From Patescibacteria group bacterium (lineage in GTDB: Bacteria; Patescibacteriota; Patescibacteriia; 2-12-FULL-60-25): a DNA stretch of 64,000 nucleotides. How positions within the stretch are numbered: the first letter of the stretch is position 1; every line of letters starts with the position of its first letter. The DNA lies in assembly GCA_049325475.1 (NCBI GenBank), contig JBMOLN010000007.1:95489-159488 (forward strand), given 5' to 3'. The position numbers were made by a program, and so were the translations under genes. Shown here piece by piece: positions 1 through 64,000 of this stretch. The notes beneath the pieces were generated by a model. The model did not search any database, was not told the origin of the DNA, and saw nothing but the letters and a program-made list of their open reading frames with translations.

Positions 1-186
1 GCGATTCATAGCGTCGTATTAAAACAACAAGCGCCTGGGCATCCGAAAGAACAGTTTGCGCCAATTCTTCATCGGTTTTATTTTGGTATAAATCCGAATG
101 CATACCAGCATAATATAGTACGTAAATATCCTTGCAAGTCTTTCATTTTCTACAAAATGATTTTTATGCTAAAATAAGCTTAATAT

Positions 187-305
187 CAACTAGAATCTAG
201 TGCCTAGCGACTAACATCACGTATCGTGCATCCTGTATCGTCTGACGATTCACGTTATACGTTGCGAGTTTCGCGAATTGAGTTCTTGTGTCTAGTATCT
301 AGAGT
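187..305. repeat. phased heptanucleotide stutter array (17 units)
   Basis: CAACTAG AATCTAG TGCCTAG CGACTAA CATCACG TATCGTG CATCCTG TATCGTC TGACGAT TCACGTT ATACGTT GCGAGTT TCGCGAA TTGAGTT CTTGTGT CTAGTAT CTAGAGT, unbroken phase. Confidence 0.85.
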
Positions 306-320
306 CCAACATCCATTCGT

Positions 321-1496
321 ATGACAGCCATGCCTAATCTGGTGCCGCCAATGCCCAACCGGGCACCTCAAATACCTCCGCATATTTTTTTGCAACGAAA
401 AAAGGTAAAAAACCGCCCTGATGAATTGCTAGAACGTGTTGTTGAATCGCATAGCCAACACATACCATATTTTGATTACAAGCGGGCTGTTCACTTGGTC
501 AAATCTGCTTTTGAATCCGCAAATCAAGGCCGGTTGCGCGAATTGGAATCCGAACTCCAAAACCGTATCATCCGTTACTTATCACACCAACCTTCACAGC
601 TGCAAACCGTAGTTCAAAAAATTTTTAGCAATGCGCAAACCGTAATTAAAGACCCGCGCTTTCGAGCCGGCGTGTCTCAAGAAATTAGCCACCTGCAAAG
701 CGGTATTATTTCTGTTATTGCTGTTTTACAAAATATTGAAAATAACTTTAGACGCAGACAAAGACTTGGAATGTTGCCGGCCGAACGAGAACTGTACCTA
801 GGGACAAATGATTATTTGGATGCTGCCAGATGTATTGATTTAATCGGTATTGAATACGATTCAGAAGGACCGCAAGCGATTGATCTGTATCAAGTTAAAA
901 GTCCAAAAATTACTCTAACACGTAAAGAAATTCAAGACATTCAAGACAATCATCAATTATTCGTTGATGAACTTGCTAGCGGCGAATATGCTTTTCGCTC
1001 TAAATTAACTACGCGAAATTTAAGTTTAGCCGAAAAAGAATTAAAAGAGTTTCTTGCCACTGCGGCTGAAAATAAAGAACATGAAAATGTTGCTGAATTC
1101 TTAAAAAGACATTCTGACCTTCTATTGGCATTATTAACCGAACCTCCTGCATCCTTTGAAGATGAGGCTATCGAAGAATACTTAACAACAAATGGAATGG
1201 ATAATCAATCGTTGATTGATCTGCATCTGCTGTTTCAACCCAAAAAATTCCATGTCGCTTGTCAATTATTATCCGAGTTGGGGCTTGGTACGCCCAATCT
1301 AGACGAAACCCAAATCAGAACCATGGAACAATTTCATTTATGGGCTCTGCAATATTTACCACCCGCTGAAAAACTAAAAGCCATTTATACTGATTTTGAA
1401 GTAGAACCACAATATATTACTCAAGATACACAATACCGATCAATCATCGATCATGGCGGCCCGCAAATCATAATGCCCATCCGGCCCGGCCGCTGA
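321..1496 (+). CDS. hypothetical protein (possible PD-(D/E)xK nuclease-like core)
   Basis: 391-aa ORF with no competing frame. The central segment CIDLIGIEYDSEGPQAIDLYQVKS resembles the D..(E/Q)xK core of restriction-endonuclease-fold proteins (by eye only). The rest is unrecognised. Confidence 0.6.
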   Translation: MTAMPNLVPPMPNRAPQIPPHIFLQRKKVKNRPDELLERVVESHSQHIPYFDYKRAVHLVKSAFESANQGRLRELESELQNRIIRYLSHQPSQLQTVVQKIFSNAQTVIKDPRFRAGVSQEISHLQSGIISVIAVLQNIENNFRRRQRLGMLPAERELYLGTNDYLDAARCIDLIGIEYDSEGPQAIDLYQVKSPKITLTRKEIQDIQDNHQLFVDELASGEYAFRSKLTTRNLSLAEKELKEFLATAAENKEHENVAEFLKRHSDLLLALLTEPPASFEDEAIEEYLTTNGMDNQSLIDLHLLFQPKKFHVACQLLSELGLGTPNLDETQIRTMEQFHLWALQYLPPAEKLKAIYTDFEVEPQYITQDTQYRSIIDHGGPQIIMPIRPGR

Positions 1497-1533
1497 TATC
1501 CCGCTCTTGACATAATTACCATTTACCCCTAAT

Positions 1534-1812
1534 ATGCAAAATCCCTTCACCTTAACAAAGGATCAAGACGAAATGGCTGACACAAGCAACAAAGTCGGCC
1601 AATTGGCTGGCAAGTTAGGCTTTGTACCAACATCCGGATCCGTGGCTTTGCCCGGTGATGATGTTTACTCCCATATTTACGAAACTTTGGAAAAAGTAAT
1701 GGCAACGCCCGAGTACAAAGAGCTGGCACGTAAACGCCAAGCCGGCGAAATTACTCAAGAGCAAGCTCTCCAAGCAGTCGTGGAAATCGCCAAACAATTT
1801 GATTCAGAATAA
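1534..1812 (+). CDS. hypothetical small protein
   Basis: 92-aa ORF starting 37 nt after the previous stop, followed by an intrinsic terminator at 1834-1856. Confidence 0.55.
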   Translation: MQNPFTLTKDQDEMADTSNKVGQLAGKLGFVPTSGSVALPGDDVYSHIYETLEKVMATPEYKELARKRQAGEITQEQALQAVVEIAKQFDSE

Positions 1813-1833
1813 TCCTTTCCGTCCCTTCACTCA

Positions 1834-1856
1834 ATCGCCCTCCGGCGATTTTTTTA
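1834..1856 (+). terminator. intrinsic terminator
   Basis: ATCGCC-ctcc-GGCGAT followed by a T run. Confidence 0.7.
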
Positions 1857-2026
1857 ATACTCCTTAACCTCCTACGGTGATTCCTGCTTTTGACAGCAAA
1901 AGTAGGCGAAACTGCTGGGGTCTGCGATGCCCTCTCATTTCATGGGATGCTTATCCTCTTTTACCCACCATGGTTAGCGCATCCCCCAGACCCCATGCCA
2001 TTTCAAAACGAAGTTTTACATTACGT

Positions 2027-2146
2027 CTCCCTCTTAATTTTAAGAGGGAGATTCAGAGGGAGTTAGAAACCATATACCCTGACGAAAAAAGTAGGACTCG
2101 CCGCAGGCGGGATTAAAATAAATCCCCCTCTTGAGTTAAGAGGGGG
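2027..2146. repeat. CTCCC/GGGAG hairpin cluster
   Basis: CTCCCTCTTAA-tt-TTAAGAGGGAG (2027-2050) and CCCCCTCTT-gagtt-AAGAGGGGG (2124-2146), both perfect stems. Confidence 0.7.
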
Positions 2147-2166
2147 TAAGGGGAGTTATCACAATT

Positions 2167-2188
2167 CAAAAACCACCGGTCAGGGTGG
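2167..2188 (-). terminator. intrinsic terminator
   Basis: Minus strand CCACC-ctgacc-GGTGG followed by TTTTTG, 40 nt after the 2227 stop. Confidence 0.6.
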
Positions 2189-2226
2189 CTTTGAGTGAGT
2201 TTTTGGAAATAAGTGCGGTTAAGGTA

Positions 2227-3792
2227 TTACGTAAATGCGTAAGCCCCAACCCTTTCACTGAGGAATGTTCGATGTTCACTGTGGAGGAAAAGATTTTCAC
2301 TGCGGATTTCACAATCTGCATTGCGAATCGACATGCGCTGGCGCTCTCGCCATGCTTGCATGTCTGCGGCAGCACCTGCCTTTCGGCCGGCGTCTGCCCG
2401 CGAATCACTTCCGACGCGATCCAAGGCTCGGTCGGCGGGCCTGTATCTCTTGGCGGCACGAGCGTCTGTCGACATCAGTCGAACAAGTTGCTCGTCTTCC
2501 TGATTCACTGCGCTGCCGGCATTACTGCCAACTTGCGCATAGTACCAGGGTACTGATTCCAGACGCTCCAGACTGGCTCCCTCGCCCGACGCGGGCGCGG
2601 AAGTATTCTTGGTCGAACCCGAGTCTGCAGCATCTCGTTTCTCTCCAGAAGACTTCACCGCGAGCTTCAGGATCTGCTTTCCCTGCAGAGCGATTCCGAT
2701 CGCCTCGTCCTTGTGCTCGTTGAAAAAGTCCTTATAAGCTTCTTTGCCGGAAAGATCCCACTCCTCCTTCTTCAACTTCCACCGGCGTTCGGAAAACGTC
2801 AGCTTCTGCCGGTTCAAAGGTTTTGCGGAATCATAGGCATACGCGATTGTAGCCTTGAACGGATTGGCTTCCGCCACCCGTTTGGCATCCGTATCGTGAT
2901 CCGGGAAGCACCGGGCGTACTGCAGCCAATCCGCTCCCGCATCATTGAAGAGTTCGAGCGATCCGTCAGCCTCGACCTTGCAGACCGAGACATGCTCCGG
3001 AATGCAATTGATGCGATGCTTTGCCTCGACCGGCGCCCCGGAAGCGGGAACGTCTTCAACCTTGGGATTGCGCGCCATAAACTGGTCGTAGCGATTCTGC
3101 ACTACGTCCCGGCGGGTTCTCACCGTCCTGGGCTTGGCGCTTCCTGCAGGCCTGCTCGCCGTTCTTCGCGGCTTTTGTGCCGCGGGCTCGCCCGTCAATA
3201 CGGCATTGGTCGCCGCGGCTGCGGCATTGGCTTGCGCCAGCAGCACCGCGGCCTCGCCGGGTGTGAGCCTCTGCTTTTGCGGTTCGGGAGCGGTACTCGG
3301 CTTGGGAAGCCTGTTCGGGTCAATCGGACGCAGACGAGTAATCTCGTCCCTGCGCCGCTTGGCTTCCCGCTCCTCGGCTTCCGCCAATCGCATAGCCCTG
3401 AAACGGGCATCCGGTTCGGCAACCTTGAGGTTGTACTCATGCAGCCGCATGCGTTCCAAGGCATTCAAGCAACCCATTGCGTCAGCCTGACTGGATGCGT
3501 CCGGACCCTGCAAGAATCGAGCCAAAGGATACTTATCGTAGTAATCCTCCCACCACTGGGCTCGGCGCAAATAGTCGGATTCACACGCCATCTTTTGGCG
3601 GTGCCACTGATCGAGGTTATGATGCTGCTGCCAGTAACTGTTGTACGCGTTCAACACGCATACTTCAGTCACCTTATCAGCGCACATGTTCCGCTTATAC
3701 TGTGACGATCCCTGTGCCAATACCGGCAAAGAGAACAGCGTCAAAATCAAGAAGATAAACAAAGGAAAGAGATACCTTTTGGCCTGTTTCAT
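2227..3792 (-). CDS. secreted hypothetical protein (G+C-rich gene)
   Basis: 521-aa ORF with signal peptide MKQAKRYLFPLFIFLILTLFSLPVLAQG and an Ala/Pro/Arg-rich linker. G+C is far above the flanks; overlapping antisense ORFs are GC shadows. Confidence 0.7.
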   Translation of the reverse strand: MKQAKRYLFPLFIFLILTLFSLPVLAQGSSQYKRNMCADKVTEVCVLNAYNSYWQQHHNLDQWHRQKMACESDYLRRAQWWEDYYDKYPLARFLQGPDASSQADAMGCLNALERMRLHEYNLKVAEPDARFRAMRLAEAEEREAKRRRDEITRLRPIDPNRLPKPSTAPEPQKQRLTPGEAAVLLAQANAAAAATNAVLTGEPAAQKPRRTASRPAGSAKPRTVRTRRDVVQNRYDQFMARNPKVEDVPASGAPVEAKHRINCIPEHVSVCKVEADGSLELFNDAGADWLQYARCFPDHDTDAKRVAEANPFKATIAYAYDSAKPLNRQKLTFSERRWKLKKEEWDLSGKEAYKDFFNEHKDEAIGIALQGKQILKLAVKSSGEKRDAADSGSTKNTSAPASGEGASLERLESVPWYYAQVGSNAGSAVNQEDEQLVRLMSTDARAAKRYRPADRALDRVGSDSRADAGRKAGAAADMQAWRERQRMSIRNADCEIRSENLFLHSEHRTFLSERVGAYAFT

Positions 3793-3946
3793 CGATCCTC
3801 CACTTTTTCATTTGAAGGTGCGTTGTCTATTCACTCTGCTTGCGCAGATATTTGACTTTGCCTTAAATATTACATTTTGTCAAGAATAATAAAACAATAT
3901 GAACTCTGCTTGCAGAATTCTGATTTTTTAGCTAAATATAGCTAAA

Positions 3947-4735
3947 TTATTTAACTAACCACGATATCACCAATACACCCAGTACCACCCTGTACCAAGC
4001 AAAGGGAATAAAAGTCTTTGTCTTAATATAGGCCAAAAACCACTTGCTCACCGCATAAGCAACTATAAACGACACAATAAAACCTACAAACAGCAGCCAC
4101 AATTGCGATCCTGCGAGGCCATTTTCATATTTCAGCAACGAATACCCGCCCGCAGCCAGCAAAGTCGGCACCGCAAGTAAAAACGAAAATCGCACAGCAA
4201 ACACTCTGGAATATCCAAGCAAAAGCAATGCGATTATTGTAACTCCCGATCTGGATGTTCCCGGTACCATAGCCAAAGCCTGCGCCAACCCAATCAACAC
4301 GGCATGGTTATAACTAATTGCTTCTGTTTTATCGACATCCGACGTCTGACGTCTCGACTTCTCAATAAAATAAAAAATCGCACCGTAAAAAATCAGCGCT
4401 CCGGCAACCACCCAAGGCGAAAAAAGATACTGATCAATCAAATCGCCAAACAAAATACCCAGCACAGCAGTTACGAAAAAGGCAATTAAAATCCTCCCCC
4501 ACTTTTCTTCCAAAGACCTCCAATCCCATTTTTCCGGCCAAAGATCTTTCCAAAAAATAACAATCACCGCTAAAATCGCACCCGATTGAATCACGATATC
4601 GAACATTTTTGTAAAAGATTCCTCAAAAGCAAACCATTGATTAAATAAAATCAAATGCCCTGTAGAACTTACCGGCAAAAACTCCGTAGCGCCCTCAACT
4701 ACTCCAAGTATTATTGCTGTTAAAACGTCTTGCAT
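3947..4735 (-). CDS. uppP: undecaprenyl-diphosphate phosphatase
   Basis: N-terminal GVVEGATEFLPVSSTGHLILF signature of UppP/BacA. Polytopic membrane protein of typical length (262 aa). Confidence 0.9.
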   Translation of the reverse strand: MQDVLTAIILGVVEGATEFLPVSSTGHLILFNQWFAFEESFTKMFDIVIQSGAILAVIVIFWKDLWPEKWDWRSLEEKWGRILIAFFVTAVLGILFGDLIDQYLFSPWVVAGALIFYGAIFYFIEKSRRQTSDVDKTEAISYNHAVLIGLAQALAMVPGTSRSGVTIIALLLLGYSRVFAVRFSFLLAVPTLLAAGGYSLLKYENGLAGSQLWLLFVGFIVSFIVAYAVSKWFLAYIKTKTFIPFAWYRVVLGVLVISWLVK

Positions 4736-4737
4736 AC

Positions 4738-5016
4738 TTACTTTTTAACTTCTGATACCTGACTTATCGACCTATCGACGTCCGACTTCGATATGTATTT
4801 GTTCACCGCATAAGCCAAATACCCCGTCGCCAAAGCAGTTATCCCAATATCATCCAGCCAACCCAAAATCGGCGCCAAATCCGGAATTAAATCCGCCGGC
4901 CAAATCAGATACAAAATCGCAAAACCTACCGCTGCCTTAGGCTTCCAATCCGTCTTTTTATCTTTAAAAAAATTAATTAAATTTTTCCAATATGGTATAA
5001 ATTTCGTATTTTTCAT
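4738..5016 (-). CDS. DUF1232/YkvA-family membrane protein
   Basis: 92 aa with a LIPDLAPILGWLDDIG motif typical of DUF1232. Sits 2 nt upstream of uppP. The C-terminal residues are encoded by a stutter array. Confidence 0.7.
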   Translation of the reverse strand: MKNTKFIPYWKNLINFFKDKKTDWKPKAAVGFAILYLIWPADLIPDLAPILGWLDDIGITALATGYLAYAVNKYISKSDVDRSISQVSEVKK

Positions 5017-5027
5017 ATCTTTAGATA

Positions 5028-5546
5028 TTACACTTTTAACGTTCGACGTTCGACGTTTCCGGTTTTATAATATTCATCAATTTTCTTTATAAGATCTTTA
5101 TACGATAATGTCACTAAATAAAAATCATGCACCGCATTCCAAGCCGAAATATTTTGTAATTTCGGACGCGGTATAATCATCCAATGAAGATGGCTCATTG
5201 ATCCGCCCGAATACGGCCCGATTTGCATGGTAATATTAAAAGATTTGGTTTTAAAAAGTTTAGCTAGAAGTTTTTTAGATGTTAAAAGAACCTTGGTAAA
5301 ATCCTCCCATTCTTCTTTATTTAAATGATCAAGCTCACAAACGTGCCTTTTGGGAATAATCATCAAATTTCCATCCATATAAGGATATTTACATGCCAAA
5401 ACACTCCAAAAATCGCTTCGCAATTGCTTGACCTCTTGGTCTTGCAAGGTATCGGCATCGCAAAAATCGCAAAAATCTTTCTTCTTCTTGCGGCTCCTGT
5501 AAATTGCGCGATTAGGTTCAAAAATCCTCATATATAGATAATGCAA
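5028..5546 (-). CDS. HIT-family nucleotide hydrolase/transferase-like protein
   Basis: GGSMSHLHWMIIP matches the histidine-triad region (HxHxM variant, third His replaced). Start codon is uncertain (M1 or M6). Confidence 0.6.
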   Translation of the reverse strand: MHYLYMRIFEPNRAIYRSRKKKKDFCDFCDADTLQDQEVKQLRSDFWSVLACKYPYMDGNLMIIPKRHVCELDHLNKEEWEDFTKVLLTSKKLLAKLFKTKSFNITMQIGPYSGGSMSHLHWMIIPRPKLQNISAWNAVHDFYLVTLSYKDLIKKIDEYYKTGNVERRTLKV

Positions 5547-5657
5547 CCTTAACTTAATATTAATGATTCTTCCTTGATTTAAATCAGATTAATCATTTTC
5601 TATCAAAGTAAATCTGGGTTAAAAATACCATGCTTAGTTTAGCATGGCTTATTTAGT

Positions 5658-6146
5658 TTATCCAACGGAACGCATCTTTTTAATAATATCCGTTGTATGC
5701 AGTTTGGATTGGGCGTTGAGTAATTGCACTTCTATGCCCGCCGCTTTGGCAAAAGCGTATCTGTTTGCTTCGGGGTCAAATGCGGTTGTCTGCGATGCGA
5801 TAATAACATGGGGCATGATATTCCGCACCGCGCTCTCCAAGTCATCATAGATAACAACCCTGTCAACAGCCTCAAACGCGGCAATAATGCGGGCTCGGAC
5901 ATTTTCGGACAAAATCGGCCTTTCAGATCCTTTTTGAGATTTGATTCTCGCATCGGAATTTATACCTACAAAAAGATAATCTCCGTATCCGGCCGCCCTC
6001 TCAAGATAACGGACATGGCCTTCATGCAGCAAATCAAAGGCTCCGTTTGTAAAAACTATTTTGCCATTGCTTTTTTGCTTTAATGCCTTTGCATGAACCG
6101 CTATCTGCTCCAAAGTTAAAATCTTATACGATGTGGCGCAACGCAT
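5658..6146 (-). CDS. cytidylyl/adenylyltransferase-like protein (RfaE domain II-like)
   Basis: IVFTNGAFDLLHEGHVRYLERA plus GINSDARIKSQKG..RPI matches the nucleotidyltransferase HxGH family, closest to heptose-1-phosphate adenylyltransferase. Confidence 0.8.
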   Translation of the reverse strand: MRCATSYKILTLEQIAVHAKALKQKSNGKIVFTNGAFDLLHEGHVRYLERAAGYGDYLFVGINSDARIKSQKGSERPILSENVRARIIAAFEAVDRVVIYDDLESAVRNIMPHVIIASQTTAFDPEANRYAFAKAAGIEVQLLNAQSKLHTTDIIKKMRSVG

Positions 6147-6275
6147 CCAAGCCTCCTTGAAAGTACCTTAAATACATTAAAAAGACCGGATGATTCTGTC
6201 AAACGGATTAAGTTCAGAATTTAAAGTTCCAAGTTCTATGTTCCAGGTCGCAAGCTCCAAACTGCATGATGCATA

Positions 6276-7085
6276 TCAAAACGCGTATGCCTTTAAATAA
6301 TCAGCCAGATCTTCAAATAAAATAAATACCTCCTGCGGACCCGCCGCATACGGCGCCACTTGATACGGATCAAAAATAAAAATAATTCTATCTTGCGTCA
6401 AATGAAAATTTTTAAAATTCTCAGAAGAGGGACCCGCCCCGTCCATCACCCAATCCTCATCACTTAAATCGCGACTCATCAACTCGTTTATTGTATAGTC
6501 GGAAATGAAGTCCAGATAATACCGCTTTTTTCCGGTCTTGATGTCAACCTTTTCGGCCATAGGATTAAAAACATCCTCAATGGTCATAAGTTTACCGCTC
6601 TCTTCAAGATTATAATTAAATGTATTGAAATATGAATTGGGATGCGCTCCGCCCATATAAACACTTGCTTGCATTATTATACTGACAAAAGCATTATCAT
6701 TGCGGTTTACATAATAACTGATACTTAAAAACCACGGCCCGGGATCGTATTCATGCTCGCTTGCTTTAAACTCATTCAAAAAATTATTTAACTCTGTCTG
6801 AACATGATCATAAACGTCTTGATTAATCTTTTTGCTTATTAAATCGTCGCCTCCGCTGAAATCAGGATATCCGATTTCATAATAATATCCGTCCTGTTCA
6901 TCTTCCAATTTCACCGTCTTGTATTCCAGATCTTTTGTTGATGTCGTATTCAAAATTTTAAGAGGCTCAGCCGGTTTAGGAACCTGCTCTTGCACTTCTT
7001 GCGAATCGGAATTATCTATACTCATCTCCTCGCAGCCCGTAGCTATAAAAATGACTGCAATTAAAATCAAAAAATACTTTTTCAT
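6276..7085 (-). CDS. DUF3298/DUF4163-like lipoprotein
   Basis: Lipobox IFIATGC. GGAHPN and DPYQVAPYAAGP motifs are typical of DUF3298 (RsiV-like) domains. Confidence 0.7.
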   Translation of the reverse strand: MKKYFLILIAVIFIATGCEEMSIDNSDSQEVQEQVPKPAEPLKILNTTSTKDLEYKTVKLEDEQDGYYYEIGYPDFSGGDDLISKKINQDVYDHVQTELNNFLNEFKASEHEYDPGPWFLSISYYVNRNDNAFVSIIMQASVYMGGAHPNSYFNTFNYNLEESGKLMTIEDVFNPMAEKVDIKTGKKRYYLDFISDYTINELMSRDLSDEDWVMDGAGPSSENFKNFHLTQDRIIFIFDPYQVAPYAAGPQEVFILFEDLADYLKAYAF

Positions 7086-7415
7086 AGTCTTACTATCTTA
7101 ATGTATAAACCAAGATTGTAAAAGTTCACCTGCAGTCCCGCTCCCTCGTTAACAGTGACCAGTGACCGGTCGCTGGATGCAACGTACGTTGACCCGTAGT
7201 CCGGTTAACCAGTTATCCGGATTACTGTTAAACGGGATTACTGCAATACGTTTTGGATTCGTAGTTTGTAGTTTGAGGTTAGAAATATTAAAAAACCTCC
7301 CAAAATAGGAAGGCGAGAATTATTTGCAATACCTGCTGAATATCCGCGGACCCGAATCGCTCACTCGTTGATGGCACATGCGTAGGAAATAATCACATTA
7401 ATCAAAATGTTAGCT

Positions 7416-8429
7416 TTATAGATTTATTCGGCTTGTATATTCTTCATCCATAAATTTCATAAGTTCACGCGCCAACTTGCCCGGATCGTGGCGGATCAAA
7501 CTTCTGGCAAGCTTGTCGCCCATTACCGGTCGCGCAATTCTTTCCGAAAGAATATCTACGCGCAATACCAAATAATCGCCGGCAATTAAATCATCTTCAA
7601 CCAATGCTTCGCCCGCACGGGTATACTTTTCCAGCACCGGCTCCGGAATTATTGCCGAGTTGACCAACACCGCATTCAGCCTTGCCGGAGCAATATATGA
7701 CTTCAATCGCTCAACAAAACGCGATGCCCGATAGTCGTCCGTCTGACCGGGTTTGGAAACCAAATTCAATACATAAACCAATTCACCTGTTGCAGCATCC
7801 AGAGCTTCGGCAACTCCCTGCACCAGCAAAACCGGCACCAAACTGGTATAAAGATCACCCGGCCCCAGAACAACCATGTCCGCTTCGCGGATGGCCTGCA
7901 ATGCTTCGGGATTGGCCATGACCTGCGGCTGTAAAAAGCATTCACGGATTGGCGCTCTTTTGCTTTGCGGTGCATCAATAGCATGTTCGCCCTCAACCAC
8001 CGTTCCGTCTTCAAGCTCTGCAAACAGCCTGGATGCTTGCGCCGAAACCGGCAATACCCTTCCTTGCACGCGCAAAATCTGATGCGCCATCATAATTGCG
8101 CTTTCCGCCGATCCGTACATCATCTCCAACGCCGACAAGAAGATATTGCCAAAATTGTGGCCCGCGAGTTCGCCCTTGGTAAAACGATAGTTAAGAAGAT
8201 TCCGTAAAGCATCATCACCTTCAGCAAGCGCCACCAAACACTGGCGGATATCGCCAGGAGGCAAAACACCAAGTTCATCGCGCAGACGGCCGGTTGATCC
8301 GCCGTCATCCGCAATAGAAACAACGGCCGTCAAATCCACATCGTGCCGCTTAAGTCCTGAAAGCACCGTAAAAGTCCCTGTTCCCCCGCCAAGCACGACA
8401 ACCTTTGGTCGCGATTTTTCTTGATTCAC
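7416..8429 (-). CDS. YvcK/CofD-family gluconeogenesis-factor-like protein
   Basis: VVVLGGGTGTFTVLSGLK N-terminus and overall 337-aa layout of UPF0052/YvcK. GTG start preceded by GGGAGA. Confidence 0.85.
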   Translation of the reverse strand: MNQEKSRPKVVVLGGGTGTFTVLSGLKRHDVDLTAVVSIADDGGSTGRLRDELGVLPPGDIRQCLVALAEGDDALRNLLNYRFTKGELAGHNFGNIFLSALEMMYGSAESAIMMAHQILRVQGRVLPVSAQASRLFAELEDGTVVEGEHAIDAPQSKRAPIRECFLQPQVMANPEALQAIREADMVVLGPGDLYTSLVPVLLVQGVAEALDAATGELVYVLNLVSKPGQTDDYRASRFVERLKSYIAPARLNAVLVNSAIIPEPVLEKYTRAGEALVEDDLIAGDYLVLRVDILSERIARPVMGDKLARSLIRHDPGKLARELMKFMDEEYTSRINL

Positions 8430-8530
8430 TTTTATCTCCCTTCGCAGATTCTGAGTTTATCGAAGAACAAAGGATCAATACATCATGAACTATCATAAAA
8501 ATACTTGAACGTCAATACATAAACTATATT

Positions 8531-8553
8531 AAAAAACGCCGTTGTTAGCGGCG
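8531..8553 (-). terminator. intrinsic terminator overlapping stop codon
   Basis: Minus strand CGCCG-ctaacaa-CGGCG followed by TTTTTT. Confidence 0.6.
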
Positions 8554-9084
8554 CGTAGCTTTTTTTGAAAGATCAAGATACTTTTCATAAGTGCCTTTTC
8601 GCATGTTGCGGCTGCCCCTGCATCTTGGAAAATGAGCGCACCCCCAAAAATACTTGCTCGTATATGAATTCTGTTTCGGAATCATATTTGTACCGCAATC
8701 GGGACAAGTGGGAATCAAGCCTTTAAGCGCGGCTTCCGCTCTTTTAGCTTCAATATCCATCTTTTTCTTTCTGGCTTGATAACCTTCATTATCCGCAATA
8801 CCTCCGTGCTCAAGACAAATCGCCTTATACTCAATTTGAGTAATGGGGTCACATGCTTCTACAGTATATTCTTTGAACTTAAATGGATGCTCAACCCATA
8901 GAACCCTTACCTTTAAAGGTGCCTGATCTTTATCATAGGCAATAAAAGTCTGCCTTGTGTATTCCTCATTATAGCCGCTTTGCCTTTCCCAATTCTCGCA
9001 CTCCAAAAAAACGATTCCCTTATACCCGATATTCAAATAATCATCCAATTCAATCATGTCCTTGCTCCTTTTGTTAAAGATCAA
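8545..9084 (-). CDS. hypothetical protein with C-terminal topoisomerase-type C4 zinc ribbon
   Basis: CPDCGTNMIPKQNSYTSKYFWGCAHFPRCRG matches the zf-C4 topoisomerase DNA-binding ribbon. The N-terminal domain is unrecognised. Confidence 0.6.
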   Translation of the reverse strand: MIFNKRSKDMIELDDYLNIGYKGIVFLECENWERQSGYNEEYTRQTFIAYDKDQAPLKVRVLWVEHPFKFKEYTVEACDPITQIEYKAICLEHGGIADNEGYQARKKKMDIEAKRAEAALKGLIPTCPDCGTNMIPKQNSYTSKYFWGCAHFPRCRGSRNMRKGTYEKYLDLSKKATRR

Positions 9085-9240
9085 TGACTAAAGCTATACC
9101 GCAAATTACTTGCATAGTCAATAACTCTCACCGCAGGCGTTGGACTCTGGACGCAAAACTCAAAACTCTAGACTCGAACTTCGTTAACCCGCAGTCCCGC
9201 CCTTAGTGTAGTCGTAGGAAGCGGCACGAGACGTTTCAAT

Positions 9241-9280
9241 ATCGACGTACTGACGTATCGACGTACCGACGTATTGACGA
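9241..9280. repeat. octanucleotide stutter array (5 units)
   Basis: ATCGACGT ACTGACGT ATCGACGT ACCGACGT ATTGACGA. Confidence 0.85.
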
Positions 9281-9334
9281 ATCATCCTCTTTTTGATATA
9301 CAAACCCCGGTACACTTCACAAAAGGAAAAGCCG

Positions 9335-10099
9335 ATGGAACATAATTGGTCATGCGTGGATCTGCATCGTGTGCAAGTTATTTCTTTCGATGTGGCATTT
9401 ACACTGCTCGGTTTAAATGTTTACCGGATCTCCGAACTCGTTCAAAAGCACCTTGATATTCCCTGCACTCCGGCTCAACTTATGAACATGGAACGTGCAA
9501 TACGCGGTGAATACACAAGAAATTACGATAAATCTCATGCAGTTCAAGGCAAGTGCATTACCGAAATCATGACCGAAATGATTAGCAGGCAGCCGCATCT
9601 ATCCATCGACGTCAAAACAATCGACGCTTTCCATTCTGCGCTTCAAAAAAGCCATCTGCAAACAAATCTATTCCAAATCATCTACCATGATGCTTTGGCG
9701 GCATTGGATTATATTAAAGAATTCACAGGCCTGAAACTAATTGTCATCAGCAATGCGCCGGTAACGCTAAGGCGGGATCTGGAACGCATCGGCCTCCTTC
9801 ATTACTTCGATCACGTGCTTGGCAGCGCCGAAGAAGGTGTCGGAAAACCGGACCCGGAGATCTTTACCCGCGCCGCAGATCGTTGCGGTGTCAAAATCGA
9901 AGACATTCTTCACATTGATGACAATCCGCATGTCGGAGTGTTGGCGGCACAGCGAGCCGGCATGCAAGCCGTGCTTTACGACCCCGAATTCTGTTTTTAC
10001 CCTCGCATGATTCCTGCGCCCGTCATCAAAAATCATCTTGAACTGGCCCGCCGCCTTTCTGTTACGCAAGAAAACCGGGACGATTTTTACTGGCTCTGA
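9335..10099 (+). CDS. HAD-superfamily hydrolase
   Basis: ISFDVAFTL (motif I), GKPDPEIF and IDDNPHVGVLAAQRAGM motifs. ATG at 9335 is preferred over the TTG at 9293. Confidence 0.8.
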   Translation: MEHNWSCVDLHRVQVISFDVAFTLLGLNVYRISELVQKHLDIPCTPAQLMNMERAIRGEYTRNYDKSHAVQGKCITEIMTEMISRQPHLSIDVKTIDAFHSALQKSHLQTNLFQIIYHDALAALDYIKEFTGLKLIVISNAPVTLRRDLERIGLLHYFDHVLGSAEEGVGKPDPEIFTRAADRCGVKIEDILHIDDNPHVGVLAAQRAGMQAVLYDPEFCFYPRMIPAPVIKNHLELARRLSVTQENRDDFYWL

Positions 10100-10292
10100 C
10101 TTCTATTTTCAACTTCTCTTCATGAGAGTTTTTTTAATCCTGATTTTCATCTCGTTGACCCGTGATCCTGTTAACCCGTTAACCAGAGGTATTCTCGTGA
10201 TAACGGTTTAATCCCGCCACGAACGGGACCCCGCCTTCAAAAAAATATTTAAATTATTGTGGCGGGGCGGATATACTTGAGCACGATAAAAG

Positions 10293-10321
10293 TTGTTAGT
10301 TGTCAGTTGTCAGTTTATAAT
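10293..10321 (+). promoter_or_regulatory. sigma70-like promoter TTGTTA-17-TATAAT, ATG 6 nt downstream (leaderless-type)
   Basis: Hexamers at 10293-10298 and 10316-10321. ATG of the kinase-like gene is at 10328. Embedded in a GTCAGTT heptad stutter. Confidence 0.45.
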
Positions 10322-10327
10322 ATTGCC

Positions 10328-11302
10328 ATGGAACAAATGCCTCAAATCTCCAGCCGTCCCGCTCCCGAAACATTGCGTTTGGGGCATTGGCCCGATCATG
10401 AAAACCAACCCGCAGCTCCGGAAACTATGCGTTTGGGCCGCTGGCCGGATCAACCTCTTCAATCTCAAGAACCGCCAGAACAATCCCGGCTGGAAACGTT
10501 AAGAACCATAGAACATACCGAAGACATCGCCACGCAGCTTTCTATCGAGATGTCGCGCGCCTATCCTTACCGCCAGGAACAAATTTTAACGCGGTTAAAA
10601 CAAGATGCCGACTTGCGCAAGAAGATTCTTGAGTCAAACGAAATCGGCGGCATAGCCAAAAACAAACCTCTTTTAATCAGATTGGAAAACGGACAAGACG
10701 CTGTTTACAAACCGCAAAACCGCGAACAAGCCGAGCTGGCCCGTGGCATTCCAGTCGGCTCATATGCCGCGCGCGAATGGCTGGTTGCGCAAATAGACCA
10801 GGCTTTACAGTTGGATTTAGTCCCGCCCACGGTTTTACGTGATGGCCCGGAAGGTATGGGCTCCGTACAAGCCTGGCAAGATAATTGCGAAGTCGGCATG
10901 GGCGTTGATTACTGGGAATCTCCGCGCGTAGAACAGATCAAGCTCGCATTACTTGACGCCATCACCGGCAATGTCGACCGGCATGCGGGTAACTTTTTAG
11001 TTGAAAAACAAACCGGACGTTACGTGGCTATTGATAATGGACTCGTCTTCTCTTCCAATGCCGCAGATCAAACCTGGTCCGCCGCTTTGCGCGAGGTCGG
11101 TGGTCAAAACCTTTCTGATCAAGATATGCAAGTTATCGGTTCTCGCATAAATGCTTTTTTTCACGCTCCCGGAGTGCAACAAGTTCTGCGCCGCGCCTTT
11201 GATCTTGCATTGGGCTATGAAGCTGAATCCGCTTGGGAAAAATTCGTTTCATCGTTACGAAACATTGAACATAACCACCAACTGCCCAAATCCGAAAAAT
11301 AA
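10328..11302 (+). CDS. PI3/PI4-kinase-fold protein (SCO1664-like)
   Basis: AVYKPQ..., VPPTVLRDGPEGMGSVQAW, GNVDRHAGNFLV and AIDNGLVF match the catalytic and activation-loop motifs of the PI3_PI4 kinase fold. The N-terminus has a tandem APET(L/M)RLG(H/R)WPD repeat. Confidence 0.6.
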   Translation: MEQMPQISSRPAPETLRLGHWPDHENQPAAPETMRLGRWPDQPLQSQEPPEQSRLETLRTIEHTEDIATQLSIEMSRAYPYRQEQILTRLKQDADLRKKILESNEIGGIAKNKPLLIRLENGQDAVYKPQNREQAELARGIPVGSYAAREWLVAQIDQALQLDLVPPTVLRDGPEGMGSVQAWQDNCEVGMGVDYWESPRVEQIKLALLDAITGNVDRHAGNFLVEKQTGRYVAIDNGLVFSSNAADQTWSAALREVGGQNLSDQDMQVIGSRINAFFHAPGVQQVLRRAFDLALGYEAESAWEKFVSSLRNIEHNHQLPKSEK

Positions 11303-11303
11303 T

Positions 11304-11594
11304 ATGAATAATCCGGAAAACAATCTTCCTAATCCTGAGCACCGGGAATATCCCGAGGTGGATTTGATTAAAATTGATCCTGCTTCCAAAGAAAAAATTG
11401 TCGTCGCTACCTGCAAACTTATAGGCGGTCGGGTTGAAATCATCGGAGAACCGAATTTTGTTAAAATCTTAAAACAAGGCGTCAAAACCTATCCTAACCA
11501 AAACATAATCATGCCCAATCAAGGCAAAGTATACCTTGATGCCGTTCAACAACAATTCCGCAGCGCCTATCTATTCGCCGAAGCTAAAAAATAA
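11304..11594 (+). CDS. hypothetical protein
   Basis: 96-aa ORF. Its ATG lies 1 nt after the stop of the kinase-like gene, which suggests coupling. Confidence 0.45.
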   Translation: MNNPENNLPNPEHREYPEVDLIKIDPASKEKIVVATCKLIGGRVEIIGEPNFVKILKQGVKTYPNQNIIMPNQGKVYLDAVQQQFRSAYLFAEAKK

Positions 11595-11613
11595 AAACCC
11601 GACAAAGTCGAGG

Positions 11614-11895
11614 TTAGAGCACGCCCATCATAAATCGATGTTGGCGCACAAAAGCGATTGCCAAAGGATCATCTTTTCGCCATACAAAGACGGTCATTTT
11701 TTGATCAATGTTGATCATGGGAGGCGTATAAAAATAATCCTTGGGTAATATTATATTTAACAAAGAACGCAACTGCGAAATCTCCAACAAACATTTCGGA
11801 TCCGGCCAGCTAAGCTGGATTGCAAAACCGCTGTACTTCATCTGAGTCGCATAACCCATCAAACGCAGTACTGCTCTTAATAGGATTATCGCCAT
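11614..11895 (-). CDS. hypothetical protein
   Basis: 93 aa from the second ATG, preceded by GGGAGGTGG. No recognisable domain. Confidence 0.35.
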   Translation of the reverse strand: MAIILLRAVLRLMGYATQMKYSGFAIQLSWPDPKCLLEISQLRSLLNIILPKDYFYTPPMINIDQKMTVFVWRKDDPLAIAFVRQHRFMMGVL

Positions 11896-12034
11896 TCCAC
11901 CTCCCATAAAAGACTATCCAAATTCTCTTGTCCGGTCAACTAAAAACCCCCTCAAGATTTCAAGGGGGCAAAATCCGCCTTCACGTAATGAAGACGTATA
12001 GACTTCCGACTTATAGACGTCCGACGTTTAGAAG

Positions 12035-12153
12035 TCCGTAGTCCGCAGTCCGCAGTCCGTAATCCGAATTCAGAGTTCAGAGTTTAGAGTTCAGAATTCC
12101 TAGTTCGTGGTTCGTAATTCGTGGTTCGTAGTTCGAATTTCAAATCCTCAATT
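12035..12153. repeat. phased heptanucleotide stutter array (17 units, TCNNNNT)
   Basis: TCCGTAG TCCGCAG TCCGCAG TCCGTAA TCCGAAT TCAGAGT TCAGAGT TTAGAGT TCAGAAT TCCTAGT TCGTGGT TCGTAAT TCGTGGT TCGTAGT TCGAATT TCAAATC CTCAATT. The last units encode the C-terminus and stop of the ABC exporter. Confidence 0.9.
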
Positions 12154-14041
12154 CCTGCTTGTCCGCAAGTGCGCGGAATGTTGGAGAAAGTTCATAAAGT
12201 TCGGCAAAGGAATACGCTACGGCTTCAATTTGCGGTTCGCCGTTTTGTAATTTATTGGCGGGCTTGAGTACAATAAACTTGTCGCAAATGCGCCGCACCG
12301 TGCTAAGACGATGCGCAATCACAAGCGCACCCTGATCTCCGGCAAGCGCCAGCTCCAAGCCCTGCTGCACTTCCCACTCCGTGAGTGAGTCCAAGTTGCT
12401 CGTTGCTTCATCAATTACCAGAAAATCTGGATTCTTGATCATGGCCGCGCCAATCATAACGCGCTGTTTCTCACCGCCCGAAAGCTGCAAGCCGTCTTTG
12501 CCAACCTTGGTTTCGAGCCCATGAGTGAGCCTGTCTTCAAAGTCAATCTTATACCGCCGCATCAACTCCCATATCTCATCATCGGTAATCCGCGCACGCT
12601 CTTCTTCCGAAAGGCTATAGAGCAGATTGTAGCGCAAAGTATTGTTAAAAATCTGCGGATGCTGGGCAATATAACCAACATGCTTAAGCCAGGAAGCCAG
12701 CTTTACATCACGCAAATCATAACCGTTCACACTAATCGATCCGTATTGCGGATCCATATGCCGTAGAAGCAAGCGCATCAGCGTGGTCTTGCCCGAACCG
12801 GAAACGCCCAGCAGTGCGACCTTTTCTCCGGGTTCGATGGTAAATCCTACATTGCGCAAAACCGGCCGTGGATCTTTTTTTACATCATCGGTCTCTTCAT
12901 CGTCATCTTCATCAGGTTCCTGACCCGGATATGTATGCGAGATTTGAGAGAACTCCACGCAAAATTCCTTTGCGCCGTTCAAATCTTTTGCATCCGATTT
13001 TTCCACTACATCGGGCTCGATCTTCAGAGCTTCGCTCAACGATTTTACGGACGGCATGTTGAAATTGAAATGTCTTTCAATTTCACTCACGCGCCACATA
13101 TTATCCGCCAACTTTTGCACCCAGGCAAACAGCGGAAACAACAAACCCATGTTCCAGTTGCCTTGCCAGACATTCCACACGCCATAACCCATAATCACGA
13201 TCGTGAATATATTCGTAATCAACGAACGGCTTGAAATCTGACCTATGTACCACAGCCAAAACCATCTGTCCCGCACCAGCAATGCTGATGAATCTTTCCT
13301 ATGCACCTTGATTTCGGGTTTTTGCTTGGCATTTACGGCCACTCGCTCATACTTGTCGATGCGTTCCGTGAAAAACTTGTTTATACGCCGGAATTCTTTA
13401 TCAATCGGCAAGCATGCTTCAATGGTCCGCCTGTTCAAAAACAGCGACCAAAGAAAATGCATTGCCAGCATTCCGGTAGCCAACAATCCGGCAACACCGC
13501 TTAGCATGAACAATAAAAACCACGCCAGTGCAAGATTAAGAAACACGGCATAGCCATCGAACAACAGGGTGGTTTCCATTTCACTGGCCTTCCAGCGGCC
13601 TTTGTCGATATTGGAAACACCCAATTCCGAAGCATGCTGAATATGCTGCCCGGCAGACTTTTGGAACATGCGCTTTAGAATGCTCTGATCCCAATTCACC
13701 ATGTGCTCACCTAACAAGTATTCGCGCGATCTGAAGTGTAGCCACATAAACAGTATGTTGACTGTGTAACAAAAAGCGAAAGCCGCAAACCCCTGCAATG
13801 CAAGAATTGCATTCCGATTCTGTATGCCGTCAAAGATATAACTAACCGCATACGGCGCCATGGTACTAAACAATATGGTAAATATTTCCAGCACCATAAA
13901 GCGCCTGAAATATTTTTTGGTCACGGGAGTCTGCTTTTCATCCCACACCCACTTAACCAATCGTGCGGTTTCCCGCATATCAAGCAAGTACTGCCAGATT
14001 GTTACCGGTGGTCTGCGTTTAACGTCCGCATCTTCGCTCAT
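12140..14041 (-). CDS. ABC exporter, fused permease/ATPase (MsbA-type)
   Basis: Six-TM N-terminal half, Walker A GVSGSGKTT, signature LSGGEKQRV, Walker B FLVIDEATSNLD. Acidic insert EPDEDDDEETDD lies just before the NBD. Confidence 0.9.
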   Translation of the reverse strand: MSEDADVKRRPPVTIWQYLLDMRETARLVKWVWDEKQTPVTKKYFRRFMVLEIFTILFSTMAPYAVSYIFDGIQNRNAILALQGFAAFAFCYTVNILFMWLHFRSREYLLGEHMVNWDQSILKRMFQKSAGQHIQHASELGVSNIDKGRWKASEMETTLLFDGYAVFLNLALAWFLLFMLSGVAGLLATGMLAMHFLWSLFLNRRTIEACLPIDKEFRRINKFFTERIDKYERVAVNAKQKPEIKVHRKDSSALLVRDRWFWLWYIGQISSRSLITNIFTIVIMGYGVWNVWQGNWNMGLLFPLFAWVQKLADNMWRVSEIERHFNFNMPSVKSLSEALKIEPDVVEKSDAKDLNGAKEFCVEFSQISHTYPGQEPDEDDDEETDDVKKDPRPVLRNVGFTIEPGEKVALLGVSGSGKTTLMRLLLRHMDPQYGSISVNGYDLRDVKLASWLKHVGYIAQHPQIFNNTLRYNLLYSLSEEERARITDDEIWELMRRYKIDFEDRLTHGLETKVGKDGLQLSGGEKQRVMIGAAMIKNPDFLVIDEATSNLDSLTEWEVQQGLELALAGDQGALVIAHRLSTVRRICDKFIVLKPANKLQNGEPQIEAVAYSFAELYELSPTFRALADKQELRI

Positions 14042-14218
14042 GGTCCGTCTCCTTTGCTTTTGTCAAAGTCCGTATTTTCAGCCTTGGCTGATAAAACCTA
14101 GGTTTAAGAATTTAGGTGAAGTTCGAGGCGCGATCGAGCATTTTTGCGAAACGTACCTGATGTACGTTGAGCAAAAAGCGGAAATCGTAACAAAGAAATT
14201 CGCCAAATTCTAAACCGT

Positions 14219-14247
14219 AAAAAAATATCTTGCGCAAGGCAAGATAT
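14219..14247 (-). terminator. intrinsic terminator (9-bp perfect stem)
   Basis: ATATCTTGC-loop-GCAAGATAT followed on the minus strand by T7. Confidence 0.7.
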
Positions 14248-14274
14248 TAATAATTTTTAAAATAATATTTGATA

Positions 14275-14391
14275 TTAAAAATCCTTAATATATTGCCTTA
14301 ACACCTCTTCAGTTCCGTTTTGGACAGCATCAAAACCGCGCCCGCCACGGACAGCATTTGGTGTTTTAACTTGTAGCAATATATATTTCAT
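14275..14391 (-). CDS. possible 38-aa small protein (or sRNA) in its own transcription unit
   Basis: ATG-initiated MKYILLQVKTPNAVRGGRGFDAVQNGTEEVLRQYIKDF. Lies between a consensus promoter (14404-14432) and a strong terminator (14219-14247). No clear SD. Confidence 0.3.
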   Translation of the reverse strand: MKYILLQVKTPNAVRGGRGFDAVQNGTEEVLRQYIKDF

Positions 14392-14403
14392 ATTGATGCC
14401 AAG

Positions 14404-14432
14404 ATATTAGCAGATACATATCTATCTGTCAA
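14404..14432 (-). promoter_or_regulatory. sigma70-like promoter TTGACA-17-TAATAT
   Basis: Minus-strand hexamers at 14432-14427 and 14409-14404. ATG of the 38-aa ORF lies 12 nt downstream. Confidence 0.5.
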
Positions 14433-14478
14433 GACTTAAATCTCAGCTTTAATCAAAATTTTTAGCTTATTTTAATAC

Positions 14479-14501
14479 AAAAAAACACCTACGCATAGGT
14501 G
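14479..14501 (-). terminator. intrinsic terminator
   Basis: CACCTA-tgcg-TAGGTG followed on the minus strand by T7. Downstream of the DUF457 gene. Confidence 0.65.
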
Positions 14502-14598
14502 CTAAATTCTCATCAACCATTAATCACCCGCCACAAACTAAGCCATCAACTAACAACTGATAATTCTTATTTCTTCATCATGCATTCTGCACTATACA

Positions 14599-15117
14599 TT
14601 ATGCACCATTAATCGAAATATGAATCAGCCCCGCATACGTCAATAAAAACAATAAAATCCCAACTAATCCCAATCCAAAAATCATATGATCTACCCATCC
14701 TCCGGTATCCACGCATAAAAATTTGGGCAAAAACCTGAAATTTTTTTTACAAGGATAAAGATATTCGCATCCCTGCGGATTAAAACCGTCGATAAAAGGA
14801 TGCGAAGCAAAACCCAGCGTAAACATCATTGGCGCCATTGCATGAATAGGAAATAAAAAAGTTGAACCAAAAATCACCAACGGCATAATCAACAAAGAAT
14901 GAAACAATGATCGATGCCGCACGCGATCAATCAGCAACAGCCTAAGCAATCCCTTTGTCCACTGATGAATGGTCGCGTGCCGGTTATCCAAATCCGGCAG
15001 CAATGCCGCAATTCCGCCAATCAGAGGCAAAACAATAAACCACGAATCTTGCGGCACAAACAAAAACGCGGCCCATGCCGTATTCGCACCGACTACAAAG
15101 TGAGTTTTTCCTGTCAT
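14599..15117 (-). CDS. DUF457 membrane-bound metal-dependent hydrolase-like protein
   Basis: MTGKTHFVVG start and a His-rich polytopic layout typical of YdjM/DUF457. The upstream M at 15150 is also possible. Confidence 0.65.
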   Translation of the reverse strand: MTGKTHFVVGANTAWAAFLFVPQDSWFIVLPLIGGIAALLPDLDNRHATIHQWTKGLLRLLLIDRVRHRSLFHSLLIMPLVIFGSTFLFPIHAMAPMMFTLGFASHPFIDGFNPQGCEYLYPCKKNFRFLPKFLCVDTGGWVDHMIFGLGLVGILLFLLTYAGLIHISINGA

Positions 15118-15216
15118 GGGAACAAGTATAAACCACAAACAAAAAACCACAAAGAGCCGTCCAATACCGCCAAGTAACTCTTTATGGTTTGTGCTTTATA
15201 ATTTTTTTGCTTTTTG

Positions 15217-18200
15217 CTATCGGCAAACATCTGAACCGGCTATATTGTTATTAAAGTAAGCGAACAAATTTACTCCGTTAATAAACTCTTCAATATTACT
15301 GCCGGTTACAGCTAATTCCAAATCATAATCACCTTCTTCCCAAAAAACATAAACCGCGCTTGGATTTTCATATTCCCTTGCAACCAGTCGCTTGCCATCT
15401 CTGTCTTGATCTCTGGAACTTACAGGTTCCTTCGCCCAAGAAGCTGTTCTGTCAGCAACAAACTCATCCAAACTCATGCCATAATCAGCCGCATGAACAG
15501 CAACTGTGATATTGTCACCATAATAAACCGCATTTTCAAAATCATCAACAGGAGTCATCCTTTTCCAGTTTTTTGGATATCCAATCTGATAGCCCAATTC
15601 GCAATTCACATAAATCTGCATATCTGCCGACTCATCCCAAATAATCAACGGCGCATTTGTGGCGGGTTTAAATGTCTTAACAATTTCCTGCATATCCCTT
15701 ACAGCCTGTTCCGAAACATCGCTTGGCTGGATGCCGTTAAAGTAACTCCAAGCATAAACAAATTTCGCATCACGGCCAATCTCCTCATCCCAGCACAAAT
15801 CCAGTTCCTCACAATCTTTTCGCTCCCATTCCCAAGAATCATGTGTGTAAACATTTATTATCATCATTTTAAACCAACCCGACTTATCGGAATACTCAGA
15901 ATCTTCTTTTGTCGGCAGATAAAACTGTGCAACCGCAACAACATTCTCGCCATCAACCCCCGAAGTCTCCGCCGTATAACCCTTCCAGCTTGGAGTCAAT
16001 GTTAACTCATAACCATATTCACTATCTTTATAACTCAACGAAACCTCCCCGCTCTCCGATACAACTTCCTCTGTTTTTTTATTATTCGATGTTCGAGATT
16101 CGTTAACCAGATCATCATTATTAAACGTTTGACGTTCGACGTTTGAGGCCACGGCTCTGTAATCATTTCCAACTTCTTTTTGCTCGCCGGTGTATCTTCC
16201 TGCGACAATCAATAAAAACAGCAATCCCGCTATCAATGTTAAAATCAATACGGCAATACCCAAAGTTTTTTTATCCTTTTTACGAAGTTTGATAAAAAAC
16301 ACAATGCCTCCAATAAACAAACTAAGCGCCAAAACAAGCATCAATATAGACCAGCCATCAAAAACCGGCTCAAACATAAGCGGAGGAAACTCCTTTAAAA
16401 AAACTTCTCCTCCCAAACCGGGCACATTCTCTTCCGGATACAATCCTGACGCAACATCTGTTAAATAATCAACCGAACTATTTGCCGCTCCCTTCTCGCG
16501 GAGCTTAGGCTCTATTATTTTATCATCGATTGTCAGAGCGGCTTGTAATTTTTCAGAATCCAATTCAAGCACAAGATCCGAACCTTGTTTTACATCAATA
16601 TTTTTATATTCATAAATTTCAAACTCTCCGCTATCCGTGGGGTAGGATGTCATTACACTCGCCTTCCCGCTGTCAATTCCCGCCGCCTTAACTTCATACT
16701 TGCCATCCTTCGGCATCATAAAATATGAAATAACCTCATTATCCGCAAAAGCTCTGACTTCCGGATAAACAGCTGAATCCTCAACAACGAAATTGCCTTC
16801 CGCGTCATAACCAACTCTTGCACCCGTATCTTTATTTATAATCATTACATTAAATGGACACTGTACCACAACCCTGACTTTATCGCGCGCATCAAATGCC
16901 ATCATGCGCTCTACCATGTATTTCATCTGCGCGTCACGAACATCCTTATAGGCTCTTTCCGCAATACTGGCGTTGATTTTGTCCTTTATATTCTGATCCA
17001 AATTATTAAAATATTGTTGTTCCGCGCTGGTCAGTTTGAGTTCCGGCCTTTGGACTCTTTGGTACACGCCTCCGCATAACGGATAAAACGGCGGATCACA
17101 CTGAAAACCGTGCGCCTGCCCATCCACCATATCCTCCCAATCGGAAATTCCGTAAATACCATGACTGTTCATCAACCATAAATCAAAAATCTTGGCCGCA
17201 TCGCTCCAAAGCGTTCCCTTTTCATAAACCGCTACCGCAAGATGCCCGGCCAGCGTATTCAGCACAGGCGGGGCCAAAACTTCAATCGGTCCGTAATCAT
17301 AATATTTTTCGATGATGGATCTTTCCGTAGCGTCTTTACTCAACCGCAAACGATCCAGCATATTGATTACGCGTGTCTGCTGTGATCCGCAAACCCAAGG
17401 CTCGTATTGTTCTTTTAACCTTCTCGCATAATCCAGACTTGCCTGATTAGATGAAAAAGTCTCAATAGCCATAGCTTTTAACACGCGATTATTAGTGGGA
17501 CAGCTCGCGCACCAAACACCTTGCCGAGCGTATGGATTTAACGGAATCTCATTATATTTTTTAACAATATATTCGTAAGCTTCCTGCTTGGACAAATCTC
17601 GCGCGCAATCCTCCGGACAATTTGCATGCGTCTCCCCCGGTTGGCACATCCAATTCCCGCACCAAATGCTGAATCCCGGAGTAAGCGTGATTCGCGCTTG
17701 CGGATTTCCATTTGCATTTACAGCCTGTAAAACCAAAGTCGATGTTACAAAGTCCCTCGGCTGTTCTGTCGTTGTATAAGTTAACTTTACCTGGCCTTTT
17801 GCATCAGTCTCGGCAGACAATTGCTTAACCGCCCCTTCTTTATCATCATCAATTTTACTTCTCTCATCTTGCAAGCGATAAGAAACTTCCTGGCCCGCAA
17901 GCGGATTTCCGGCCTGCATAACAGTTACAACAAAATCCATTGATGTTTTCCCGTCTGCAACCATTTCAACATCTCTGGGAGAAATCGAAACATCGATATC
18001 CGATCCGCACCGTGCCTCGCAAGATCCCCCGCAATCAACCCCATCTTCATCGCCATTTTGCACTCCATCAAAACAATTCGGTTCAGGTGCGGCAACATCG
18101 CTAACTTCGATCGCTTCGCAGCACTCCCTGATAACCCGGCTTGGACTTAGCAATGCATTCTCCTCAGCACGAGAGACATCCCCGCATTCATTCTTACAAT

Positions 18201-18663
18201 CAAGCATCACTTTTTCGATATCATTCGGTCTGCTTATATAACCATTGTCACAATCCGAACTCCTCCCGGCTGCGGCGGTTGCCGCTTCACAAGTCTCCGT
18301 GCAGTTTCGAATACAATTACCGGCCTTATGCCAGCCTTGATCGGGTGCGAGATAATAATCCCTCCTGCCCTTTAAAGCAGCATCTCTCTTTTCTACGCAG
18401 ACAATGGCATCGGCTTTTGCCGCATCATCAAACTTACTGATATCAACCCACTCGCCGCAAGGAGCCCAAGGCTCTTTATCGTTCCACTGACTGTATAAAA
18501 TTTTCGGATCAAAATCATCCTCTGTAGCCAACGGCTGCGCATTGGAATCTTTGGAAACCGATAAAAACAGCAGTACCGATAAACCTGCGAAAAATAAACT
18601 AAATAAAAATCCCGCAACCATCGGGTAAAAGTTTAGATTCTGTGATATTTTCTTTTTTGGCAT
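15217..18663 (-). CDS. large Cys-rich surface/membrane protein with Ig-like domain
   Basis: 1148 aa. N-terminal TM/signal, a Cys-rich region, a Big_1-like segment (VSISPRDVEMVADGKTSMDFVVTV..), two central TM helices and a duplicated C-terminal domain. Confidence 0.8.
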   Translation of the reverse strand: MPKKKISQNLNFYPMVAGFLFSLFFAGLSVLLFLSVSKDSNAQPLATEDDFDPKILYSQWNDKEPWAPCGEWVDISKFDDAAKADAIVCVEKRDAALKGRRDYYLAPDQGWHKAGNCIRNCTETCEAATAAAGRSSDCDNGYISRPNDIEKVMLDCKNECGDVSRAEENALLSPSRVIRECCEAIEVSDVAAPEPNCFDGVQNGDEDGVDCGGSCEARCGSDIDVSISPRDVEMVADGKTSMDFVVTVMQAGNPLAGQEVSYRLQDERSKIDDDKEGAVKQLSAETDAKGQVKLTYTTTEQPRDFVTSTLVLQAVNANGNPQARITLTPGFSIWCGNWMCQPGETHANCPEDCARDLSKQEAYEYIVKKYNEIPLNPYARQGVWCASCPTNNRVLKAMAIETFSSNQASLDYARRLKEQYEPWVCGSQQTRVINMLDRLRLSKDATERSIIEKYYDYGPIEVLAPPVLNTLAGHLAVAVYEKGTLWSDAAKIFDLWLMNSHGIYGISDWEDMVDGQAHGFQCDPPFYPLCGGVYQRVQRPELKLTSAEQQYFNNLDQNIKDKINASIAERAYKDVRDAQMKYMVERMMAFDARDKVRVVVQCPFNVMIINKDTGARVGYDAEGNFVVEDSAVYPEVRAFADNEVISYFMMPKDGKYEVKAAGIDSGKASVMTSYPTDSGEFEIYEYKNIDVKQGSDLVLELDSEKLQAALTIDDKIIEPKLREKGAANSSVDYLTDVASGLYPEENVPGLGGEVFLKEFPPLMFEPVFDGWSILMLVLALSLFIGGIVFFIKLRKKDKKTLGIAVLILTLIAGLLFLLIVAGRYTGEQKEVGNDYRAVASNVERQTFNNDDLVNESRTSNNKKTEEVVSESGEVSLSYKDSEYGYELTLTPSWKGYTAETSGVDGENVVAVAQFYLPTKEDSEYSDKSGWFKMMIINVYTHDSWEWERKDCEELDLCWDEEIGRDAKFVYAWSYFNGIQPSDVSEQAVRDMQEIVKTFKPATNAPLIIWDESADMQIYVNCELGYQIGYPKNWKRMTPVDDFENAVYYGDNITVAVHAADYGMSLDEFVADRTASWAKEPVSSRDQDRDGKRLVAREYENPSAVYVFWEEGDYDLELAVTGSNIEEFINGVNLFAYFNNNIAGSDVCR

Positions 18664-18790
18664 ATAAAAAATAACAAATGAAAATTATTGCCAGTTTAAC
18701 ATAAAGATCAACTAAAAACTACAAATTGCAAAACATCTGCCAAGCCCGGCTCTTTATAATTTTTGCTTTACACTTTTTAGCTGTTCAATT

Positions 18791-18815
18791 TAAAAACCCG
18801 CAAAGACTGCGGGTT
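18791..18815 (-). terminator. intrinsic terminator
   Basis: AACCCGCA-loop-TGCGGGTT followed on the minus strand by TTTTT. Downstream of the G+C-rich propeller gene. Confidence 0.7.
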
Positions 18816-18838
18816 AAAGTTTAATCATCCGGCACCGG

Positions 18839-20455
18839 TCAAGGCGACCAGTGCAGGATGGTTCCGTTGTTGCCGACTATGTACACGTCATTTGGACCGC
18901 TGCTCCATCCGGCCCTCAAACCCGTGCCGGAAGGCAGAGAAATTTTTGACCAGACCGCGCCGTCGTAATGCCAGACGATTCCGCCGGAGTATGGCAGGGC
19001 GTACACATCATTCGGCCCAGAGCCCCAAACCGCACTGCCGGTGGCGTCGGTTTGCACCTCGGTCCAGTTATTGCCGTCATAGTGCAAAGGATGGCCTCCG
19101 CTCACCATCATCCACGCGTCGTTGTCGGCCGAACCCCAGACGGCTTTGCCCTTGGCTTGGAATGAGAGCTGCCAGCTGTAGCCGTTCCAGCGACCGATAT
19201 CATTGTTGTCCACCGTCCATACCGAGCTGTAGGAAGCGCCCCAAACTTTCCAGGTGCCCGAGCTGGCCCAACTGCCCATGTTCTTGGTCTGCCAGTTGCC
19301 GTTCTTTTGATGGCAGGCTTTGCCTTCGCCCTCATAGACTGCAATGACCTCATTTGAACTGAACACCCGGATGTCGCTGAAGTCGGGATGGTAGTCATCC
19401 GCGCAAGGTTCCTGACCGGTCCATGTCTGGCCATCCGTTGAATGCAGGAGTTTGTTGTCCGAGCACGCGGCCCAGATATTGCCGGCTCCCGAGCCGTGGA
19501 TGGCCGCAACATAGTAGTTGCCGCCCGCGTAAACCTGGCTCCAGGCCGCTCCGTTGTACCGAAAGATTTTGCCGTACTCGCCGCTTATGAAAACATTGTC
19601 CGGACCGGAACCCCAAACCGTGTAAAGGTCGTCGCTCGTGGGTGCGGACAAAATGGTAAACGGCGGACGGCAGATTCCGGCCGCACAGGTTTCCGGGTTC
19701 GTGCAAGCCGGGCCGTTTCCGCACTTGCATGCGCCTCCCGCGCACGTATCCGCGAGCTCGGCATTGCAAGCCAAGCAGACATGTCCCGAAGTCCCGCACT
19801 GATCAAGGCCAACCGCCGTGACGCAGACCGTTCCCTCACAGCAGCCATTTGGGCAATTGGTTGCATCGCAATGCGGCGGCTCGGGCATACATTCGTAGCT
19901 CTGGCCGCTCGCTTCGCAAACCGTGCCGGCCGTACACTCGGGGTCCACAATCTGCCACGCGCTTGCGCAATCGTTGCAGTCGCCGGCCAGCGCGCCGCAC
20001 AACATGGGCTGATTGCCCAAACATTTCACGTCGCCGTTGGCAGGACAATTCTGTGGTCCGCAGGTACAGCCCGCGTCCGCATTTTCCCCGGTCCCGGCAT
20101 CCTGATCAGGCGGGGTGGCGGCGGTATCGGCTTGCGCATCGATTTTGACGCCTGCGTCCTGTGGATCCTCCGCATCCGGTAACCCTGCGTCCTGTATCTT
20201 TTTGACGCATCCCGCAACTTTCCCGGTCATCTTACATTCTTCGTCGCTCGCGCATTTTTGAGATGCTTGCGAAACGCCGATGCAGTAAACGTATTCATGA
20301 GGAGTTACGCAGTGTTCTATAACCGGACACATGCTTGCCGCGCCTTCGGGCTCGAAACCGCCGGGTTCGCTGGCGCATGCGTACAGAATCAAGACGAACA
20401 CGCTTGCCCCGATCAACCATGAAGCATTGGTGGGAGTGAGGCTCCGACTGTACAT
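18839..20455 (-). CDS. secreted Cys-rich protein with C-terminal 7-bladed beta-propeller-like repeats (G+C-rich gene)
   Basis: Signal-like N-terminus, a long Cys-rich region, then about 7 repeats of WGSGPNDVY..G..G.I.HYDG..W. Confidence 0.8.
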   Translation of the reverse strand: MYSRSLTPTNASWLIGASVFVLILYACASEPGGFEPEGAASMCPVIEHCVTPHEYVYCIGVSQASQKCASDEECKMTGKVAGCVKKIQDAGLPDAEDPQDAGVKIDAQADTAATPPDQDAGTGENADAGCTCGPQNCPANGDVKCLGNQPMLCGALAGDCNDCASAWQIVDPECTAGTVCEASGQSYECMPEPPHCDATNCPNGCCEGTVCVTAVGLDQCGTSGHVCLACNAELADTCAGGACKCGNGPACTNPETCAAGICRPPFTILSAPTSDDLYTVWGSGPDNVFISGEYGKIFRYNGAAWSQVYAGGNYYVAAIHGSGAGNIWAACSDNKLLHSTDGQTWTGQEPCADDYHPDFSDIRVFSSNEVIAVYEGEGKACHQKNGNWQTKNMGSWASSGTWKVWGASYSSVWTVDNNDIGRWNGYSWQLSFQAKGKAVWGSADNDAWMMVSGGHPLHYDGNNWTEVQTDATGSAVWGSGPNDVYALPYSGGIVWHYDGAVWSKISLPSGTGLRAGWSSGPNDVYIVGNNGTILHWSP

Positions 20456-20468
20456 GCTTGCCTCCTTT

Positions 20469-21176
20469 CTAGAGCAGCAGCGAATAGGCGCAGTCGCCGT
20501 TGGGGCCGGTCATCTTCACCTCGCTCTGGCAGTAACGCAGCTGGGTTTCGTAATTGTAGTACTGCTCGCTGTTATCTAGGCAATCAATCATCCAGATCGT
20601 GCTTGCCTGAACGCAGCAAAGTGCGGCGCACAAGCCTTCGCCCGAAGTGAAACCGTCATGGTTCTTGCCCGCCTCGTTCATGCAATTCGCTCCTTGAGAT
20701 GCGGACCATGCAGTGCAGGCCGAAACCTCCACCGGATTGGGCATGATGGCGGCAATGGAATCCAGCAAGCCCAGTACAGACATGAACTGGCTCAAGCCCT
20801 TGCTCAAGTTGCCCACCAAGGCGCCGATCGCGCCAACCACGTCGTTGATGTTTTCGCTATCCATGACGTAATCGTACGTTTGCATGACTTGATCCTCCGC
20901 ATCCGGCGGGATCACATAGCCGTTGCGCTTCAGATCATCCATGTTGACGACCGCGTAAAGGACCAAGGCCAGATCCTCCCGACAGACCTCGGAGACCGGG
21001 ACCTTGTGCAGACGCGCCCGTTCCACCTCGAAGTAACTTGTTTTGACCCGGTTTTGCAGTTCGATGTACGGGGCCGCATGGTCAGGCTCGTCCTTCCGTT
21101 CAACCGTGCATCCCGCCATCTGCGAAACGCCGATCATAATTGCCACCGCGATTCCGAACAGGTATTGCTTCTTCAT
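20469..21176 (-). CDS. lipoprotein, hypothetical (G+C-rich gene)
   Basis: Lipobox SQMAGC. 235 aa, 13 nt upstream of the propeller gene, with the same elevated G+C. Confidence 0.75.
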   Translation of the reverse strand: MKKQYLFGIAVAIMIGVSQMAGCTVERKDEPDHAAPYIELQNRVKTSYFEVERARLHKVPVSEVCREDLALVLYAVVNMDDLKRNGYVIPPDAEDQVMQTYDYVMDSENINDVVGAIGALVGNLSKGLSQFMSVLGLLDSIAAIMPNPVEVSACTAWSASQGANCMNEAGKNHDGFTSGEGLCAALCCVQASTIWMIDCLDNSEQYYNYETQLRYCQSEVKMTGPNGDCAYSLLL

Positions 21177-21326
21177 TCTGAGTTCTCCTTTTTTTCAAGG
21201 TTCATTTACTTAATAAATATCAATCTTCTTGTTTTTCGTAAATTCATTCATCAACAAATTCGATACTAATGTGTAAAATGCTTGATATCTTAACAAAAAT
21301 ATGATATAAAAAAAATATATCTTTTT

Positions 21327-22073
21327 ATGTCTATTCTCATCCCTCAGCATATCAGCGATGAATTGCGAAAACTTGGGTTGCAAAAATCCGAGATCACGAT
21401 TTATTTGTTTTTACTGCAAAACGGACTCTCTGGACCGCCCGAAATTTCCCGCGCAACCGGAATCGCGAGGCCTAATTGTTATACAACCTTGCAATCATTA
21501 AAGGCGAGTAATTTTATTGAAGAACGGCGTTATGGTAAGCGGAAAAAATATTCACCGAAAAATCCGGATAACATTCTTAATTTTATTGAATCCAAAAAAC
21601 AAATCTTAAACAGTCTGCTGCCGGATCTAAATGCCATGCATGCCTCAAAATCCGGTAAACCGTCAGTAATATTTTATGAAGGTTTCGAGGAGATCAAACA
21701 GTTATACAATCAAACGCTTGAAGCCGAAGTTGCCTATGGCCTGGCTTCTACGAATAAACTTTTTAAACAAAATCCTGATTTTTTTGCTGATCATCTAAAA
21801 AGATGCAAAGCTAGGAATATGATTTTTTATGATATCTTGACACAAGATTCCAAAAAAGAAGCACTGGAAATCAATAAACCCATCTTAAAAGGGCTCTATC
21901 AAATGAAATTTTTACCCAAAGATATTTCGTTATCGGCGGATATTTTAATTTGGAACGACAAGATCTCGCTCTATTCGTTCGAGAAGGATGTTACGGCCAT
22001 GGTTATCAAAAATCAACAACTCGCTGATGCTCTCAAAATAATTTATAAACTCGCTTGGGATCAACTTAATTAA
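21327..22073 (+). CDS. TrmB-family transcriptional regulator
   Basis: N-terminal winged helix LGLQKSEITIYLFLLQNGLSGPPEISRATGIARPNCYTTLQSL. Divergent from the G+C-rich island. Confidence 0.7.
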   Translation: MSILIPQHISDELRKLGLQKSEITIYLFLLQNGLSGPPEISRATGIARPNCYTTLQSLKASNFIEERRYGKRKKYSPKNPDNILNFIESKKQILNSLLPDLNAMHASKSGKPSVIFYEGFEEIKQLYNQTLEAEVAYGLASTNKLFKQNPDFFADHLKRCKARNMIFYDILTQDSKKEALEINKPILKGLYQMKFLPKDISLSADILIWNDKISLYSFEKDVTAMVIKNQQLADALKIIYKLAWDQLN

Positions 22074-22113
22074 TGTCCAATAACCAATGACAAATAGCCG
22101 GAGTTTATTATTT

Positions 22114-22473
22114 TTAAGTTTCACTTAAATTCTTAATAAAACCGGCAATCATCTTTGAAATTTCAATTAATCTGTTTGATAGCCCATCAAAATCATCTGG
22201 AGAGATATAGTTCAACATAACCGCAAGATGCAGCATTGATCTTACTTCACCGCACGAGCCCTTGGCGATATTCAAATAATTTATAAATGCATTTGTTGTA
22301 CCCCCCTCATAGCCTTCCGCAATATTATTCATAACAGAAACCGCAGCACGTTGTATTTGATCTCTGAAAGAATAATCCTTGCAATCTTTAAATACTGCAT
22401 AAATTTCATAAGTTAAAGCCTTTGATTCCTGCCAGATCTTCATGTCCTCAAACTCAATGAACCTCATTACCAT
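22114..22473 (-). CDS. four-helix-bundle protein (23S rRNA IVS / Avd-like family)
   Basis: FRDQIQRAAVSVMNNIAEGYEG and KGSCGEV motifs characteristic of the TIGR02436-type family. Confidence 0.85.
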   Translation of the reverse strand: MVMRFIEFEDMKIWQESKALTYEIYAVFKDCKDYSFRDQIQRAAVSVMNNIAEGYEGGTTNAFINYLNIAKGSCGEVRSMLHLAVMLNYISPDDFDGLSNRLIEISKMIAGFIKNLSET

Positions 22474-22510
22474 ATTTAACTAAAATATTTAATGCAACTC
22501 TTGTTATTTG

Positions 22511-23053
22511 CTATTTGCTATTGTCTATTAATGAAGCAAACCTCTCCCTCAACTTACTAAGTTTCGGAATAATTATGGCCTGACAATATGCTTTGTCGGG
22601 ATTTTTTTTATAATAATCTTTATGATAATCCTCAGCTTCATAAAAATCCGCCAAAGGTTCCACCGCAGTCACAATCGGATTATCAAATAAATTTTGCTCT
22701 TCCAAATCCTTGATAAATGCTTCGGACTTTTGCTTCTGATCTTCATCAGTACACAAAATGATAGACCGGTATTGCTCGCCAACATCATTGCCTTGACGAT
22801 TTATTGTTGTCGGATCATGCATTGCAAAAAATACACTCAGCAAATCCTCGAAAGAGATAACTTGCGGATCATATTCCACCCTGACAACCTCCGCATGTCC
22901 CGTATCTCCACCACAAACCTGCTCATAACTTGGATTTGCAACAGTTCCGCCCGCATATCCGGGAGTCACAGCAACAACTCCTCGTAACTGTTTAAACACA
23001 GCCTCGCTGCACCAAAAACAACCCGAACCAAAAACGACTATTTTATTTTTCAT
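22511..23053 (-). CDS. msrA: peptide-methionine (S)-S-oxide reductase
   Basis: GSGCFWCSEAVF active-site motif and GHAEVV. 180 aa. Confidence 0.9.
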   Translation of the reverse strand: MKNKIVVFGSGCFWCSEAVFKQLRGVVAVTPGYAGGTVANPSYEQVCGGDTGHAEVVRVEYDPQVISFEDLLSVFFAMHDPTTINRQGNDVGEQYRSIILCTDEDQKQKSEAFIKDLEEQNLFDNPIVTAVEPLADFYEAEDYHKDYYKKNPDKAYCQAIIIPKLSKLRERFASLIDNSK

Positions 23054-23124
23054 ACTGAATTTACTTTAAACTGACAACCATCAACTAACAAGAGTCAAAT
23101 AATATCGCGAAGCGATACCAACAT

Positions 23125-23152
23125 TGTTAATTCTTAATTCTTAATTCTTAAT
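23125..23152. repeat. heptanucleotide array (TGTTAAT, then TCTTAAT x3)
   Basis: Read directly from the sequence, between the msrA start and the permease stop. Confidence 0.85.
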
Positions 23153-23161
23153 TTAGGGGCG

Positions 23162-24370
23162 TCATTCGCTCCTAAGCGCATCCACCGGATCCAAGCGGCT
23201 CGCCTTCCACGCCGGATACATGCCAAAAAATATTCCCACAAACACCGAAAATAAAAATCCAATCAACGATCCCGTCAAAGATGCCGCAACAGTCAAAACT
23301 CCAAAATGATTAATAATGGGTACAGCCGCCATGGCCAAACCGATTCCCAAGATACCTCCAATCATTGATAAAGATACTGCCTCTGCTAAAAACTGAAATA
23401 AAATATTAGCACGCTTGGCTCCGATTGCTTTGGAAATACCGATCTCTTTGGTTCGTTCTGCGACCGAGACAAGCATGACATTCATAATACCAATACCAGA
23501 AACCAATAAAACGATTGCCGCAACCGATGTTAGCAGCATAGCCATAATATTTGCCGATTCTTGTGCAGCTCCCACCATACTTCCCGCATCCATCAACCTG
23601 AAATCATCATCTTGCGTTTCTTTTAATTTATGTTCCTCACGTAAAATCGCTGCAATCTCTTCCATAGCCGCATCAACATGATCCGGGGAATCCGCCAAAA
23701 CCATGAGGCGCAACCCGGCCCGCGATCCTAAAAGGGATTTGCTGGCAGTTTCATAAGGTGAAAACACGGCATCATCAAAGCTCATCATGGGCATATTTGC
23801 CCCATTCTCTGAAAGAATACCGATAACCTCAACTTTTCTGTTCGCCACGGAAATAATCTGTCCTAGTCCGGCCGCAACATCATCACCAAATAATTGCACG
23901 GCTGCTCCATGGCCCAAAACAACAACTTTACCGCGTGCTGCATTTTCCTCTTCCGTAAAAATTCTGCCGGACTGCAAAACCAAATTTGTAATATTAAAAA
24001 AACTGGCATTTGTTCCATAAATACTCAAACTTGCATCCGTGGATCCGTAAGATACCGTACCATTGCCCTGCTTCATAGCCGCAGCTTGAGAAATATACTG
24101 CCCCTTCTGTAATATTACCGCTACATCCTCTTGCGACAATTTGGACGAAGCTGTCATAGCCCCGGGTCTGCCGCGGCTGTCCATGACAAAAATCGAAGTC
24201 ACGCTTAAATTTTTAAATTGATTGGCAATGCTCTGTTTAGCCGCCTCACCAATGCCAAAAACCACTATAACCGTTGATACGCCGATAATAATTCCCAGCA
24301 TAGACAAAGCCGTCCGTGCTTTATTGGACTTTAATGCATCTACCGCCATTACATATAAATCACCTATCAT
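23162..24370 (-). CDS. ABC transporter permease (MacB/FtsX-like)
   Basis: N-terminal TM, large extracytoplasmic domain and a C-terminal FtsX-type 3-TM bundle. Overlaps the ATPase stop by 4 nt. Confidence 0.85.
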   Translation of the reverse strand: MIGDLYVMAVDALKSNKARTALSMLGIIIGVSTVIVVFGIGEAAKQSIANQFKNLSVTSIFVMDSRGRPGAMTASSKLSQEDVAVILQKGQYISQAAAMKQGNGTVSYGSTDASLSIYGTNASFFNITNLVLQSGRIFTEEENAARGKVVVLGHGAAVQLFGDDVAAGLGQIISVANRKVEVIGILSENGANMPMMSFDDAVFSPYETASKSLLGSRAGLRLMVLADSPDHVDAAMEEIAAILREEHKLKETQDDDFRLMDAGSMVGAAQESANIMAMLLTSVAAIVLLVSGIGIMNVMLVSVAERTKEIGISKAIGAKRANILFQFLAEAVSLSMIGGILGIGLAMAAVPIINHFGVLTVAASLTGSLIGFLFSVFVGIFFGMYPAWKASRLDPVDALRSE

Positions 24371-25065
24371 ACTCTATAATTATCATCGGTTACTACACCG
24401 TCACGCAAATAAATAACTCTGTCTGCATAACGCGCAATATTATTCTCATGCGTCACCATCACAATGGTTCTGCCTTGCTTTTTTAAATCCAAAAATATTT
24501 CCATCAAATCCTTACTGGATTGCGTATCCAGTGCGCCAGTTGGCTCGTCCGCCAAAAGCAGCGTCGGATCATTCATTAGCGATCTGGCAATAGCTACTCT
24601 TTGCTGCTGCCCGCCCGAAAGCTCTGTTGGCTTATGATGCATCCTGTCTCCCAAACCCAAATCCGTTAATAAACTCCTCGCTTTTGTTAATCTTTGCGCT
24701 CTTGGCATACCCCCATAAAGTGCCGGCATGGCCACATTTTTTAATGCTGTGTATTTGGAGAACAAATTAAACTGCTGAAAGATAAAACCGATTTTTTTAT
24801 TGCGGATAAAAGCCAAAGTATAATCATCTCTTACCTTGCCGATATTTTCACCAAAAAAATAATACTCTCCTTCGGACAACGGATGAAGGCAGCCTATGAT
24901 ATTTAATAGAGTAGACTTACCTCCCCCCGACGAACCCATAATAGCCACAAACTCTCCATTTTCAATTTTAAGATCAATACCGCGCAAAACCGGCACTTCA
25001 TCGCCATTGGATAAAAAATAAGATTTCTTAACCCCTTTCAACTCAATTGCCGAAGCTTTGCTCAT
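24367..25065 (-). CDS. ABC transporter ATP-binding protein (MacB/LolD-like)
   Basis: Walker A GSSGGGKST, LSGGQQQRVAIARS, Walker B LLLADEPTGALD. Confidence 0.9.
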   Translation of the reverse strand: MSKASAIELKGVKKSYFLSNGDEVPVLRGIDLKIENGEFVAIMGSSGGGKSTLLNIIGCLHPLSEGEYYFFGENIGKVRDDYTLAFIRNKKIGFIFQQFNLFSKYTALKNVAMPALYGGMPRAQRLTKARSLLTDLGLGDRMHHKPTELSGGQQQRVAIARSLMNDPTLLLADEPTGALDTQSSKDLMEIFLDLKKQGRTIVMVTHENNIARYADRVIYLRDGVVTDDNYRV

Positions 25066-27050
25066 AGCCTGATAAACATTTGGCCTCCGCCCGAAGGGCC
25101 GCCGGATGAATTCGAGCCTGATCCGGTTCTGCTTGCACCGCTTCCCGATCCTGACGCCACAGTTCCGGAAACATACAAAACTTTATCGCCTTCTTTAAGG
25201 CCGCTGATAATTTCCACCACCTTGCCATCAGTAAATCCGGTTACAACCGGCGTCCATTCGCCGCTTTCCATCTGCACCGAAGGTTTGCCATTTACGTTTT
25301 TAACCGCGGATACCGGAGTTACCAATACATCGTTACTCTCCGCAACAGCAAATTCCACAAAGGCCGTCATACCCTCGCGGATGCCCTCCGTGCCATCCGA
25401 TTGCAGTAAAACCTTAACCGGATAACTTGTAATACCATTTGAGTTTTGTTGTGATATAACGGAAACAAAACTCACAGAACCTTCAACCTGCACATCCTCG
25501 AGTGCATCAAAAGTCACATATGCTTTTTGTCCTACTGAAATTTTATTTATATCCGCTTCTTCAATACTTACCTCAATAAACAGAGTATCTTTATTCAAAA
25601 TCTGCACAAAAGCCCCGGATTCATCTTTGGAAATCAAATCTCCTTGTTTGCCGTTAACCTCAACAACCTCGCCGTTAATCGGTGATTTTAAGGTCGCTTG
25701 GTCAATATTATACATAACCCTGTCCAAACTGATCTTGGCGTTTTCCACGGATATTCTTGAGCTGGTCAAATCAACTTCTTTTGGCGGTTCCATCAAAGCA
25801 TCATAATTCAATTTCGCCTGTTCCAAAGAAATTTCTTTTAAACGCAAATTCGCATCCAATGTTGCCAGATCCTGCTCGGCCTTCTTTTTTGCAGCTTCCA
25901 AATCAGCCACGGCTTTTTCATAATTTATCTCGTAATTAGCCAAATTATTTTGCGCTGAAATTATACTTTGTCTGGACGATGAGATAGAAGACAAACTGCT
26001 AGCTATGGACGATCTCATGGAAGAAACCGACGATTTCAAAGAATCCAATTCGCTTTGTGTAAAATCAGCCGACGTCATGGAATAATCCAAAACTCTTTGC
26101 AAATCCAAATAATGAGCCTGCAAGGCTTCCAATGCCGTTTTAGCTGTGTCTGCCGCCGATTGTATGCTTTCATGAGAGCTATCCGCTGAAAGTCCGATCA
26201 TAACGGAATCCAGAATATTTTTTTGCGTTTTGGACAAATTATAACTAATCTCAGCCGCAGTATATGAACCCGAATTCAAAACCCCGATATACGGTTTGTA
26301 TTCCAAGGCGCCAACCTCATCATCAACTCCCAAAATATCATCGGATTTTGAGAGGGCGTTGCCGATGGTAATAGCCACTGATTGTACCGTATTAAACAAG
26401 CCCTCATAAGCATTTTGCACAATCTGACTTGTATCTGCATTCTGATTCAATTGTAAATTCAGCTTAGCGGTTTCCACGCTTCTCTCTGCATTGGCAATAT
26501 TTTGCTCTGCCGTTGCCCTGGATTGTTCATTGGAAATCTTTATTTGCTCCAAAGCAATCTCCGCCTGCTCAATGGAAGCTTTAGCCTGCGCTATCTCCTG
26601 GTCTGTTGGCGGCTGCAGCTTTAATTCTAAATTATTCAAAGCCGATTTATAAGAATTTTGCGCGCTGCGCAAATCAAATTGGTTGGACGCCGTATCCATT
26701 GTCGCAATCTTATCTCCCTGCTTGATTTGTTGCCCTTCTTTTATATAAAGATTGTTAATCGTGACACCGGTCACAGGATATGAGAGCGCAACCATATCAT
26801 CAGCGGTTACTTTGCCGTCAGCTTCGATGGCAACCCGGACATCATCGCGTTTTACGGTCCAAACTTCTTGCTTAGCCTGTGCAACCTGCGTTGAACTGTC
26901 CTTTCTTATACCAAAATACCAAACCGCAACAGATATTACAGACAATAAAACCAGTGCTGATAAAATCTTTTTCAACCCCCAACCCCCTGTAAAAACTCTT
27001 GTCACTTTGGACTTTCTACTTTCCTCTAGTATCGATTTTTCATCAGACAT
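25062..27050 (-). CDS. HlyD/MacA-family periplasmic adaptor with extended coiled coil
   Basis: N-terminal TM, lipoyl-like GDKIATMD, a very long coiled-coil region, a beta-barrel end and a Ser/Gly-rich tail. Confidence 0.8.
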   Translation of the reverse strand: MSDEKSILEESRKSKVTRVFTGGWGLKKILSALVLLSVISVAVWYFGIRKDSSTQVAQAKQEVWTVKRDDVRVAIEADGKVTADDMVALSYPVTGVTINNLYIKEGQQIKQGDKIATMDTASNQFDLRSAQNSYKSALNNLELKLQPPTDQEIAQAKASIEQAEIALEQIKISNEQSRATAEQNIANAERSVETAKLNLQLNQNADTSQIVQNAYEGLFNTVQSVAITIGNALSKSDDILGVDDEVGALEYKPYIGVLNSGSYTAAEISYNLSKTQKNILDSVMIGLSADSSHESIQSAADTAKTALEALQAHYLDLQRVLDYSMTSADFTQSELDSLKSSVSSMRSSIASSLSSISSSRQSIISAQNNLANYEINYEKAVADLEAAKKKAEQDLATLDANLRLKEISLEQAKLNYDALMEPPKEVDLTSSRISVENAKISLDRVMYNIDQATLKSPINGEVVEVNGKQGDLISKDESGAFVQILNKDTLFIEVSIEEADINKISVGQKAYVTFDALEDVQVEGSVSFVSVISQQNSNGITSYPVKVLLQSDGTEGIREGMTAFVEFAVAESNDVLVTPVSAVKNVNGKPSVQMESGEWTPVVTGFTDGKVVEIISGLKEGDKVLYVSGTVASGSGSGASRTGSGSNSSGGPSGGGQMFIRL

Positions 27051-27051
27051 A

Positions 27052-27750
27052 TTAATTTTGCGCTTGTGAATTTCCTCCGTTATTCATCCTCCTCATCCCT
27101 CCGCCCATAAGCGAAACGAATTCCGCGACTTTCTTATCCTGAACTTCCTGGTTCAGCCAAACGGTTATCATACTGTCTTTTTCAATATCCGAAAAAGACA
27201 ATTGATTACCGGCACCCGGTTCACCTCCCGGCCTGAATCCGCCTATTATCGGAATCCCGACAGGTATTGTAATAGTTTCCGATCCGATGCTTCTTTCTTT
27301 CAACTGTTTAATCATTTCTTTACGCGCTTCTTCCATGGCCGTTCTGTCAAAAGCCTGTCCGTCTTGCCCTTGTCCGCGAAATCCTCCGCCCATTCCCGGA
27401 CCGCCCATCATCCTGCCTCCGCCGGTGCCGCCGTTCGCTCCCAAAGCCTGCGTTGGATTAAAACCCGATCCTTGTCTTTGATTCTGATTGGCATCGCCTT
27501 GTGCATCTCCCGTTCCATCAGGTCTTGCTTGGCGCATCGGCATATCCTCTTCATTAAATAATAAAATAGTCATCTGGTTGCCAACCATATTGCTCACCAT
27601 ACCCATCATATCCGGCTCCCTTTCCGGCCTCTGCACCATCAAAACCTCGTCTTGCGGCAAGTTCTGCGTCGCCTCTGCTTCCGCGCTTCCGCACCCTGGC
27701 AATAAAAAAACGCTTAACAAAGCGGTTGCAACAAAAAACTTATTATTCAT
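27052..27750 (-). CDS. Gly/Met-rich lipoprotein, hypothetical
   Basis: Lipobox LLPGCGS and a GGxGMGGG low-complexity centre. First gene of the efflux operon, 1 nt from the adaptor start. Confidence 0.6.
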   Translation of the reverse strand: MNNKFFVATALLSVFLLPGCGSAEAEATQNLPQDEVLMVQRPEREPDMMGMVSNMVGNQMTILLFNEEDMPMRQARPDGTGDAQGDANQNQRQGSGFNPTQALGANGGTGGGRMMGGPGMGGGFRGQGQDGQAFDRTAMEEARKEMIKQLKERSIGSETITIPVGIPIIGGFRPGGEPGAGNQLSFSDIEKDSMITVWLNQEVQDKKVAEFVSLMGGGMRRMNNGGNSQAQN

Positions 27751-27897
27751 AGATATTTCTTGCCTATTTATACGCAAAAAACTTATTCTTCTTTCACAAC
27801 TCTGTCAAGAGCAGACGCTAGACGCTGGACTCTGGACACTAAACTAAAGTACTCAATGCTCCGTGCTCCGTGCTCCGCGCTTGAATCCTCCGAAGCT

Positions 27898-28983
27898 TCA
27901 TGCAAAGGAGGACGTGCTCCGTGCTAAAAAATAGATACAATATACCAAATACAAAATACCTGTAGTGAAGTAAATAAAAAGATTCGCCCACCAAATATCT
28001 TTGATCGATAGCTGACCGCGGCTTCCCCCAACTTTGGGAATGCAAATCCTGCTCCCGTCTTGCGCAAAACAATCACCTCCAAGCTCGATATCCCGCGCTC
28101 CGGCAAATGTCACAATCGGAATCCCGCCATTTGGCGATGGTCCTTTTTGCGCGTCTCTCCTCCAAGCTTTTATCGCCAAAAACGGATGTTGTTTGGTGAA
28201 AAATGCTGCAGCGGCTATGAGCGCTCCGGTAATCCGTGCCGGTATCCAATTCACAACATCATCGGCCTTGGCCGAAAACCAACCGAAATCACGATACTTT
28301 TCATTTTTATAACCCACCATTGAATCCAAAGTATTTATCGCTTTATAGGTTAGCGCCAACGGCCCTCCGCCGATCATGGCAAAAAATAACGGCGCAATAA
28401 TTCCATCTGACAAATTTTCTGTCAATGTCTCAATCGTTCCGCGGATTATTCCTTGTTCATCTTCACGTGAGCAATCGCGGCTGACGACTGTCTGCAAACG
28501 ATTTCTGGCCGCTTGCAAATCTCCACGGCGCAGCAGACCTACAATCACCCGCCCTTCTGCTGTCAGCGACCTTATAGCTAAGGCATAAAATATCATAATT
28601 ACATTTACCGCCACGCCAAGTCTCCAATCAATAATTATGCTAATGATATAAATCGCACTTGTAATAATCAGTGTCACATCAACAACAACCAACCATAAAA
28701 TAATCCCTGCGGCTTTCAGCTTACGAGCCGTATCTGTGTATCGTGTATCGTGTATCTTGTATCTTGTATCCTGCATCGTCTGACGTTCAGCTGAAGGTTC
28801 GACGTTTCGCGTTTCACGTTTCGCGATTTGCACTTCCTTCTGTCCTTCAACCTTTGTCCTTAATCCTTTTTCAATAAATGAAATAAACGCCCCCATCCAC
28901 CTAACCGGATGCGGAAGCCATTTTGGATCGCCCAGAATCAAATCCAAAGCAATTGCCAGCAATATTAAGTAAATATCTGCCAT
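27898..28983 (-). CDS. cbiB: adenosylcobinamide-phosphate synthase (CbiB/CobD family) with in-frame repeat insertion
   Basis: ILGDPKWLPHPVRWMG N-terminal signature and polytopic layout. About 40 extra residues after the first conserved loop are encoded by a heptad stutter array. Confidence 0.8.
   Translation of the reverse strand: MADIYLILLAIALDLILGDPKWLPHPVRWMGAFISFIEKGLRTKVEGQKEVQIAKRETRNVEPSAERQTMQDTRYKIHDTRYTDTARKLKAAGIILWLVVVDVTLIITSAIYIISIIIDWRLGVAVNVIMIFYALAIRSLTAEGRVIVGLLRRGDLQAARNRLQTVVSRDCSREDEQGIIRGTIETLTENLSDGIIAPLFFAMIGGGPLALTYKAINTLDSMVGYKNEKYRDFGWFSAKADDVVNWIPARITGALIAAAAFFTKQHPFLAIKAWRRDAQKGPSPNGGIPIVTFAGARDIELGGDCFAQDGSRICIPKVGGSRGQLSIKDIWWANLFIYFTTGILYLVYCIYFLARSTSSFA
28730..28828. 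repeat. phased heptanucleotide stutter array inside the cbiB coding sequence (14 units)
   Basis: GTATCTG TGTATCG TGTATCG TGTATCT TGTATCT TGTATCC TGCATCG TCTGACG TTCAGCT GAAGGTT CGACGTT TCGCGTT TCACGTT TCGCGAT. Translated in frame on the minus strand, including DTRYKIH/DTRYTDT. Confidence 0.85.
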
Positions 28984-29040
28984 GCATTGACATTAGCCTA
29001 AAATCATGCCAGAATGCAAGACACCAACAAAGGAGATCGG

Positions 29041-29778
29041 ATGCATCATGTAAAGCGCAAACCCGACTTTACTATGCTAAGTTTTGCCAAACCGATTTCC
29101 TGCTTAAGCTGGGCGCCCCTTGGCGGCGGCAGACGCAACGGAATTCGTTTTGTGGTCAATCGCACCTTGCCAAAAAATGATCTGCGGCCCTTGCCGGTTC
29201 TTCAAGCCGACACCGAACAATTCATCGCCGAACGCGGCATGAGGTTGCCCGAAACCGTGGCCATGCTCACCACCGCCTCACAAAAGTTTCTCGGCTGTTC
29301 CATTGCTCGCAACAACAAAGGCTTGCTCATGGTCGCACTTTGCACCGTGGGCTTGGGCAATGCCGTAGCTCCCGGAGATCACGCAGCCTATGATGAAGAA
29401 CGCGGGCAAACCCCGTCCTCATCCGGCACCATCAATATCATTTTGACCTTAAACCGCAACTTGACCGAAAACGCCGCACTCGAGCTCATGCATACCATGG
29501 CCATGGCCAAAGCTTCAATCATGGTCGAACTCGGTCTTGTAAACCGGCACGGTCAACTAAAGCTGGCCACGGGCACGGATTGCCAGGTCCTCTGCTGGGA
29601 CCAAGATCATGAAATCACTTTGGCATACGCCGGCATGCACACCCGGCTCGCCGAACTGGCCGCCGGGGCAGTCCGCAAAGCCATGCTCGAATCCATGGCC
29701 AAGCGCCTCGGCGCTGAATATTCCAACGATTCCGAGCTGCTCCGGCTGGCTCGCTCTCGCTTTACCGCTACCCGTTAG
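29041..29778 (+). CDS. adenosylcobinamide amidohydrolase-like protein (CbiZ-like)
   Basis: Divergent from cbiB. LSWAPLGGG resembles the CbiZ N-terminal motif. The assignment rests partly on context. Confidence 0.5.
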   Translation: MHHVKRKPDFTMLSFAKPISCLSWAPLGGGRRNGIRFVVNRTLPKNDLRPLPVLQADTEQFIAERGMRLPETVAMLTTASQKFLGCSIARNNKGLLMVALCTVGLGNAVAPGDHAAYDEERGQTPSSSGTINIILTLNRNLTENAALELMHTMAMAKASIMVELGLVNRHGQLKLATGTDCQVLCWDQDHEITLAYAGMHTRLAELAAGAVRKAMLESMAKRLGAEYSNDSELLRLARSRFTATR

Positions 29779-29873
29779 CGGTTCTTTTATAACTTGATTA
29801 ACCGGATTAGCAAGATTTATCAGGATTGTTATTCAATAGTCGTCAGTCATTAGTCCTAGTCCTAGTGACCAGG

Positions 29874-29911
29874 CCGTAAAGGCCCCCGTGGGGCCCACGG
29901 CCCCTTTACGG
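29874..29911. repeat. G+C-rich imperfect palindrome
   Basis: CCGTAAAGG...CCGTG-gggcc-CACGG...CCTTTACGG nested hairpin embedded in A+T-rich stutter sequence. Confidence 0.6.
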
Positions 29912-29922
29912 GGTAATCGGAT

Positions 29923-30006
29923 GCTAGTCGCTAGATACTAGATGCTAGTAGCTAAATTCCAAATACCAAATACAAATATTGAATTGCTAATTGCTAATTG
30001 CTAATT
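29923..30006. repeat. phased heptanucleotide stutter array (12 units)
   Basis: GCTAGTC GCTAGAT ACTAGAT GCTAGTA GCTAAAT TCCAAAT ACCAAAT ACAAATA TTGAATT GCTAATT GCTAATT GCTAATT. Confidence 0.9.
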
Positions 30007-30021
30007 TATAATGTATATAGT

Positions 30022-31593
30022 ATGAAAAGTTTCGCACTTTGTTTAATGATCGCCGGCGGTCTTTTTATTTTTGCCAACAATGCTCAAGCTGCAGCCGATG
30101 CTTGCAACAATCCCTACATGTCGCTTAAGCAAGGTGACGAAATCCATTATCAAAGCGATGATACAAACCGCAGTTTTCAAATCCTTGTAGGTGATTCCGA
30201 AAAAGGAAAAACTACAATAAATTATCAATTCCCCAATTCATCACTAACCCAAAACATTTCTTGCCAGGATAAAACTGTTTTAGCCGGCAACTTTGTCGAC
30301 ACTTCCGCAAAAGACCTGGCTTTAACTGCTCAAGAAGTAACCGGTTCATTTCTCCCGGGTGATGTCCAACTCGGTTCCAGCTGGAGTACCAACTACAAAG
30401 CTTCTCAAAATATTGATAACAAAGAAGTCCTTTATACTATTCAAATTGATCACTGCGCCATAGCCGAATCCAGAATCAAGGTCCCGGCCGGCACTTATGA
30501 TACTTTAAAAATCCGCCTCACCGGCACAATCTCTTCAGATAATCCGGATGCGCCCACCCAAACCATCCGCCAAGATCTTTACTTTGCCAAAGGCATTGGC
30601 CTCATCAAAATCGTAGATAAAAGCAACAACCAAAACATCGAAACCGTAGCAACATATATCAACGTGGGTGACTGGAAGGAAACCGCCGCCAACATTGCCG
30701 CGCCAACCGCTGTTGGATTAGCCGCAGCCAACACAGCCATCGCCACACAAGGAATTCTCTCCGTAGACCTCGGCCGCTATCTTTGGTTTTTCATCACTGA
30801 ACCGCTTTTATTCTTCAGACGCCGCAAGCGCCGCGCTTGGGGCACGGTCTATAATGCTCTAACCCGCATTCCCGAAGATCTGGTTATTGTCCGTGTCAAA
30901 AATAAAAGCGGTAAATCGGTTTACACTCAAGTCACAGACAAAGAAGGTCGATATTCATTTTTAGTCCCCGAAGGCGAATACAAACTCGAAGCCAAAAAGA
31001 CCGGCTTCAGTTTTCCCACAAATCTGGCTAAAACTAAAAAACAAGATGCGCAATTCTTGGATATTTACCACGGAGAAACCATTAAAGTCGGTAAAAACGG
31101 AAAAGTCATTACCAGCAACATCCCTATTGATCCGGTTAAAAAAGATGATAAAGATAATGAAATTATTAAAAAAGATTATTGGCATACAACTCAAGAATGG
31201 ACTGCCTTAGCCGGCCCGGTCGTCGGCATTGTGGCTTTTATTCTCAATCCATCTTTAATGATTGGTATCGCACTCGTCATCGGACTGTTTATTTATCTTT
31301 TCTTCCGCCGCTTCGCCATGAGCCTCACCCCCAAACAATGGGGCACTGTCCGCGATGACATTGCCAAAATCCCCGGTTCCGTAGTCAGAGTTTTTATTAT
31401 GCCGTACAACAAACTCGCCGAATACGTTGTCACGGATTCCAAAGGCCGCTTTCATCTGCGTGTCGGCCAATGCGAGTATTACTTAACCGCTACCAAAGCC
31501 GGCTACAAACCCCTTAAGACTAAAAACTTCAACATCTCCAAAGCCAAAGAACCAAAAGTGATTACAGAAAGCTTGAAGCTGGAGAAGGTGTAA
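30022..31593 (+). CDS. membrane protein with two carboxypeptidase-regulatory-like domains
   Basis: Signal peptide MKSFALCLMIAGGLFIFANNAQA. Two VTD(K/S)(E/K)GR(Y/F)..(V/L)..GEY.L.A.K.G(F/Y) modules separated by TM helices. Confidence 0.7.
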   Translation: MKSFALCLMIAGGLFIFANNAQAAADACNNPYMSLKQGDEIHYQSDDTNRSFQILVGDSEKGKTTINYQFPNSSLTQNISCQDKTVLAGNFVDTSAKDLALTAQEVTGSFLPGDVQLGSSWSTNYKASQNIDNKEVLYTIQIDHCAIAESRIKVPAGTYDTLKIRLTGTISSDNPDAPTQTIRQDLYFAKGIGLIKIVDKSNNQNIETVATYINVGDWKETAANIAAPTAVGLAAANTAIATQGILSVDLGRYLWFFITEPLLFFRRRKRRAWGTVYNALTRIPEDLVIVRVKNKSGKSVYTQVTDKEGRYSFLVPEGEYKLEAKKTGFSFPTNLAKTKKQDAQFLDIYHGETIKVGKNGKVITSNIPIDPVKKDDKDNEIIKKDYWHTTQEWTALAGPVVGIVAFILNPSLMIGIALVIGLFIYLFFRRFAMSLTPKQWGTVRDDIAKIPGSVVRVFIMPYNKLAEYVVTDSKGRFHLRVGQCEYYLTATKAGYKPLKTKNFNISKAKEPKVITESLKLEKV

Positions 31594-31638
31594 CTCTTCC
31601 CGGCAGTTTCCCTCTCCCTGTCTCGCTGGCACTCGTCG

Positions 31639-31668
31639 ACCCTCCCCCGTATGCAAGGGAGGGTTTTT
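31639..31668 (+). terminator. intrinsic terminator
   Basis: ACCCTCCC-10 nt-GGGAGGGT followed by TTTTT. Confidence 0.7.
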
Positions 31669-31749
31669 AATTACTATTTGTTACTTTCCCCTTTCCCTCG
31701 CACGCGGGGGAGAGGTCCCTGAGTTTATCGAAGGGGGAGAGAGGGAACT

Positions 31750-31777
31750 AAAAACCTCCCGACTGCACATCGAGAGG
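31750..31777 (-). terminator. intrinsic terminator
   Basis: Minus strand CCTCTCGA-tgtgcag-TCGGGAGG followed by TTTTT. Confidence 0.6.
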
Positions 31778-31783
31778 CAAGAA

Positions 31784-32593
31784 CTACCCTTCATGAGAAA
31801 AAACCGCATTGGCGGAATCAACAACCTTATCCACGTCTTCGTGGATTTTATAGCGCGAGAGAACGCTTAACGCGCCAAAGAAAAGCGCACCGGTAAACAT
31901 AATAAACACCGGCAATGTATCCTTGAACCAGCCCGACTCATAAGGCATACAAACCACCAGACCCAATGCCTGCAACAAAGCTTTGATCTTGCCTGCCGCC
32001 GAGGCTTTTGATGGCCGCATCATGGCCATGATGGATTTACGCGTACGCGTCACTTTTCGTGCCGCCCGTTTATCCAGCCAAGGTTTGATCTTGGGTTCCA
32101 CTCTGCGCTTAAACCAAAGCACTACTGCTTTGCGCATGAGCGTACCGAATACATCTATCAAAATAATCCCAAAAGCCAGCCAAGGACTGATAATTCCGCG
32201 CGCCGCGAAAATAGCAATGAGAGGCAAAAGCGTCAGCTTATCAATCAACGGATCCAGCCACTCACCTATACGCATGTCTTTTGCGGTTCTGGTAATGGCG
32301 TGCATCACATATGCCTTTGCCATTTTACCGTCAGTTCTGTCCAGTGCTGTGGCAAAAACCACAATAACGAATCCCCAAAAATAACTTACATAAAAATGCA
32401 CGGCCACACCCGCCCAAAACACAGGCAAGCGAATCGCCGAGAGGACATTGGGCGAAAGCGGTGTATTGCGCCCGGCCCAGGCTAATGCACGGTAAGGAAT
32501 CGCCAACACCAGCACTGTGACGATCAAGCCGCTTGCTAAACAAATAAATGCTTTCAGCTCCCAAGGGAGAGATGATTGAAGGATTTCGTCCAT
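31784..32593 (-). CDS. CDP-alcohol phosphatidyltransferase-family protein (atypical motif spacing)
   Basis: DRTDGKMAK...GEWLDPLIDK fits D-x2-DG-x2-A(R/K)...G-x3-D-x3-D, but with about 16 rather than 8 residues before the Gly. Confidence 0.65.
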   Translation of the reverse strand: MDEILQSSLPWELKAFICLASGLIVTVLVLAIPYRALAWAGRNTPLSPNVLSAIRLPVFWAGVAVHFYVSYFWGFVIVVFATALDRTDGKMAKAYVMHAITRTAKDMRIGEWLDPLIDKLTLLPLIAIFAARGIISPWLAFGIILIDVFGTLMRKAVVLWFKRRVEPKIKPWLDKRAARKVTRTRKSIMAMMRPSKASAAGKIKALLQALGLVVCMPYESGWFKDTLPVFIMFTGALFFGALSVLSRYKIHEDVDKVVDSANAVFSHEG

Positions 32594-32725
32594 TTCCCCC
32601 TCCTTTTTTCTCTTTAGGGTTAAAGAACCGCAATTATTTAAGCAAAAAACAAAAGTAAAAGCAAGGTCACAACCCCATCACAAACCCTTGACAAAAAGAC
32701 TTATTTAGACTATTTTCGACTTGCC

Positions 32726-33523
32726 TTGGCCTACGGCCGGGTAGAAAGGAAGGGTACATACATGCGTATGTACAGCAATTTCGGAGAAAGCCAGTTGATC
32801 ATTGACCCAGTCGAACAAGATTTGCGGCAACATCTTCAGCCGCACGTGGTAGAGAGAATTCTTTACCACCTGGACACGGAGACTGGATCCTTGGAAAACG
32901 ATTTCGAGGTCCAAACAATTTTCGTTGCCAGCGTGCAATGGACGCCGTTCTCCTTGCACGTCATCTATCGCACCAAACGGCGCGATCCCAAAACCGGCGA
33001 AATCAAAGATGGTATGCAATTCATGCTCATGCGTCCTTTCCACGAAATGATGCGTGCCCTGCTCGTAACCGCAGACGGCTACGTCGTCATGCAGCGCGAG
33101 TACCGCCGTACCCTCGGCCAATGGATTGATATGCACTGCGCCGGCGGAACAAAAAAGAATGAAAAGCTGGATACGCTGATTTCGGAAATGATTTCCGAAA
33201 CCGGCTGCCGGCCTTCCAAGCAGTCAACCATCTGGCTGTTACGCCGCTCGGTAACGGACGACGGTTCGCTCTCCGATCCGTTAAACTACCTAGCACTCGA
33301 CATGGTGCGTCCGCCAAATGACGGTATTCACGACAACGTCGAAGACAACATCAAGGGAGTGATGTTCATTCCCTTCGAGGAATGGCGCGAAAAAGCTCTG
33401 GACGGTGAATATGACGATCCGTTTAGTGAAAACTTCGCGGCGCGTTGCAGTTTGGATCCACAAACCAAGCGTCTCATTGTTCGCGGTAAACGCGCCGAAA
33501 TCCTCCGCAGCCCCAAAGGATAA
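32726..33523 (+). CDS. hypothetical protein, degenerate Nudix-like box
   Basis: 265-aa ORF preferred over the shorter antisense 32705-33136. GGTKKNEKLDTLISEMISETG loosely resembles a Nudix box. Confidence 0.45.
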   Translation: MAYGRVERKGTYMRMYSNFGESQLIIDPVEQDLRQHLQPHVVERILYHLDTETGSLENDFEVQTIFVASVQWTPFSLHVIYRTKRRDPKTGEIKDGMQFMLMRPFHEMMRALLVTADGYVVMQREYRRTLGQWIDMHCAGGTKKNEKLDTLISEMISETGCRPSKQSTIWLLRRSVTDDGSLSDPLNYLALDMVRPPNDGIHDNVEDNIKGVMFIPFEEWREKALDGEYDDPFSENFAARCSLDPQTKRLIVRGKRAEILRSPKG

Positions 33524-33580
33524 TTTCTTGCCCTGCATCCATGGGGCTTTTTAATTAAAAAACCGCAGAGTCATCTGCGA

Positions 33581-34213
33581 TTATAAAAGATTCAAATGTG
33601 CTAACTTTGCGGACAGATCGTCATCTCTATTTGCATCCTCCAAATTATAGTGATGAGCAACCAGCCCGTATTCACCTGCAGCCTGTACATAACGAGCCAC
33701 ATCATCAACAAAAAAACATTCATCCGGTTTGCATCCCGCCAAACTCACAGCCTCTTTGTACATCCGCCGATTCGGTTTGCGTACTCCAAACATAAAACTT
33801 GCAGCCGCGCCAGCAAAACTCAAACCTGACAGCTTGATGATCCATTCCAGACGGATTGGATCCGTATCCGAAAGCGCATACAAACGCAATTTGTGATTTC
33901 GTTCCAAGGCCCGGCTCCAAAGACGAATCACCGGCTCATTTCTGGTAAAAATATCAGCCCAAATCTCTGCAAAATTTGTCTTCGGCAAATCCGAGCCAAA
34001 TCGCTTTCCCATAAAAATCCTGAATTCATCAAACTTCATGGCACCCGTCTCGAGCTCATAAAGAGCTTTTTTAGCTTGTTCATCAAGATTTAACAACCGA
34101 TCGATTTCGTCTGCATGCATAGATACCAATTCCCGGCTCAAACGATCCGCCGCTCGATAACGGTTGAATGGAGTCAAAACATTTCCCAAATCAGTTAAAA
34201 TTACTTGAATCAT
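33581..34213 (-). CDS. HAD-superfamily phosphatase
   Basis: ILTDLGNVL (DxG variant of motif I) and FVDDVARYVQAAGEYG motifs. Confidence 0.75.
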   Translation of the reverse strand: MIQVILTDLGNVLTPFNRYRAADRLSRELVSMHADEIDRLLNLDEQAKKALYELETGAMKFDEFRIFMGKRFGSDLPKTNFAEIWADIFTRNEPVIRLWSRALERNHKLRLYALSDTDPIRLEWIIKLSGLSFAGAAASFMFGVRKPNRRMYKEAVSLAGCKPDECFFVDDVARYVQAAGEYGLVAHHYNLEDANRDDDLSAKLAHLNLL

Positions 34214-34313
34214 GTAAGCCTCCTTTCAAAGGACCTAAAAAAATATTACAAAATTTCTCCTCTTTGTCAATGCTATTGTTGGACAATAAAAAAATCCCTC
34301 GTTTCCGAGAGAA

Positions 34314-34730
34314 TTAGTCGAACAACAACCCAGGAACCAAACCATAAACCTCTTCCCAACTTTCCGCCCAATGCATGTCCGGCAGGTTCAAAACCAATGC
34401 CCGCATGTACTCGCGCGAAGCAACGCCCGGCTCAACATGTACGATGGTTTGTTTAGCCTCAATAAACGCAAAAGCGGCTAAAAATCCCAACTCGATACGC
34501 GCAGTAGGACCTGCCGTATCAGCATCATGATGCCAAATCACCAATGCGGCTTTATCCATCATCTCAATATCTTGGGCCAACAGCAGCTCCATCTGTTCCG
34601 CGGTCTTCGCCTGTTCCCAACGCGGATCCGTATTATCCAAAACTTCACATACCTCAAGATGTTTCTTGGCTTCCTCACGCCACTTGGTCGCCATTGTGCC
34701 TAAAAGCGCTACCGACTTTTTCTGATTCAT
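34314..34730 (-). CDS. nucleoside 2-deoxyribosyltransferase-like protein
   Basis: Rossmann-like VALLGT start and DKAALVIWHHDADTAGPTARIELGFLAAF, resembling the D.GT..E.G.A signature of the NDT/CMP-hydrolase family (by eye). Confidence 0.45.
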   Translation of the reverse strand: MNQKKSVALLGTMATKWREEAKKHLEVCEVLDNTDPRWEQAKTAEQMELLLAQDIEMMDKAALVIWHHDADTAGPTARIELGFLAAFAFIEAKQTIVHVEPGVASREYMRALVLNLPDMHWAESWEEVYGLVPGLLFD

Positions 34731-34739
34731 TGCACTGAC

Positions 34740-35120
34740 TCACTCATCAATTGACTTAAAACAACCCATTAGCAAAATAGTCCCTTTGCCATGCCCGTAA
34801 TCACAACCTATTTTTACATCACTAACGATGTGTTGGCATTGTTTGCAGATCAACACTCCCCGAACAAGCGCTCCCTCTCCGGCCCTTCCGTTGCATGGCG
34901 GTAAAAGCTCATGCTTGATTCCGCCCGGATGGTCATAGCAGAAGTAATGGTAGTTGCCATGTTCGGCAAATGCGCCGTGCCTGCGAATCCCGCAACGCTT
35001 GCAGCGGTAAAAATGTTTATGCGATTTTGTGCCGTTTCCTTTAACCGGACACTCGCGCTCGTCCTCGCTCCAATCATGCGTGCCGTTCGTATCATCAAAC
35101 AACGGACGGAAGGTTTTCAT
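34740..35120 (-). CDS. Cys/His-rich hypothetical protein (possible HNH-like beta-beta-alpha-metal finger)
   Basis: CKRCG...YDHPGG...LICKQCQH has the CxxC...DH...CxxCxH spacing of HNH-type fingers. Weak, by eye. Confidence 0.5.
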   Translation of the reverse strand: MKTFRPLFDDTNGTHDWSEDERECPVKGNGTKSHKHFYRCKRCGIRRHGAFAEHGNYHYFCYDHPGGIKHELLPPCNGRAGEGALVRGVLICKQCQHIVSDVKIGCDYGHGKGTILLMGCFKSIDE

Positions 35121-35132
35121 GGTTTACGCTCC

Positions 35133-35507
35133 TTACAGTTCCAAGTTGCTATGATCGCGCCGTCCCCAATACCACACCACATTTCCATTAATGGCATCAT
35201 GAGTAATGTAAATATTACTCTTCTGAACCGCATCGCGATGCATAATAAAAAGAATCAACTTCTTGACCTGTTCTGTAGTCAAATTCGCCCGGTAAAACAA
35301 AACCAGCTGATTACCTCTTCGCTCATGAGCTAATAATTTTTGAGAGACATTAAGATCTTGGGCTTCCGGCCAGCGCAAAAACCAAACCGTAAACTCATTC
35401 GGTCCTGTAGAAGAAATGTAAAATTCATATTGTTTAATGAATAATTCGTAGCACGCAAATTGGACAACCTGCTGCAAGGTCAAACCTTCTTTGCAGTACA
35501 ATTGCAT
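35133..35507 (-). CDS. hypothetical protein
   Basis: 124-136 aa ORF, 12 nt upstream of the Cys/His-rich gene. No recognisable motif. Confidence 0.5.
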   Translation of the reverse strand: MQLYCKEGLTLQQVVQFACYELFIKQYEFYISSTGPNEFTVWFLRWPEAQDLNVSQKLLAHERRGNQLVLFYRANLTTEQVKKLILFIMHRDAVQKSNIYITHDAINGNVVWYWGRRDHSNLEL

Positions 35508-35650
35508 TGCTTTTCTCCTTTTAGACAATCCTGAAGTTTTCAAAGATCATAGAACAGCCTGCACAAAGATTTGCATAAATAATTGCTTTGGTCAAGGATA
35601 AAAAAGAAGAGCTCCCGGAGCTCCTTGATTCAAGCTGATCAATTTCCAAA

Positions 35651-36193
35651 CTATCTTTTTTCATTCTTCTGCTCCATGAGCTTTACATAACCGGTTTCTA
35701 TTATCTGATCTTTCGGGCATCCGAGTTTAACCAGCAATTCTTCCAATTTTTCTAGATATTTAGCTTTATTCTTCTCCTCACTCTCAGGCACTTCTACAGC
35801 CACCTCAACAAAATCGCCCAGCTCGCGAATCTGATCAAAATTAATTTCTATTCCCTGAAACATAAAAGCGTCTCTAACCTTATCAATTTCCACCACATAC
35901 ACATATCCGCTGTTTGTCAGAATATCCTCCAATAAATCCGGATCACTTAAAGGCAAGTCAATATCATGCCACGAAACATCTTTACCCTTTGACTTGGTCT
36001 TAAAAGATAGAATTGCCTTGTCTTTTTTACGGCGAATCCGCAAAACCAAAACTCTGTCAATATCAGCTGCGTGCTTTAAATACGTATCAATCTGGCGTTC
36101 GCCCATGGAAACCGTTTCTACATCCGGCAAAGAATTGACGCCTTCCAAAAAAGCATCTTTATCTGTAACTCTGGCACGAATTTCTATTTCCAT
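35651..36193 (-). CDS. CYTH-domain protein (class IV adenylate cyclase / triphosphate tunnel metalloenzyme family)
   Basis: Starts MEIEIRARV (ExExK/R signature). 180-aa size and acidic strand pattern typical of CyaB/CYTH. Confidence 0.8.
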   Translation of the reverse strand: MEIEIRARVTDKDAFLEGVNSLPDVETVSMGERQIDTYLKHAADIDRVLVLRIRRKKDKAILSFKTKSKGKDVSWHDIDLPLSDPDLLEDILTNSGYVYVVEIDKVRDAFMFQGIEINFDQIRELGDFVEVAVEVPESEEKNKAKYLEKLEELLVKLGCPKDQIIETGYVKLMEQKNEKR

Positions 36194-36197
36194 ATTA

Positions 36198-37220
36198 TTA
36201 ATCCCTGATTAATGATTGAATTTCTTGTAAAGCATCCGAATGCAAAAACTCTTCTACATCCATGGTTGTCTGCTCATTCTCTTCCTGCAGACAAAGCCGC
36301 ACCTGATATTTTCTGTCCGGACGCCTCTCCAAGCGGATACCGTAAAACTGTTCCTCACAAGTACCATCCGTTGCGCGCGGGCACTGACTGCACATGCTGG
36401 CAAGTTTAAGATCGCGAATTTGTTTAAAACCGATTTCATATCCGTTAGGCAATCTGTAAATCGTTGAGCACGAGGAGGATCCGGGATTAGCCTTGCGCAA
36501 AACCTCAACAGCTCCCATATCTTTTAAAATTTTACGTATTGCTAAAATCGATTCCATGCCGTTTCCCAAATCATTTAACAACCTTAGCGGAATTTGATGT
36601 TCTCTGGCCCATTCGATTATCTTGGAAACACGCCCCGCATCTTCGGCCGTGCTGACGACCGTATTGATTTTTACTGCAGCGCCTATTTCTTTGGCGCGCA
36701 AAACACTTTTCAATTCCTGCTCAACTTGAGCATGAGCCCAGCTTAAAGTTGGCAAGCGCCTTTTACCGCCTTTACGGCTCACACCCCTGCCTTCTTGAGT
36801 TGATAAAAATTCTTGCGGATCAACCGAGTGAACTGAAAAATTAAAACTGCGCAAGCCTGCTGCAAACAACCTTTCCAATTCTTCTTCACTGAACTGACCG
36901 TTGGATGTTGTTTTTACCTCCAAACCCATAGCCGCTAAACCGGCTGCAATGGTTGCTAATTCCGGATTCTTTGTCGGTTCGCCGCCCGTAAAATGAACTT
37001 CTTTAATTTCGGGTAATGCTTTTTGAAAAGCCGCAATAATTTCTTGTATTTCCGGCCCCCAATCCAAATCGATAATATCTCTGCTCCCCTCACTATGACA
37101 AAAAGAACAACGCCAAGGGCACTTATCCGTCACCTTGATCCTTAAAGCTTGTTCGCGCTTTATCACGAAAGGATTTTCTCCGGAGGTAGCTTCCATTCGC
37201 ATAATATAAGACCCCACCAT
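36198..37220 (-). CDS. radical SAM protein, MoaA-like
   Basis: LRIKVTDKCPWRCSFCHSEG (CxxxCxxC), FTGGEPT, TTSNG, VKINTVV and a C-terminal CSQCPRATDGTC cluster parallel the MoaA layout. Confidence 0.85.
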   Translation of the reverse strand: MVGSYIMRMEATSGENPFVIKREQALRIKVTDKCPWRCSFCHSEGSRDIIDLDWGPEIQEIIAAFQKALPEIKEVHFTGGEPTKNPELATIAAGLAAMGLEVKTTSNGQFSEEELERLFAAGLRSFNFSVHSVDPQEFLSTQEGRGVSRKGGKRRLPTLSWAHAQVEQELKSVLRAKEIGAAVKINTVVSTAEDAGRVSKIIEWAREHQIPLRLLNDLGNGMESILAIRKILKDMGAVEVLRKANPGSSSCSTIYRLPNGYEIGFKQIRDLKLASMCSQCPRATDGTCEEQFYGIRLERRPDRKYQVRLCLQEENEQTTMDVEEFLHSDALQEIQSLIRD

Positions 37221-37237
37221 TATACAAAAAAAATCAC

Positions 37238-37663
37238 CTAAGTACCAGGTGATAAAAACAGAATCTTCATTTCTTGCCTATGTCTTGGCAACACTTGAAG
37301 GCTTTCAACTGCTTCTTCAAGAGGCATCCAGACAACCTCCGTAATTTCATCCGTATCGGTAGGCGAACTTTGTGGCTTTGAAGTATGCCCGATATAGTTA
37401 TGATAAATATAGTGCAAATCAGGAGTAATATTCTCGCTGATAGAAGCAAATCGTACATTGGTTAACGCGGTTCCGGTTTCCTCCAAAAATTCACGCATTG
37501 CGCATTTTTCCAAACTTTCCCCGAATTCAAGATGCCCTCCGGGGATTGTTAAACAGTGGGACATTTTTTTGCTTCTTACCAGGCAAATGCGTCCCTCATT
37601 ATCCAGACAAAAAATACCAACCGCGTTTTCAATCTTCCCTTGCATGATTTCACTCCTAGGCAT
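37238..37663 (-). CDS. NUDIX hydrolase
   Basis: Canonical Nudix box [23 protein letters not shown]. Confidence 0.85.
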
Positions 37664-37835
37664 TTAGATTTGCATAGATATAACCGTATGTCAAGGCTTT
37701 AATCAAGATCTTGCCAAACACGAAATTATACTGTATAACTATCCTCACATTCAAACAACGAATCATTGATAAATATCGCTAAAGCGAATCCAAAATTGGT
37801 GATTGTTGTTTGATGATTGATTATTACAGTTTTAT

Positions 37836-37910
37836 GGTGGCCATGGTGAAGCGGTATCACAGCAGATTGTGGCTCTGCTATCACGGGTTCAACTCCCGTT
37901 GGCCACCCCA
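37836..37910 (+). tRNA. tRNA-His (GTG), with encoded G-1 and CCA
   Basis: Hand-folded cloverleaf. Acceptor GTGGCCA/TGGCCAC, D stem GTGA/TCAC, anticodon stem GCAGA/TCTGC with loop TTGTGGC, T arm ACGGG-TTCAACT-CCCGT. The extra 5' G pairs with discriminator C. 3' CCA is encoded. Confidence 0.9.
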
Positions 37911-37911
37911 T

Positions 37912-38091
37912 GAAAACGCCAGTCCAATTTTCGGGCTGGCGTTTTCATATGTGTAGTTAACAGAGGGAGTTGAACCAGGGGATGGTAAGGGGAGAGGCTC
38001 CCCTTACATATTGAGGGTGACAGCCCTGAGTTTACGAAGGGCGATAAGAGGGGCGGAAGCCCCTATTAAGAGGAGTGTAACGACGACGTGA
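37912..38091. mobile_element. 180-bp insert bracketed by 21-bp direct repeats of the tRNA-His 3' end (possible integration scar or miniature element)
   Basis: AACTCCCGTTGGCCACCCCAT occurs at 37891-37911 (within the tRNA) and again at 38092-38112. The insert carries GGGAG/CTCCC hairpins and no ORF. Confidence 0.35.
37913..37945 (+). terminator. terminator-like hairpin after tRNA-His
   Basis: AAAACGCCAG-13 nt-CTGGCGTTTT. Confidence 0.55.
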
Positions 38092-38117
38092 AACTCCCGT
38101 TGGCCACCCCATAAGAA

Positions 38118-38141
38118 GTCGACCTTATCTGTCGACTTTTT
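38118..38141 (+). terminator. intrinsic terminator after second copy of tRNA 3' end
   Basis: GTCGAC-cttatct-GTCGAC followed by TTTTT. Confidence 0.65.
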
Positions 38142-38215
38142 GTTATTCTTCCGAATCAAATACCTAAAAAACAGCGTCTTGCGTCTTGTCGAAGAAAATC
38201 CTGAACCTATTTTTG

Positions 38216-39394
38216 TTACACCATCCCCAAACCCAGCGCCACAAACATGCCAACTCCCAAAAAAAAGATTATTAAGCCGGCTATTAAATGCAAAGTCTTT
38301 AATCTTTTTTGTCTCCATTCCTCTGCCTTCTCCACCGATGTAAATCCCCAATAAATCAAGAAAGTAATGATCAGCATCGGTAAAATGAAAATAAAATTAT
38401 AAAGCAGCAAATACAGGAAGGCGGTATTTCTGGTCGCCGTTTTTGACAGCAATCCCAAAATCACAATATAAGGCCCTGATGTACACGGAAGTAAAAATAA
38501 ACTCACCACAAAGCCGATCATGAACGCGCCCGGTACAGAAGTTACTCCGCGGATCACGGCTTTAAGTTTAGGACGCCAGCTCATGGGCACTTCCATCACA
38601 AACCATTTTCCATACCATAAAAAATCTTTTAGATTGAACAATCCTATAATAATCGCGAGCACGGCCACGGCAATATAAATATAATGTGTTGCACCCGAGA
38701 TTTGTATTGCCGAATATAAACCGACGCCCATCAACAAATAGGAAATATAAATTGACGCAGAAAATGCCAAACCGGCCAAGAGCGCCCGCCTTCTGGAAGA
38801 CCCTGCTAAAACCGTGGTCAATAAAATAATCAAAACCGCAAAAGCGCAAGGATTAATTGCATCAACCGCAGCTGCCGCTAAAATTGCCGGAATGGTTATT
38901 GTTTGCACAAACTCAATCTTTTCCGGACTTTGTAAAGGATCACTCTCCCCTACGATATGTAAAATCTCATTTTCTTGTTCTGTTGATTTTACTAATTTAT
39001 CCGCCGGCGAACCGCAATCCGCTTCACTGCAACGTATAATTTCTTGCTCCAACGACTGGCCAATGGCACTGCTAAAACCCACAATCACTTTATCATCAAT
39101 AAAAACGGTCGGTACCCCTTCAATCTGACGGCCATAAGCGTTCGCCAATTCTTGAAACAAAGCCTGCCCGTATCTGTCTGAATAAATTTCATAATCTTGC
39201 ACTTTCAAATTCGGATATTGACTCTCCAATCTTTCCAAGAAAGATTCCATGGCCGCGCAATGAGGGCATCCTTGCCCGTAAAAAAAATATAATTCAACAT
39301 CCTTCTGCTCTTGCGCATAAACATCGGCAACGCTTAATACAATAAAAAATAAAAATGATACTATTATGGATTTTAATGCCACTTTGTATTTCAT
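38216..39394 (-). CDS. thioredoxin-fold / CcdA(DsbD)-type thiol-disulfide transporter fusion
   Basis: Signal sequence, GQGCPHCAAME (CxxC) thioredoxin-like domain, then a polytopic domain with INPCAFAVL and LPCTSGPY motifs of the DsbD_2/CcdA family. Confidence 0.8.
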   Translation of the reverse strand: MKYKVALKSIIVSFLFFIVLSVADVYAQEQKDVELYFFYGQGCPHCAAMESFLERLESQYPNLKVQDYEIYSDRYGQALFQELANAYGRQIEGVPTVFIDDKVIVGFSSAIGQSLEQEIIRCSEADCGSPADKLVKSTEQENEILHIVGESDPLQSPEKIEFVQTITIPAILAAAAVDAINPCAFAVLIILLTTVLAGSSRRRALLAGLAFSASIYISYLLMGVGLYSAIQISGATHYIYIAVAVLAIIIGLFNLKDFLWYGKWFVMEVPMSWRPKLKAVIRGVTSVPGAFMIGFVVSLFLLPCTSGPYIVILGLLSKTATRNTAFLYLLLYNFIFILPMLIITFLIYWGFTSVEKAEEWRQKRLKTLHLIAGLIIFFLGVGMFVALGLGMV

Positions 39395-39429
39395 ATTTCT
39401 TATTTCTTATTTCTTAATTCTTATTTCTT
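39395..39429. repeat. heptanucleotide array (ATTTCTT x3, AATTCTT, ATTTCTT)
   Basis: Fills the gap between the DUF134 stop and the ccdA-fusion start. Confidence 0.85.
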
Positions 39430-39432
39430 ATT

Positions 39433-39711
39433 TTAATCTTTTATAATCTTAATCGCTTTCCCCTCAACCAATCCTTGCGCGATTTTTTTATACGCTGACG
39501 ATAAAATCCGTTGAAAAGTACTTTGCGAAGTCTGCATCTTTTTTGCGGCTTCATTCTGATCCAGCTCTTCAATATTTTTTAAACGCATAGCTTCCATCTC
39601 TTCATGAGACAATTCCACAAACTCAAGATCCCTCATGGGGATGCCTTGTGGTTTAAAAAACGTCACATGAGGATCAAATTGTATTCTCCTGCCCAGTCTT
39701 GGTCTTGGCAT
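39433..39711 (-). CDS. DUF134 (UPF0251) DNA-binding protein
   Basis: MPRPRLGRRIQFDPHVTFFKPQGIP start and a sigma-70-region-4-like HTH (AAKKMQTSQSTFQRIL). Confidence 0.8.
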   Translation of the reverse strand: MPRPRLGRRIQFDPHVTFFKPQGIPMRDLEFVELSHEEMEAMRLKNIEELDQNEAAKKMQTSQSTFQRILSSAYKKIAQGLVEGKAIKIIKD

Positions 39712-39786
39712 ATACAAACATTTTAACGCAAAAATGGAACAAAGTCTCTAAACAAAATCAGAAACCCTTGTTCACTTTTGCAAAAG

Positions 39787-39990
39787 TTAGGCATTACGGC
39801 CTAGACCGCGCCCGATTCCGCGGCCACGGCCACGACCCAGGCCTTGACCCTGACCTCTGCCGGTTCCGCGGCCGTTGTTTGATTTACCCGACCCTTGAAG
39901 CCTTGGCGCAGTGGGTTGGCCGCAATTACCCATTCTTTGGCCCGTTCCCGGCCCTTGGCCTTGCGGACCCGTTCCATCATAATTGGGCAT
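39787..39990 (-). CDS. DUF5320-family Gly/Arg-rich small protein
   Basis: MPNYDGTGPQGQGPGTGQRMGNCG followed by GRGxG repeats. Typical partner of DUF134. Confidence 0.65.
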   Translation of the reverse strand: MPNYDGTGPQGQGPGTGQRMGNCGQPTAPRLQGSGKSNNGRGTGRGQGQGLGRGRGRGIGRGLGRNA

Positions 39991-40221
39991 AAATTTATTA
40001 AATTAGCAGTTAGAAATTATTAATTAGCAATAAATTAGTTATTTAGAGTCATTTCTAATTGCCAATTGCTATTTGCTAATTAACTATATTGAATATATAC
40101 CCATAACTATATTTTGTCAAATAATCCAAAAACCCCGAGATCTCCCCGGGGTTAATAATAATTCGCAAAGCGACTCCAGCATTTTTAATTCTTAATTTAA
40201 AAAAGCCCTTATGGGCTTTTT

Positions 40222-41595
40222 TTAGTGATTGCAGTTTGGTCCATGCACATGCCCATGCTCCGCCTGATGTTCAGCTTCCTCTTTGGCGAATTTATCCATT
40301 ATATCTTTATAATCCTTAATTCCCTTTTCTTTCATAAATTCCAAAGTTTTTCTGTTTTTCATCATGGTCTCCACATAATCACGATATTCCGGCGAGCTCA
40401 CGCGGTCTTTTGTTTCTTTATCCTGCACCATGGCTAAAATCCTGTCGATCTCATTATCAACTTCTTCAGCTTCAGCCTGCAATTTATTTTCTTTGGCTAA
40501 ATTATTGATGTAAACCGCTGTCTTAACTCTCTTGATGGCTTGCGGAACAAGATCCAATCGCAGCTCATCAGCCGTCTTTTTTATACTCGCCAAATAATCT
40601 TCCATTCTGCCGCCGCGGCGCTCTATATCATGAGCCAACTCATCATACATTCTGCGTACTTCTTCTTTAATCATAATTTCCGGTACTTCCGTAAAATTGC
40701 TTTTTTCTACAACCGTTTCCAACAATTCTATCTCCGCCGATTCCATTGCCCGTCTCTTTTCTTCGGATTCCATATTTGCCCGCAACAACTCACGCAGTTT
40801 AGCCACGCTCTCTTGCCCCAGCTCTTTGGCAAAATCCTCATTTACTTCGGGTAACTGAATCTCATAAACATCATTAACCGTCACATCAAAATCAATATCC
40901 CTGCCGGCATACATTTTTTGAAAATGATCGGCCGGGAACGGCAAAGTAAATGTTTTATGATCGCCTTTGTTTAAACCAATCAACTGATCGGCAAATTTGG
41001 GAATATAATGCTCTTCACTTAAATAAACTTTATAATTCTTGGCAGTACCGCCTTCCAAAATCACATTATCCTTTTTCATTTCCAGATTGATATCAACCAT
41101 GCCTTCTTTTTGCGCCGGCTTTAAAGACACTACTTCCTTTCGGCGCATCTTTCTTAACTCTTCAATCGCTTTATCAATTTCTTCTTCTTTTGTTTCCTTG
41201 GATTTAACTTCCACGAACGGCTCCGCAATGTTGAAAGCATTGGTAATCTTTGGCATTACCGCAACCGTGCAGGTAAATTTCATATCCTGACCGGGAGTTA
41301 ATTGATCCACCGCAATTTCTGGCGAGCCGATTGTTTCAAAACCCTTGTCTAAAACAGTTTTCACGTACCAAGCACGCACGACTTTCTCCAAAGCTAATTG
41401 CCAAATACCCATCTCTCCTCCAACAGCTTTGGCGATTTCCGCATACGGAGCTTTGCCCGGTCTGAAGCCCGGAATGGATTTTGCCTTGCCCGCCTCTTCA
41501 ACCACCGCATCAATATACGGTTTGGCTTCATCGGGCGTAACTGAAAATTTTAATTCGATTTTTGAGCCTGCCAGCTCATTGATAATTGGTTCCAT
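40222..41595 (-). CDS. tig: trigger factor
   Basis: N-terminal ribosome-binding region with GFRPGKAP, a central PPIase-like region and a C-terminal arm. Unusual His-rich tail EHQAEHGHVHGPNCNH. Confidence 0.9.
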   Translation of the reverse strand: MEPIINELAGSKIELKFSVTPDEAKPYIDAVVEEAGKAKSIPGFRPGKAPYAEIAKAVGGEMGIWQLALEKVVRAWYVKTVLDKGFETIGSPEIAVDQLTPGQDMKFTCTVAVMPKITNAFNIAEPFVEVKSKETKEEEIDKAIEELRKMRRKEVVSLKPAQKEGMVDINLEMKKDNVILEGGTAKNYKVYLSEEHYIPKFADQLIGLNKGDHKTFTLPFPADHFQKMYAGRDIDFDVTVNDVYEIQLPEVNEDFAKELGQESVAKLRELLRANMESEEKRRAMESAEIELLETVVEKSNFTEVPEIMIKEEVRRMYDELAHDIERRGGRMEDYLASIKKTADELRLDLVPQAIKRVKTAVYINNLAKENKLQAEAEEVDNEIDRILAMVQDKETKDRVSSPEYRDYVETMMKNRKTLEFMKEKGIKDYKDIMDKFAKEEAEHQAEHGHVHGPNCNH

Positions 41596-41688
41596 AATTC
41601 ATGGACTATAACAGAATTCGGCTTTTTGTCAACCAAAAAGACCGGAATCATCCGGCCTTCACTTTATAACGTTATGACGTTATGACTT

Positions 41689-43257
41689 TTACCTAATGTA
41701 CAGCAGCGGATTCACCCTGGCTCCATTCACATAAACTTCGTAATGGATATGCGAGCCTGTTGATCTGCCCGTTGAACCCATCATGGCAATCACCTGTCCG
41801 CGCTTTACCCTGTCTCCGGCTTTTACAAATAATTTGGAAGCATGCGCGTATCTGGTCTGCATTCCGTTTTCATGGTCAATCAAAACCTGTAAACCGTAAC
41901 CGCCGGAATTCCAGCCGGAAATGGTCACTACTCCGTCTTCAGACGCATACAAAGGAGATGTGTAATCGCCGTCGATATCCAAACCCGTATGGCGCCAGCC
42001 GTAATATTGGGTAATTACATGGCCTGAAGTCGGCCACAAGAGCTTGGCGGTCGGAGCAGCCTCAACTTTATCGGCCGGCTTGGAAACCGAAAGGTTCTCG
42101 GCCGGCGCCTGATAACTGCCCACACCGGGCTCATTCAATGTCTCTCTGCTTGTTCTGGATCTGCTGACCGCGATGATTCTTTCTTGCTCAATCCGCGGAG
42201 GTTCGCCGCCGGGTATAATAAGCTCTTTGCCAACTTGAACCATCTCATCCGGCAATTGATTGGCGCGGACAATCTCATCCACCTCTCCGCCGTATTTATT
42301 GGCGATTGATAGCAAGGAATCTCCCTTTTTAACCGCTACCAAAACTCCGGATACTGGTAAAATCTTCAACGAATCACCCGGCCTGATATATTGCCTTTCC
42401 GACAAATTATTGGCCCACAGAATTGTACCAACATCTATGCCAAAATCTCTGGCAATGGTACCCAGAGTATCGCCCTGTTTAACAACATAAGTTTCCACGC
42501 CGTTTCTTTTTGGCGTCACCCTTTCCTCTTTCTCCGCATCTTCTTCGTCGATCGGCCTTAAAACCAAAGTACCCGGCAAAGATTGGGAAAATACTTCCTG
42601 ACTCTCATCTTCCTCCGAATAATTAAAATCAATATGCGGAATTGCTTCAATCGTGCCTTCTGCCAAATACGTAGGATCCGATATTTGCTCCGGAACATAT
42701 AAATCCTCTTGCACGATTTCCGCTTCGCCGTTCGTCATCAGCGTATAAAGCAAACTTTGCTGGCCCGCTTCATGAGCTAAAACTTGATGGCTTTGGATGT
42801 TGGCATAAACCGTAGATGCCGCCGCCAAACACAATGCGACATGAAAAAGATATTTATTTGTAATAACAAAAAGCAACAAACCCCGGGCCGGTAAAGCCAA
42901 ACGCAAAATACGCAGCCTCATCATCACAAACAATCCGTACAAAGGCAGAATAAAAAACCGTAACAGAACACGGCCGATCGGCTTTAATGCCTCATAGATT
43001 ATTTTTACAAAAAAATATTCTATTGCTTTTTTTATTGCACGAACCCCTCGGAATGCTGCGATTCCGACAGAAGTCCAGAATGCTGATGGTGTTTTCTTAA
43101 AAATATCTACCCCACGGGTAAAAACGCATAATCCAGCTAAATAACCGTATTTTAAGATCCGCATTAGCCAAAAAATGTGTTTATTAAGCGAATTATTAAC
43201 TAATCGACATTTTTGGTAGGTGAATACAAAGCTAACAAGGCATAAACCGCTTGTCAA
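41689..43257 (-). CDS. M23-family metallopeptidase with two LysM domains
   Basis: YVVKQGDTLGTIARDFG and VAVKKGDSLLSIANKYG LysM motifs. HTGLDI and GSTGRSTGSHIHYEV M23 motifs. N-terminal TM region; start uncertain. Confidence 0.85.
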   Translation of the reverse strand: MTSGLCLVSFVFTYQKCRLVNNSLNKHIFWLMRILKYGYLAGLCVFTRGVDIFKKTPSAFWTSVGIAAFRGVRAIKKAIEYFFVKIIYEALKPIGRVLLRFFILPLYGLFVMMRLRILRLALPARGLLLFVITNKYLFHVALCLAAASTVYANIQSHQVLAHEAGQQSLLYTLMTNGEAEIVQEDLYVPEQISDPTYLAEGTIEAIPHIDFNYSEEDESQEVFSQSLPGTLVLRPIDEEDAEKEERVTPKRNGVETYVVKQGDTLGTIARDFGIDVGTILWANNLSERQYIRPGDSLKILPVSGVLVAVKKGDSLLSIANKYGGEVDEIVRANQLPDEMVQVGKELIIPGGEPPRIEQERIIAVSRSRTSRETLNEPGVGSYQAPAENLSVSKPADKVEAAPTAKLLWPTSGHVITQYYGWRHTGLDIDGDYTSPLYASEDGVVTISGWNSGGYGLQVLIDHENGMQTRYAHASKLFVKAGDRVKRGQVIAMMGSTGRSTGSHIHYEVYVNGARVNPLLYIR

Positions 43258-43354
43258 TGTAATTATCCACTGAATTGTTCACTCACTGACATATATTGTT
43301 AAAAATTATGTTAATTTAGCCAATTTTCAAACGCGCAAAAATATAAATAATTGA

Positions 43355-43819
43355 TTAAGCCGCTACAGCAACCCGCACCGGTTCTGTAGTTGCCGGCGCC
43401 TCATTTTTTTCTGATTTTTTCTTGGGATTTTCAATTGTATAAATGAGAGCCGACAGCATTTTGTAAATCACGGTATTTGTTTCCTTCAGCCGGTTAACCG
43501 TTTCTTTATGTTCCGGAAACAAATCACTTATAAGCATCAACGAAGTTTCGCAAACCGCGGTATTGTTGCGCGCATAATTCAAATGCTTTACAAACTCATC
43601 TTTAACTCTCTTCTGCTGTCCCTGCGCAATTTGCGCCGACATGGAGAGAGCCGCGCGGTTTAATTGCGCTGCAAGTGCATACCTCTCCTCTTGCGGCAAA
43701 GCATGAACCAACTCATGCACGCCCTTGGCAAATTCAAATGCCTGTTGCCAAACCACCAAATCTCGAAACGATGTTTGCTTATATTCTTTTTTTTGTGAAG
43801 TATTGTTTGAAGTAGTCAT
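43355..43819 (-). CDS. four-helix-bundle protein (23S rRNA IVS / Avd-like family)
   Basis: FRDLVVWQQAFEFAKGVHELV...AAQLNRAALSMSAQIAQG. Start is probably MTTSNN rather than the upstream M. Confidence 0.75.
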   Translation of the reverse strand: MTTSNNTSQKKEYKQTSFRDLVVWQQAFEFAKGVHELVHALPQEERYALAAQLNRAALSMSAQIAQGQQKRVKDEFVKHLNYARNNTAVCETSLMLISDLFPEHKETVNRLKETNTVIYKMLSALIYTIENPKKKSEKNEAPATTEPVRVAVAA

Positions 43820-43909
43820 ATACGTAGTAATAAATGTATTGCGCGTTTGAAAGCTGACCATGACGTTAGCACGTCTTCCCGTTCATCTGTACTCCGGAAA
43901 ACTTTAAGG

Positions 43910-44263
43910 TTAAGGCGGTCGTAAATGAAAAATTAACTTCGATAACATTCTAATAATATAATTGCTTCTTTCATAAATAACTTTATGGGTTGCTTCATTA
44001 ATGTATTTAAAGCGCAGAGCCAAACACAACAAAGACCGAACTTCACTGCAAGATCCTTTTGCAATAAATAAAAACCTGACGAATTCTTTATTCGAATCTC
44101 TTTCAAAGCCTTCCGTGATATTGCTGGATACAGATACGCTGGCTCGACGAATTTGATCATTAAAGGACCAATCTCGACACAATCTAAATGCCTCAAAAAC
44201 ATCAACAGCTAATTCCATTGATTGTTGCCAAGCTTTAATATCTTCAACTTGTTTAAAATTCAT
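43910..44263 (-). CDS. four-helix-bundle protein (23S rRNA IVS / Avd-like family)
   Basis: FNDQIRRASVSVSSNITEGFER and KGSCSEV motifs. Confidence 0.8.
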   Translation of the reverse strand: MNFKQVEDIKAWQQSMELAVDVFEAFRLCRDWSFNDQIRRASVSVSSNITEGFERDSNKEFVRFLFIAKGSCSEVRSLLCLALRFKYINEATHKVIYERSNYIIRMLSKLIFHLRPP

Positions 44264-44359
44264 ATTTGTTGACTGTATTAACTCTGGTTAACGGGTATAC
44301 GGGACTACTGATCAACTTGACTCGAGTCCTGAATCCATCATTCAAGTTTAAGCCTCTAG

Positions 44360-45877
44360 TTATAAAGAGTGTTCAATTTGTCGATACTGAAGCGCCTCGG
44401 CCACATGCTCCGGCAATATTTGCTCCGAAAATGCTAAATCGGCAATGGTAATCGCGACTCTAAGCACTCTGAAATACGATCTCGCCGAGAGATGAAATTT
44501 ATCCGTGGCTTGTTGCAATAATTTCTTTGCCTCCGGAGCTTGCTTAAAGCATTTACGAACTTTATCGCTGGTTAACTCGGCATTTGTTGCCGCACCGGTC
44601 ATTTCAGATCTTGCTGTTTGCCTGTCGCGGGCAGCCTGTACTCTTTTTTGAATTATCTTCGACCTTTCTCCTTCCTTTAATTCCATCAAATCTTCAGTTT
44701 TAACCCGGGGAACATTCACCCGCATATCAATCCTGTCCAAAAGCGGGCCGCTGATCTTTTTTCCGTACTGCAAAATCTTAACCGGCGTGCACACACATTG
44801 TCGGTGCAAATCTCCATAATATCCGCACGGACATGGATTCATCGCCGCGATCAGCGTAAACCTTGCCGGATAGCAAACCGTTCCTTGCGCTCGTGATACG
44901 GAAACCATTCCGTCTTCCAAAGGCTGCCTTAAATTTTCTAAAACTTGTCTTGAAAATTCCGGAAACTCATCCAAAAACAAAACTCCGCGGTGCGCAAGCG
45001 ATATTTCACCCGGTTTGGGGATGGTTCCGCCGCCGACCAAAGCCGCCCCGCTCGCCGTATGATGCGGCGATCTGAATGGACGCGTACTGCATACTCCGTC
45101 GCGCGGCAAAACTCCGGCCACCGAATGGATCCTCGTCACCTCAAGTGCTTCATCGCGCGTTAAAAGCGGCAATATGCCGGGCAAAGCACGGGCCAGCATG
45201 GTCTTGCCCGAGCCCGGCGACCCTGATAACAAAATATTATGCCCGCCGGCGGCAGCAACTTCCAGCGCCCGCTTGGCTTGCTCTTGTCCGCGCACGCCGG
45301 CAAAATCCAAAGCTTCATTATGTTTCAAGATTGTTCCCAAATCCAAAGTCGGTTGCTGCGGTAAAACCTTTTCACCTTTAAGATGCTCTATTACATCATT
45401 CAAACTCTGCGCCGCAAATATTTCTACATCATTCACAAAAGCCGCTTCCTTAGCATTTTGCTCGGGCACGATGAGCTCTTTCACGTTTGAAGTTTTTGCG
45501 TACAATGCCGACGATAATGCTCCATGCACCGGCCGAAGCTTGCCGTCCAAAGCCAGCTCCCCAACCATAATCGGCCAGCCTTTTTCCGGCTCCTCAATCT
45601 CTCCATTTCTTGCCAATATGGAAATCGCGATTGGTAAATCATAACCAGAACCGCCTTTGCGCAAATCCGCCGGCGCCAGATTAATCGTCACTCTATGCCT
45701 CGGAAAATAATATCCTGATCTTTTAAGCGCGCTCCTAACCCTCTCCCTCGCCTCCTGCACCGCCGCATCCGGCAAACCAACAACCGTAAAATTCGGCTTG
45801 CCAAAAGATAAGTCGGCTTCAACGCAAACTGAGTGAGCATCCAAGCCAATTATGGCAGTGGTAGGGATAATGTTCAT
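44360..45877 (-). CDS. comM: YifB/ComM-family Mg-chelatase-like ATPase
   Basis: Lon-protease-like N-domain, Walker A GSPGSGKTM, GVLFLDEFPEF Walker B, C-terminal Mg-chelatase subunit ChlI domain. MNIIPTT start chosen to avoid overlapping the upstream gene. Confidence 0.9.
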   Translation of the reverse strand: MNIIPTTAIIGLDAHSVCVEADLSFGKPNFTVVGLPDAAVQEARERVRSALKRSGYYFPRHRVTINLAPADLRKGGSGYDLPIAISILARNGEIEEPEKGWPIMVGELALDGKLRPVHGALSSALYAKTSNVKELIVPEQNAKEAAFVNDVEIFAAQSLNDVIEHLKGEKVLPQQPTLDLGTILKHNEALDFAGVRGQEQAKRALEVAAAGGHNILLSGSPGSGKTMLARALPGILPLLTRDEALEVTRIHSVAGVLPRDGVCSTRPFRSPHHTASGAALVGGGTIPKPGEISLAHRGVLFLDEFPEFSRQVLENLRQPLEDGMVSVSRAQGTVCYPARFTLIAAMNPCPCGYYGDLHRQCVCTPVKILQYGKKISGPLLDRIDMRVNVPRVKTEDLMELKEGERSKIIQKRVQAARDRQTARSEMTGAATNAELTSDKVRKCFKQAPEAKKLLQQATDKFHLSARSYFRVLRVAITIADLAFSEQILPEHVAEALQYRQIEHSL

Positions 45878-45887
45878 AATCAAGCTG

Positions 45888-46265
45888 TTAGCTTTTAGCC
45901 GATAGCTTATAGCCATCGTTATAAATGCTATTTAAAAAACCATTCAACATCTTTAATAACTCAACCACTTCACTTAAAATATCACCCATCTCATTCTTTT
46001 TTATATATTCCAAATCTACTGCCAAATAAATCATAGACTGAACCTCAACACATGATGCTTTCGCTATACGTAAAAAATAAACAAGTTCACGATCATTTCT
46101 TCTTGCGTAACCCTCGGCTATGTTATTCATAACAGAAAGTGACGCTCGTCTTATTTGATCTCTAAAACCAAAATCTCTACTATCTGAAAATAACTTATAG
46201 ATACGTACTGTTAATTTTCTCGCTTTTTGCCACACTAACAAGTCTTTAAACGAAATGATCTTCAT
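45888..46265 (-). CDS. four-helix-bundle protein (23S rRNA IVS / Avd-like family)
   Basis: FRDQIRRASLSVMNNIAEGYAR and KASCVEV motifs. The last ~10 residues are encoded by a TAGC-word stutter. Confidence 0.85.
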   Translation of the reverse strand: MKIISFKDLLVWQKARKLTVRIYKLFSDSRDFGFRDQIRRASLSVMNNIAEGYARRNDRELVYFLRIAKASCVEVQSMIYLAVDLEYIKKNEMGDILSEVVELLKMLNGFLNSIYNDGYKLSAKS

Positions 46266-46522
46266 ATATCTTATTCTGATATAAACCGATCGCCATCAGC
46301 TAACAGCTATCCGCTATCGGCTAAGTAAAAAAGAAGCCCTTCCGGCTCCTTCGTCTTTGCACCTATTACTATTGTAACGAGAGATAAATGTTTTGCAAGT
46401 TAATTAACAATTCCCAAAACTTTCTATACTTTTCTTAACAAACAGCAACATTTTTTGTCATCTTATTTCAACAATCCACAAACAAACTTCCGACGTATCG
46501 ACGTCCGACGTATCGACTTCCT

Positions 46523-47020
46523 TTACTCGTCATCTTCCTGCTTGCGGCTGCGCAAATAATACACCCCCGCATACCCCGCAATCCCGAGCGTAATCGCAAT
46601 ATCCGCAATATTGATTATTGAAGTATTAAACAACAATATCCAGTCAAAAACATAACCATTTACAATCCGGTCAATAAGATTACCGAGCGCGCCGCCTAAC
46701 ACGTAAGACAAAGCCCAAAACTCACCCGGGCGTCCATCCATAAAAGATTGCTTCATTACCATTCCCAAGACCGCAAGCGCAAACAATGTCAAAATCATTA
46801 TCAGCCAAAACGGAATCGGCAAATTACCAAGCAAACCGAAATTCTCATGCTTGGTTAATGCCAAGACGCCCGGAATCAACTCCCTCGTCATAATCCATTC
46901 CAGCTTTATTGCATATTTCAATATCAAATCCAAAATCAGCACGTCTAAAACTGCGCTGACGCCAAAAATTATCATCTTTGTTTTCTTGGAACACGTACAA
47001 CGCAAAGTCAACATACTCAA
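46523..47020 (-). CDS. lspA: lipoprotein signal peptidase II
   Basis: Four TM segments and GGALGNLIDRIVNGYVFDW motif. Confidence 0.85.
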   Translation of the reverse strand: MSMLTLRCTCSKKTKMIIFGVSAVLDVLILDLILKYAIKLEWIMTRELIPGVLALTKHENFGLLGNLPIPFWLIMILTLFALAVLGMVMKQSFMDGRPGEFWALSYVLGGALGNLIDRIVNGYVFDWILLFNTSIINIADIAITLGIAGYAGVYYLRSRKQEDDE

Positions 47021-47061
47021 ACTACTATAAACTTACAACTGACAACTTACAAGAGTAAATC

Positions 47062-47085
47062 AAAAAAACAGAGCTGCCTCTGTTT
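47062..47085 (-). terminator. intrinsic terminator
   Basis: Minus strand AAACAGAG-gcag-CTCTGTTT followed by a T run. Downstream of the dksA-like gene. Confidence 0.6.
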
Positions 47086-47136
47086 CTTTTAATCCTCTAT
47101 AAGCTATCAGCCACCCGCTAAAAGCCATCAGCTAAG

Positions 47137-47502
47137 TTACAGTTCCTGCGTCAACGTCTTTTTGCATTCAATGCAGCTGGTCGAAGCCGGCCTGGCCGTT
47201 AAACGTTTTTCATCGATTTCTTTGCCGCAATACTTGCAAATTCCGTATTTACCCTCATCGATTAACTTTAATGCTTTTTCAACATCCTTTAATTCAGCTT
47301 GAACTCTGGCTTCAATGGAAACAATATCCGCGTACTCCGTGATTTCCGCCGCATTATCATCTTCCGAATTGGATCCCGACTCCGGATATGAAGCATCCAA
47401 ATTATTCGGATCCTTGGATCCCAAATCCGCCAGCTCATGCGTTAAGCGGCTTTGTTCTTCCATCAGCAATCCTTTAAATTGTTCGATTTTTGAGCTATCC
47501 AT
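47137..47502 (-). CDS. DksA/TraR-family C4 zinc-finger protein
   Basis: Coiled-coil N-terminus and CKYCGKEIDEKRLTARPASTSCIECK. Confidence 0.8.
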   Translation of the reverse strand: MDSSKIEQFKGLLMEEQSRLTHELADLGSKDPNNLDASYPESGSNSEDDNAAEITEYADIVSIEARVQAELKDVEKALKLIDEGKYGICKYCGKEIDEKRLTARPASTSCIECKKTLTQEL

Positions 47503-47612
47503 ATACATTAATATATCAGATTATTATTCCAGAAAGTATATACTAAGTCAGCCAAACTGGCAATATCAAATACATCAACAAAAAAATCCCTTAATCAAGG
47601 GATAAAAAGACA

Positions 47613-48005
47613 TCAAGCCAAGATTCTCTGCATCATGATCATGCCGATCAAAATTCCCACGCAAAGCAACATGAACCAATATGCGATTTTTAAATCCGCT
47701 TTCCAAAGTATCAGCAAAAACGAAGCATATGTAATCACAATCAAACTTAAAGCCAAAATTTTTGCAATATAATGGTCAAATAAAATCCAAGATAGATAGA
47801 GATAAAGTACGGATGCGAATAAGCCGGCGCACGCATGGGCAAATGGTGTAAAAATTCCGAACCATTTTTCCGCTCTGCTCCGATTATCTTCTCCGGGCGG
47901 CGGAATGGATTTTATCCAGGTAATCTTCTTGGGCCAAAATGACGGACGCTCTTCTTGCATTGTTCCCTCCCGCATCAAGTTAATATGAAGTTTCCAAATG
48001 GTCAA
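47613..48005 (-). CDS. hypothetical membrane protein
   Basis: 130-aa ORF with three hydrophobic helices. No motif recognised. Confidence 0.5.
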   Translation of the reverse strand: MTIWKLHINLMREGTMQEERPSFWPKKITWIKSIPPPGEDNRSRAEKWFGIFTPFAHACAGLFASVLYLYLSWILFDHYIAKILALSLIVITYASFLLILWKADLKIAYWFMLLCVGILIGMIMMQRILA

Positions 48006-48059
48006 ATGCCATACCTCGCTCTTGCCTGATAGTCATTCTTGCGCTACTCTAAAAACTCT

Positions 48060-49145
48060 ATGACCCCTTCCGAAGAAATATTAAAAATCACGCAGGATCT
48101 TATCCGGTTTGAATCCAGTAAAAACAATCCCGAAGAAATCAATAAATGTTTTAATTACCTGGAAAATTATCTTAAAGATACCGGTCTTAAAATTGAAAAA
48201 ATTGATATTAACGGCTATCCGAATTTAATTGTCACTAAAGGCACAAAAACGCCTATAATTTTCTTAAGCGGCCATCTTGATGTTGTGGAGGGCTCTCCCG
48301 AACAATTTGCTCCCAAAATCGTGGATGATCGTTTATACGGCCGCGGCGCTTTGGATATGAAAAGCGGCGTAGCCGTCATGACATATATAATGAAAGAATT
48401 CGCGGATACTAAACATGACTTTGGTTTGATTTTTACAAGCGATGAAGAAATCGGCGGCTTCAACGGCACCAAAGCGCTTCTGGACCGCGGATATTCCTGC
48501 CAAGCGGCTGTAATACCGGACGGCGGCTTAGCCATTCACCGTGTCATGCATAAAGCCAAAGGCGCGATTTGGATCGAACTTAAAAGCACTGGCATTCCCG
48601 CCCACGCTTCCCGTCCCTGGCTCGGTGAAAACGCCATCAATAAACTGCTTCTCTCCATTGATAGGATTCAAAATCTGTTTTTGGATGTTTCCAAACACGA
48701 TAATGATCACTGGAATGCCACCTGCAATATCGGCACCATTCAGGGCGGCGACGCTCCCAACCGCTTGGCCGAATCCGCCAGCGCAATTTGCGATATCCGC
48801 TATACTGAAAATGATGACCCCGAATCAATCCTGAAAAAAATCCAAGATACTTTGCCCGATGGCGTCACGGCCAACCTTAAACTTGAAGTTGATACAACCT
48901 ACACCGCACCCGACAATCCGTTTTTAATCGCTTATCAAGATTCTATAAGGTCAATCGGACGCGAACCCGAATTAAGCGCGGACCACGGCAGTTCCGATGG
49001 CCGCTTTTTCTCGGCCAGAGGAATTGCTGTGCTCATGAGCGAGCCGGACGGCGGCGACCCGCATTCAAAAAACGAATGGGTTTCCATTGCCGCATTACAC
49101 GATTACTACCAAGTCCTCAAAAACTTTTTAGATAAAGTGGCATAA
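48060..49145 (+). CDS. M20-family metallopeptidase (ArgE/DapE-like)
   Basis: SGHLDVV, GRGALDMKSG and TSDEEIGG motifs. ATG at 48060 is preferred over the TTG at 48039. Confidence 0.85.
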   Translation: MTPSEEILKITQDLIRFESSKNNPEEINKCFNYLENYLKDTGLKIEKIDINGYPNLIVTKGTKTPIIFLSGHLDVVEGSPEQFAPKIVDDRLYGRGALDMKSGVAVMTYIMKEFADTKHDFGLIFTSDEEIGGFNGTKALLDRGYSCQAAVIPDGGLAIHRVMHKAKGAIWIELKSTGIPAHASRPWLGENAINKLLLSIDRIQNLFLDVSKHDNDHWNATCNIGTIQGGDAPNRLAESASAICDIRYTENDDPESILKKIQDTLPDGVTANLKLEVDTTYTAPDNPFLIAYQDSIRSIGREPELSADHGSSDGRFFSARGIAVLMSEPDGGDPHSKNEWVSIAALHDYYQVLKNFLDKVA

Positions 49146-49194
49146 TAACACCCCATTCTTAGCTCTAATCTTAAGGCTTAAAAATTTAACATAA

Positions 49195-49286
49195 GCTCCT
49201 TTCCCTTGCCCTGTGCCTCGGAGCTTTATGCGAAGTGGTATGCGGGGGAAAGGTCTCCGACGCATGTCGGAGGGATAGAGGGAGCA
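49195..49286. repeat. CTCCC/GGGAG-rich hairpin element upstream of cassette 1 promoter
   Basis: TTTCCCTTGCCC...GCGGGGGAAAGGTCTCCGAC-gcat-GTCGGAGGGATAGAGGGAG. Similar layout at 50375-50453 and 31686-31748. Confidence 0.5.
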
Positions 49287-49314
49287 TTGACAAAACCCTC
49301 TTTTTATGTAATAT
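49287..49314 (+). promoter_or_regulatory. sigma70-like promoter TTGACA-16-TAATAT
   Basis: Hexamers at 49287-49292 and 49309-49314, upstream of small-protein cassette 1. Confidence 0.5.
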
Positions 49315-49439
49315 TTACCCATTGTTCCTACACAAAACCACCAAACAAGCCCTTGCAAAATTCTCTATCGCAACCTGCCCATCCTTGAGAAAGGAGGGGT
49401 TTGGGGTGGATTTGAGTCTTGCTAAAAGGGGAAATAACC

Positions 49440-49745
49440 ATGCCCAAAGACAAAAAAGCCATCTTTGCACTAATCAACAAATCACTCGATACACTCGCAA
49501 AGCTGGAAGCATCTCTCCAGCGAGATGACGATCCTGATGCTATCATGGATCTCATGGATGCTCACGCCCAAGGCACCGAAGAAATGCTCGACAGTGTTGT
49601 CGAACACCTGAAAGCCAAAGACTTGGAGAAGTGCCGGCAATGCGATGCGGTGGACTGTCCGCTTCATCCCGATAATAACGGCCCGAAAACACCGCGGGTA
49701 GAATTCATACCCGATCCGGACATTGATCCAAGATCCCTAAACTAG
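49440..49745 (+). CDS. small helical protein with KC-x2-C-x4-CP-x-HP motif (paralog A)
   Basis: ATG preceded by AAGGGG, downstream of a TTGACA-16-TAATAT promoter. C-terminal KCRQCDAVDCPLHP. Paralogous to 50532-50807. Confidence 0.55.
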   Translation: MPKDKKAIFALINKSLDTLAKLEASLQRDDDPDAIMDLMDAHAQGTEEMLDSVVEHLKAKDLEKCRQCDAVDCPLHPDNNGPKTPRVEFIPDPDIDPRSLN

Positions 49746-49754
49746 GAGAATATA

Positions 49755-50051
49755 ATGGCGATTTTCAAAGCTTGGCGCATCAACACCTGGCCGCTTACAA
49801 CCGAGTACCATACCGAATGTATCGGCGGTGCTCTCCATCTTTGCTGGAGGAAGACTGTAAACCTTCAGCGCGGCCGCCGCATTCTTGTGGACGTCAATCT
49901 CCACGAGGCCTGCCCCTGCGACGGTTCCTGCGGCCGCAAAACCACAGTCGCGCGCAGAATCCTGCGCAAAGCGGTTGATCTCTCGTTCGGTCTGCGCCAA
50001 AGCCTCAAGCCTCGCATTCACGCGAGGAGAAAAAAGAGGCAAGCGCCATGA
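49755..50051 (+). CDS. small basic Cys-containing hypothetical protein
   Basis: AGGAG lies 6 nt before the ATG and its stop overlaps the next ATG (ATGA). The composition looks odd and an antisense ORF (49737-50102) competes. Confidence 0.35.
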   Translation: MAIFKAWRINTWPLTTEYHTECIGGALHLCWRKTVNLQRGRRILVDVNLHEACPCDGSCGRKTTVARRILRKAVDLSFGLRQSLKPRIHARRKKRQAP

Positions 50052-50215
50052 CCAAGGAAGACGAAAAACTGCTGGCCGAAATATTCCAGGCCATTCTGGC
50101 AATCGAAAACGGTGCCGTTCCGCAAAAAACCGAATTCCAACTTGCGGATTGCACTGTCACAATTTCCAGCGAAGAAGAAATGGAAGACGAAGCTCCGCCC
50201 GAAGATCTCAATTAA
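50048..50215 (+). CDS. 55-aa acidic hypothetical protein
   Basis: Hand-translated MTKEDEKLLAEIFQAILAIENGAVPQKTEFQLADCTVTISSEEEMEDEAPPEDLN. ATGA-coupled to the upstream ORF and followed by the terminator at 50225-50246. Below the ORF-track length cutoff. Confidence 0.4.
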   Translation: MTKEDEKLLAEIFQAILAIENGAVPQKTEFQLADCTVTISSEEEMEDEAPPEDLN

Positions 50216-50224
50216 ATCATCTAT

Positions 50225-50246
50225 GTCCCGTTCTGGGACTTTTTTT
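50225..50246 (+). terminator. intrinsic terminator
   Basis: GTCCC-gttct-GGGAC followed by T7. Confidence 0.7.
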
Positions 50247-50374
50247 GACCATGATTACCCTGATTTTAATTTACGATTAGCAGGATTATTATTTTATTGT
50301 TCTTCCCCGCTTAGACCTTTCCCGATATTTATCAAGAAATCTTCCTCTTAATGCGGTTTCAATTCTTCCCTAAT

Positions 50375-50453
50375 CTTACTTCTTTCCCCTGCTCGCGGGG
50401 GAGAGATGTCCCGCAATAGAATAATTAAAGGGGCAGAGAGAGGGATGTACGGC
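50375..50453. repeat. CTCCC/GGGAG-rich hairpin element upstream of cassette 2 promoter
   Basis: TTTCCCCTGCTCGCGGGGGAGAGATGTCCC...AAAGGGGCAGAGAGAGGGATG. Compare 31688-31748: TTTCCCCTTTCCCTCGCACGCGGGGGAGAGGTCCC...GGGGGAGAGAGGGAAC. Confidence 0.5.
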
Positions 50454-50482
50454 TTGACAAATCCCCCAATTTCTGCTACATT
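50454..50482 (+). promoter_or_regulatory. sigma70-like promoter TTGACA-17-TACATT
   Basis: Hexamers at 50454-50459 and 50477-50482, upstream of cassette 2. Confidence 0.5.
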
Positions 50483-50531
50483 GAGCAATCGACTCAAACG
50501 CAGCACCCTCTCAAAATAGAAAGGCAAAAAC

Positions 50532-50807
50532 ATGACCGATCTCAACGTTCCCCAAATGATTGCACTCGCAATCAGTGAAAGCACACTGAAAACCCTCGCG
50601 GCCATAGAACATGGCCCGGAGGAAACCCTCTCGGCTCTGACCGAGCAAATCAACCTATTGACGACCGCTCGTCAGGCGCTCGAGAACATGCTCAACCCCG
50701 ACCCGGCCAAGTGTGCCTCATGCAAAGAAATCATTTGCCCCAATCACCCCTCGCATGCCAAGCCGCCGGCCGAAAGCCCAGCCGAAGACCACGACGGTCT
50801 CGGTTGA
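50532..50807 (+). CDS. small helical protein with KC-x2-C-x4-CP-x-HP motif (paralog B)
   Basis: Own TTGACA-17-TACATT promoter, GAAAGG SD, KCASCKEIICPNHP motif, terminator at 50840-50861. Confidence 0.55.
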   Translation: MTDLNVPQMIALAISESTLKTLAAIEHGPEETLSALTEQINLLTTARQALENMLNPDPAKCASCKEIICPNHPSHAKPPAESPAEDHDGLG

Positions 50808-50839
50808 TAAATTTTGGCAGATACGATCTGCCAACTCAA

Positions 50840-50861
50840 GTCCCGCCCCTGGGACTTTTTT
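50840..50861 (+). terminator. intrinsic terminator
   Basis: GTCCC-gcccct-GGGAC followed by T6. Same stem as the 50225 terminator. Confidence 0.7.
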
Positions 50862-51036
50862 GATCCTGATTTACAGCACGTTTCTCCGTAGTCCTGTTAA
50901 CCCGTATTCCGGAGTCAACTCTGGACAACGATTTACGGTTGCACTGGAATACGTTGTATATTCGTAGTTCATGACGTAGGACGTAGGACGATTGGGACGA
51001 ACCCTCGCACCGTACGGTGCAGGGCGTGCGACAATA

Positions 51037-51065
51037 TTGACCTTCCCCTTATTTTTTGATATAAA
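51037..51065 (+). promoter_or_regulatory. sigma70-like promoter TTGACC-17-TATAAA with TGn extension
   Basis: Hexamers at 51037-51042 and 51060-51065, TG at 51057-51058. Upstream of cassette 3. Confidence 0.45.
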
Positions 51066-51223
51066 TAGCCCGGAACCTTCAATCCAACAGGCGGAAACAA
51101 TCGCCTGCTTCCCATCTCTACTTCACATACCGTCCCAAATCGACGTATCCACGTCCGACTCATCGACGATATTAATGTGAGATAAAGATGAGAACCTCCA
51201 ATCAAATTGAAAGGAGAAAAACC

Positions 51224-51477
51224 ATGGGGTAAAAATCATACAACACCGCAAACTGCGCTCCCGCAAACCCGGCGTTCGTCTTGCTTATCGTGAAATCTGC
51301 ATTGACGGATGCCTGCATCGCATGGATTTGGTAATGTATCAAATTGTTCTAGGCGAATTCCGCTGTACGGAAGTATATCGCTTTCCCGATGAAAAACCTT
51401 GTAGTTGTAAAAAATCATCATCCTCCCCCATTAAACAGATCATAGACAAGATAGCATCTGTCTTCTCTGCCCCTTAG
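51224..51477 (+). pseudogene. frameshifted (G-tract) small Cys-rich ORF in third cassette
   Basis: AAGGAG-N7-ATGGGGTAA gives a 2-codon ORF. The adjacent frame is open for 82 codons (VKIIQHRKLRSRKPG...CIDGC...CSCKK...) up to TAG at 51475. One extra G in the GGGG run would fuse them. Confidence 0.3.
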
Positions 51478-51612
51478 CGGGCATTTTTTTAACCAAGATT
51501 TCCGGAATTTAACTTACGATTAGCAGGATTATTAATTAAACCGATAAGCAAATGAGCCACTAAGCGATTAAGCTTATTGGCTTTGCGGCTTTGTCGCTTA
51601 GTAGCTTCGTAA

Positions 51613-51647
51613 TAGAATCTAGAGTCTAGAATCTAGAGTCTCGAGTC
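51613..51647. repeat. heptanucleotide array (TAGAATC TAGAGTC TAGAATC TAGAGTC TCGAGTC)
   Basis: Ends 7 nt before the rsmE stop codon. Confidence 0.85.
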
Positions 51648-51653
51648 TGCCAT

Positions 51654-52349
51654 TCAGTTGCAAGCCATATAACTCGCAACAATCGCCGCCGTCTCGGCTC
51701 TTAAGGTTAAACTTCCCAAATTTTGCAATAAAAAACCCGCCCTTTTTGCTTGCTCAACTTCCATGTCACTCCATCCACCTTCCGGCCCGATCCAAACTCC
51801 CGCTCTTTGCGGATTCTTCTGCGTCGGCGCTTCAGACTCAATGTTTAAATCATAAAAATAATTCACTTCATGATCTCTCGCCCGTTCCATTGCCGATGCT
51901 AAAGGTATTGGATCGTTTACAAGCGGCACATGCCCCCTGCCCGATTGCTCGGCCGCTTCTTTGGCAATTAATCTTACCCTGTCCATTTTTAAACTTTGCT
52001 TGACTGTTCTTTCAGTGATGATCGGCACAATCTCCCAAACCCCGACTTCAGTCGCCTTCTGCACCACTAACTCAAAATTCTCTCTTTTCAAAACCGCGCA
52101 GAATAAAAAAACTTTTTTAGATGTTTCGACGCTGATCTCTTTTGCATCTTCTAAAATAATCGTAACCGACTTTTTATCGATACTATCAATCCTCCCCACT
52201 GCTTCACGTCCATATCCGTCACATAAAATTAACGCTTGTCCCGTCTGCATGCGTAAAACTTTTGTTACTTGATGCGCAAAATCCTTGTCATCAATAACAA
52301 GTTCTTTTTTATTTAAATCAAATTTGCCGATAAATCGATGTAACTTCAT
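51654..52349 (-). CDS. rsmE: 16S rRNA (uracil1498-N3)-methyltransferase
   Basis: MKLHRFIG start, PUA-like N-domain, IGPEGGWSDMEVEQA SPOUT motif. Confidence 0.85.
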   Translation of the reverse strand: MKLHRFIGKFDLNKKELVIDDKDFAHQVTKVLRMQTGQALILCDGYGREAVGRIDSIDKKSVTIILEDAKEISVETSKKVFLFCAVLKRENFELVVQKATEVGVWEIVPIITERTVKQSLKMDRVRLIAKEAAEQSGRGHVPLVNDPIPLASAMERARDHEVNYFYDLNIESEAPTQKNPQRAGVWIGPEGGWSDMEVEQAKRAGFLLQNLGSLTLRAETAAIVASYMACN

Positions 52350-52459
52350 AAACTTATCGTACAACGTACATCGTACATTGTACAAAGTCCATAGCAATCA
52401 CTGACTGCCGTCTAACGACAATCGTCAATCAAATAATAATCCTGCTGATCATTTTAAAA

Positions 52460-53090
52460 TCAAGACACGTCGTTCGCGAACGACCGTGTCAAGGTAATCC
52501 TGGTAAAAAAAAGAAGAGCCGTGTTGCGCCCTAAGAATTGATAATTTTTGTGGCGTCACAGCTCTAGGCCAAGACGCGGATCAACTCTCGTGGGCAATTA
52601 ATCGGCAAAGCCGACATTGAGAAGGAGCGAATCGCTCCACGATTTTGATACTAGCGGTATCCCTGGCCAATAAGACCACTGGTTCATCCCATTCCTGGCA
52701 AGAACTTCGAGACTTGCAATGAAGTCTCATAAATGAAGTGTGCCTGGTGTGCGTGTCAGGTCGCTATGCATGAAATGTCCTGCACAATGAGCTGACACGC
52801 CGTGTTTTTAGTTTTGTTTTTTGATTTCAATGTGTCGCGTTAAACGCGGCGGGAATGAGATAATCCAATTCATGGATGTCCATAAGAACAGGTTATGGAG
52901 ACCCATTATTTAAAGTGGTTTGAAATGTACTATGAGGTAATCAATAGAGTTGCCTGCAAACCGACCATGAGCATGGCTTGCATGTGCCATATACGACACG
53001 AAACGCGCTTGCAAATCAAGCGCTTCCACACAAAGAGCGTTATAAAATCTAAAGTACGATTGTGTATAATTATTATATCGTACTTTTTGA
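52460..53090. ncRNA. candidate structured non-coding RNA(s), class unknown
   Basis: About 630 nt with no credible ORF and at least 11 stable hairpins (for example 52464-52490, 52751-52800, 52709-52728). Promoter-like and terminator-like signals exist for both strands. Confidence 0.3.
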
Positions 53091-53100
53091 CTTTTATCAA
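53072..53100 (-). promoter_or_regulatory. sigma70-like promoter TTGATA-17-TATAAT (minus strand) at edge of ORF-free region
   Basis: Minus-strand hexamers at 53100-53095 and 53077-53072. Overlaps a plus-strand terminator-like hairpin, so the interpretation is ambiguous. Confidence 0.35.
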
Positions 53101-53176
53101 TGGTGAATAACTTATTATTGTTATTTATGCCAAAAAAACCGGTTTAAAATCATTATCCACATCTTGTGGAAAAGTA

Positions 53177-54301
53177 TTAAAAATAACAAAAAATCACCTT
53201 CTCATTTTCAATTGAAATTTGAATTTGTTTAATATCCCAAAAACAAATGTCAGTCCATGAACAAATATTATTAATACTTGCCGCATCAAACAAAGCAATT
53301 TGTTTCCCCGGGCATGTCAAAGTTCTGACACTTTCTCTGCCGATCAATGAAATATCCGAATCAACAACCAAACCCTTTACTCCGCTCATCAACTCATTAA
53401 CATCAGTGCTGGTTGTAAATCTGTCGATTCTATATATCCTTTTAACCACATCGCCGTCCTCCAGCTCAAACTCCTTCTCTTCCACCATATCTGCTCCGGC
53501 GGCAATCCCAATTAAATCATCTGCTTGGCGTGTCGAAGGCACATAATCCACAGCTAGCGAACTTGAAACCGCTTCCCAGCTGATTACGCCCTTATTGGCC
53601 AAATCCAAATCATATCCGCTTTGCATTAAAAACGTCTCAACAATTTCCGTTGCATTACCATCCAAAGACACTGCCGATTTCTCCGCATTTGCAAATGAAA
53701 TATACTGCAAATCAGCAACGTTCATATCCGTACGCCAAACATGATCCTCCAGCTCGCCTTGCACCGATCTTGGCAGAGCAAGTTCATCGCCGGCATCCCC
53801 AAATACCTCTTGCAGATTCATATTTAATTTTGTATTTACAGTCTTTTTCCAAACAGGCCCCAATTCTTTATACGCAGAAGATCTTTGCCGGATAAACTCA
53901 TTCATATTTACACCTTCAATAATCCACGGCCCTTTGCCTTCTGTGATAATACTTAATAAAGAAAACCTCACAGCATATGCTCGCAGTTCGCCGTTTATAT
54001 CTTTCGCCAAGCCTGCGTAAGTCGGAAAATACTTGTTATTTTTCGCAACCTGCCGCCAAACATCAGGCGCATCCAAATCCAAAGAGCTCTGCGCCGGCAA
54101 AACAGCGGAAACCGCATTATTTTGCGCCACAGGAAAACTCGCCAAATGCCAAATCAATACATATACGGATAACACCGCAATCGCAAAACTCCCCGCCGCA
54201 ATAGCGAGGAGCTTTGGCAAAGCACTCCGTTTATTAGCCGTTCCGTAAGATAGGATGGGCGAACCCCGGAATGCCGCATCACGTATTAACGAATCTCTCA
54301 C
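53177..54301 (-). CDS. membrane-anchored hypothetical protein
   Basis: 374 aa with one N-terminal TM (LLAIAAGSFAIAVLSVYVLIW). GTG start overlaps the pnp stop (GTGA). Confidence 0.65.
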   Translation of the reverse strand: MRDSLIRDAAFRGSPILSYGTANKRSALPKLLAIAAGSFAIAVLSVYVLIWHLASFPVAQNNAVSAVLPAQSSLDLDAPDVWRQVAKNNKYFPTYAGLAKDINGELRAYAVRFSLLSIITEGKGPWIIEGVNMNEFIRQRSSAYKELGPVWKKTVNTKLNMNLQEVFGDAGDELALPRSVQGELEDHVWRTDMNVADLQYISFANAEKSAVSLDGNATEIVETFLMQSGYDLDLANKGVISWEAVSSSLAVDYVPSTRQADDLIGIAAGADMVEEKEFELEDGDVVKRIYRIDRFTTSTDVNELMSGVKGLVVDSDISLIGRESVRTLTCPGKQIALFDAASINNICSWTDICFWDIKQIQISIENEKVIFCYF

Positions 54302-56601
54302 AGTTGAATTGCAAATGGATCATTGGATTGAGGCTTATGCGGCGGCCTTGGCGGTCTGTCATGACCCCTGTCATTACCTCCGGAGCCGTGATGATGTGGT
54401 CTTCCGCCGCCGTTTCCGTCTCGTCTTGGCGGTCTGGGTCCGCGCGGGCCTCTTTCATCTCCCCCGCCTCTATAATCCGGATTTGCCCTCTTAATGGACA
54501 AATTGATTCTGCCCATTGAATCTATCTCATAAACCTTAACCGTCACCTCATCTCCAATATTAACAACATCCGTCACTTTATCAACCCTTTGCGGCGCCAG
54601 TTCGCTGATATGCACCATTCCTTCCTTGCCCGGCAAAATCTCCACAAAAGCTCCGAAATCCATAATCCTGGTTACCTTGCCCGTAAACACCTCGCCAACC
54701 TCAACTTCACGGGTTAAATTTAAAATCATTTCCTTGGCTTTTTCCATGCCTTCAGCTGAAACCGAAGTAATATAAACCGAACCATCATCTTCAATATCGA
54801 TTTCCACCCCCGTAGCATCAATAATTTCATTAATCATCTTACCGCCCGGACCGATCACTTCTCTGATCTTATCAGGATGGATATGTATGGTTTCGATTCT
54901 GGGTGCATATTTGGACAATTCCGGTCTGGGTTCCGCCAAATTGGCTTGCACTACATCCAAAATCTGCAGTCTGGCCTTTAACGCTTTCTCAAACGCTTCT
55001 TTAACAACCTCCAGCGGCAAACCTCGAGTCTTGGTATCCATCTGAATGGCCGTAATTCCCTCACGTGTACCGGCTACTTTAAAATCCATGCCCCCTTCGC
55101 CGTCTTCCAAATCTTGAATATCGGTAATAACTTTCCATTTATTTTCATCTTCAATGGATGCGACGCCAATCGCAATACCTGCAACCGGTGCTTTAATCGG
55201 CACGCCTGCGTCCATCAATGCCAAAGATGATGCCGTAGCCGAACCCATGGACGAAGATCCGTTAGATCCCAAAACCTCGGAAACAACTCTGATGGTATAA
55301 GGAAAATCCTCTTTATTGGGAATGACCGGTATTAAAGCTCTTTCCGCCAATCCTCCATGGCCGATCTCTCTGCGGCCCGGTCCGCGATTGCTCTTGGTCT
55401 CTGATACCGCGTACGATGGAAAATTATAATGGTGGAAAAAGCGGCGCGTTGTTTTAAATTCCATTGTATCGATATGCTGTTCCATGCCCGGCCCGCCCAA
55501 CGTCACCAAAGACAAAACCTGCGTCTGCCCGCGCATAAACAAACCCGAACCGTGCGTACGGGGCAGCAAGCCCGTATCCGCGTACAACGCACGGACTTCA
55601 TCAATGCCTCTGCCATCCGCTCTTTTACCTTGTTCCAATATCATGTCTGTCACGGCTCCATCCACGAATCCCTCTAAAACTTCCATGGCAACCCTCCTGC
55701 GGTCTTTGCCGATTTCTTTTTCAGTCAAATATTTTTCCAAGCTATCCTTTAATTTATTTACAGCATTCTTTCGATCTTTCTTGGATCTTAAGGGCTCGGC
55801 GAACAATTCGTTTTTATGCTCATTGAGATATTCATTGGCCATTGCCTGCAATTCCTCCATATCCTTTTGTGCAGCAATCTCTTCCTCGCTCTTTGCGGTA
55901 AATATATCAACCTTGGTTTTTCCATGTTCTGCCGCGACCTTATTGATTAATTCTATTACCGGCGCAAAACTGTTCTGAGCAAACTCAATCGCTTTAAAAG
56001 CCGCGTCCTCGCATACAATATTCGTCCCGGCCTCAAGCATAACTGTTTTATTGTTGGCTCCGGCCACAATAACTTCCATTCCGCCCTGTTCCACTTCTTC
56101 ATATGTGGCATTCAAAATATACTGTCCGTCTTTTTGACCGATTCGCGCCGCTGCAATCGGACCATTCCATGGGATGTCGGAAATCATCAAAGCGCAAGAT
56201 GAACCGATTAAACCGATTACATCCGGATCGTTCTCGCCATCATGACTTAAGACCGTTGAAACAACAGCAATTTCGTTCCTCATTCTGTCATCAAACAAAG
56301 GTCTGATGGCTCTGTCGATCAAGCGGCCCGATAAAATTGCCTCATCAGTAGGCCTGCCTTCACGCTTAATATACCTCGAGCCTTTAATTTTGCCCGCGGC
56401 ATAAAACTTTTCTTCATAATCAACTTGCAAAGGAAAAAAGTCCAAACCTTCGCGGATGCCGCCCATGGTTGCCGTGCAAAGCACAACAGTGTCGCCATAG
56501 CGCACAGTACACGATCCATTAGCTTGCTGGGCTAAAAGATCAATGCCAATAGTCAGGGTTCTTCCACCCCACTCAATAGAGTATTCTTTTTGATTTTGCA
56601 T
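54298..56601 (-). CDS. pnp: polyribonucleotide nucleotidyltransferase (PNPase) with Arg/Gly/Pro/His-rich C-terminal tail
   Basis: Two RNase PH domains, KH (IREVIGPGGKMINEI) and S1 (GEVFTGKVTRIMDFGAFVEI) domains. About 60 extra disordered residues at the C-terminus. Confidence 0.95.
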   Translation of the reverse strand: MQNQKEYSIEWGGRTLTIGIDLLAQQANGSCTVRYGDTVVLCTATMGGIREGLDFFPLQVDYEEKFYAAGKIKGSRYIKREGRPTDEAILSGRLIDRAIRPLFDDRMRNEIAVVSTVLSHDGENDPDVIGLIGSSCALMISDIPWNGPIAAARIGQKDGQYILNATYEEVEQGGMEVIVAGANNKTVMLEAGTNIVCEDAAFKAIEFAQNSFAPVIELINKVAAEHGKTKVDIFTAKSEEEIAAQKDMEELQAMANEYLNEHKNELFAEPLRSKKDRKNAVNKLKDSLEKYLTEKEIGKDRRRVAMEVLEGFVDGAVTDMILEQGKRADGRGIDEVRALYADTGLLPRTHGSGLFMRGQTQVLSLVTLGGPGMEQHIDTMEFKTTRRFFHHYNFPSYAVSETKSNRGPGRREIGHGGLAERALIPVIPNKEDFPYTIRVVSEVLGSNGSSSMGSATASSLALMDAGVPIKAPVAGIAIGVASIEDENKWKVITDIQDLEDGEGGMDFKVAGTREGITAIQMDTKTRGLPLEVVKEAFEKALKARLQILDVVQANLAEPRPELSKYAPRIETIHIHPDKIREVIGPGGKMINEIIDATGVEIDIEDDGSVYITSVSAEGMEKAKEMILNLTREVEVGEVFTGKVTRIMDFGAFVEILPGKEGMVHISELAPQRVDKVTDVVNIGDEVTVKVYEIDSMGRINLSIKRANPDYRGGGDERGPRGPRPPRRDGNGGGRPHHHGSGGNDRGHDRPPRPPHKPQSNDPFAIQL

Positions 56602-56830
56602 AAACTAACGCATTACGTCGTACGTCTATACGTCAGAAGTCTAAAATTCAGACTTCCGACTTATCGACTTATTGACGTTTGTGTTGCTTGCCCTGAAACT
56701 AAATCCCGCGCCGTGGCACGTGATGTAATTTTACGTGCTCTTTGGATCCCTGTCTCAGGACAAACTAATAAACTTAATTAACTAATTTAATCCACCGTCC
56801 AGCGTCACTCGTCCCACGTCATTGTGTTAA

Positions 56831-56865
56831 TTCGGTGTTCAGTGTTCGGCGTTCGGTGTTCGGTT
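56831..56865. repeat. heptanucleotide array (TTCGGTG TTCAGTG TTCGGCG TTCGGTG TTCGGTT)
   Basis: Within the 507-nt spacer upstream of pnp. Confidence 0.85.
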
Positions 56866-57000
56866 GTATCGGCGCGCCTTTATAATGGCACGATTAAGCC
56901 AAATAGTCAAAACCGACCTCGTATCCCTGTGCATCCGTTAAACCGTTATACCGAGAATAGCTCTGATTAACGGGTCAACGGGAATACTGGCCAACTTGTC

Positions 57001-57112
57001 TCGAATCTAGCTTCTAGAGTCTGACATTGTGTATCCTGTATCGTGTAACGTCTGACGTTTCGCGCTATACGATTCGCGATGCGCGAACAGAGTTCTAGCG
57101 TCTAGCGTCTAT
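57001..57112. repeat. phased heptanucleotide stutter array (16 units) with the same word order as 187-305
   Basis: TCGAATC TAGCTTC TAGAGTC TGACATT GTGTATC CTGTATC GTGTAAC GTCTGAC GTTTCGC GCTATAC GATTCGC GATGCGC GAACAGA GTTCTAG CGTCTAG CGTCTAT. The last unit contains a stop codon. Confidence 0.85.
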
Positions 57113-57606
57113 TTAGCCAATAAGTAACTCTTTATCGCCTTTACAACTTTCGAATCTTCTTTCAAATCTTCAACAAAAAGAATATGCTCGCGATTAATAT
57201 ACATCCTATCCTCCGGACCATGTAATTCATTCCCTAACTTGATTATCTTTAAATCACCTTGGCCTTCAATAATTCCATTGGCCGAAGCCCTGTCTGTTTG
57301 CAAATAATAAATATTTTTCAACACCAGTTCTTCTTCGGTTTTTTCCGTTATCATTCCAAAATAAACTTGCCCGTTAGACAAAAACACAGCCTGATACTCG
57401 CCTTCATAAACAGCTTCATCCGCAACATCTGTTTTATCTTCTTGAGCTTCGCTGGCCGGCGTAATGGCTTTAAAAAACCCGAACGCCCCGATTAACAAAA
57501 TCGCCGCCGCCCCGGCTCCAAAAAAGAACAGCTTAAGATCTACCGCAGGTTTATGATCTTGATTTTCAATTTTCGGCTCTTGAGCCTCTATTTTTTTACT
57601 TGGCAT
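57109..57606 (-). CDS. membrane-anchored hypothetical protein
   Basis: 165 aa with a single TM (LFFFGAGAAAILLIGAFGFF). Immediately downstream of the giant gene. Confidence 0.6.
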   Translation of the reverse strand: MPSKKIEAQEPKIENQDHKPAVDLKLFFFGAGAAAILLIGAFGFFKAITPASEAQEDKTDVADEAVYEGEYQAVFLSNGQVYFGMITEKTEEELVLKNIYYLQTDRASANGIIEGQGDLKIIKLGNELHGPEDRMYINREHILFVEDLKEDSKVVKAIKSYLLAK

Positions 57607-57620
57607 ATAAATTTAACTAT

Positions 57621-57676
57621 CAGCTATCAGCTATCAGCTATCAGCTATCAGCTAACAGCTAACAGCTAACAGCTAA
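57621..57676. repeat. two-state heptanucleotide array: CAGCTAT x4 then CAGCTAA x4
   Basis: Exact units read directly, between the giant-gene stop and the next gene's start. Confidence 0.95.
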
Positions 57677-57770
57677 CCTTAGTATATCAAAAAAACAACC
57701 CCTTTCAAAGAGGCGCTCTTGTCATTGTCTCCCGGTCACTGGACTATGACTACGACTAAGTACTATGACA

Positions 57771-60700
57771 TTATTGATCGGTTGTCGTTGTCGTATCCGC
57801 ATTTGCTTCCGCTTCCGGCTCCGTTCCATCAGCCGCAACCTCATCAACTGTCTCTGTACCGGTAACTTCAGACTCCGCCACTGTATCAACAATAACCACT
57901 TCCGGCTCGTCCGGTTCTTCAGGAACTGCAATTATTTCTAGCTCATCAGACTCCGTGCTTGAATCCTCCATAGCTTCATGCGAAGGAGGACGTGCTTCAT
58001 GCTCCGTGCCGTCTTGTGTTGTTGTCGCCTCATCAACCAACACTTCTCCCAAAACATCCATATCATATTCAATCTTGGATGATCCCATTTCCGTTACTTC
58101 TATTTCCAATGTCGTGCCATTGCTCACAAACACCTTGCTATCATCATTGCCAAACGCATGCCAGTTAAACAATGTATCCTCATAAGTCTTATCACTTAAA
58201 ATGATATCAAATCCCTGCAAAGTAATATTTTTTACGCCGTATTGGAATTCGTGCAAGCCGACCGGAGTTATCGTCACGATGGGCAAAGTCTCATATTCAC
58301 CTTTAAACGAAACATGAACTTCCGACTCACCCGACATGATCAAAGCCTGACCCACCGTATCTCGGCCAAATACCATATGCTTTTTAACCGTCACAGTTCC
58401 CTCAAAAATCGCTCCGGCCACATGCAAATCAGGAATATCTCCTTCTTTCAGTTCACCGCCTTGCAAAGTTATTCCCAACACCGACGACTGAATTTGCTGA
58501 TCCAGATTATTCTTGGAGAACGAATCAAAGAATACCGCCATCTTCACATGCTTCACTCCATTAATTTCGGCTTCAACCTTGGACCAATCAACATTTTCCG
58601 CGGCTCTGGCCACAACATAGCTCACCGGCTCATCTTGCAAATCTTTCATGGCATGACCCGCAACATCGGATGAAACCAGGTAATCGCCGACTCTGATATT
58701 TTTGCCGTTATCGGCAACCCAAATTTCACCCTTGCCTGCCGCCATTACAATATGCGGATTATCCTTGCTCGGAGTCAATTTTGGTTCCAAAACACTTACA
58801 TAAGCACCCATAACTTCCGCATCATTGGCCTTAGTGCAAAGCTTAACCCCGTAAACATACTGCGAATCAGCTCTGTCGTGCAATCTCTTATTCTCGCCCG
58901 TCATCACAACCAGCATTCCGCTCGAAATTTCATCATCAGTCCAAGCATAATGCGACCCGGTAAATGCATTGTAAGAAACCACACTTCCATAAATGGATAT
59001 GGTTCCTTCTTCATAATCATCCTGCTTTAAAGATATAATCTTGCCGTCATTGGAAACCCTGCTGAACGCGGCTACCGCCCCGCCAACTCTGCGGACGTCT
59101 AATGGCAATTCCGGCACCACAACTCCGATTCCCAAATTACCGGCAAAGAAATTCAATTTACCCGATTCATTATAAATTGAATAATCCGCAGTGGGTGCCG
59201 TACTCGTGCCGATCAATAAATTCGTATTATAAACCGCCGCCGTCTGTTCTTCCACCGTTATACCGCTTAATCTGGAAATCTTACCCGTGCCAGAATTAAT
59301 TGCGGACCGAACCATTAAACCATGAGCATAGGTAATCGATCCGTCACCGCCGTTCATAACTCCCAACGTAGCCCCCATGGCATCATGCACCAAGCCGGAA
59401 CCTTCATTAACAGCCATAGCCTCCAAACCGACCAAACCCTGCAGTAAAGCCGCCTGCTGGTCGCTGTTCATGCTGGCAACCGACTTCATTCCTTTGGCAT
59501 ATCCGCCCGCTGAAGTTATCCTTGCACTCATTTGCGAATACAAACCTACAGCGTTCTCTTGAGCCTCCTTAAGCTCATCGCTGACTTGCAATTTGGCTTC
59601 CGGCGCGTCTGTACCGATGCCGACCTTGCCATCCGTCTTGATTGTTAATGCGCTCAAATCCTTATTGCCAATAGTCAGATCTCCCAGCTCGTTTTCCGAC
59701 AAACTCCAAGCCGCAGCACCGATATTCAATTTCTCCGTCCATACATTGGACCATTGATTTTCCTTGGCGCCCAAAGAAAACGCGTTCGTCACCTGCGGCA
59801 GCAAATCACCCGTGCTTGTTCCGCCGCGGAACGATAGCGCCCAATTCGTTTCATTGCCTCTCTCCGCAATCGAATCCAATGTATCCATTTCATAATACAA
59901 GGGAGTACCCGTGGCAAACTGCACCCAGCCGTTGGATAAACCGTCCCCCGATTGCTTAATGTACGTCGTGCCATTTACCGTATCAACCGCCAAGTCACCG
60001 ATATTGCCGGCTACCAATCCTTCCGGAGATTTATCAACTCTGTACACTTCAAAATCACCGCCCGCATTTTCAAATGTGGCTATGGCGTTCTCTGATTCCT
60101 GATTGGAATCAACATGTAATTTTGATTTCGGTTTTTCTGTGCCAACAGCCAATGATCCGGCCAAATAAGTATTGCCCTTGGAATCCACGCTTGCCGCTTT
60201 TGTTCCGTCCGAACTTGTAAAAACAAATTCCGTATTTCCGTCATTATCCCCCAGCACAACATTCACATTACTGCCCAATTCGGTTTGCAGTTTTAATGAA
60301 TTATCAAATGAATTGTATCCGATCTGCGATTGTCCGTCTTTGCCGTTAAACTTAACAACCTTGTCTTTGTTCATCCAAATATTTTCTTGAACTTCTATAT
60401 TCTTAATCTTGGCATCGCCGTTCACATCCAATTCCACAGTCGGATTATCCATATTGATTCCAATGCGGTGATTTAAGGTATCAACCGTCATAATGGGAGT
60501 TCCGCCGTCCGCATCCATAAACAAAACTCCTTGCGCCGAATCAAATAACGGCCGCAAAATTATCTGATCTCCTTGCGGCATCAAATACAAATCCGAATTT
60601 TCGGTTGTCAGCACCGTGGCCTTGCCCAATGCCGTCTCCAAAGAGAAGAAATAACTTTGTTCACTGGCCGGATTCAAATCAAAACTTTGCGAGAGTATAT

Positions 60701-63700
60701 CGCCCGTTGCCAAGGAAATCGGCTTTTCTGCCGCTAAAGCTCCATTGGTCAGCATCTGCAACGATGAAGTACTGCCTTGCAAAGTTAATCCCGCCAAATC
60801 AGCGCTTAATGTTTGTTGCAATAACCATATGCTGGATGCCGCGCCCACAGAATTTATGGCAAAACCGCTCTTTTGCACGCCAAAGCTGGTTCGAACAAAC
60901 ATCATCACCGTTCCGGTTGTTGCTCCATTGGCTGTGCTGGATGTAAACGATTCCATTGCTTGGCCAAGTATCATTCCTGATTCACTGGATTTCATGGCAT
61001 AACCCGGAATTGATGCTGATGTCAGGTTGTCGCCGACTTTAATTTCGCCGTTCTCCAAACTGACTTTTACAGGAACGCGACCTACCAAAGCAATGGGCCT
61101 GGCATTTTCATCTTTGGGACCGGAAAGCAAGAAACCCGGCTTGGTGGAAACAACACCAACCAAACTTGATTCATACGGCATTGAAGATTTTTTAACATAA
61201 CCTTCCCACACGTCATCCAAAGCCACAACGTCCCCGGCTTCCAGCGTGGGGTCTGCCGATGGATACATTTCCGCCAAGTCATAAGCGCCCGCATCCGTAA
61301 TTATTCCATGCGAGAATTTAAACGCGCCGATTGATTGGGAATCCCCGGCACCGCTCATACTGTAAGCCTCATTATCAAACCAAACCGAGCCCGTGGCATT
61401 TCCCGCTTCAAAAGCAATATCATACGAACCGGTTCTGGCTGTCTGATAATACCAAACTTCTCCATCACCCGAACTGTTGCCTCGTCCCGCATAAAGATAA
61501 CCATTAAAATCCGCAAAGGCGTATGTAGCCTCAAAGCCGGTTCCCGCATCCGAAAGATACGCATTGGAAACATCATATTTATATATCTGTCCGCCGCCCG
61601 CTGTTGTTCCTTCATATCCCATAAAAAGGAAACCGTCATAGCTTAGCAAAGCCGGAATGCGATAAACACCGCTGCCATTATTTTGTGAAACCGCAATATC
61701 ATACGTGCTATCGCAGAGCGTTGGCAAGCCCAAAACTCCCGGATCGCAGCTGTACAAATCTCCATCTCCGCTGTCATTACCGGCTCCAAAATATAACAAA
61801 CCCCTATAGACCGCTGCGCTCTCAAAAGAGTCGTAATTAGAATACGGATCCGCTAAACTTACAGACCAGTCGGAAGAGCTGTCGCAACGGCCGGCATCTC
61901 CGGCTGCCGTTGAATCGCACAACATTAAATCATTATCCGAACCGTTACTGTTGCCCATCAAACCATATAAACGATTGTTAAAAACCGCGAGCGCCGGCAA
62001 CTCTTCATATCCTGAAAAGGAAATATTCGTCCAATCCGAGGAATTATCGCAAATATTCGCATTGCCCGCCGCGGCCGGATTACAAACTCCCACACTGCCG
62101 CTGCCCGAGGATCCCGTATCATTGGCAGCGTATAAATAATTATTGAACTCAATAATCTGACGGATTCTGTACGGTCCGGATGGGAACGAGGCATCATTCC
62201 AATCACCGCTTTCGCAAATATCCGCATCACCCGTTAGCCCCGGATTACAATAATATATATCACCCTCTCCGGCATCATCGCCAAAACCCGCATATAGATA
62301 ACCCTTATATGCGTATAAAGTATTTACTTGGTCATAACCCGTATTATAAGCCTGCGACCAATCTGCTGAATTGTCGCAAACCGCTGTATTTCCTCCCGCT
62401 GTCGGATCGCAAACATATATATCACCTTCACCTCCGCCATCGCCCCGTCCCGCATACAAGTGGCCTTTATATGACACTAAAGATCTGACCGACTCATAAC
62501 CGCCTCCTGATAAACCCGTATTTGTCCAAGTGGTTTCGGTTCGAGACGGCGCCGTGCCCATTATCAAAGTATCGTCCATCCTGCCGTCAAAACCTCCGCC
62601 TGATGATGTCACTGCCGAAATCGCCGCATCCAAATCCGCCAGCACTCCCTGAACTGTCGTGGCATTGGAATTATCAAATTCGTCAAACACTCCAACCAAT
62701 GCCGCGCCCGATGTCCATGGCGATGTGCCGATAGCATCCAACCTGATTCCTCCGATGGATAAGAAATCCGTCAATGCCAACGACGTTCCGGAAGCTGAAG
62801 CAAAAATCAAATCATTTAAATATGAAAGTCCGGCCACATTCAAAGTATTTTGAATGATAAGCCCCGCGGTCGAAGTCCCGCCGGCAAATTGCAAACCATG
62901 AGTTGTAATCGCTCCACGATCTGTCACATATTGCAAATCAATATTTGCAACCGTTGTCGATACTGTTTGCAAATCAGTTTGAGTGCCCGCAAGGCTTGAG
63001 GAAACACTGGCGATATCCGCCGTATTCTGCGCTATGCTGGATGTTGCGTTGGCAAGATCGGTTTGAAGATTGGCAATATCGCCGGTCACGTTAACTAAAT
63101 TTGAAATTGTCGTTGCGAGCGTAGAAGAAACAATCGCGATTTCCGCTGAAATGGATGCCAGAGTCGATGTTGCCGCGGCCAATTCGGAAATTGCATAAGT
63201 AATATCATTCGCATTTTGTGAAATCCAATCATCAAAATCCGCCAGCACTCCTTGCACCGTCCCTGCATTCGAGTTGGCAAATTCGTCAAACACGCCAATC
63301 AAAGTCGCTCCGCTGTTTGTATTATTTGTTCCAACAGCGTCGAGCTTAATGCCGTTTATTGTCAGATAAGATGACAGCGCGAGAGCCGTACCCGTTGCAT
63401 AATCAAAATCCAAATTATCGATTGCAAAATTCGTTGCTTCTAAGTTTGTTGCAAATAAATTTGTCGTTGTCGCATTGCTTGCGATAAATTCCGCGCCCGC
63501 GGCTGAATTAAATCCAAAAGTCGTTGCGTAAAGATCAGTTGATGTTGCGGCGGTAAAGAGTGAGTAATCAGCATCCAAAGTCCCTTGCACGTTAAAGTCA
63601 GACGTTGATGTGCCTCCGGCAAATTGTATAGCCAAAGAAGTCACATTGCCCTCTTCTGTCACCTGCTGAAATGTCGGCGTAGAAGTCGCGATCTGCTGGC

Positions 63701-64000
63701 CGTTCACATAAATGGCCGTGGTGGAGACAACTCCCGAAACCGATAAATTTGTTGTGGTCACATTTGTCACATACATGCCGAGCCAGCGGTTGGCAAAAGA
63801 ACCCAGTTCATAAATATCCGGCGCCGAAGGCAATAATGCTGAATTTACGAATCCCAGCACAGCCAAATCCGTAGTCGTTGCCGTAATAAACGATGCGCCG
63901 TTCGCGTCAACTGTTCCGGCTATTGTCGTGTCCGTGCCAATACTGACTTTGGCGGTAGATGTTGCTCCCGTATACCCGATTGTTAAATTTCCATTTAAAG
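57771..64000 (-). CDS. giant fibre/propeller surface protein, 5'-truncated by window edge
   Basis: The frame stays open from 63866 to 64000 (hand-translated; the track's M is an internal TTG). More than 2070 aa, with duplicated ~150-aa N-terminal modules, Ser/Thr/Ala coiled segments, ~7 Cys-paired Kelch-like blades, recurring G(I/L)GT..P..KL(H/Q)V motifs and an acidic tail. Confidence 0.85.
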   Translation of the reverse strand, partial: LNGNLTIGYTGATSTAKVSIGTDTTIAGTVDANGASFITATTTDLAVLGFVNSALLPSAPDIYELGSFANRWLGMYVTNVTTTNLSVSGVVSTTAIYVNGQQIATSTPTFQQVTEEGNVTSLAIQFAGGTSTSDFNVQGTLDADYSLFTAATSTDLYATTFGFNSAAGAEFIASNATTTNLFATNLEATNFAIDNLDFDYATGTALALSSYLTINGIKLDAVGTNNTNSGATLIGVFDEFANSNAGTVQGVLADFDDWISQNANDITYAISELAAATSTLASISAEIAIVSSTLATTISNLVNVTGDIANLQTDLANATSSIAQNTADIASVSSSLAGTQTDLQTVSTTVANIDLQYVTDRGAITTHGLQFAGGTSTAGLIIQNTLNVAGLSYLNDLIFASASGTSLALTDFLSIGGIRLDAIGTSPWTSGAALVGVFDEFDNSNATTVQGVLADLDAAISAVTSSGGGFDGRMDDTLIMGTAPSRTETTWTNTGLSGGGYESVRSLVSYKGHLYAGRGDGGGEGDIYVCDPTAGGNTAVCDNSADWSQAYNTGYDQVNTLYAYKGYLYAGFGDDAGEGDIYYCNPGLTGDADICESGDWNDASFPSGPYRIRQIIEFNNYLYAANDTGSSGSGSVGVCNPAAAGNANICDNSSDWTNISFSGYEELPALAVFNNRLYGLMGNSNGSDNDLMLCDSTAAGDAGRCDSSSDWSVSLADPYSNYDSFESAAVYRGLLYFGAGNDSGDGDLYSCDPGVLGLPTLCDSTYDIAVSQNNGSGVYRIPALLSYDGFLFMGYEGTTAGGGQIYKYDVSNAYLSDAGTGFEATYAFADFNGYLYAGRGNSSGDGEVWYYQTARTGSYDIAFEAGNATGSVWFDNEAYSMSGAGDSQSIGAFKFSHGIITDAGAYDLAEMYPSADPTLEAGDVVALDDVWEGYVKKSSMPYESSLVGVVSTKPGFLLSGPKDENARPIALVGRVPVKVSLENGEIKVGDNLTSASIPGYAMKSSESGMILGQAMESFTSSTANGATTGTVMMFVRTSFGVQKSGFAINSVGAASSIWLLQQTLSADLAGLTLQGSTSSLQMLTNGALAAEKPISLATGDILSQSFDLNPASEQSYFFSLETALGKATVLTTENSDLYLMPQGDQIILRPLFDSAQGVLFMDADGGTPIMTVDTLNHRIGINMDNPTVELDVNGDAKIKNIEVQENIWMNKDKVVKFNGKDGQSQIGYNSFDNSLKLQTELGSNVNVVLGDNDGNTEFVFTSSDGTKAASVDSKGNTYLAGSLAVGTEKPKSKLHVDSNQESENAIATFENAGGDFEVYRVDKSPEGLVAGNIGDLAVDTVNGTTYIKQSGDGLSNGWVQFATGTPLYYEMDTLDSIAERGNETNWALSFRGGTSTGDLLPQVTNAFSLGAKENQWSNVWTEKLNIGAAAWSLSENELGDLTIGNKDLSALTIKTDGKVGIGTDAPEAKLQVSDELKEAQENAVGLYSQMSARITSAGGYAKGMKSVASMNSDQQAALLQGLVGLEAMAVNEGSGLVHDAMGATLGVMNGGDGSITYAHGLMVRSAINSGTGKISRLSGITVEEQTAAVYNTNLLIGTSTAPTADYSIYNESGKLNFFAGNLGIGVVVPELPLDVRRVGGAVAAFSRVSNDGKIISLKQDDYEEGTISIYGSVVSYNAFTGSHYAWTDDEISSGMLVVMTGENKRLHDRADSQYVYGVKLCTKANDAEVMGAYVSVLEPKLTPSKDNPHIVMAAGKGEIWVADNGKNIRVGDYLVSSDVAGHAMKDLQDEPVSYVVARAAENVDWSKVEAEINGVKHVKMAVFFDSFSKNNLDQQIQSSVLGITLQGGELKEGDIPDLHVAGAIFEGTVTVKKHMVFGRDTVGQALIMSGESEVHVSFKGEYETLPIVTITPVGLHEFQYGVKNITLQGFDIILSDKTYEDTLFNWHAFGNDDSKVFVSNGTTLEIEVTEMGSSKIEYDMDVLGEVLVDEATTTQDGTEHEARPPSHEAMEDSSTESDELEIIAVPEEPDEPEVVIVDTVAESEVTGTETVDEVAADGTEPEAEANADTTTTTDQ

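Follow-up and report, generated by a model that had tools for sequence, protein, structure and literature searches.

Viperins and pVips are MoaA-related radical SAM enzymes that convert CTP, UTP, or GTP into 3'-deoxy-3',4'-didehydro-NTP chain terminators. Peptidyl-nucleoside antibiotic pathways likewise combine radical SAM and phosphatase steps (PolH/NikJ and PolJ), the phosphatase of polyoxin and nikkomycin synthesis acting after PolH/NikJ, and blasticidin S synthesis includes BlsE. The CYTH, or triphosphate tunnel metalloenzyme (TTM), proteins include the Sulfolobus triphosphatase SaTTM and the class IV adenylate cyclases CyaB and YpAC-IV. In a 64,000-nucleotide stretch of Patescibacteria DNA (the window), we find a cassette of three genes, for a Nudix hydrolase, a MoaA-like radical SAM enzyme (rSAM), and a CYTH protein, that, by analogy with antiviral viperins, probably makes a modified nucleotide. 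The fuller reading, that rSAM and CYTH form a viperin-like, NTP-modifying module with a role in conflict (through an antiviral or antimicrobial nucleotide analogue) rather than in molybdenum cofactor (Moco) synthesis, has in our estimate about an even chance of being correct.

A sequence-only reading of this locus had joined seven genes into one cluster. All seven minus-strand open reading frames (ORFs) are present between positions 33581 and 37663 (Table 1), and the domain calls of that reading (Nudix, MoaA-like radical SAM, CYTH, NDT fold, and HAD) are borne out by profile or fold matches; however, hairpins, synteny, and the absence of homologues reduce the unit to three genes. Most large ORFs of the window lie on the minus strand, which weakens the argument from seven same-strand, tightly spaced genes. 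Whereas the gap between Nudix and rSAM is 17 nt and that between rSAM and CYTH is 4 nt, two wider gaps (107 nt and 100 nt), with terminator-like hairpins 3' of the CYTH and NDT-like genes, divide the run into Nudix-rSAM-CYTH, 124-aa-Cys/His-NDT, and HAD. In the closest relative (locus L009; 75% identity), Nudix, rSAM, and CYTH occur alone, without the other four genes. Nudix-rSAM-CYTH (37663 to 35651, minus strand) is the sole set of the seven that acts as a unit, its limits at this locus following from the terminator after CYTH and from synteny with relatives. Its transcript would begin at a putative promoter upstream of the Nudix gene, one of the sigma-70-like consensus matches that in this region show no enrichment over shuffled sequence, and is predicted to end at the hairpin that follows CYTH.

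Table 1. Features of the cassette and of the genes downstream of it
Feature	Coordinates	Strand	Support
Sigma-70-like promoter match, TTGAAT-18-TATAAT, upstream of Nudix gene (putative)	37725..37754	-	Consensus match only
Nudix hydrolase, first cassette gene	37238..37663	-	PF00293, E 7.7e-22
MoaA-like radical SAM (rSAM), core gene 1	36198..37220	-	PF04055
CYTH / triphosphate tunnel metalloenzyme, core gene 2	35651..36193	-	PF01928, E 1.1e-14
Hairpin and T-run, terminator-like, directly after CYTH stop	35607..35625	-	
124/136-aa protein	35133-35543	-	No detected homologues
Cys/His-rich 126-aa protein	34740-35120	-	No detected homologues
NDT-like protein	34314-34730	-	Sub-threshold Pfam matches only; AF2 fold match
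HAD phosphatase	33581-34213	-	PF00702, TIGR01509

Comparative data contradict the broader model, in which all seven genes and the gene convergent on them would form a single nucleotide-modification pathway, and we regard it as highly improbable. Apart from the common strand, the short gaps, and recognizable products that all act on nucleotides, the model can draw on a 31-nt motif shared by the regions 5' of the Nudix and 124-aa genes (74% identity); this motif, the sole hint linking the 124-aa and Cys/His-rich genes to the cassette, is missing upstream of Nudix in L009, and the membership of these two genes is unproven. Across 91 rSAM loci, no homologue of the four downstream genes or of the convergent gene was found, and they are not part of the module. 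The 124-aa and Cys/His-rich genes (34740 to 35543) fall within a segment inserted relative to related genomes, with no homologue in L009 or L112 to L114. The Cys/His-rich protein, previously likened to HNH fingers, has no such profile support, and a search of 5.8 billion proteins returned only its own sequence. Neither the HAD gene nor the convergent gene was found at related loci, and the latter, once described as degenerate Nudix-like, retains a loose motif resemblance alone, matching nothing in Pfam, NCBIfam, PADLOC, or PHROG.

The NDT-like protein does have recognizable relatives, its AF2 model (pLDDT 90.8) resembling structures of nucleoside deoxyribosyltransferases, DNPH1, and YtoQ (TM 0.72) and the Glu of its TARIELG motif being invariant. 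It is nevertheless a resident backbone gene of the lineage: in related Patescibacteria, orthologues (51 to 60% identity) adjoin BipA and a CDP-alcohol phosphatidyltransferase with rSAM-CYTH absent nearby, and in three related genomes, the syntenic backbone carries the NDT-like gene and lacks the cassette. The proposed precedent of a blasticidin-type pairing of NDT and radical SAM proteins therefore falls at this locus, and rSAM itself scores 26 bits against the BlsE model (cutoff, 400). The other genes neighboring the cassette in the window either have housekeeping functions or lack homologues; none is a defence gene.

The radical SAM enzyme (334 aa from the NCBI start, which lies 6 codons further downstream) reaches the cutoff of none of the curated family models. 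Its best NCBIfam match is to moaA (TIGR02666; 95.6 bits, cutoff 284), and it scores 50.7 bits against the prokaryotic viperin model NF038283 (cutoff, 180). Profile comparison likewise places MoaA nearest (92 bits, E 3e-25, versus about 33 bits for viperins), and the best PDB fold match of its AF2 model (pLDDT 89) is S. aureus MoaA (E 1e-14, TM 0.58). Although MoaA is thus both the top curated family by score and the top structural match, the probability that rSAM is a classical GTP 3',8-cyclase for Moco synthesis is, in our view, negligible. A true MoaA (P0044) shares only 30% identity with it and contains a Mob_synth_C match that rSAM lacks; rSAM also lacks the C-terminal Gly-Gly tail, its conserved partner is CYTH, not MoaC, and the domains fused to it are Gre-like, CYTH, and TPR. 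No Moco families occur among the proteins scanned, and no Moco gene adjoins the cluster or occurs at the related loci inspected, in agreement with the earlier view that the protein is MoaA-like and that molybdopterin synthesis is an unlikely role.

Positions at least 90% conserved among 196 family sequences comprise R27, C34, C38, C41, H42, E44, G45, and TGGEP (78 to 82) and, toward the C terminus, C277, C280, C288, E290, Y293, R296, and C310. The family has an invariant signature of its own, CX3CX2C-H-x-E-G plus four C-terminal cysteines, and rSAM probably carries two [4Fe-4S] clusters. With respect to the MoaA residues named in the PDB title of the fold match, R17 is kept in the family as R27, and R192, which we take to contact the triphosphate, as R213, but the guanine-side arginines R266 and R268 show no conservation. 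Some triphosphate-binding positions of MoaA are altered (K69 to E74 and R71 to H76), and the substrate may be other than a plain NTP.

As the sequence-only reading had anticipated, rSAM is accompanied by enzymes of nucleotide phosphates. Nudix has a canonical GX5EX7REX2EEXG box, and only the closest relatives (L009/L015, L013, and L001/L002/L014) have an orthologue of it immediately upstream of rSAM in the same orientation; Nudix is a lineage-specific partner, limited to the small subclade of the window, and the conserved core is rSAM plus CYTH. A same-strand CYTH gene occurs within 300 bp of rSAM in 71 of 83 distinct loci (75 within 2 kb), distributed over Patescibacteria, Actinomycetota, Bacillota, Gammaproteobacteria, and unclassified MAGs, whereas the rSAM loci of Chloroflexi and Deltaproteobacteria are without it, and in L095, the two are fused in one 551-aa ORF. 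The rSAM family forms 186 clusters (50% identity) at E<=1e-30 among 1.84e9 representative proteins, with a relative encoded in up to 434 GTDB species genomes, and its neighbor-joining tree disagrees with taxonomy; we regard the rSAM-CYTH core as a widely transferred two-enzyme module. It has no earlier description in curated family models or in the literature searched (co-mention searches returned either no paper or papers unrelated to the pair), so the suggestion that the system is undescribed stands.

Alternative partners of rSAM are a Gre-factor paralog, a Tmk-like kinase, or an HD protein. CYTH is often missing where the partner is Gre-like or Tmk-like (L008, L018, L019, L020, and L093) and is therefore not obligatory for rSAM. 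The Gre-factor paralogs, operonic with or fused to rSAM (three fusions: P0103, P0113, and P0159), span the full GreA model yet score only 24 to 41 bits (cutoff, 139), and in L045, a bona fide GreA is also present. Such partners invite a signalling interpretation, which we consider unlikely: rSAM and a cyclase-type CYTH would, formally like MoaA and MoaC, produce a modified, possibly cyclic-phosphate nucleotide messenger that the Gre-factor paralog reads at the RNA polymerase secondary channel (compare DksA and ppGpp) and that Nudix or HD removes. The CYTH protein does exceed the class IV adenylate cyclase cutoff (TIGR00318; 70.9 bits versus 57.95), hydrolase partners suit make-and-break logic, and HTH-TPR regulators adjoin the actinobacterial and L095 modules. 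However, the nearest solved relative of CYTH is a triphosphatase, SaTTM (E 3e-9), and no cyclase; CYTH and Gre-like partners often replace each other rather than occur together; the window contains no Gre-like or other candidate receptor; and the module has no link to a known effector domain.

Some relatives lie among defence genes: rSAM is flanked by a gRAMP type III-E CRISPR effector (1773 bits) and Eleos LeoBC/LeoA in L018, adjoins AbiU and a type IIG restriction-modification enzyme in L008, and adjoins a type IIG-like methyltransferase, a HEPN protein, and HigB in L005 to L007. These contexts come from three lineages out of about 20 non-actinobacterial loci and are anecdotal; actinobacterial loci have XRE/HTH-TPR regulators nearby and nothing else. 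A bona fide phage contig encodes Tmk-rSAM-Gre. Elsewhere, the neighbors are of another kind, with a B. cereus megaplasmid (L092) carrying ATP-grasp, rSAM, CYTH, a 405-aa protein, a second ATP-grasp (BacD/DdaF-like), and an MFS transporter, and Paenibacillus (L017) an ABC exporter and GT2 followed by CYTH and rSAM. The phage and exporter-linked contexts show that the module has more than one role, and the precedents raised at the outset, nucleotide signal or defence and nucleoside natural product, are both echoed in homologous loci. The exporter-linked loci, together with a SorC-type sugar-phosphate-binding domain fused to rSAM in P0050, suit the biosynthesis of a secreted nucleoside-type natural product or nucleotide-derived cofactor, for which rSAM would build the scaffold and CYTH strip the triphosphate. 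We find this quite unlikely: in the window and at most loci, the pair has neither tailoring enzymes nor an exporter beside it, the very small genomes of Patescibacteria support scant secondary metabolism, and a secreted metabolite or cofactor would poorly account for the fusions to Gre factors or for the occurrence in defence islands and a phage.

For the viperin-like module, we infer substrate class, order of steps, product, and biological role from the observed gene linkage, fusions, family signature, distance from MoaA and viperin, and genomic contexts. The CX3CX2C cluster of rSAM would cleave SAM, and its MoaA-type C-terminal cysteine cluster would hold a nucleoside-triphosphate-type substrate, whose sugar or base would then undergo a radical reaction, much as GTP does in MoaA and CTP in viperin. 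The translationally coupled CYTH may then hydrolyze the triphosphate of the product or cyclize it with release of PPi. In the lineage of the window, Nudix would trim or clear the nucleotide, for processing or self-protection; in other lineages, an HD protein, Tmk-like kinase, or Gre-factor paralog takes its place.

Among described systems, MoaA (S. aureus structures 1TV7 and 2FB3) has, like rSAM, a TIM-barrel radical SAM core bearing CX3CX2C and, toward the C terminus, a second region of clustered cysteines (CxxC...C); the equivalents of its R17 and R192 are kept in rSAM. Unlike MoaA, rSAM reaches roughly a third of the MoaA cutoff, has C-H-x-E-G directly after the SAM-cluster motif, and places its four invariant C-terminal cysteines in a C-x-E-x-[FY]-Y-G-x-R motif specific to its own family. 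Viperins and pVips resemble it as MoaA-related enzymes presumed, in the case of rSAM, to act on an NTP, in their sparse, HGT-like distribution and occurrence in defence islands, and in their linkage to Tmk/CMPK-superfamily NMP kinases. rSAM, however, reaches only 50 to 60 bits on pVip models, over the N-terminal core alone; it lacks the viperin C-terminal extension and has a second cysteine cluster, which to our knowledge viperins do not; and its near-obligate CYTH and Gre-factor paralog partners are undescribed for pVips. The cassette CYTH is, like SaTTM, CyaB, and YpAC-IV, a single domain of about 180 aa with an N-terminal ExEx[K/R] motif and the Arg, Lys, and Glu tunnel residues kept. It differs as a dedicated radical SAM partner, a putative cyclase or hydrolase, and the subclade of the window carries ExExR instead of ExExK and E-V-A-V-E instead of the E-I-E of most partner CYTHs. 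Peptidyl-nucleoside pathways offer a looser analogy, in that a radical SAM enzyme modifies a nucleotide from which a phosphohydrolase then removes phosphate (as proposed for the cassette) and in that the Bacillus and Paenibacillus relatives lie beside amino-acid ligases and exporters; the BlsE fold match, however, is limited to the rSAM core, the window is without ligases, exporter, or sugar-tailoring genes, and the NDT-like gene that underlay the analogy is an unrelated backbone gene.

The conserved core of the system is the radical SAM enzyme (rSAM) together with a CYTH-domain protein. Of 83 distinct loci, 71 have a same-strand CYTH gene no more than 300 bp from rSAM, and 75 have one within 2 kb (ORFs were called in all loci, and an HMM was iterated from the CYTH partners); the actinobacterial partner is also a CYTH protein by Pfam (E 5e-9), and the two proteins form one 551-aa ORF in the IMG/VR contig L095. 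In the window, a Nudix gene completes a Nudix-rSAM-CYTH cassette, which the sequence-only reading had joined to four further genes as one nucleotide-acting system. All seven minus-strand ORFs are present (see the table), but the seven-gene operon is rejected: synteny contradicts it, and the further genes do not co-occur with rSAM in related loci. The shared strand holds as an observation; as evidence for a common system it is weak, because most large ORFs in the window lie on the minus strand.

Within the cassette, the intergenic gaps are 17 and 4 nt, followed by 107 nt between CYTH and the gene for the 124-aa protein, 12 and 9 nt within the 124-aa, Cys/His, and NDT-like run, and 100 nt between the NDT-like and HAD genes. 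These gaps, three terminator-like hairpins, and a promoter-like TTGACA-16-TAATAT match upstream of HAD suggest three transcription units: Nudix-rSAM-CYTH, 124-aa-Cys/His-NDT, and HAD. Immediately upstream of the first gene in both the Nudix and the 124-aa units is a copy of a 31-nt direct repeat (74% identity; CCTTGAC...AT(T/C)TATGCAAATCT), whose 12-mer core occurs at only these two sites in 64 kb with at most one mismatch. The AT[T/C]TATGCAAAT motif, which precedes the first genes of both units, is not enriched within the window, and the 31-nt motif was not found upstream of Nudix in L009, a locus of the closest relative. The repeat, a weak hint of a link between the two units, may act as a common promoter or operator or may have arisen by chance.

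Features of the window and of loci with related rSAM genes (positions refer to the sequence in the first column)
Sequence	Feature	Position	Strand	Remark
Window	23S_rRNA_IVP-like small paralogues	22114-22473, 43355-43861, 43910-44263, 45888-46265		
Window	Backbone gene	29998-31593		732 bits to L114 counterpart
Window	Backbone gene	31784-32593		
Window	Terminator-like hairpin + T-run	33582-33561		Directly past HAD stop
Window	HAD-IA hydrolase	33581-34213	minus	Profile search
Window	Terminator-like hairpin + T-run	34312-34295		Directly past NDT-like stop
Window	NDT-like; backbone gene	34314-34730	minus	
Window	Cys/His protein	34740-35120	minus	
Window	124/136-aa protein	35133-35543	minus	
Window	31-nt repeat, 124-aa unit	35567-35597	minus	
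Window	Terminator-like hairpin + T-run	35625-35607		Directly past CYTH stop
Window	CYTH	35651-36193	minus	PF01928
Window	rSAM	36198-37220	minus	PF04055
Window	Nudix	37238-37663	minus	PF00293
Window	31-nt repeat, Nudix unit	37666-37696	minus	
Window	tRNA-His	37837-37910		
Window	Repeat of tRNA-His 3' end	38092-38117		
Window	Backbone gene	38216-39394		639 bits
Window	Backbone gene	39433-39717		
Window	ORF of 2031 aa	57771-63866	minus	Near window end
L018 (deltaproteobacterium)	Defence island	1977-12591		
L018	gRAMP type III-E CRISPR effector			Operon starts 200 nt past it; PADLOC, 1773 bits
L018	Eleos LeoBC/LeoA			Immediately after operon; 245 and 329 bits
L008	AbiU (AIPR), type IIG RM enzyme, AAA ATPase			
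L005-L007	Type IIG-like methyltransferase, HEPN protein, HigB			
L093 (IMG/VR UViG_3300017593_001448), 62.7-kb phage contig	Portal protein, virion structural protein			Portal protein E 2e-67
L093	Tmk-like > rSAM > Gre-like operon	6450-8354		
L092 (B. cereus megaplasmid, NZ_CP063160.1)	ATP-grasp/rSAM/CYTH/405-aa protein/ATP-grasp/MFS	149179-155743		
L017 (Paenibacillus)	ABC exporter + GT2 > CYTH > rSAM			
Actinobacterial loci and L095	Divergent XRE-HTH + TPR regulators			
L003	Unrelated radical SAM gene, then CYTH	13200-14581		

Orthologues of the NDT-like gene, with 51-60% identity, are present in three other Patescibacteria contigs (L112-L114), in which the backbone runs DsbD-like/DUF134/DUF5320 block, NDT-like, BipA GTPase, and CDP-alcohol phosphatidyltransferase, with a 527-aa CarboxypepD_reg-like protein further along; in these contigs, neither an rSAM-CYTH pair nor a Nudix gene adjoins the NDT-like gene. 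Compared with them, the window has an insert between the DsbD block and the NDT-like gene that consists of tRNA-His, the cassette, and two genes lacking homologues, and the place of BipA is taken by HAD and the convergent gene. Since the NDT-like gene belongs to a conserved backbone without rSAM, the earlier argument that an NDT-family protein beside a radical SAM enzyme recalls a blasticidin-type pathway is inapplicable to this locus. In the ORFs of 91 rSAM loci, phmmer detected no homologues of the 124-aa, Cys/His, NDT-like, HAD, or convergent proteins.

The annotation of these neighbors fared unevenly. The NDT-like call was borne out for fold and catalytic residue despite a subthreshold Pfam score (PF05014/PF15891, 24.4 bits versus 30): an AlphaFold (AF2) model built with 11 homologues (pLDDT of 90.8) matches the putative nucleoside deoxyribosyltransferase 4MCJ (TM 0.72, E 5e-6), DNPH1, NDTs, and YtoQ, and E80, inside "TARIELG" at the catalytic-Glu position tested for the superfamily, is invariant. 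By modeled fold and Glu, the protein is thus a predicted member of the nucleoside 2-deoxyribosyltransferase superfamily. The likeness of the Cys/His protein to HNH fingers found no counterpart in any HNH or ββα-Me profile; Pfam, NCBIfam, PADLOC, and PHROG gave nothing better than E 0.04, with no weak match being HNH, and among 5.8 billion proteins it matched only itself. The convergent gene, once read as degenerate Nudix-like, matched nothing in any profile library, and these libraries yielded no annotation for the 124/136-aa protein. PHROG and PADLOC matches of window proteins are confined to generic Nudix, rSAM, and HAD models and one unnamed PHROG (NDT-like). Elsewhere in the window are a very long ORF and several scattered small paralogues that match L009 proteins with hits to the four-helix-bundle Pfam family 23S_rRNA_IVP, a family expanded in this lineage.

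A second copy of the tRNA-His 3' end (AACTCCCGTTGGCCACCCCA...), identical at 24 of 26 nt, lies 201 nt downstream and looks like an att-type duplication from integration or excision. The repeat encloses only ~175 nt beyond the tRNA, on the side away from the cassette, and therefore does not bound the cassette; a genomic island at tRNA-His was rejected. No riboswitch or other RNA element apart from the tRNA was detected in 33000-38300 at an E value of ≤1.

The Nudix protein (78.2 bits versus 21.1, E 7.7e-22) has the canonical GX5EX7REUXEEXGU box and reaches the cutoff of no specific NCBIfam Nudix subfamily. By single-sequence phmmer, a Nudix gene is directly upstream of rSAM only in the window and loci L009/L015, L013, and L001/L002/L014, i.e., in four out of six members of a small neighbor-joining (NJ) subclade; in the remaining two members (L003 and L010), Gre-like and Tmk-like partners take its place. 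The closest relative, L009/L015 (75% rSAM identity), carries Nudix-rSAM-CYTH alone, then trigger factor and a LysM/M23 peptidase. These flanking genes are on the opposite side in the window, and the cassette is therefore inverted or rearranged relative to them.

The window stems from a Patescibacteria MAG, and its rSAM protein, whose radical SAM domain was correctly recognized from sequence, is 100% identical to an NCBI protein. Its relatives comprise 44 protein clusters by word-indexed search, 186 clusters at 50% identity by HMMER (E ≤ 1e-30; 1.84 billion representative proteins), and up to 434 genomes by a pattern scan that took one genome for each GTDB species. The 79 best genome loci come from hosts such as Uhrbacteria, Falkowbacteria, Daviesbacteria, Peribacteria, Saccharibacteria, Paenibacillus, Thermoactinomyces, a deltaproteobacterium, Chloroflexi, gammaproteobacterial MAGs, and many Actinomycetota (Streptomyces, Nocardia, Saccharothrix, Actinomadura, and others). 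Phyla are intermingled in the NJ tree, with the deltaproteobacterium beside Falkowbacteria, Paenibacillus beside a metagenomic CPR-like sequence, and Thermoactinomyces inside Actinomycetota; this mixing and the sparse distribution indicate a horizontally transferred accessory module.

The family profile matches Staphylococcus aureus MoaA best (92 bits, E 3e-25), with viperins at ~33 bits, and the AF2 model of rSAM (pLDDT of 89, pTM of 0.86) retrieves MoaA first (E 1e-14, TM 0.58), followed by SuiB, BlsE, SkfB, HydE, and viperins. All specific models score well below their cutoffs: moaA TIGR02666 (95.6 bits versus an equivalog cutoff of 284.05), archaeal TIGR02668 (86.3 versus 325), and viperin NF038283 (50.7 versus 180). 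A BlsE/MilG-type enzyme (TIGR04466) was rejected at 26 bits against a cutoff of 400. Among INPHARED phages, BLAST found only distant MoaA-like genes (~24% identity). Classical molybdenum cofactor (Moco) synthesis, for which the MoaA resemblance would speak, is very unlikely: in the loci examined, no Moco genes adjoin rSAM and CYTH is the conserved neighbor; Mob_synth_C (PF06463), present in the true MoaA P0044, has no match in rSAM; and the family's C-terminal end shows no Gly-Gly tail.

Across 196 family sequences, R27, C34, C38, C41, H42, E44, G45, T78-G-G-E-P82, T105, S129, N186, K266, C277, C280, C288, E290, Y293, R296, and C310 are at least 90% conserved, with replacements in few sequences at most and alignment gaps making up the remainder. 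The radical SAM motif CX3CX2C (C34, C38, and C41) is invariant, as are four C-terminal cysteines (C277-x2-C280-x7-C288...C310), of which the CxxC aligns with MoaA; the third auxiliary-cluster Cys of MoaA (CX2CX13C) is aligned differently by HMMER and MAFFT. In the HMMER alignment, MoaA R192 corresponds to R213 (Arg in 167/196 sequences) and K69 and R71 to E74 and H76; in the MoaA-GTP structure, these MoaA residues contact the triphosphate. Three arginines are named as important for S. aureus MoaA in the title of PDB accession number 2FB2: in the HMMER alignment, R17 corresponds to the invariant R27, R266 to a position that most members fill with a hydrophobic residue (F, L, or I), and R268 to a nonbasic one. 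We infer that rSAM still holds a phosphate chain, probably keeps a second cluster, and recognizes a base or moiety other than the guanine of MoaA.

The CYTH protein (55.1 bits versus 23.2) passes the cutoff of the class IV adenylate cyclase model TIGR00318 (CyaB; 70.9 versus 57.95), and its NCBI name follows accordingly. Among solved structures, it is closest to the Sulfolobus triphosphatase SaTTM (E 3e-9) and two Pyrococcus CYTH proteins; the Yersinia class IV adenylate cyclase YpAC-IV matches only at E 2e-3. The 78 partner CYTHs conserve E2, E4, R52, R54, K65, R107, D120, and E130 of the N-terminal ExExK motif and the tunnel, and the window clade has ExExR (R for K at position 6) and E-V-A-V-E versus ExExK and E-I-E. 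The partner may be a hydrolase or a cyclase, which its sequence does not separate. L003 has, 4 kb from the family's pair, a second pair in which a CYTH gene (TIGR00318, E 1.9e-9) overlaps the end of an unrelated radical SAM gene (PA0069/Rv2578c-like, 278 aa), which suggests that radical SAM enzymes are paired with CYTH proteins more widely.

Two further partners recur. A Gre-factor paralog of ~160 aa occurs within 2 kb of rSAM in 17/83 loci, and a Tmk-like NMP kinase in 11/83 (TIGR00041, 56-88 bits versus a cutoff of 83). Of four Gre paralogs tested, two match the GreA model over nearly the full length and two over the C-terminal half only; all stay at 24-41 bits, below the cutoff of 139, and L045 also encodes a bona fide GreA (169 bits). 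CYTH-less loci with the Gre-like partner are L008, L018 (an overlapping rSAM > Gre-like > Tmk-like operon), L019, L020, and the phage contig L093, all but L020 with the Tmk-like partner too. Three representative proteins (P0103, P0113, and P0159) are rSAM-Gre-like fusions, one representative has an N-terminal SorC-type sugar-phosphate-binding domain, one has C-terminal TPRs, and in L043 an HD-domain protein follows rSAM. The fusions would tie a radical SAM enzyme to RNA polymerase in a concrete, testable way, for which we know of no precedent. They bear on a rival reading, in which the product is a nucleotide signal and the Gre paralog its reader at RNA polymerase. We consider it improbable, though worth stating, that the family makes an RNA-polymerase-targeted nucleotide that the Gre paralog would deliver, sense, or excise at the secondary channel, with CYTH, Nudix, HD, and Tmk-like partners controlling its phosphorylation state; if true, the family would represent a new class of immune or regulatory nucleotide systems that target transcription and, in bacteria and phages alike, a third branch of function next to those of MoaA and viperin.

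Some relatives are located in defence islands (L018 and L008); the window's cassette is not. The L018 island comprises gRAMP (1599 aa), the rSAM operon, and the dynamin-like pair of Eleos LeoBC and LeoA. In L093, a phage-borne Gre-factor paralog is linked to a radical SAM enzyme in an overlapping operon, 0.8 kb upstream of the portal gene. A second rival, that the cassette forms the scaffold of secreted nucleoside products, bears on the exporter-linked loci L017 and L092. The latter is a putative biosynthetic cluster, in which the second ATP-grasp protein is BacD/DdaF-like and the 405-aa protein has a faint AlaRS-like N terminus; a cyclodipeptide synthase-P450 pair lies ~4 kb upstream, separated from it by MarR regulators and an MFS transporter.

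The best-supported reading, by analogy, is that Nudix-rSAM-CYTH is a viperin-like NTP-modifying module with a role in conflict, antiviral or antimicrobial. The rSAM enzyme would modify an NTP-type substrate, CYTH would process the triphosphate, and, in the window lineage, Nudix would trim or detoxify the product. We rate the family as a candidate nucleotide-modifying radical SAM conflict system on its own branch, for which we found no prior description. Curated NCBIfam models (June 2026) include none that rSAM matches at cutoff, Pfam assigns only the generic Radical_SAM, PADLOC (2023) gives only partial prokaryotic viperin (pVip) matches of 46-60 bits, and PHROGs gives only generic radical SAM matches; in the openly accessible literature, full-text searches gave no paper on a radical SAM enzyme or MoaA paired with CYTH, TTM, or class IV cyclase.

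The family is a separate, MoaA-derived lineage of ~186 clusters at 50% identity, with relatives in up to ~434 species, an invariant active-site signature of its own, and a triphosphate-tunnel partner that is almost obligate. To our knowledge, viperin-type radical SAM enzymes are the sole known makers of natural antiviral chain-terminator nucleotides, and their products are used as drug-design leads. The CRISPR, Eleos, and Abi islands, exporter-linked clusters, and phage point to an unexplored nucleotide chemistry that could be of antiviral or antibiotic use. Patescibacteria genomes are mostly unannotated, and the rSAM family offers a way into the function of one of their accessory systems.

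With MoaA, rSAM shares CX3CX2C and the R17 equivalent; it differs in scoring below the MoaA cutoffs, in lacking PF06463 and the Gly-Gly tail, and in having CYTH as its neighbor. Unlike viperins and pVips, rSAM falls below the pVip cutoff, and the PADLOC pVip models (55.6 and 45.7 bits) match residues 28-208 only. Viperins are linked to CMPK2/Tmk-superfamily kinases, and their partner set is closely paralleled by that of the rSAM family.

Follow-up and report, generated by a model that had tools for sequence, protein, structure and literature searches.

The window, the whole 64,000-nt stretch of DNA that was analysed, spans C7:95489-159488 in a genome of 1.41 Mb that is 99.8% complete. The PNPase of this genome shares 64-67% identity with proteins from MAGs that bear the label Candidatus Uhrbacteria or Patescibacteria, and the MAGs with these PNPases also have the RNA described below. 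Two minus-strand genes, rsmE and a gene for a 374-aa protein, flank a gap at 52398-53176 that had been singled out from the sequence alone as free of ORFs; this is borne out, none of its ORFs being longer than 71 aa. Another stretch, 50653-51654, is likewise without any ORF of at least 100 aa. The genes and principal features of the locus are as follows:

51654-52397, minus strand: rsmE, downstream neighbour of the RNA in the source genus
52427-52516, unstranded: copy of a ~85-bp dispersed palindromic repeat, abutting the terminator T-run and outside the RNA
52507-52565, minus strand: long terminal hairpin (52515-52565) followed by U8 (52514-52507)
52507-53065, minus strand: predicted RNA gene as a whole, ~559 nt
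53072-53100, minus strand: sigma-70-type promoter, with TTGATA at 53100-53095, a 17-nt spacer and TATAAT at 53077-53072
53177-54301, minus strand: gene for the 374-aa protein, a putative membrane protein, upstream neighbour of the RNA
54298-56601, minus strand: pnp, its end overlapped by the 374-aa gene

Across 52502-53077, congeners keep ~70% identity over 500-600 contiguous bases in the same gene order, and their match is more contiguous over the RNA region than over the flanking coding DNA. The sequence-only reading had named a minus-strand TTGATA-17-TATAAT promoter at 53100-53072 and a T8-tailed hairpin near 52505, and our scans recovered both. The promoter matches at 11 of 12 positions, and TTGA and TATAAT are invariant in an alignment of 16 congeners (invariant columns 675-680 and 700-703). 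The terminal hairpin has a conserved inner sequence, CGCCAC...UUAGGGCG; eight of its nine outer pairs show compensatory change in the family alignment described below, and 99.3% of cells are paired when the minimum-free-energy (MFE) structure from the window is tested on congeners. Sequence conservation stops at this hairpin and its U8 tail, which together are a probable intrinsic terminator. We infer the two ends of the RNA from these signals, the -10 box giving the 5' end (~53065) and the U-run the 3' end (~52507). The locus thus has its own promoter, an apparent intrinsic terminator and conserved, covarying structure on one strand, the generic marks of a stand-alone ncRNA gene.

From 5' to 3', all on the minus strand, the RNA is predicted to comprise the following parts:

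52932-53065, minus strand: 5' domain of several hairpins (e.g. 53005-53023 and 52957-52980), variable across the family and with weaker covariation
52933-52938, minus strand: single-stranded ACCUCA, near-invariant, and invariant in the 16 congeners
52915-52919 with 52675-52679, minus strand: helix PA, next to PC, 90.7% paired in the family alignment
52871-52907, minus strand: helix PB, GAUGGGU...CCAUC, with inner hairpin CCAUAA/UUAUGG
52852-52867, minus strand: 5' strand of the 15-bp long-range helix PC, whose partner is 52680-52695
52811-52828, minus strand: invariant A-rich single strand GAAAUCAAAAAACAAAAC, within a multi-helix junction
52751-52800, minus strand: long variable hairpin, found in only part of the genus, 91% paired with 13 compensatory pairs
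52697-52744, minus strand: helix PD (GGCA/UGCC) around hairpin 52709-52728, 86-94% paired in congeners
52675-52695, minus strand: 3' strands of PC and PA (GGAAUGGGAUGAACCAGUGGU), from the comparative structure
52566-52669, minus strand: 3' domain with helices PE/PF, in which 52646-52669 pairs with 52566-52583, from the comparative structure

PA and PC together make a 20-bp long-range closing helix around the junction that holds the invariant A-rich strand. In the family alignment PC is 96.2% paired, has 10 pairs with compensatory change and includes U-G pairing invariant in 28/28 sequences, while PB has compensatory change in 11 of its 13 pairs (94.7% of cells paired in congeners). The 3' domain carries variable inner hairpins at 52624-52638 and 52604-52616. 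The single-stranded ACCUCA, of which ACCUC is retained in most family sequences, resembles, together with its flanks, the 3' tail of 16S rRNA (GAUCACCUC).

Folded as a single sequence, the minus strand of 52505-53065 reaches -185.3 kcal/mol, as against -141.0 +/- 6.4 kcal/mol in 100 shuffles (z = -6.9), and in the same test z is -3.6 for the plus strand. The gap had been described as densely packed with stable hairpins, and the minus-strand value agrees with that description. Nine of the eleven hairpins then listed fall within one RNA. Five of these (52516-52574, 52709-52728, 52751-52800, 52835-52851 and 52879-52899) belong to the comparative structure and show compensatory changes, and the other four (52604-52616, 52624-52638, 52957-52980 and 53005-53023) lie in variable parts of the RNA with weaker support. 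The remaining two do not belong to its structure: 52464-52490 is the core of the ~85-bp dispersed repeat, which has five copies in the genome, and 53053-53084 extends over the -10 box and the start of transcription, without conservation in relatives.

We assessed covariation at two levels. Within the genus, RNAalifold on 16 congeners gave 73 consensus pairs, 36 of them with compensatory changes, in a structure that includes a long-range helix of GGAUUAUCUCGACCC with GGGUUGGGAUGAACC. For the family we used R1, a covariance model built on the 5' core, to find homologues and aligned 28 sequences from ~11 genera; their consensus structure comprises 74 pairs in 11 helices. Standard pairs fill 88.2% of its cells, compared with 31-44% when pairing partners are slid by 1-3 columns, compensatory change affects 54 of the 74 pairs (14-29 in the slid controls), and the covariation score is 0.409 (0.06-0.11 in the slid controls). 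None of 500 shuffles reaches the observed family-level values; because the aligned sequences come from related genomes, such shuffle tests overstate significance, and the slid controls are the fairer comparison. The long-range helix differs between the genus and other family members by paired swaps from U-A to A-U, from A-U to G-C and from G-C to C-G. When the MFE structure from the window was tested on congeners, PA, PB, PC, the 52751-52800 hairpin, PD, PE/PF and the terminal hairpin were kept, and the 5' domain was variable. A comparative covariation check in relatives had been proposed on first inspection of the sequence, and it finds the structure both conserved and covarying. Judged by these comparisons of related sequences, the RNA fold is under purifying selection.

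The strand had first been left undecided between a ~560-nt minus-strand RNA and plus-strand RNAs. In the family alignment, G-U cells number 182 and A-C cells 95, and the alifold energy is -44.4 kcal/mol, compared with -25.1 kcal/mol on the opposite strand. This asymmetry and energy difference, the U-G pairs that are invariant in all 28 homologues and the orientation of promoter and terminator together place the RNA on the minus strand. The minus-strand option is therefore the one backed by conservation, covariation, promoter, terminator and G-U asymmetry, and the T-rich tails after 52800 and 53084 that had suggested plus-strand RNAs are the complement of the invariant A-rich single-stranded tract of the minus-strand RNA; we reject the plus-strand option. 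We consider it likely that minus-strand 52507-53065 is a stand-alone gene for a structured RNA of ~559 nt belonging to no described family.

Searches against known families are in line with the earlier impression of a structured RNA of unknown class. cmscan of the gap with all 4227 Rfam 15 families at E <= 10 returned nothing above ~22 bits and no plausible family, and cmscan of 15 homologous loci at E <= 0.1 returned no Rfam match; over the gathering-threshold and permissive Rfam scans of the window, the gap and these 15 loci, the sole match was a tRNA at 37837. No convincing motifs of RNase P, tmRNA or SRP RNA had been recognized in the gap by eye, and the Rfam scan agrees, with no matches to them there. 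A check for these RNAs elsewhere in the genome, also suggested earlier, located RNase P RNA and tmRNA, and SRP RNA was undetectable. RNase P RNA (RF00010), with no gap match at E <= 10, has its genome copy at C5:40902-41399 (133 bits), and ARAGORN places the sole tmRNA at C6:48060-48454. OLE, GOLLD, ROOL, HEARO, raiA, group I/II introns and rRNA fragments all failed to come near gathering score in the gap.

The possibility of a hidden SRP RNA was raised by the missing SRP RNA together with a string, GGGUCGAAGCAGC, seen in family homologues. The SRP RNA models RF00169 and RF01854 match neither the gap nor any other part of the genome, and a class-wide search with RF00169 was negative. The SRP54-type GTPase domain of Ffh and FtsY is absent from the genome and from 40 relatives in 17 families (control 14/14), and the genome has no DTAGR motif in any frame. 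The string itself is a strand of the covarying long-range helix, not a hairpin, and in the source genus it is replaced by GGGAUGAACCAGC with the partner strand compensating. We exclude SRP RNA on these three grounds, the absence of Ffh/FtsY, the negative class-wide RF00169 search and the position of the string in a long-range helix. The whole SRP pathway seems to be absent from the source genome and the 40 relatives (17 families of the class), and we found no literature on such an absence in these bacteria.

A degraded or unusual protein-coding gene is a reading that we find scarcely credible. Some relatives do have open frames of 110-160 aa across the region, but these occur in different frames and on either strand, tblastn matches switch frame, and the translations are of low complexity with no Pfam match. 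The longest ORFs in the 28 homologues range from 34 to 144 aa and differ in strand, position and size, with no positional conservation. Since every test of membership in a known family failed, we file the gene as a new RNA class within the existing broad category of orphan large structured RNAs; we hold this assignment with good confidence, subject to the limit that Rfam and the searchable literature, in which we found nothing on a large CPR or Uhrbacteria RNA, may miss a recent description.

Of 121 family genomes, 41 have an R1 match, always exactly one, and these genomes represent 14 of 33 genera. With R2, a family-trained model, we searched a sample of 401 genomes of the class: 13 of the 14 family genomes were matched, and the ~387 genomes of other families gave no credible match. 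The sole out-of-family R2 match (E = 0.002) falls on an A-rich repeat of the GC-rich genome G081 and contains no hallmark motif, so we regard it as a false positive. RNA length across the family runs from ~440 to 590 nt. As far as these sequence searches reach, the RNA is single-copy and specific to one family of Candidatus Uhrbacteria (Patescibacteria/CPR). Several TPA MAGs titled 'uncultured Gammaproteobacteria' (L153, L154, L157 and L032-L052) have the Uhrbacteria-type RNA motif, a PNPase with 50-58% identity to that of the source genome, or both; by these features they are probably mislabelled Patescibacteria.

The order pnp, membrane-protein gene, RNA is kept across the family. The 374-aa protein has a single N-terminal membrane helix and a Cys-containing C-terminus; searches for relatives in Pfam, NCBIfam and PDB found none and no known domain, and a search for related loci with this protein as query gave 0 confirmed matches. 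Its gene lies upstream of the RNA in many genera at just 20-30% identity between genera, and we observe that it is translationally coupled to pnp. On the other side, in 17 of 23 loci from outside the genus (loci L125-L145 are examples), the next genes on the strand of the RNA are a DksA/TraR zinc-finger gene (~130 aa) and lspA, and in the source genus rsmE takes the place of dksA/traR-lspA, with the repeat inserted between.

This neighbourhood bears on whether the RNA acts in cis, either as a very long attenuator or leader for dksA/traR-lspA or rsmE, or as a structured 3' UTR of the membrane-protein gene. Such a role would suit the shared orientation of the RNA and both neighbours, the terminator hairpin immediately 5' of the downstream gene, the family-wide synteny of the upstream gene and the frequency of the dksA-like gene 3' of the RNA. 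However, the RNA has its own invariant promoter, and its size (450-590 nt, with eleven conserved helices) is far above that of known leaders. The downstream gene varies while the RNA is conserved, which favours a trans-acting RNA over a leader, and we judge a cis-acting element to be unlikely.

Sites resembling DnaA boxes cluster at the promoter:

53061-53069, minus strand: DnaA-box-like TTATACACA, which fits TTATNCACA, overlapping the predicted transcription start
53153-53173, unstranded: inverted pair of DnaA-box-like 9-mers, TTATCCACA at 53153-53161 (perfect) and TGTGGAAAA at 53165-53173 (1 mismatch)

The inverted pair lies ~90-110 bp upstream of the RNA start, directly past the stop codon of the 374-aa gene, and TGTGGATAA is conserved in congeners. 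The interval 53061-53544 is the densest cluster in the genome of 9-mers like TTATCCACA (<=1 mismatch). Every one of 38 family loci has at least one DnaA-box-like site, and 95 of the ~115 boxes in these loci fall within a 250-nt zone around the RNA promoter. At least two boxes (TTATNCACA) thus sit at or near the promoter and are conserved in relatives, as is expected of a DnaA-regulated promoter. In E. coli, DnaA prefers paired sites (PMC11317965), and B. subtilis has stable DnaA sites between genes (PMC2533591). DnaA may control transcription of the RNA, a proposal that we consider evenly balanced between right and wrong; DnaA binding is read from matches to a 9-mer, and another regulator could instead bind the palindrome.

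The same sites could point to a DNA element, that is, an origin or a DnaA-titrating or -reactivating locus comparable to datA, DARS or the Bacillus DnaA-box clusters, to which the RNA would be incidental. The box density, the conservation of boxes in all 38 family loci and, in the closed genome G335, the location of the RNA gene only ~10 kb from the cumulative GC-skew minimum are all in keeping with this. Against it, compensatory changes and G-U asymmetry imply selection at the level of RNA, and the boxes are confined to ~250 bp at the promoter and do not extend over the 560-nt body. We rejected oriC at the RNA locus because neither the window nor the contig has a switch in GC skew or gene orientation, and because the G335 minimum, ~10 kb away, has four boxes of its own. 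A DNA element with an incidental RNA is accordingly very unlikely. Elsewhere in the source genome, a perfect inverted box pair (TGTGGATAA-N9-TTATCCACA) occupies a promoter-like intergenic position at C4:96833-96859, ~800 bp from a dnaX-like gene; the dnaA gene (C7:185648-187084) has just one 1-mismatch box upstream; and three tight boxes lie at C7:211021-211087, near a drop in GC skew from about -0.2 to about -0.04.

To our knowledge, the known classes of bacterial RNA that are both large (>400 nt) and intricately structured number only about a dozen. OLE RNA of Firmicutes is similar in being ~600 nt, with many conserved helices, single-copy on the chromosome and narrow in phylogeny, in having a gene that adjoins a membrane-protein gene, and in a function that long stayed obscure after discovery. 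It belongs to another phylum, however, and has no cmscan match here, and whereas an OapA-like partner is a feature of OLE, the protein encoded beside the Uhrbacteria RNA has a single N-terminal membrane helix and lacks known domains. GOLLD, ROOL and raiA are likewise large, intricately folded bacterial RNAs to which no biochemical function has been assigned, but none has an Rfam match to the Uhrbacteria RNA; GOLLD and ROOL are often associated with prophages or tRNAs and are patchy in distribution, whereas the Uhrbacteria RNA has one copy per genome, keeps its synteny and is near-universal within a single family. RNase P RNA and tmRNA, also structured, are universal RNAs of 350-400 nt, but both are encoded elsewhere in this genome. 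As for the predicted boxes, several close sites like TTATCCACA, some in inverted pairs, at an intergenic promoter recall datA/DARS of E. coli, the DnaA-box clusters of B. subtilis and DnaA-regulated promoters; here, by contrast, they surround the promoter of a gene for a large structured RNA, an arrangement apparently undescribed.

6S RNA shares with the Uhrbacteria RNA a stand-alone gene, its own sigma-70 promoter and one copy per genome. One rival reading is a known housekeeping RNA that has diverged too far for Rfam models to recognize, or a functional equivalent of one, such as a 6S-like RNA that binds RNA polymerase. 6S RNA is undetectable in the genome (RF00013 has no match in the gap or elsewhere), the present RNA is single-copy with a strong promoter of its own, and a DksA/TraR-type RNA polymerase factor is encoded next to it in most genera. 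Yet at ~560 nt it is three times as large as 6S RNA (~185 nt), and its fold is a multi-domain junction instead of a rod with a central bubble. Moreover, cmscan is empty even at E <= 10, and the RNA is confined to one family, when housekeeping RNAs would be expected to be traceable across the class. We find such a relationship improbable.

Our preferred reading is an RNA that would work in trans, either by catalysis or as a scaffold for proteins, with the invariant single-stranded ACCUCA and A-rich tract as its likeliest contact sites. DnaA bound to the boxes, one over the start site and the pair at about -100, would gate transcription, and such gating would tie the RNA level to replication status. 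The large bacterial RNAs that have so far been solved are nearly all ribozymes, ribonucleoprotein cores or unusual self-assemblies. A tentative extension, which we think unlikely as a whole, is that the RNA is the core of an Uhrbacteria-specific ribonucleoprotein or ribozyme whose level is set by DnaA and whose anti-Shine-Dalgarno-like ACCUCA and A-rich strand may act on mRNAs, ribosomes or RNA-processing enzymes; we have much less confidence in any specific molecular target than in the RNA gene itself. If true, a DnaA-controlled ribonucleoprotein or ribozyme would link translation or RNA turnover to the state of replication, in bacteria lacking much standard machinery, including the whole SRP pathway. 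A new single-copy class, near-universal in a CPR family, would offer a handle on poorly understood, ultra-small, uncultivated bacteria, and its apparent wiring to DnaA boxes adds to the interest. Structural studies (SHAPE, cryo-EM) and the mining of metatranscriptomes also gain a well-defined target in this RNA.

The ~85-bp dispersed repeat that adjoins the RNA gene contains the palindrome GACACGTCGTTCGCGAACGACCGTGTC, and its five genomic copies are 91-98% identical. The other four are at C7:3374-3461, C1:1718-1807, C6:58543-58624 and C3:18098-18184. Each copy directly adjoins the T-run of a terminator hairpin, as if the repeat targeted or carried terminator tails, and its palindromic core is present again in congeners.

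Follow-up and report, generated by a model that had tools for sequence, protein, structure and literature searches.

Two distant places in the same stretch of a small bacterial genome run through one ordered series of degenerate seven-nucleotide words, which raises the question of whether such a series can arise more than once or has been copied. The window, that is, the whole stretch of DNA analysed here, comprises 64,000 nucleotides. An earlier note on this DNA had pointed out that arrays at 187-305 and 57001-57112 share their word order, and both are indeed found there, running from CTAG-words through GTATC-words, CGTCTGACG, ACGTT/TTCGCG-words and GAGTTCT to CTAG-words again. The note offered two readings of these arrays, either copies of one ancestral dispersed element that then stutter or a generative process with a fixed grammar, and placed the central part of the series a third time in an insert within the gene cbiB. 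The sequences concerned, together with related modules, are the following.

190 to 301, plus strand: copy A, full length, 16 heptads
190 to 216, plus strand: left arm of copy A, made of CTAG-words
about 277 to 305, plus strand: right arm of copy A, ATTGAGTTCT plus CTAG-words
57000 to 57111, plus strand: copy B, full length, 16 heptads
27898 to 28983, minus strand: cbiB, adenosylcobinamide-phosphate synthase (Pfam CobD_Cbib, E = 2.6e-89), host gene of copy C
28720 to 28842, plus strand: copy C, an insert of about 123 nt within cbiB, antisense to the gene
27813 to 27857, minus strand: right-arm module ATTGAGTACTTTAGTTTAGTGTCCAGAGTCCAGCGTCTAGCGTCT standing alone just 3' of cbiB, with an adjoining (CGGAGCA)n array in place of the core
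29919 to 29950, no strand assigned: free-standing CTAG-word array GCTAGTC GCTAGAT ACTAGAT GCTAGTA GCTAA, best non-self match of the left arm of A
51613 to 51648, no strand assigned: free-standing CTAG-word array TAGAATC TAGAGTC ×2, TCGAGTC, best non-self match of the left arm of B (nhmmer E = 0.007 to the arm)
56938 to 56995, minus strand: copy of a second repeat family (ACGTTGACCCGTAGTCCCGTTAACCCGTTA…ATAACGGTTTAACGG), abutting the left end of B, 83% complementary to 10154-10211 and part of a six-copy alignment

The host is an Uhrbacteria-like member of the Patescibacteria, and the PNPase encoded beside copy B is 64-67% identical to proteins from Patescibacteria and Candidatus Uhrbacteria MAGs. 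The window, cbiB included, lies on a 741-kb contig of a reduced genome. The plus strand shows a GC skew of -0.14 to -0.21 throughout, and the majority of genes are on the minus strand. Heptad arrays are pervasive in the window, with 20 arrays at lag 7 versus 0 at lags 4-6. They cover 9.4% of intergenic versus 0.7% of genic DNA, and the exact tandem pairs found in the 64 kb involve about 25 different heptad words.

Copies A and B consist of sixteen degenerate 7-nt words each, and align in register and without gaps at a constant offset of 56,810, with 84 of 112 positions identical (75%). Self-identity at lag 7 amounts to 0.56 in A, 0.59 in B, and 0.64 in C, versus 0.25±0.04 (maximum 0.45) in shuffled sequences. 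Shared words were separated from shared order by permuting the heptads of one copy over 2000 rounds. The local alignment score of 84 between A and B was reached by none of the permuted sequences (24±5, maximum 55), and for the remaining pairs of heptad arrays within the window the median score is 12 and the highest 46. Since the score of A and B lies far above both the other array pairs and the shuffles, these two copies descend from one sequence. The contention of the earlier note that independent microsatellite birth cannot reproduce the word order is borne out by this result, the similarity being far better than that between random pairs of arrays. A joint profile returns A and B with nhmmer E-values of 8e-36 and 3e-35, which are circular because the profile was built from these two copies. 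The same profile also recovers copy C, at E = 2e-7 over profile positions 27-86. Despite their 25% divergence A and B are free of indels, which hints at a constraint on length, and so at a function.

Copy C contains seven GTATC-words, CGTCTGACG, a local TTCAG-CTGAA palindrome, and TTCGCG-words, without CTAG arms. The 22-nt core, GYATCNTGYAWCGTCTGACGWT, which is degenerate, occurs exactly three times in the window with 0 expected, and lies without mismatch in copy C at 28766-28787. A three-way MAFFT alignment mis-registers C by heptads, so that its relationship to A and B rests on the profile hit and the exact core. As tests of order alone, the comparisons of A with C and of B with C are marginal, 59 and 132 of 2000 shuffles, respectively, reaching the observed scores. 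The claim that the cbiB insert carries the central part in the same order and orientation therefore stands as far as the word types, their strand, the core and the profile hit are concerned, with the order test contributing little by itself.

The host protein of copy C is intact, with 361 aa versus 303-334 aa in its closest relatives. An alignment of orthologues places the insert in the loop between the conserved R42 and A92-G93, where nine of the 11 closest orthologues have no insert at all. In the frame used, copy C has no stop, and its translation on the minus strand leaves the ORF intact and adds about 41 hydrophilic residues (…KRETRNVEPSAERQTMQDTRYKIHDTRYTDTARK…), the GTATC-words being read as DTRYKIH/DTRYTDT. 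Copy C is a diverged, arm-less relative of A and B that keeps the reading frame in a loop of CbiB where an insert is tolerated, and its insertion is a de novo event in a conserved gene. A search of the insert peptide against 1.84 billion proteins gave five weak matches, all of them proteins with 7-residue repeats. One of these, P0181, carries in-frame (CGATACA)n and other heptad arrays and not the element; its gene on a Logan contig (L091 413-706) includes several in-frame composite arrays. The CbiB orthologues P0003 (L088 822-889) and P0006 (L086/L087) have a different array, (ACGGAGC)n, in the same loop, where it is read as RGARSTE repeats, which makes the loop a recurrent site for such arrays. 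The same word, as (TGCTCCG)n, is present just 3' of cbiB in the window at 27857-27881.

Two further observations concern the surroundings of cbiB. The gene is divergently adjacent to cbiZ (adenosylcobinamide amidohydrolase, 28984-29778), with which it forms a cobinamide salvage pair, and this arrangement is kept in L086/L087. A 53-nt repeat with a CCTCC…GGAGG hairpin occurs at 27873-27925 and 57951-58003 with 89% identity. Its first copy supplies the last eight codons and the stop of cbiB, and the other lies in the 3' part of a giant ORF (57771-63866, minus strand). This ORF is devoid of Pfam domains and has relatives among Patescibacteria proteins of 1,300-3,500 aa (most 1,900-3,500 aa). The best matches cover only 16-47% of the query, and no recorded product begins at this start; the gene therefore probably continues beyond the end of the window or starts elsewhere. 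A search with this giant surface protein for paralogues on other contigs gave no match from the same genome.

The two full copies are also palindromic. Each contains an imperfect palindrome of about 55-60 nt, with the centre WWCGTC-T-GACGWW at the same position and a perfect inner part of 13 nt. In A, the palindrome is centred on T243 of ATCGTC-T-GACGAT, and its dyad of 17/25 was reached by three of 500 dinucleotide shuffles. In B, the centre is T57053 of AACGTC-T-GACGTT, and the dyad of 20/28 was reached by none of 500. Copy C has a dyad with its own centre, at CAG-CTG (17/26, 0/500 shuffles). The significant dyad of A and B is thus central, not terminal. Arrays of CTAG heptads form the arm at either end; in A the two arms are about 11/15 complementary, but CTAG is itself palindromic and here periodic. 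This tetranucleotide is 5.4-fold under-represented in the window (44 observed versus 237 expected from base composition), and 19 of the 44 occurrences fall in four heptad arrays. Since 7 cannot be divided evenly by 3, each CTAG heptad is in another frame than the one before it, and three in a row, as in the left arm of A, produce a stop in all three frames of both strands. Stop codons are present in all six frames of A and B.

As plus-strand RNA, both A and B fold into a single long hairpin with the centre CUGACG. The fold of B is more stable on the plus strand (-36.8 versus -28.8 kcal/mol) because of G-U pairs, and A shows no strand preference. The folding energies are not better than those of shuffled sequences (z = -0.43 for A and -1.48 for B), and the consensus structure from the two sequences is weak, at -13 kcal/mol. 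A known RNA family was rejected for A and B, as the Rfam 15 covariance models gave nothing at E ≤ 1 around either copy; tRNA-His was the only hit in the window at gathering score. An intrinsic terminator at A or B was likewise rejected, with no terminator-like site on either strand and no T-run after the element, and so was a sigma-70 promoter inside it.

The gene context differs among the copies. Copy A occupies a divergent intergenic region, 16 nt upstream of an ORF at 321-1496 (plus strand). Copy B is located just past the 3' end of an ORF at 57109-57606 (minus strand), whose TAG stop is the last CTA of the copy, and lies between this stop and the promoter region of pnp. Copy C is antisense within a coding sequence. 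The arms are also found apart from the centre. The lone right arm beside cbiB matches the right arm of A at 23 of 30 ungapped positions, and that of B at 21 of 22 aligned bases plus one 1-nt gap. The CTAG array at 29919-29950 sits between the terminator hairpin of cbiZ and the next promoter-like array, and that at 51613-51648 just 3' of an ORF at 51654-52397 (minus strand). At a distance of a few bases from either end of A and B the motif (C)CAA(C/T) is present, at unequal offsets in these two full copies and with the left one of B lying within the adjacent second repeat family; as a sign of transposition it is suggestive. No clear target-site duplication was found at either of the two full copies.

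The copy number of the element was approached through the contigs of a biofilm metagenome run, the only public run containing the genome, which were matched to A and B at 80% likeness at least. The central part of about 60 nt is matched by 15 contigs at the centre of B and by 22 at that of A, with summed depths of 858 and 1721, respectively, versus about 46-63 in the flanks. The depth of the window itself in this run is about 60×. Among the matching contigs listed, depths are mostly 46-69, apart from two contigs of about 60 nt at 87-91. Because these contigs have the depth of the window, they most likely come from the same genome. The central part is suggested to be present about 14-31 times in the genome, and the repeat to number roughly 10-30 copies, estimates derived from contig depths and not from an assembled genome. 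Several contigs, among them the ones with pnp and the ORF at 321-1496, end within the element, which is what a repeat would cause. Another two agree with B over its right half (4 mismatches in 50 nt and 2 in 35 nt); past 57111 they depart from the window sequence and, like A, go on with GAG. On copy A the matches of other contigs end at 193 (left) and 300 (right), and these limits agree within a few bases with the ends given by the alignment of A and B.

Length differences between copies amount to 7, 7, 35, and 56 nt, all of them multiples of seven: one copy has an extra TGTATCG, one is shorter by exactly 7 nt, and two are expanded by 35 and 56 nt. When the arms alone were used as queries in the same run, no contig besides their own locus was matched. 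The element family is therefore modular, with a multi-copy centre, arms that are much more variable, and one right arm standing alone. Copies of one dispersed element that subsequently stutter, as the earlier note put it, are supported by the collinearity of A and B, the multi-copy centre, and the steps of seven; the unit, however, is a mosaic and not a fixed one, and copy C is diverged and lacks the CTAG arms.

Outside this genome the element was not encountered. It is absent from the pnp loci of 80 relatives, and in those of the two closest, with a PNPase identity of 64-67%, heptad arrays are lacking. The 22-nt core pattern gave 0 matches in 185,579 reference genomes and 0 in viral contigs, a search by which diverged copies would be missed. 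Four matches in metagenome contigs have no heptads around them and look like chance.

Other repeats of the window show related features. The second dispersed family, of about 60-90 nt, has six copies (7187-7245, 10153-10211, 43864-43898, and 50879-50940 on the plus strand; 44279-44316 and 56938-56995 on the minus strand). CCGT recurs every 7 nt in its consensus, ACGTTGACCCGTAGTCCCGTTAACCCGTTATCCGGAG…ATAACGGTTTAACGG. An IVP gene lies between two of the copies, and another copy is directly adjacent to B. An array family with an 8/15-nt period (TCCGACGTATCGACG and variants) is found at five loci (4747-4798, 9238-9283, 11987-12037, 46471-46521, and 56615-56678). In promoter-like modules at 10283-10323 (plus strand) and at 23064-23109, 47025-47070, and 57652-57697 (read on the minus strand), a TATAAT-like box directly follows a heptad array, for example (TCAGTTG)n, that often begins with ACTCTTG. 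For the modules at 10283 and 23064, the two that were measured, the box ends about 6-10 nt before ATG, a spacing that suggests leaderless or very short-leader mRNAs. Heptad arrays also occur beyond this lineage. A Bacillota MAG has two units of about 150 nt (L039 7557-7711 and 8267-8421), each with inverted (GTCAGAA)n arrays about 90 nt apart, and another MAG (L021 17820-17892) has a back-to-back inverted pair of TAG-words ending in ACTCTTG.

The reading that accounts best for these data, to which a probability of roughly 60% can be given, is that A and B belong to a lineage-specific palindromic interspersed repeat, similar to RPE, MITE, or REP sequences, which spreads by duplication and stutters in 7-nt steps in a genome with several families of heptad arrays. 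New sites would be reached through duplication, brought about by a trans-acting enzyme encoded outside the window or else by template switching or gene conversion from one heptad array to another. The latter route would explain the mosaic arms, which fit it at least as well as transposition. Copies may then expand and contract by slipped-strand mispairing in 7-nt steps, and those with CTAG arms would be confined to intergenic DNA, since the arms terminate any reading frame. At odds with this explanation, the window encodes no transposase, the copies show no clear target-site duplication, and their inverted ends are only periodic CTAG words. A Pfam scan of about 57 ORFs in the window found neither a transposase nor a RAYT nor a reverse transcriptase. 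The element is most likely selfish or neutral DNA, which is favored over a regulatory site or an RNA gene by the lack of a common gene position or orientation, the mosaic nature of the family, and the failure to find it outside this genome. Some heptad arrays, flanking a 23S_rRNA_IVP gene, are conserved across genomes, and hence not all arrays in this lineage are junk.

Several classes of known repeats resemble the element in part. Rickettsia palindromic elements (RPEs) are palindromic and interspersed, measure about 100-150 nt, and number in the tens in a small genome; they are located in intergenic DNA and also in frame within conserved genes, to which they add a peptide segment (PMC10969869). 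Copy C recalls them by its position in frame in a CbiB loop, a tolerant site of a conserved gene with the ORF left intact. RPEs, however, have neither 7-nt periodicity nor length changes by whole units, each of their families encodes a conserved peptide, and their host is an alphaproteobacterium instead of a Patescibacterium; here, a single in-frame copy is known. Homology of A and B to RPE families was not detected, either as an Rfam match or as a match of the core pattern in reference genomes. MITE, REP/REPIN, ERIC, and Correia sequences are short, non-coding, multi-copy, mostly intergenic repeats with dyad symmetry, in which truncated and size variants are common (PMC10969869; PMC3116915). 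The element is like MITEs in being about 112 nt long and non-coding, with a centre matched by 15-22 further contigs. It differs in that its terminal inverted repeats are ambiguous, clear target-site duplications were not seen at the two full copies, and neither a cognate IS nor a RAYT was found in the window; internal heptad periodicity is not a feature of those families. REP/REPIN sequences are imperfect palindromes of 20-40 nt, usually paired and associated with a RAYT (IS200/IS605-like), whereas here palindrome arms of 25-28 nt lie in a 112-nt unit and no RAYT-like Pfam match is present in the window.

Arrays of heptamers have been described in Beggiatoaceae, Cyanobacteria, and Bacteroidetes, some of them mixed assemblages found again as near-identical intergenic regions, with no mechanism evident (PMC4679880). 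The arrays studied here share with these STRR/TAACTGA repeats a genome-specific preference for 7-nt units, a mostly intergenic location, often near start codons, and the presence of stop codons in one orientation with translatability in the other (PMC4679880). The tandem 7-nt units are equally evident here, from the lag-7 identities of 0.56-0.64 versus 0.25 in shuffles. Tandem pairs of the known words CCCCAGT, TTGGTCA, CAACAGT, and TAACTGA number 0 in the window. The host phylum is another one, and a degenerate composite of about 16 words is here dispersed as a unit and palindromic. In Nostoc, small dispersed repeats (SDRs) of 21-27 nt, very small and mobile-looking, were reportedly found by Elhai and co-workers in 2008 to be inserted into heptamer arrays. 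The likeness lies in very small, mobile-looking repeats tied to heptameric tandem repeats; SDRs are inserted into arrays, whereas here the arrays themselves make up the repeat. The tandem repeats of Borgs are genome-specific and fast-evolving, and occur in intergenic DNA and in ORFs, where they form disordered peptide inserts (PMC9879509). They differ in being perfect, with varying unit lengths, genic units divisible by three, and no dispersal as composite units. The literature searched does not describe dispersed or heptamer repeats for genomes of the Candidate Phyla Radiation. The element thus combines the behaviour of an RPE- or MITE-type repeat with the architecture of a heptamer array, and belongs to neither group: it is set apart by the absence of RPE homology and because the defining features of MITE and REP sequences are lacking or not established.

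An alternative, which is unlikely, regards the arrays as protein-binding operators with one unit per 7 nt, the palindromic centre as a dimer site, and A and B as a regulatory module shared by neighbour genes. Heptad arrays are targets of ribbon-helix-helix repressors, among them omega of pSM19035. The binding of heptamer repeats by cold-shock OB-fold proteins has also been discussed (PMC4679880). Such a role would suit the perfect 13-bp palindrome with its odd centre in both copies, where a compensatory T-A to A-T change has occurred, the many other arrays lying directly against TATAAT boxes, the words kept in three genomes by the IVP-flanking arrays, and the equal length of A and B at 25% divergence. 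Against this, about 25 different tandem heptad words in 64 kb are too many for one regulator in a small genome, the arms are mosaic, and neither position nor orientation relative to genes is shared by the three copies, one of which lies within a coding sequence.

A functional RNA is less probable still. In that case, the plus-strand transcript would form one long hairpin acting as a small RNA, an RNase III processing site, or a terminator/insulator, as the folds of both full copies, the greater plus-strand stability of B, four pairs with double changes between A and B, and a TATAAT box about 115 nt upstream of B on the plus strand might indicate. The z-scores are not significant, however, the consensus is weak and A has no strand preference, covariation from two sequences has almost no power, and neither an Rfam match at E ≤ 1 nor a T-run nor a terminator-like site accompanies the hairpin. 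That the copies have no common descent, and that word-independent 7-nt tandem duplication plus selection yields the same grammar at several sites, is very improbable. In its favor, heptad arrays are pervasive, further composite arrays with gradual morphing are found at 11970-12150 and in L091, arrays of CTAG-words occur by themselves, and back-to-back inverted arrays are present in an unrelated MAG. Against it, the agreement of A and B holds for single bases across the non-periodic transitions, without any shift of register, only recent copying explains the two further copies that match the right half of B so closely, and the heptad-order shuffles, none of which comes near the score, largely refute it.

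A further lead concerns the 23S_rRNA_IVP (PF05635) genes, a four-helix-bundle, Avd-like family. Four of these genes are present in the window, all on the minus strand (22114-22473, 43355-43861, 43910-44263, and 45888-46265), and they are only 23-44% identical to each other. Three of the four are bracketed by inverted heptad arrays or by inverted copies of another repeat family, two of these more weakly. The inverted arrays around the gene at 22114-22473 match at 30 of 41 bases, a 12-nt exact inverted match within GCTAWCA-word arrays brackets the gene at 45888-46265, and two second-family copies around that at 43910-44263 show a weak 12/15 match. In two related genomes, the orthologous cassette has inverted (CAAATAG)n-CAAGAGT arrays matching at 30/31 (L088 2709-3200) and 30/35 (L086 17511-17871), and the bracketing words are conserved across three genomes. 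Inverted pairs of heptad arrays are also found in unrelated MAGs, those of the Bacillota MAG enclosing about 90 nt. The 23S rRNA intervening sequence with such a gene is flanked by inverted repeats. An intervening sequence carrying a gene of this kind is treated in PMC4990558. The resemblance of the IVP cassettes to it suggests, without proving, that A and B are gene-less versions of array-bounded cassettes. The proposal that heptad arrays are the ends of an unrecognised mobile or RNA-processed cassette, with A and B as its gene-less, back-to-back form, is nevertheless a doubtful one. If true, a recombination or processing machinery would recognise, or generate, 7-nt-periodic termini.

Heptamer repeats have no identified mechanism in the literature searched. 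Here, a reduced genome devotes about 9% of its intergenic DNA to 7-nt-periodic sequence, with several dispersed families, and in the family of A and B descent, 7-nt stutter, modular recombination, and in-frame insertion into a conserved enzyme are all visible together. As orthologous CbiB proteins of two related genomes carry a different array in the same loop, heptad arrays are a recurrent source of new protein segments in this lineage.
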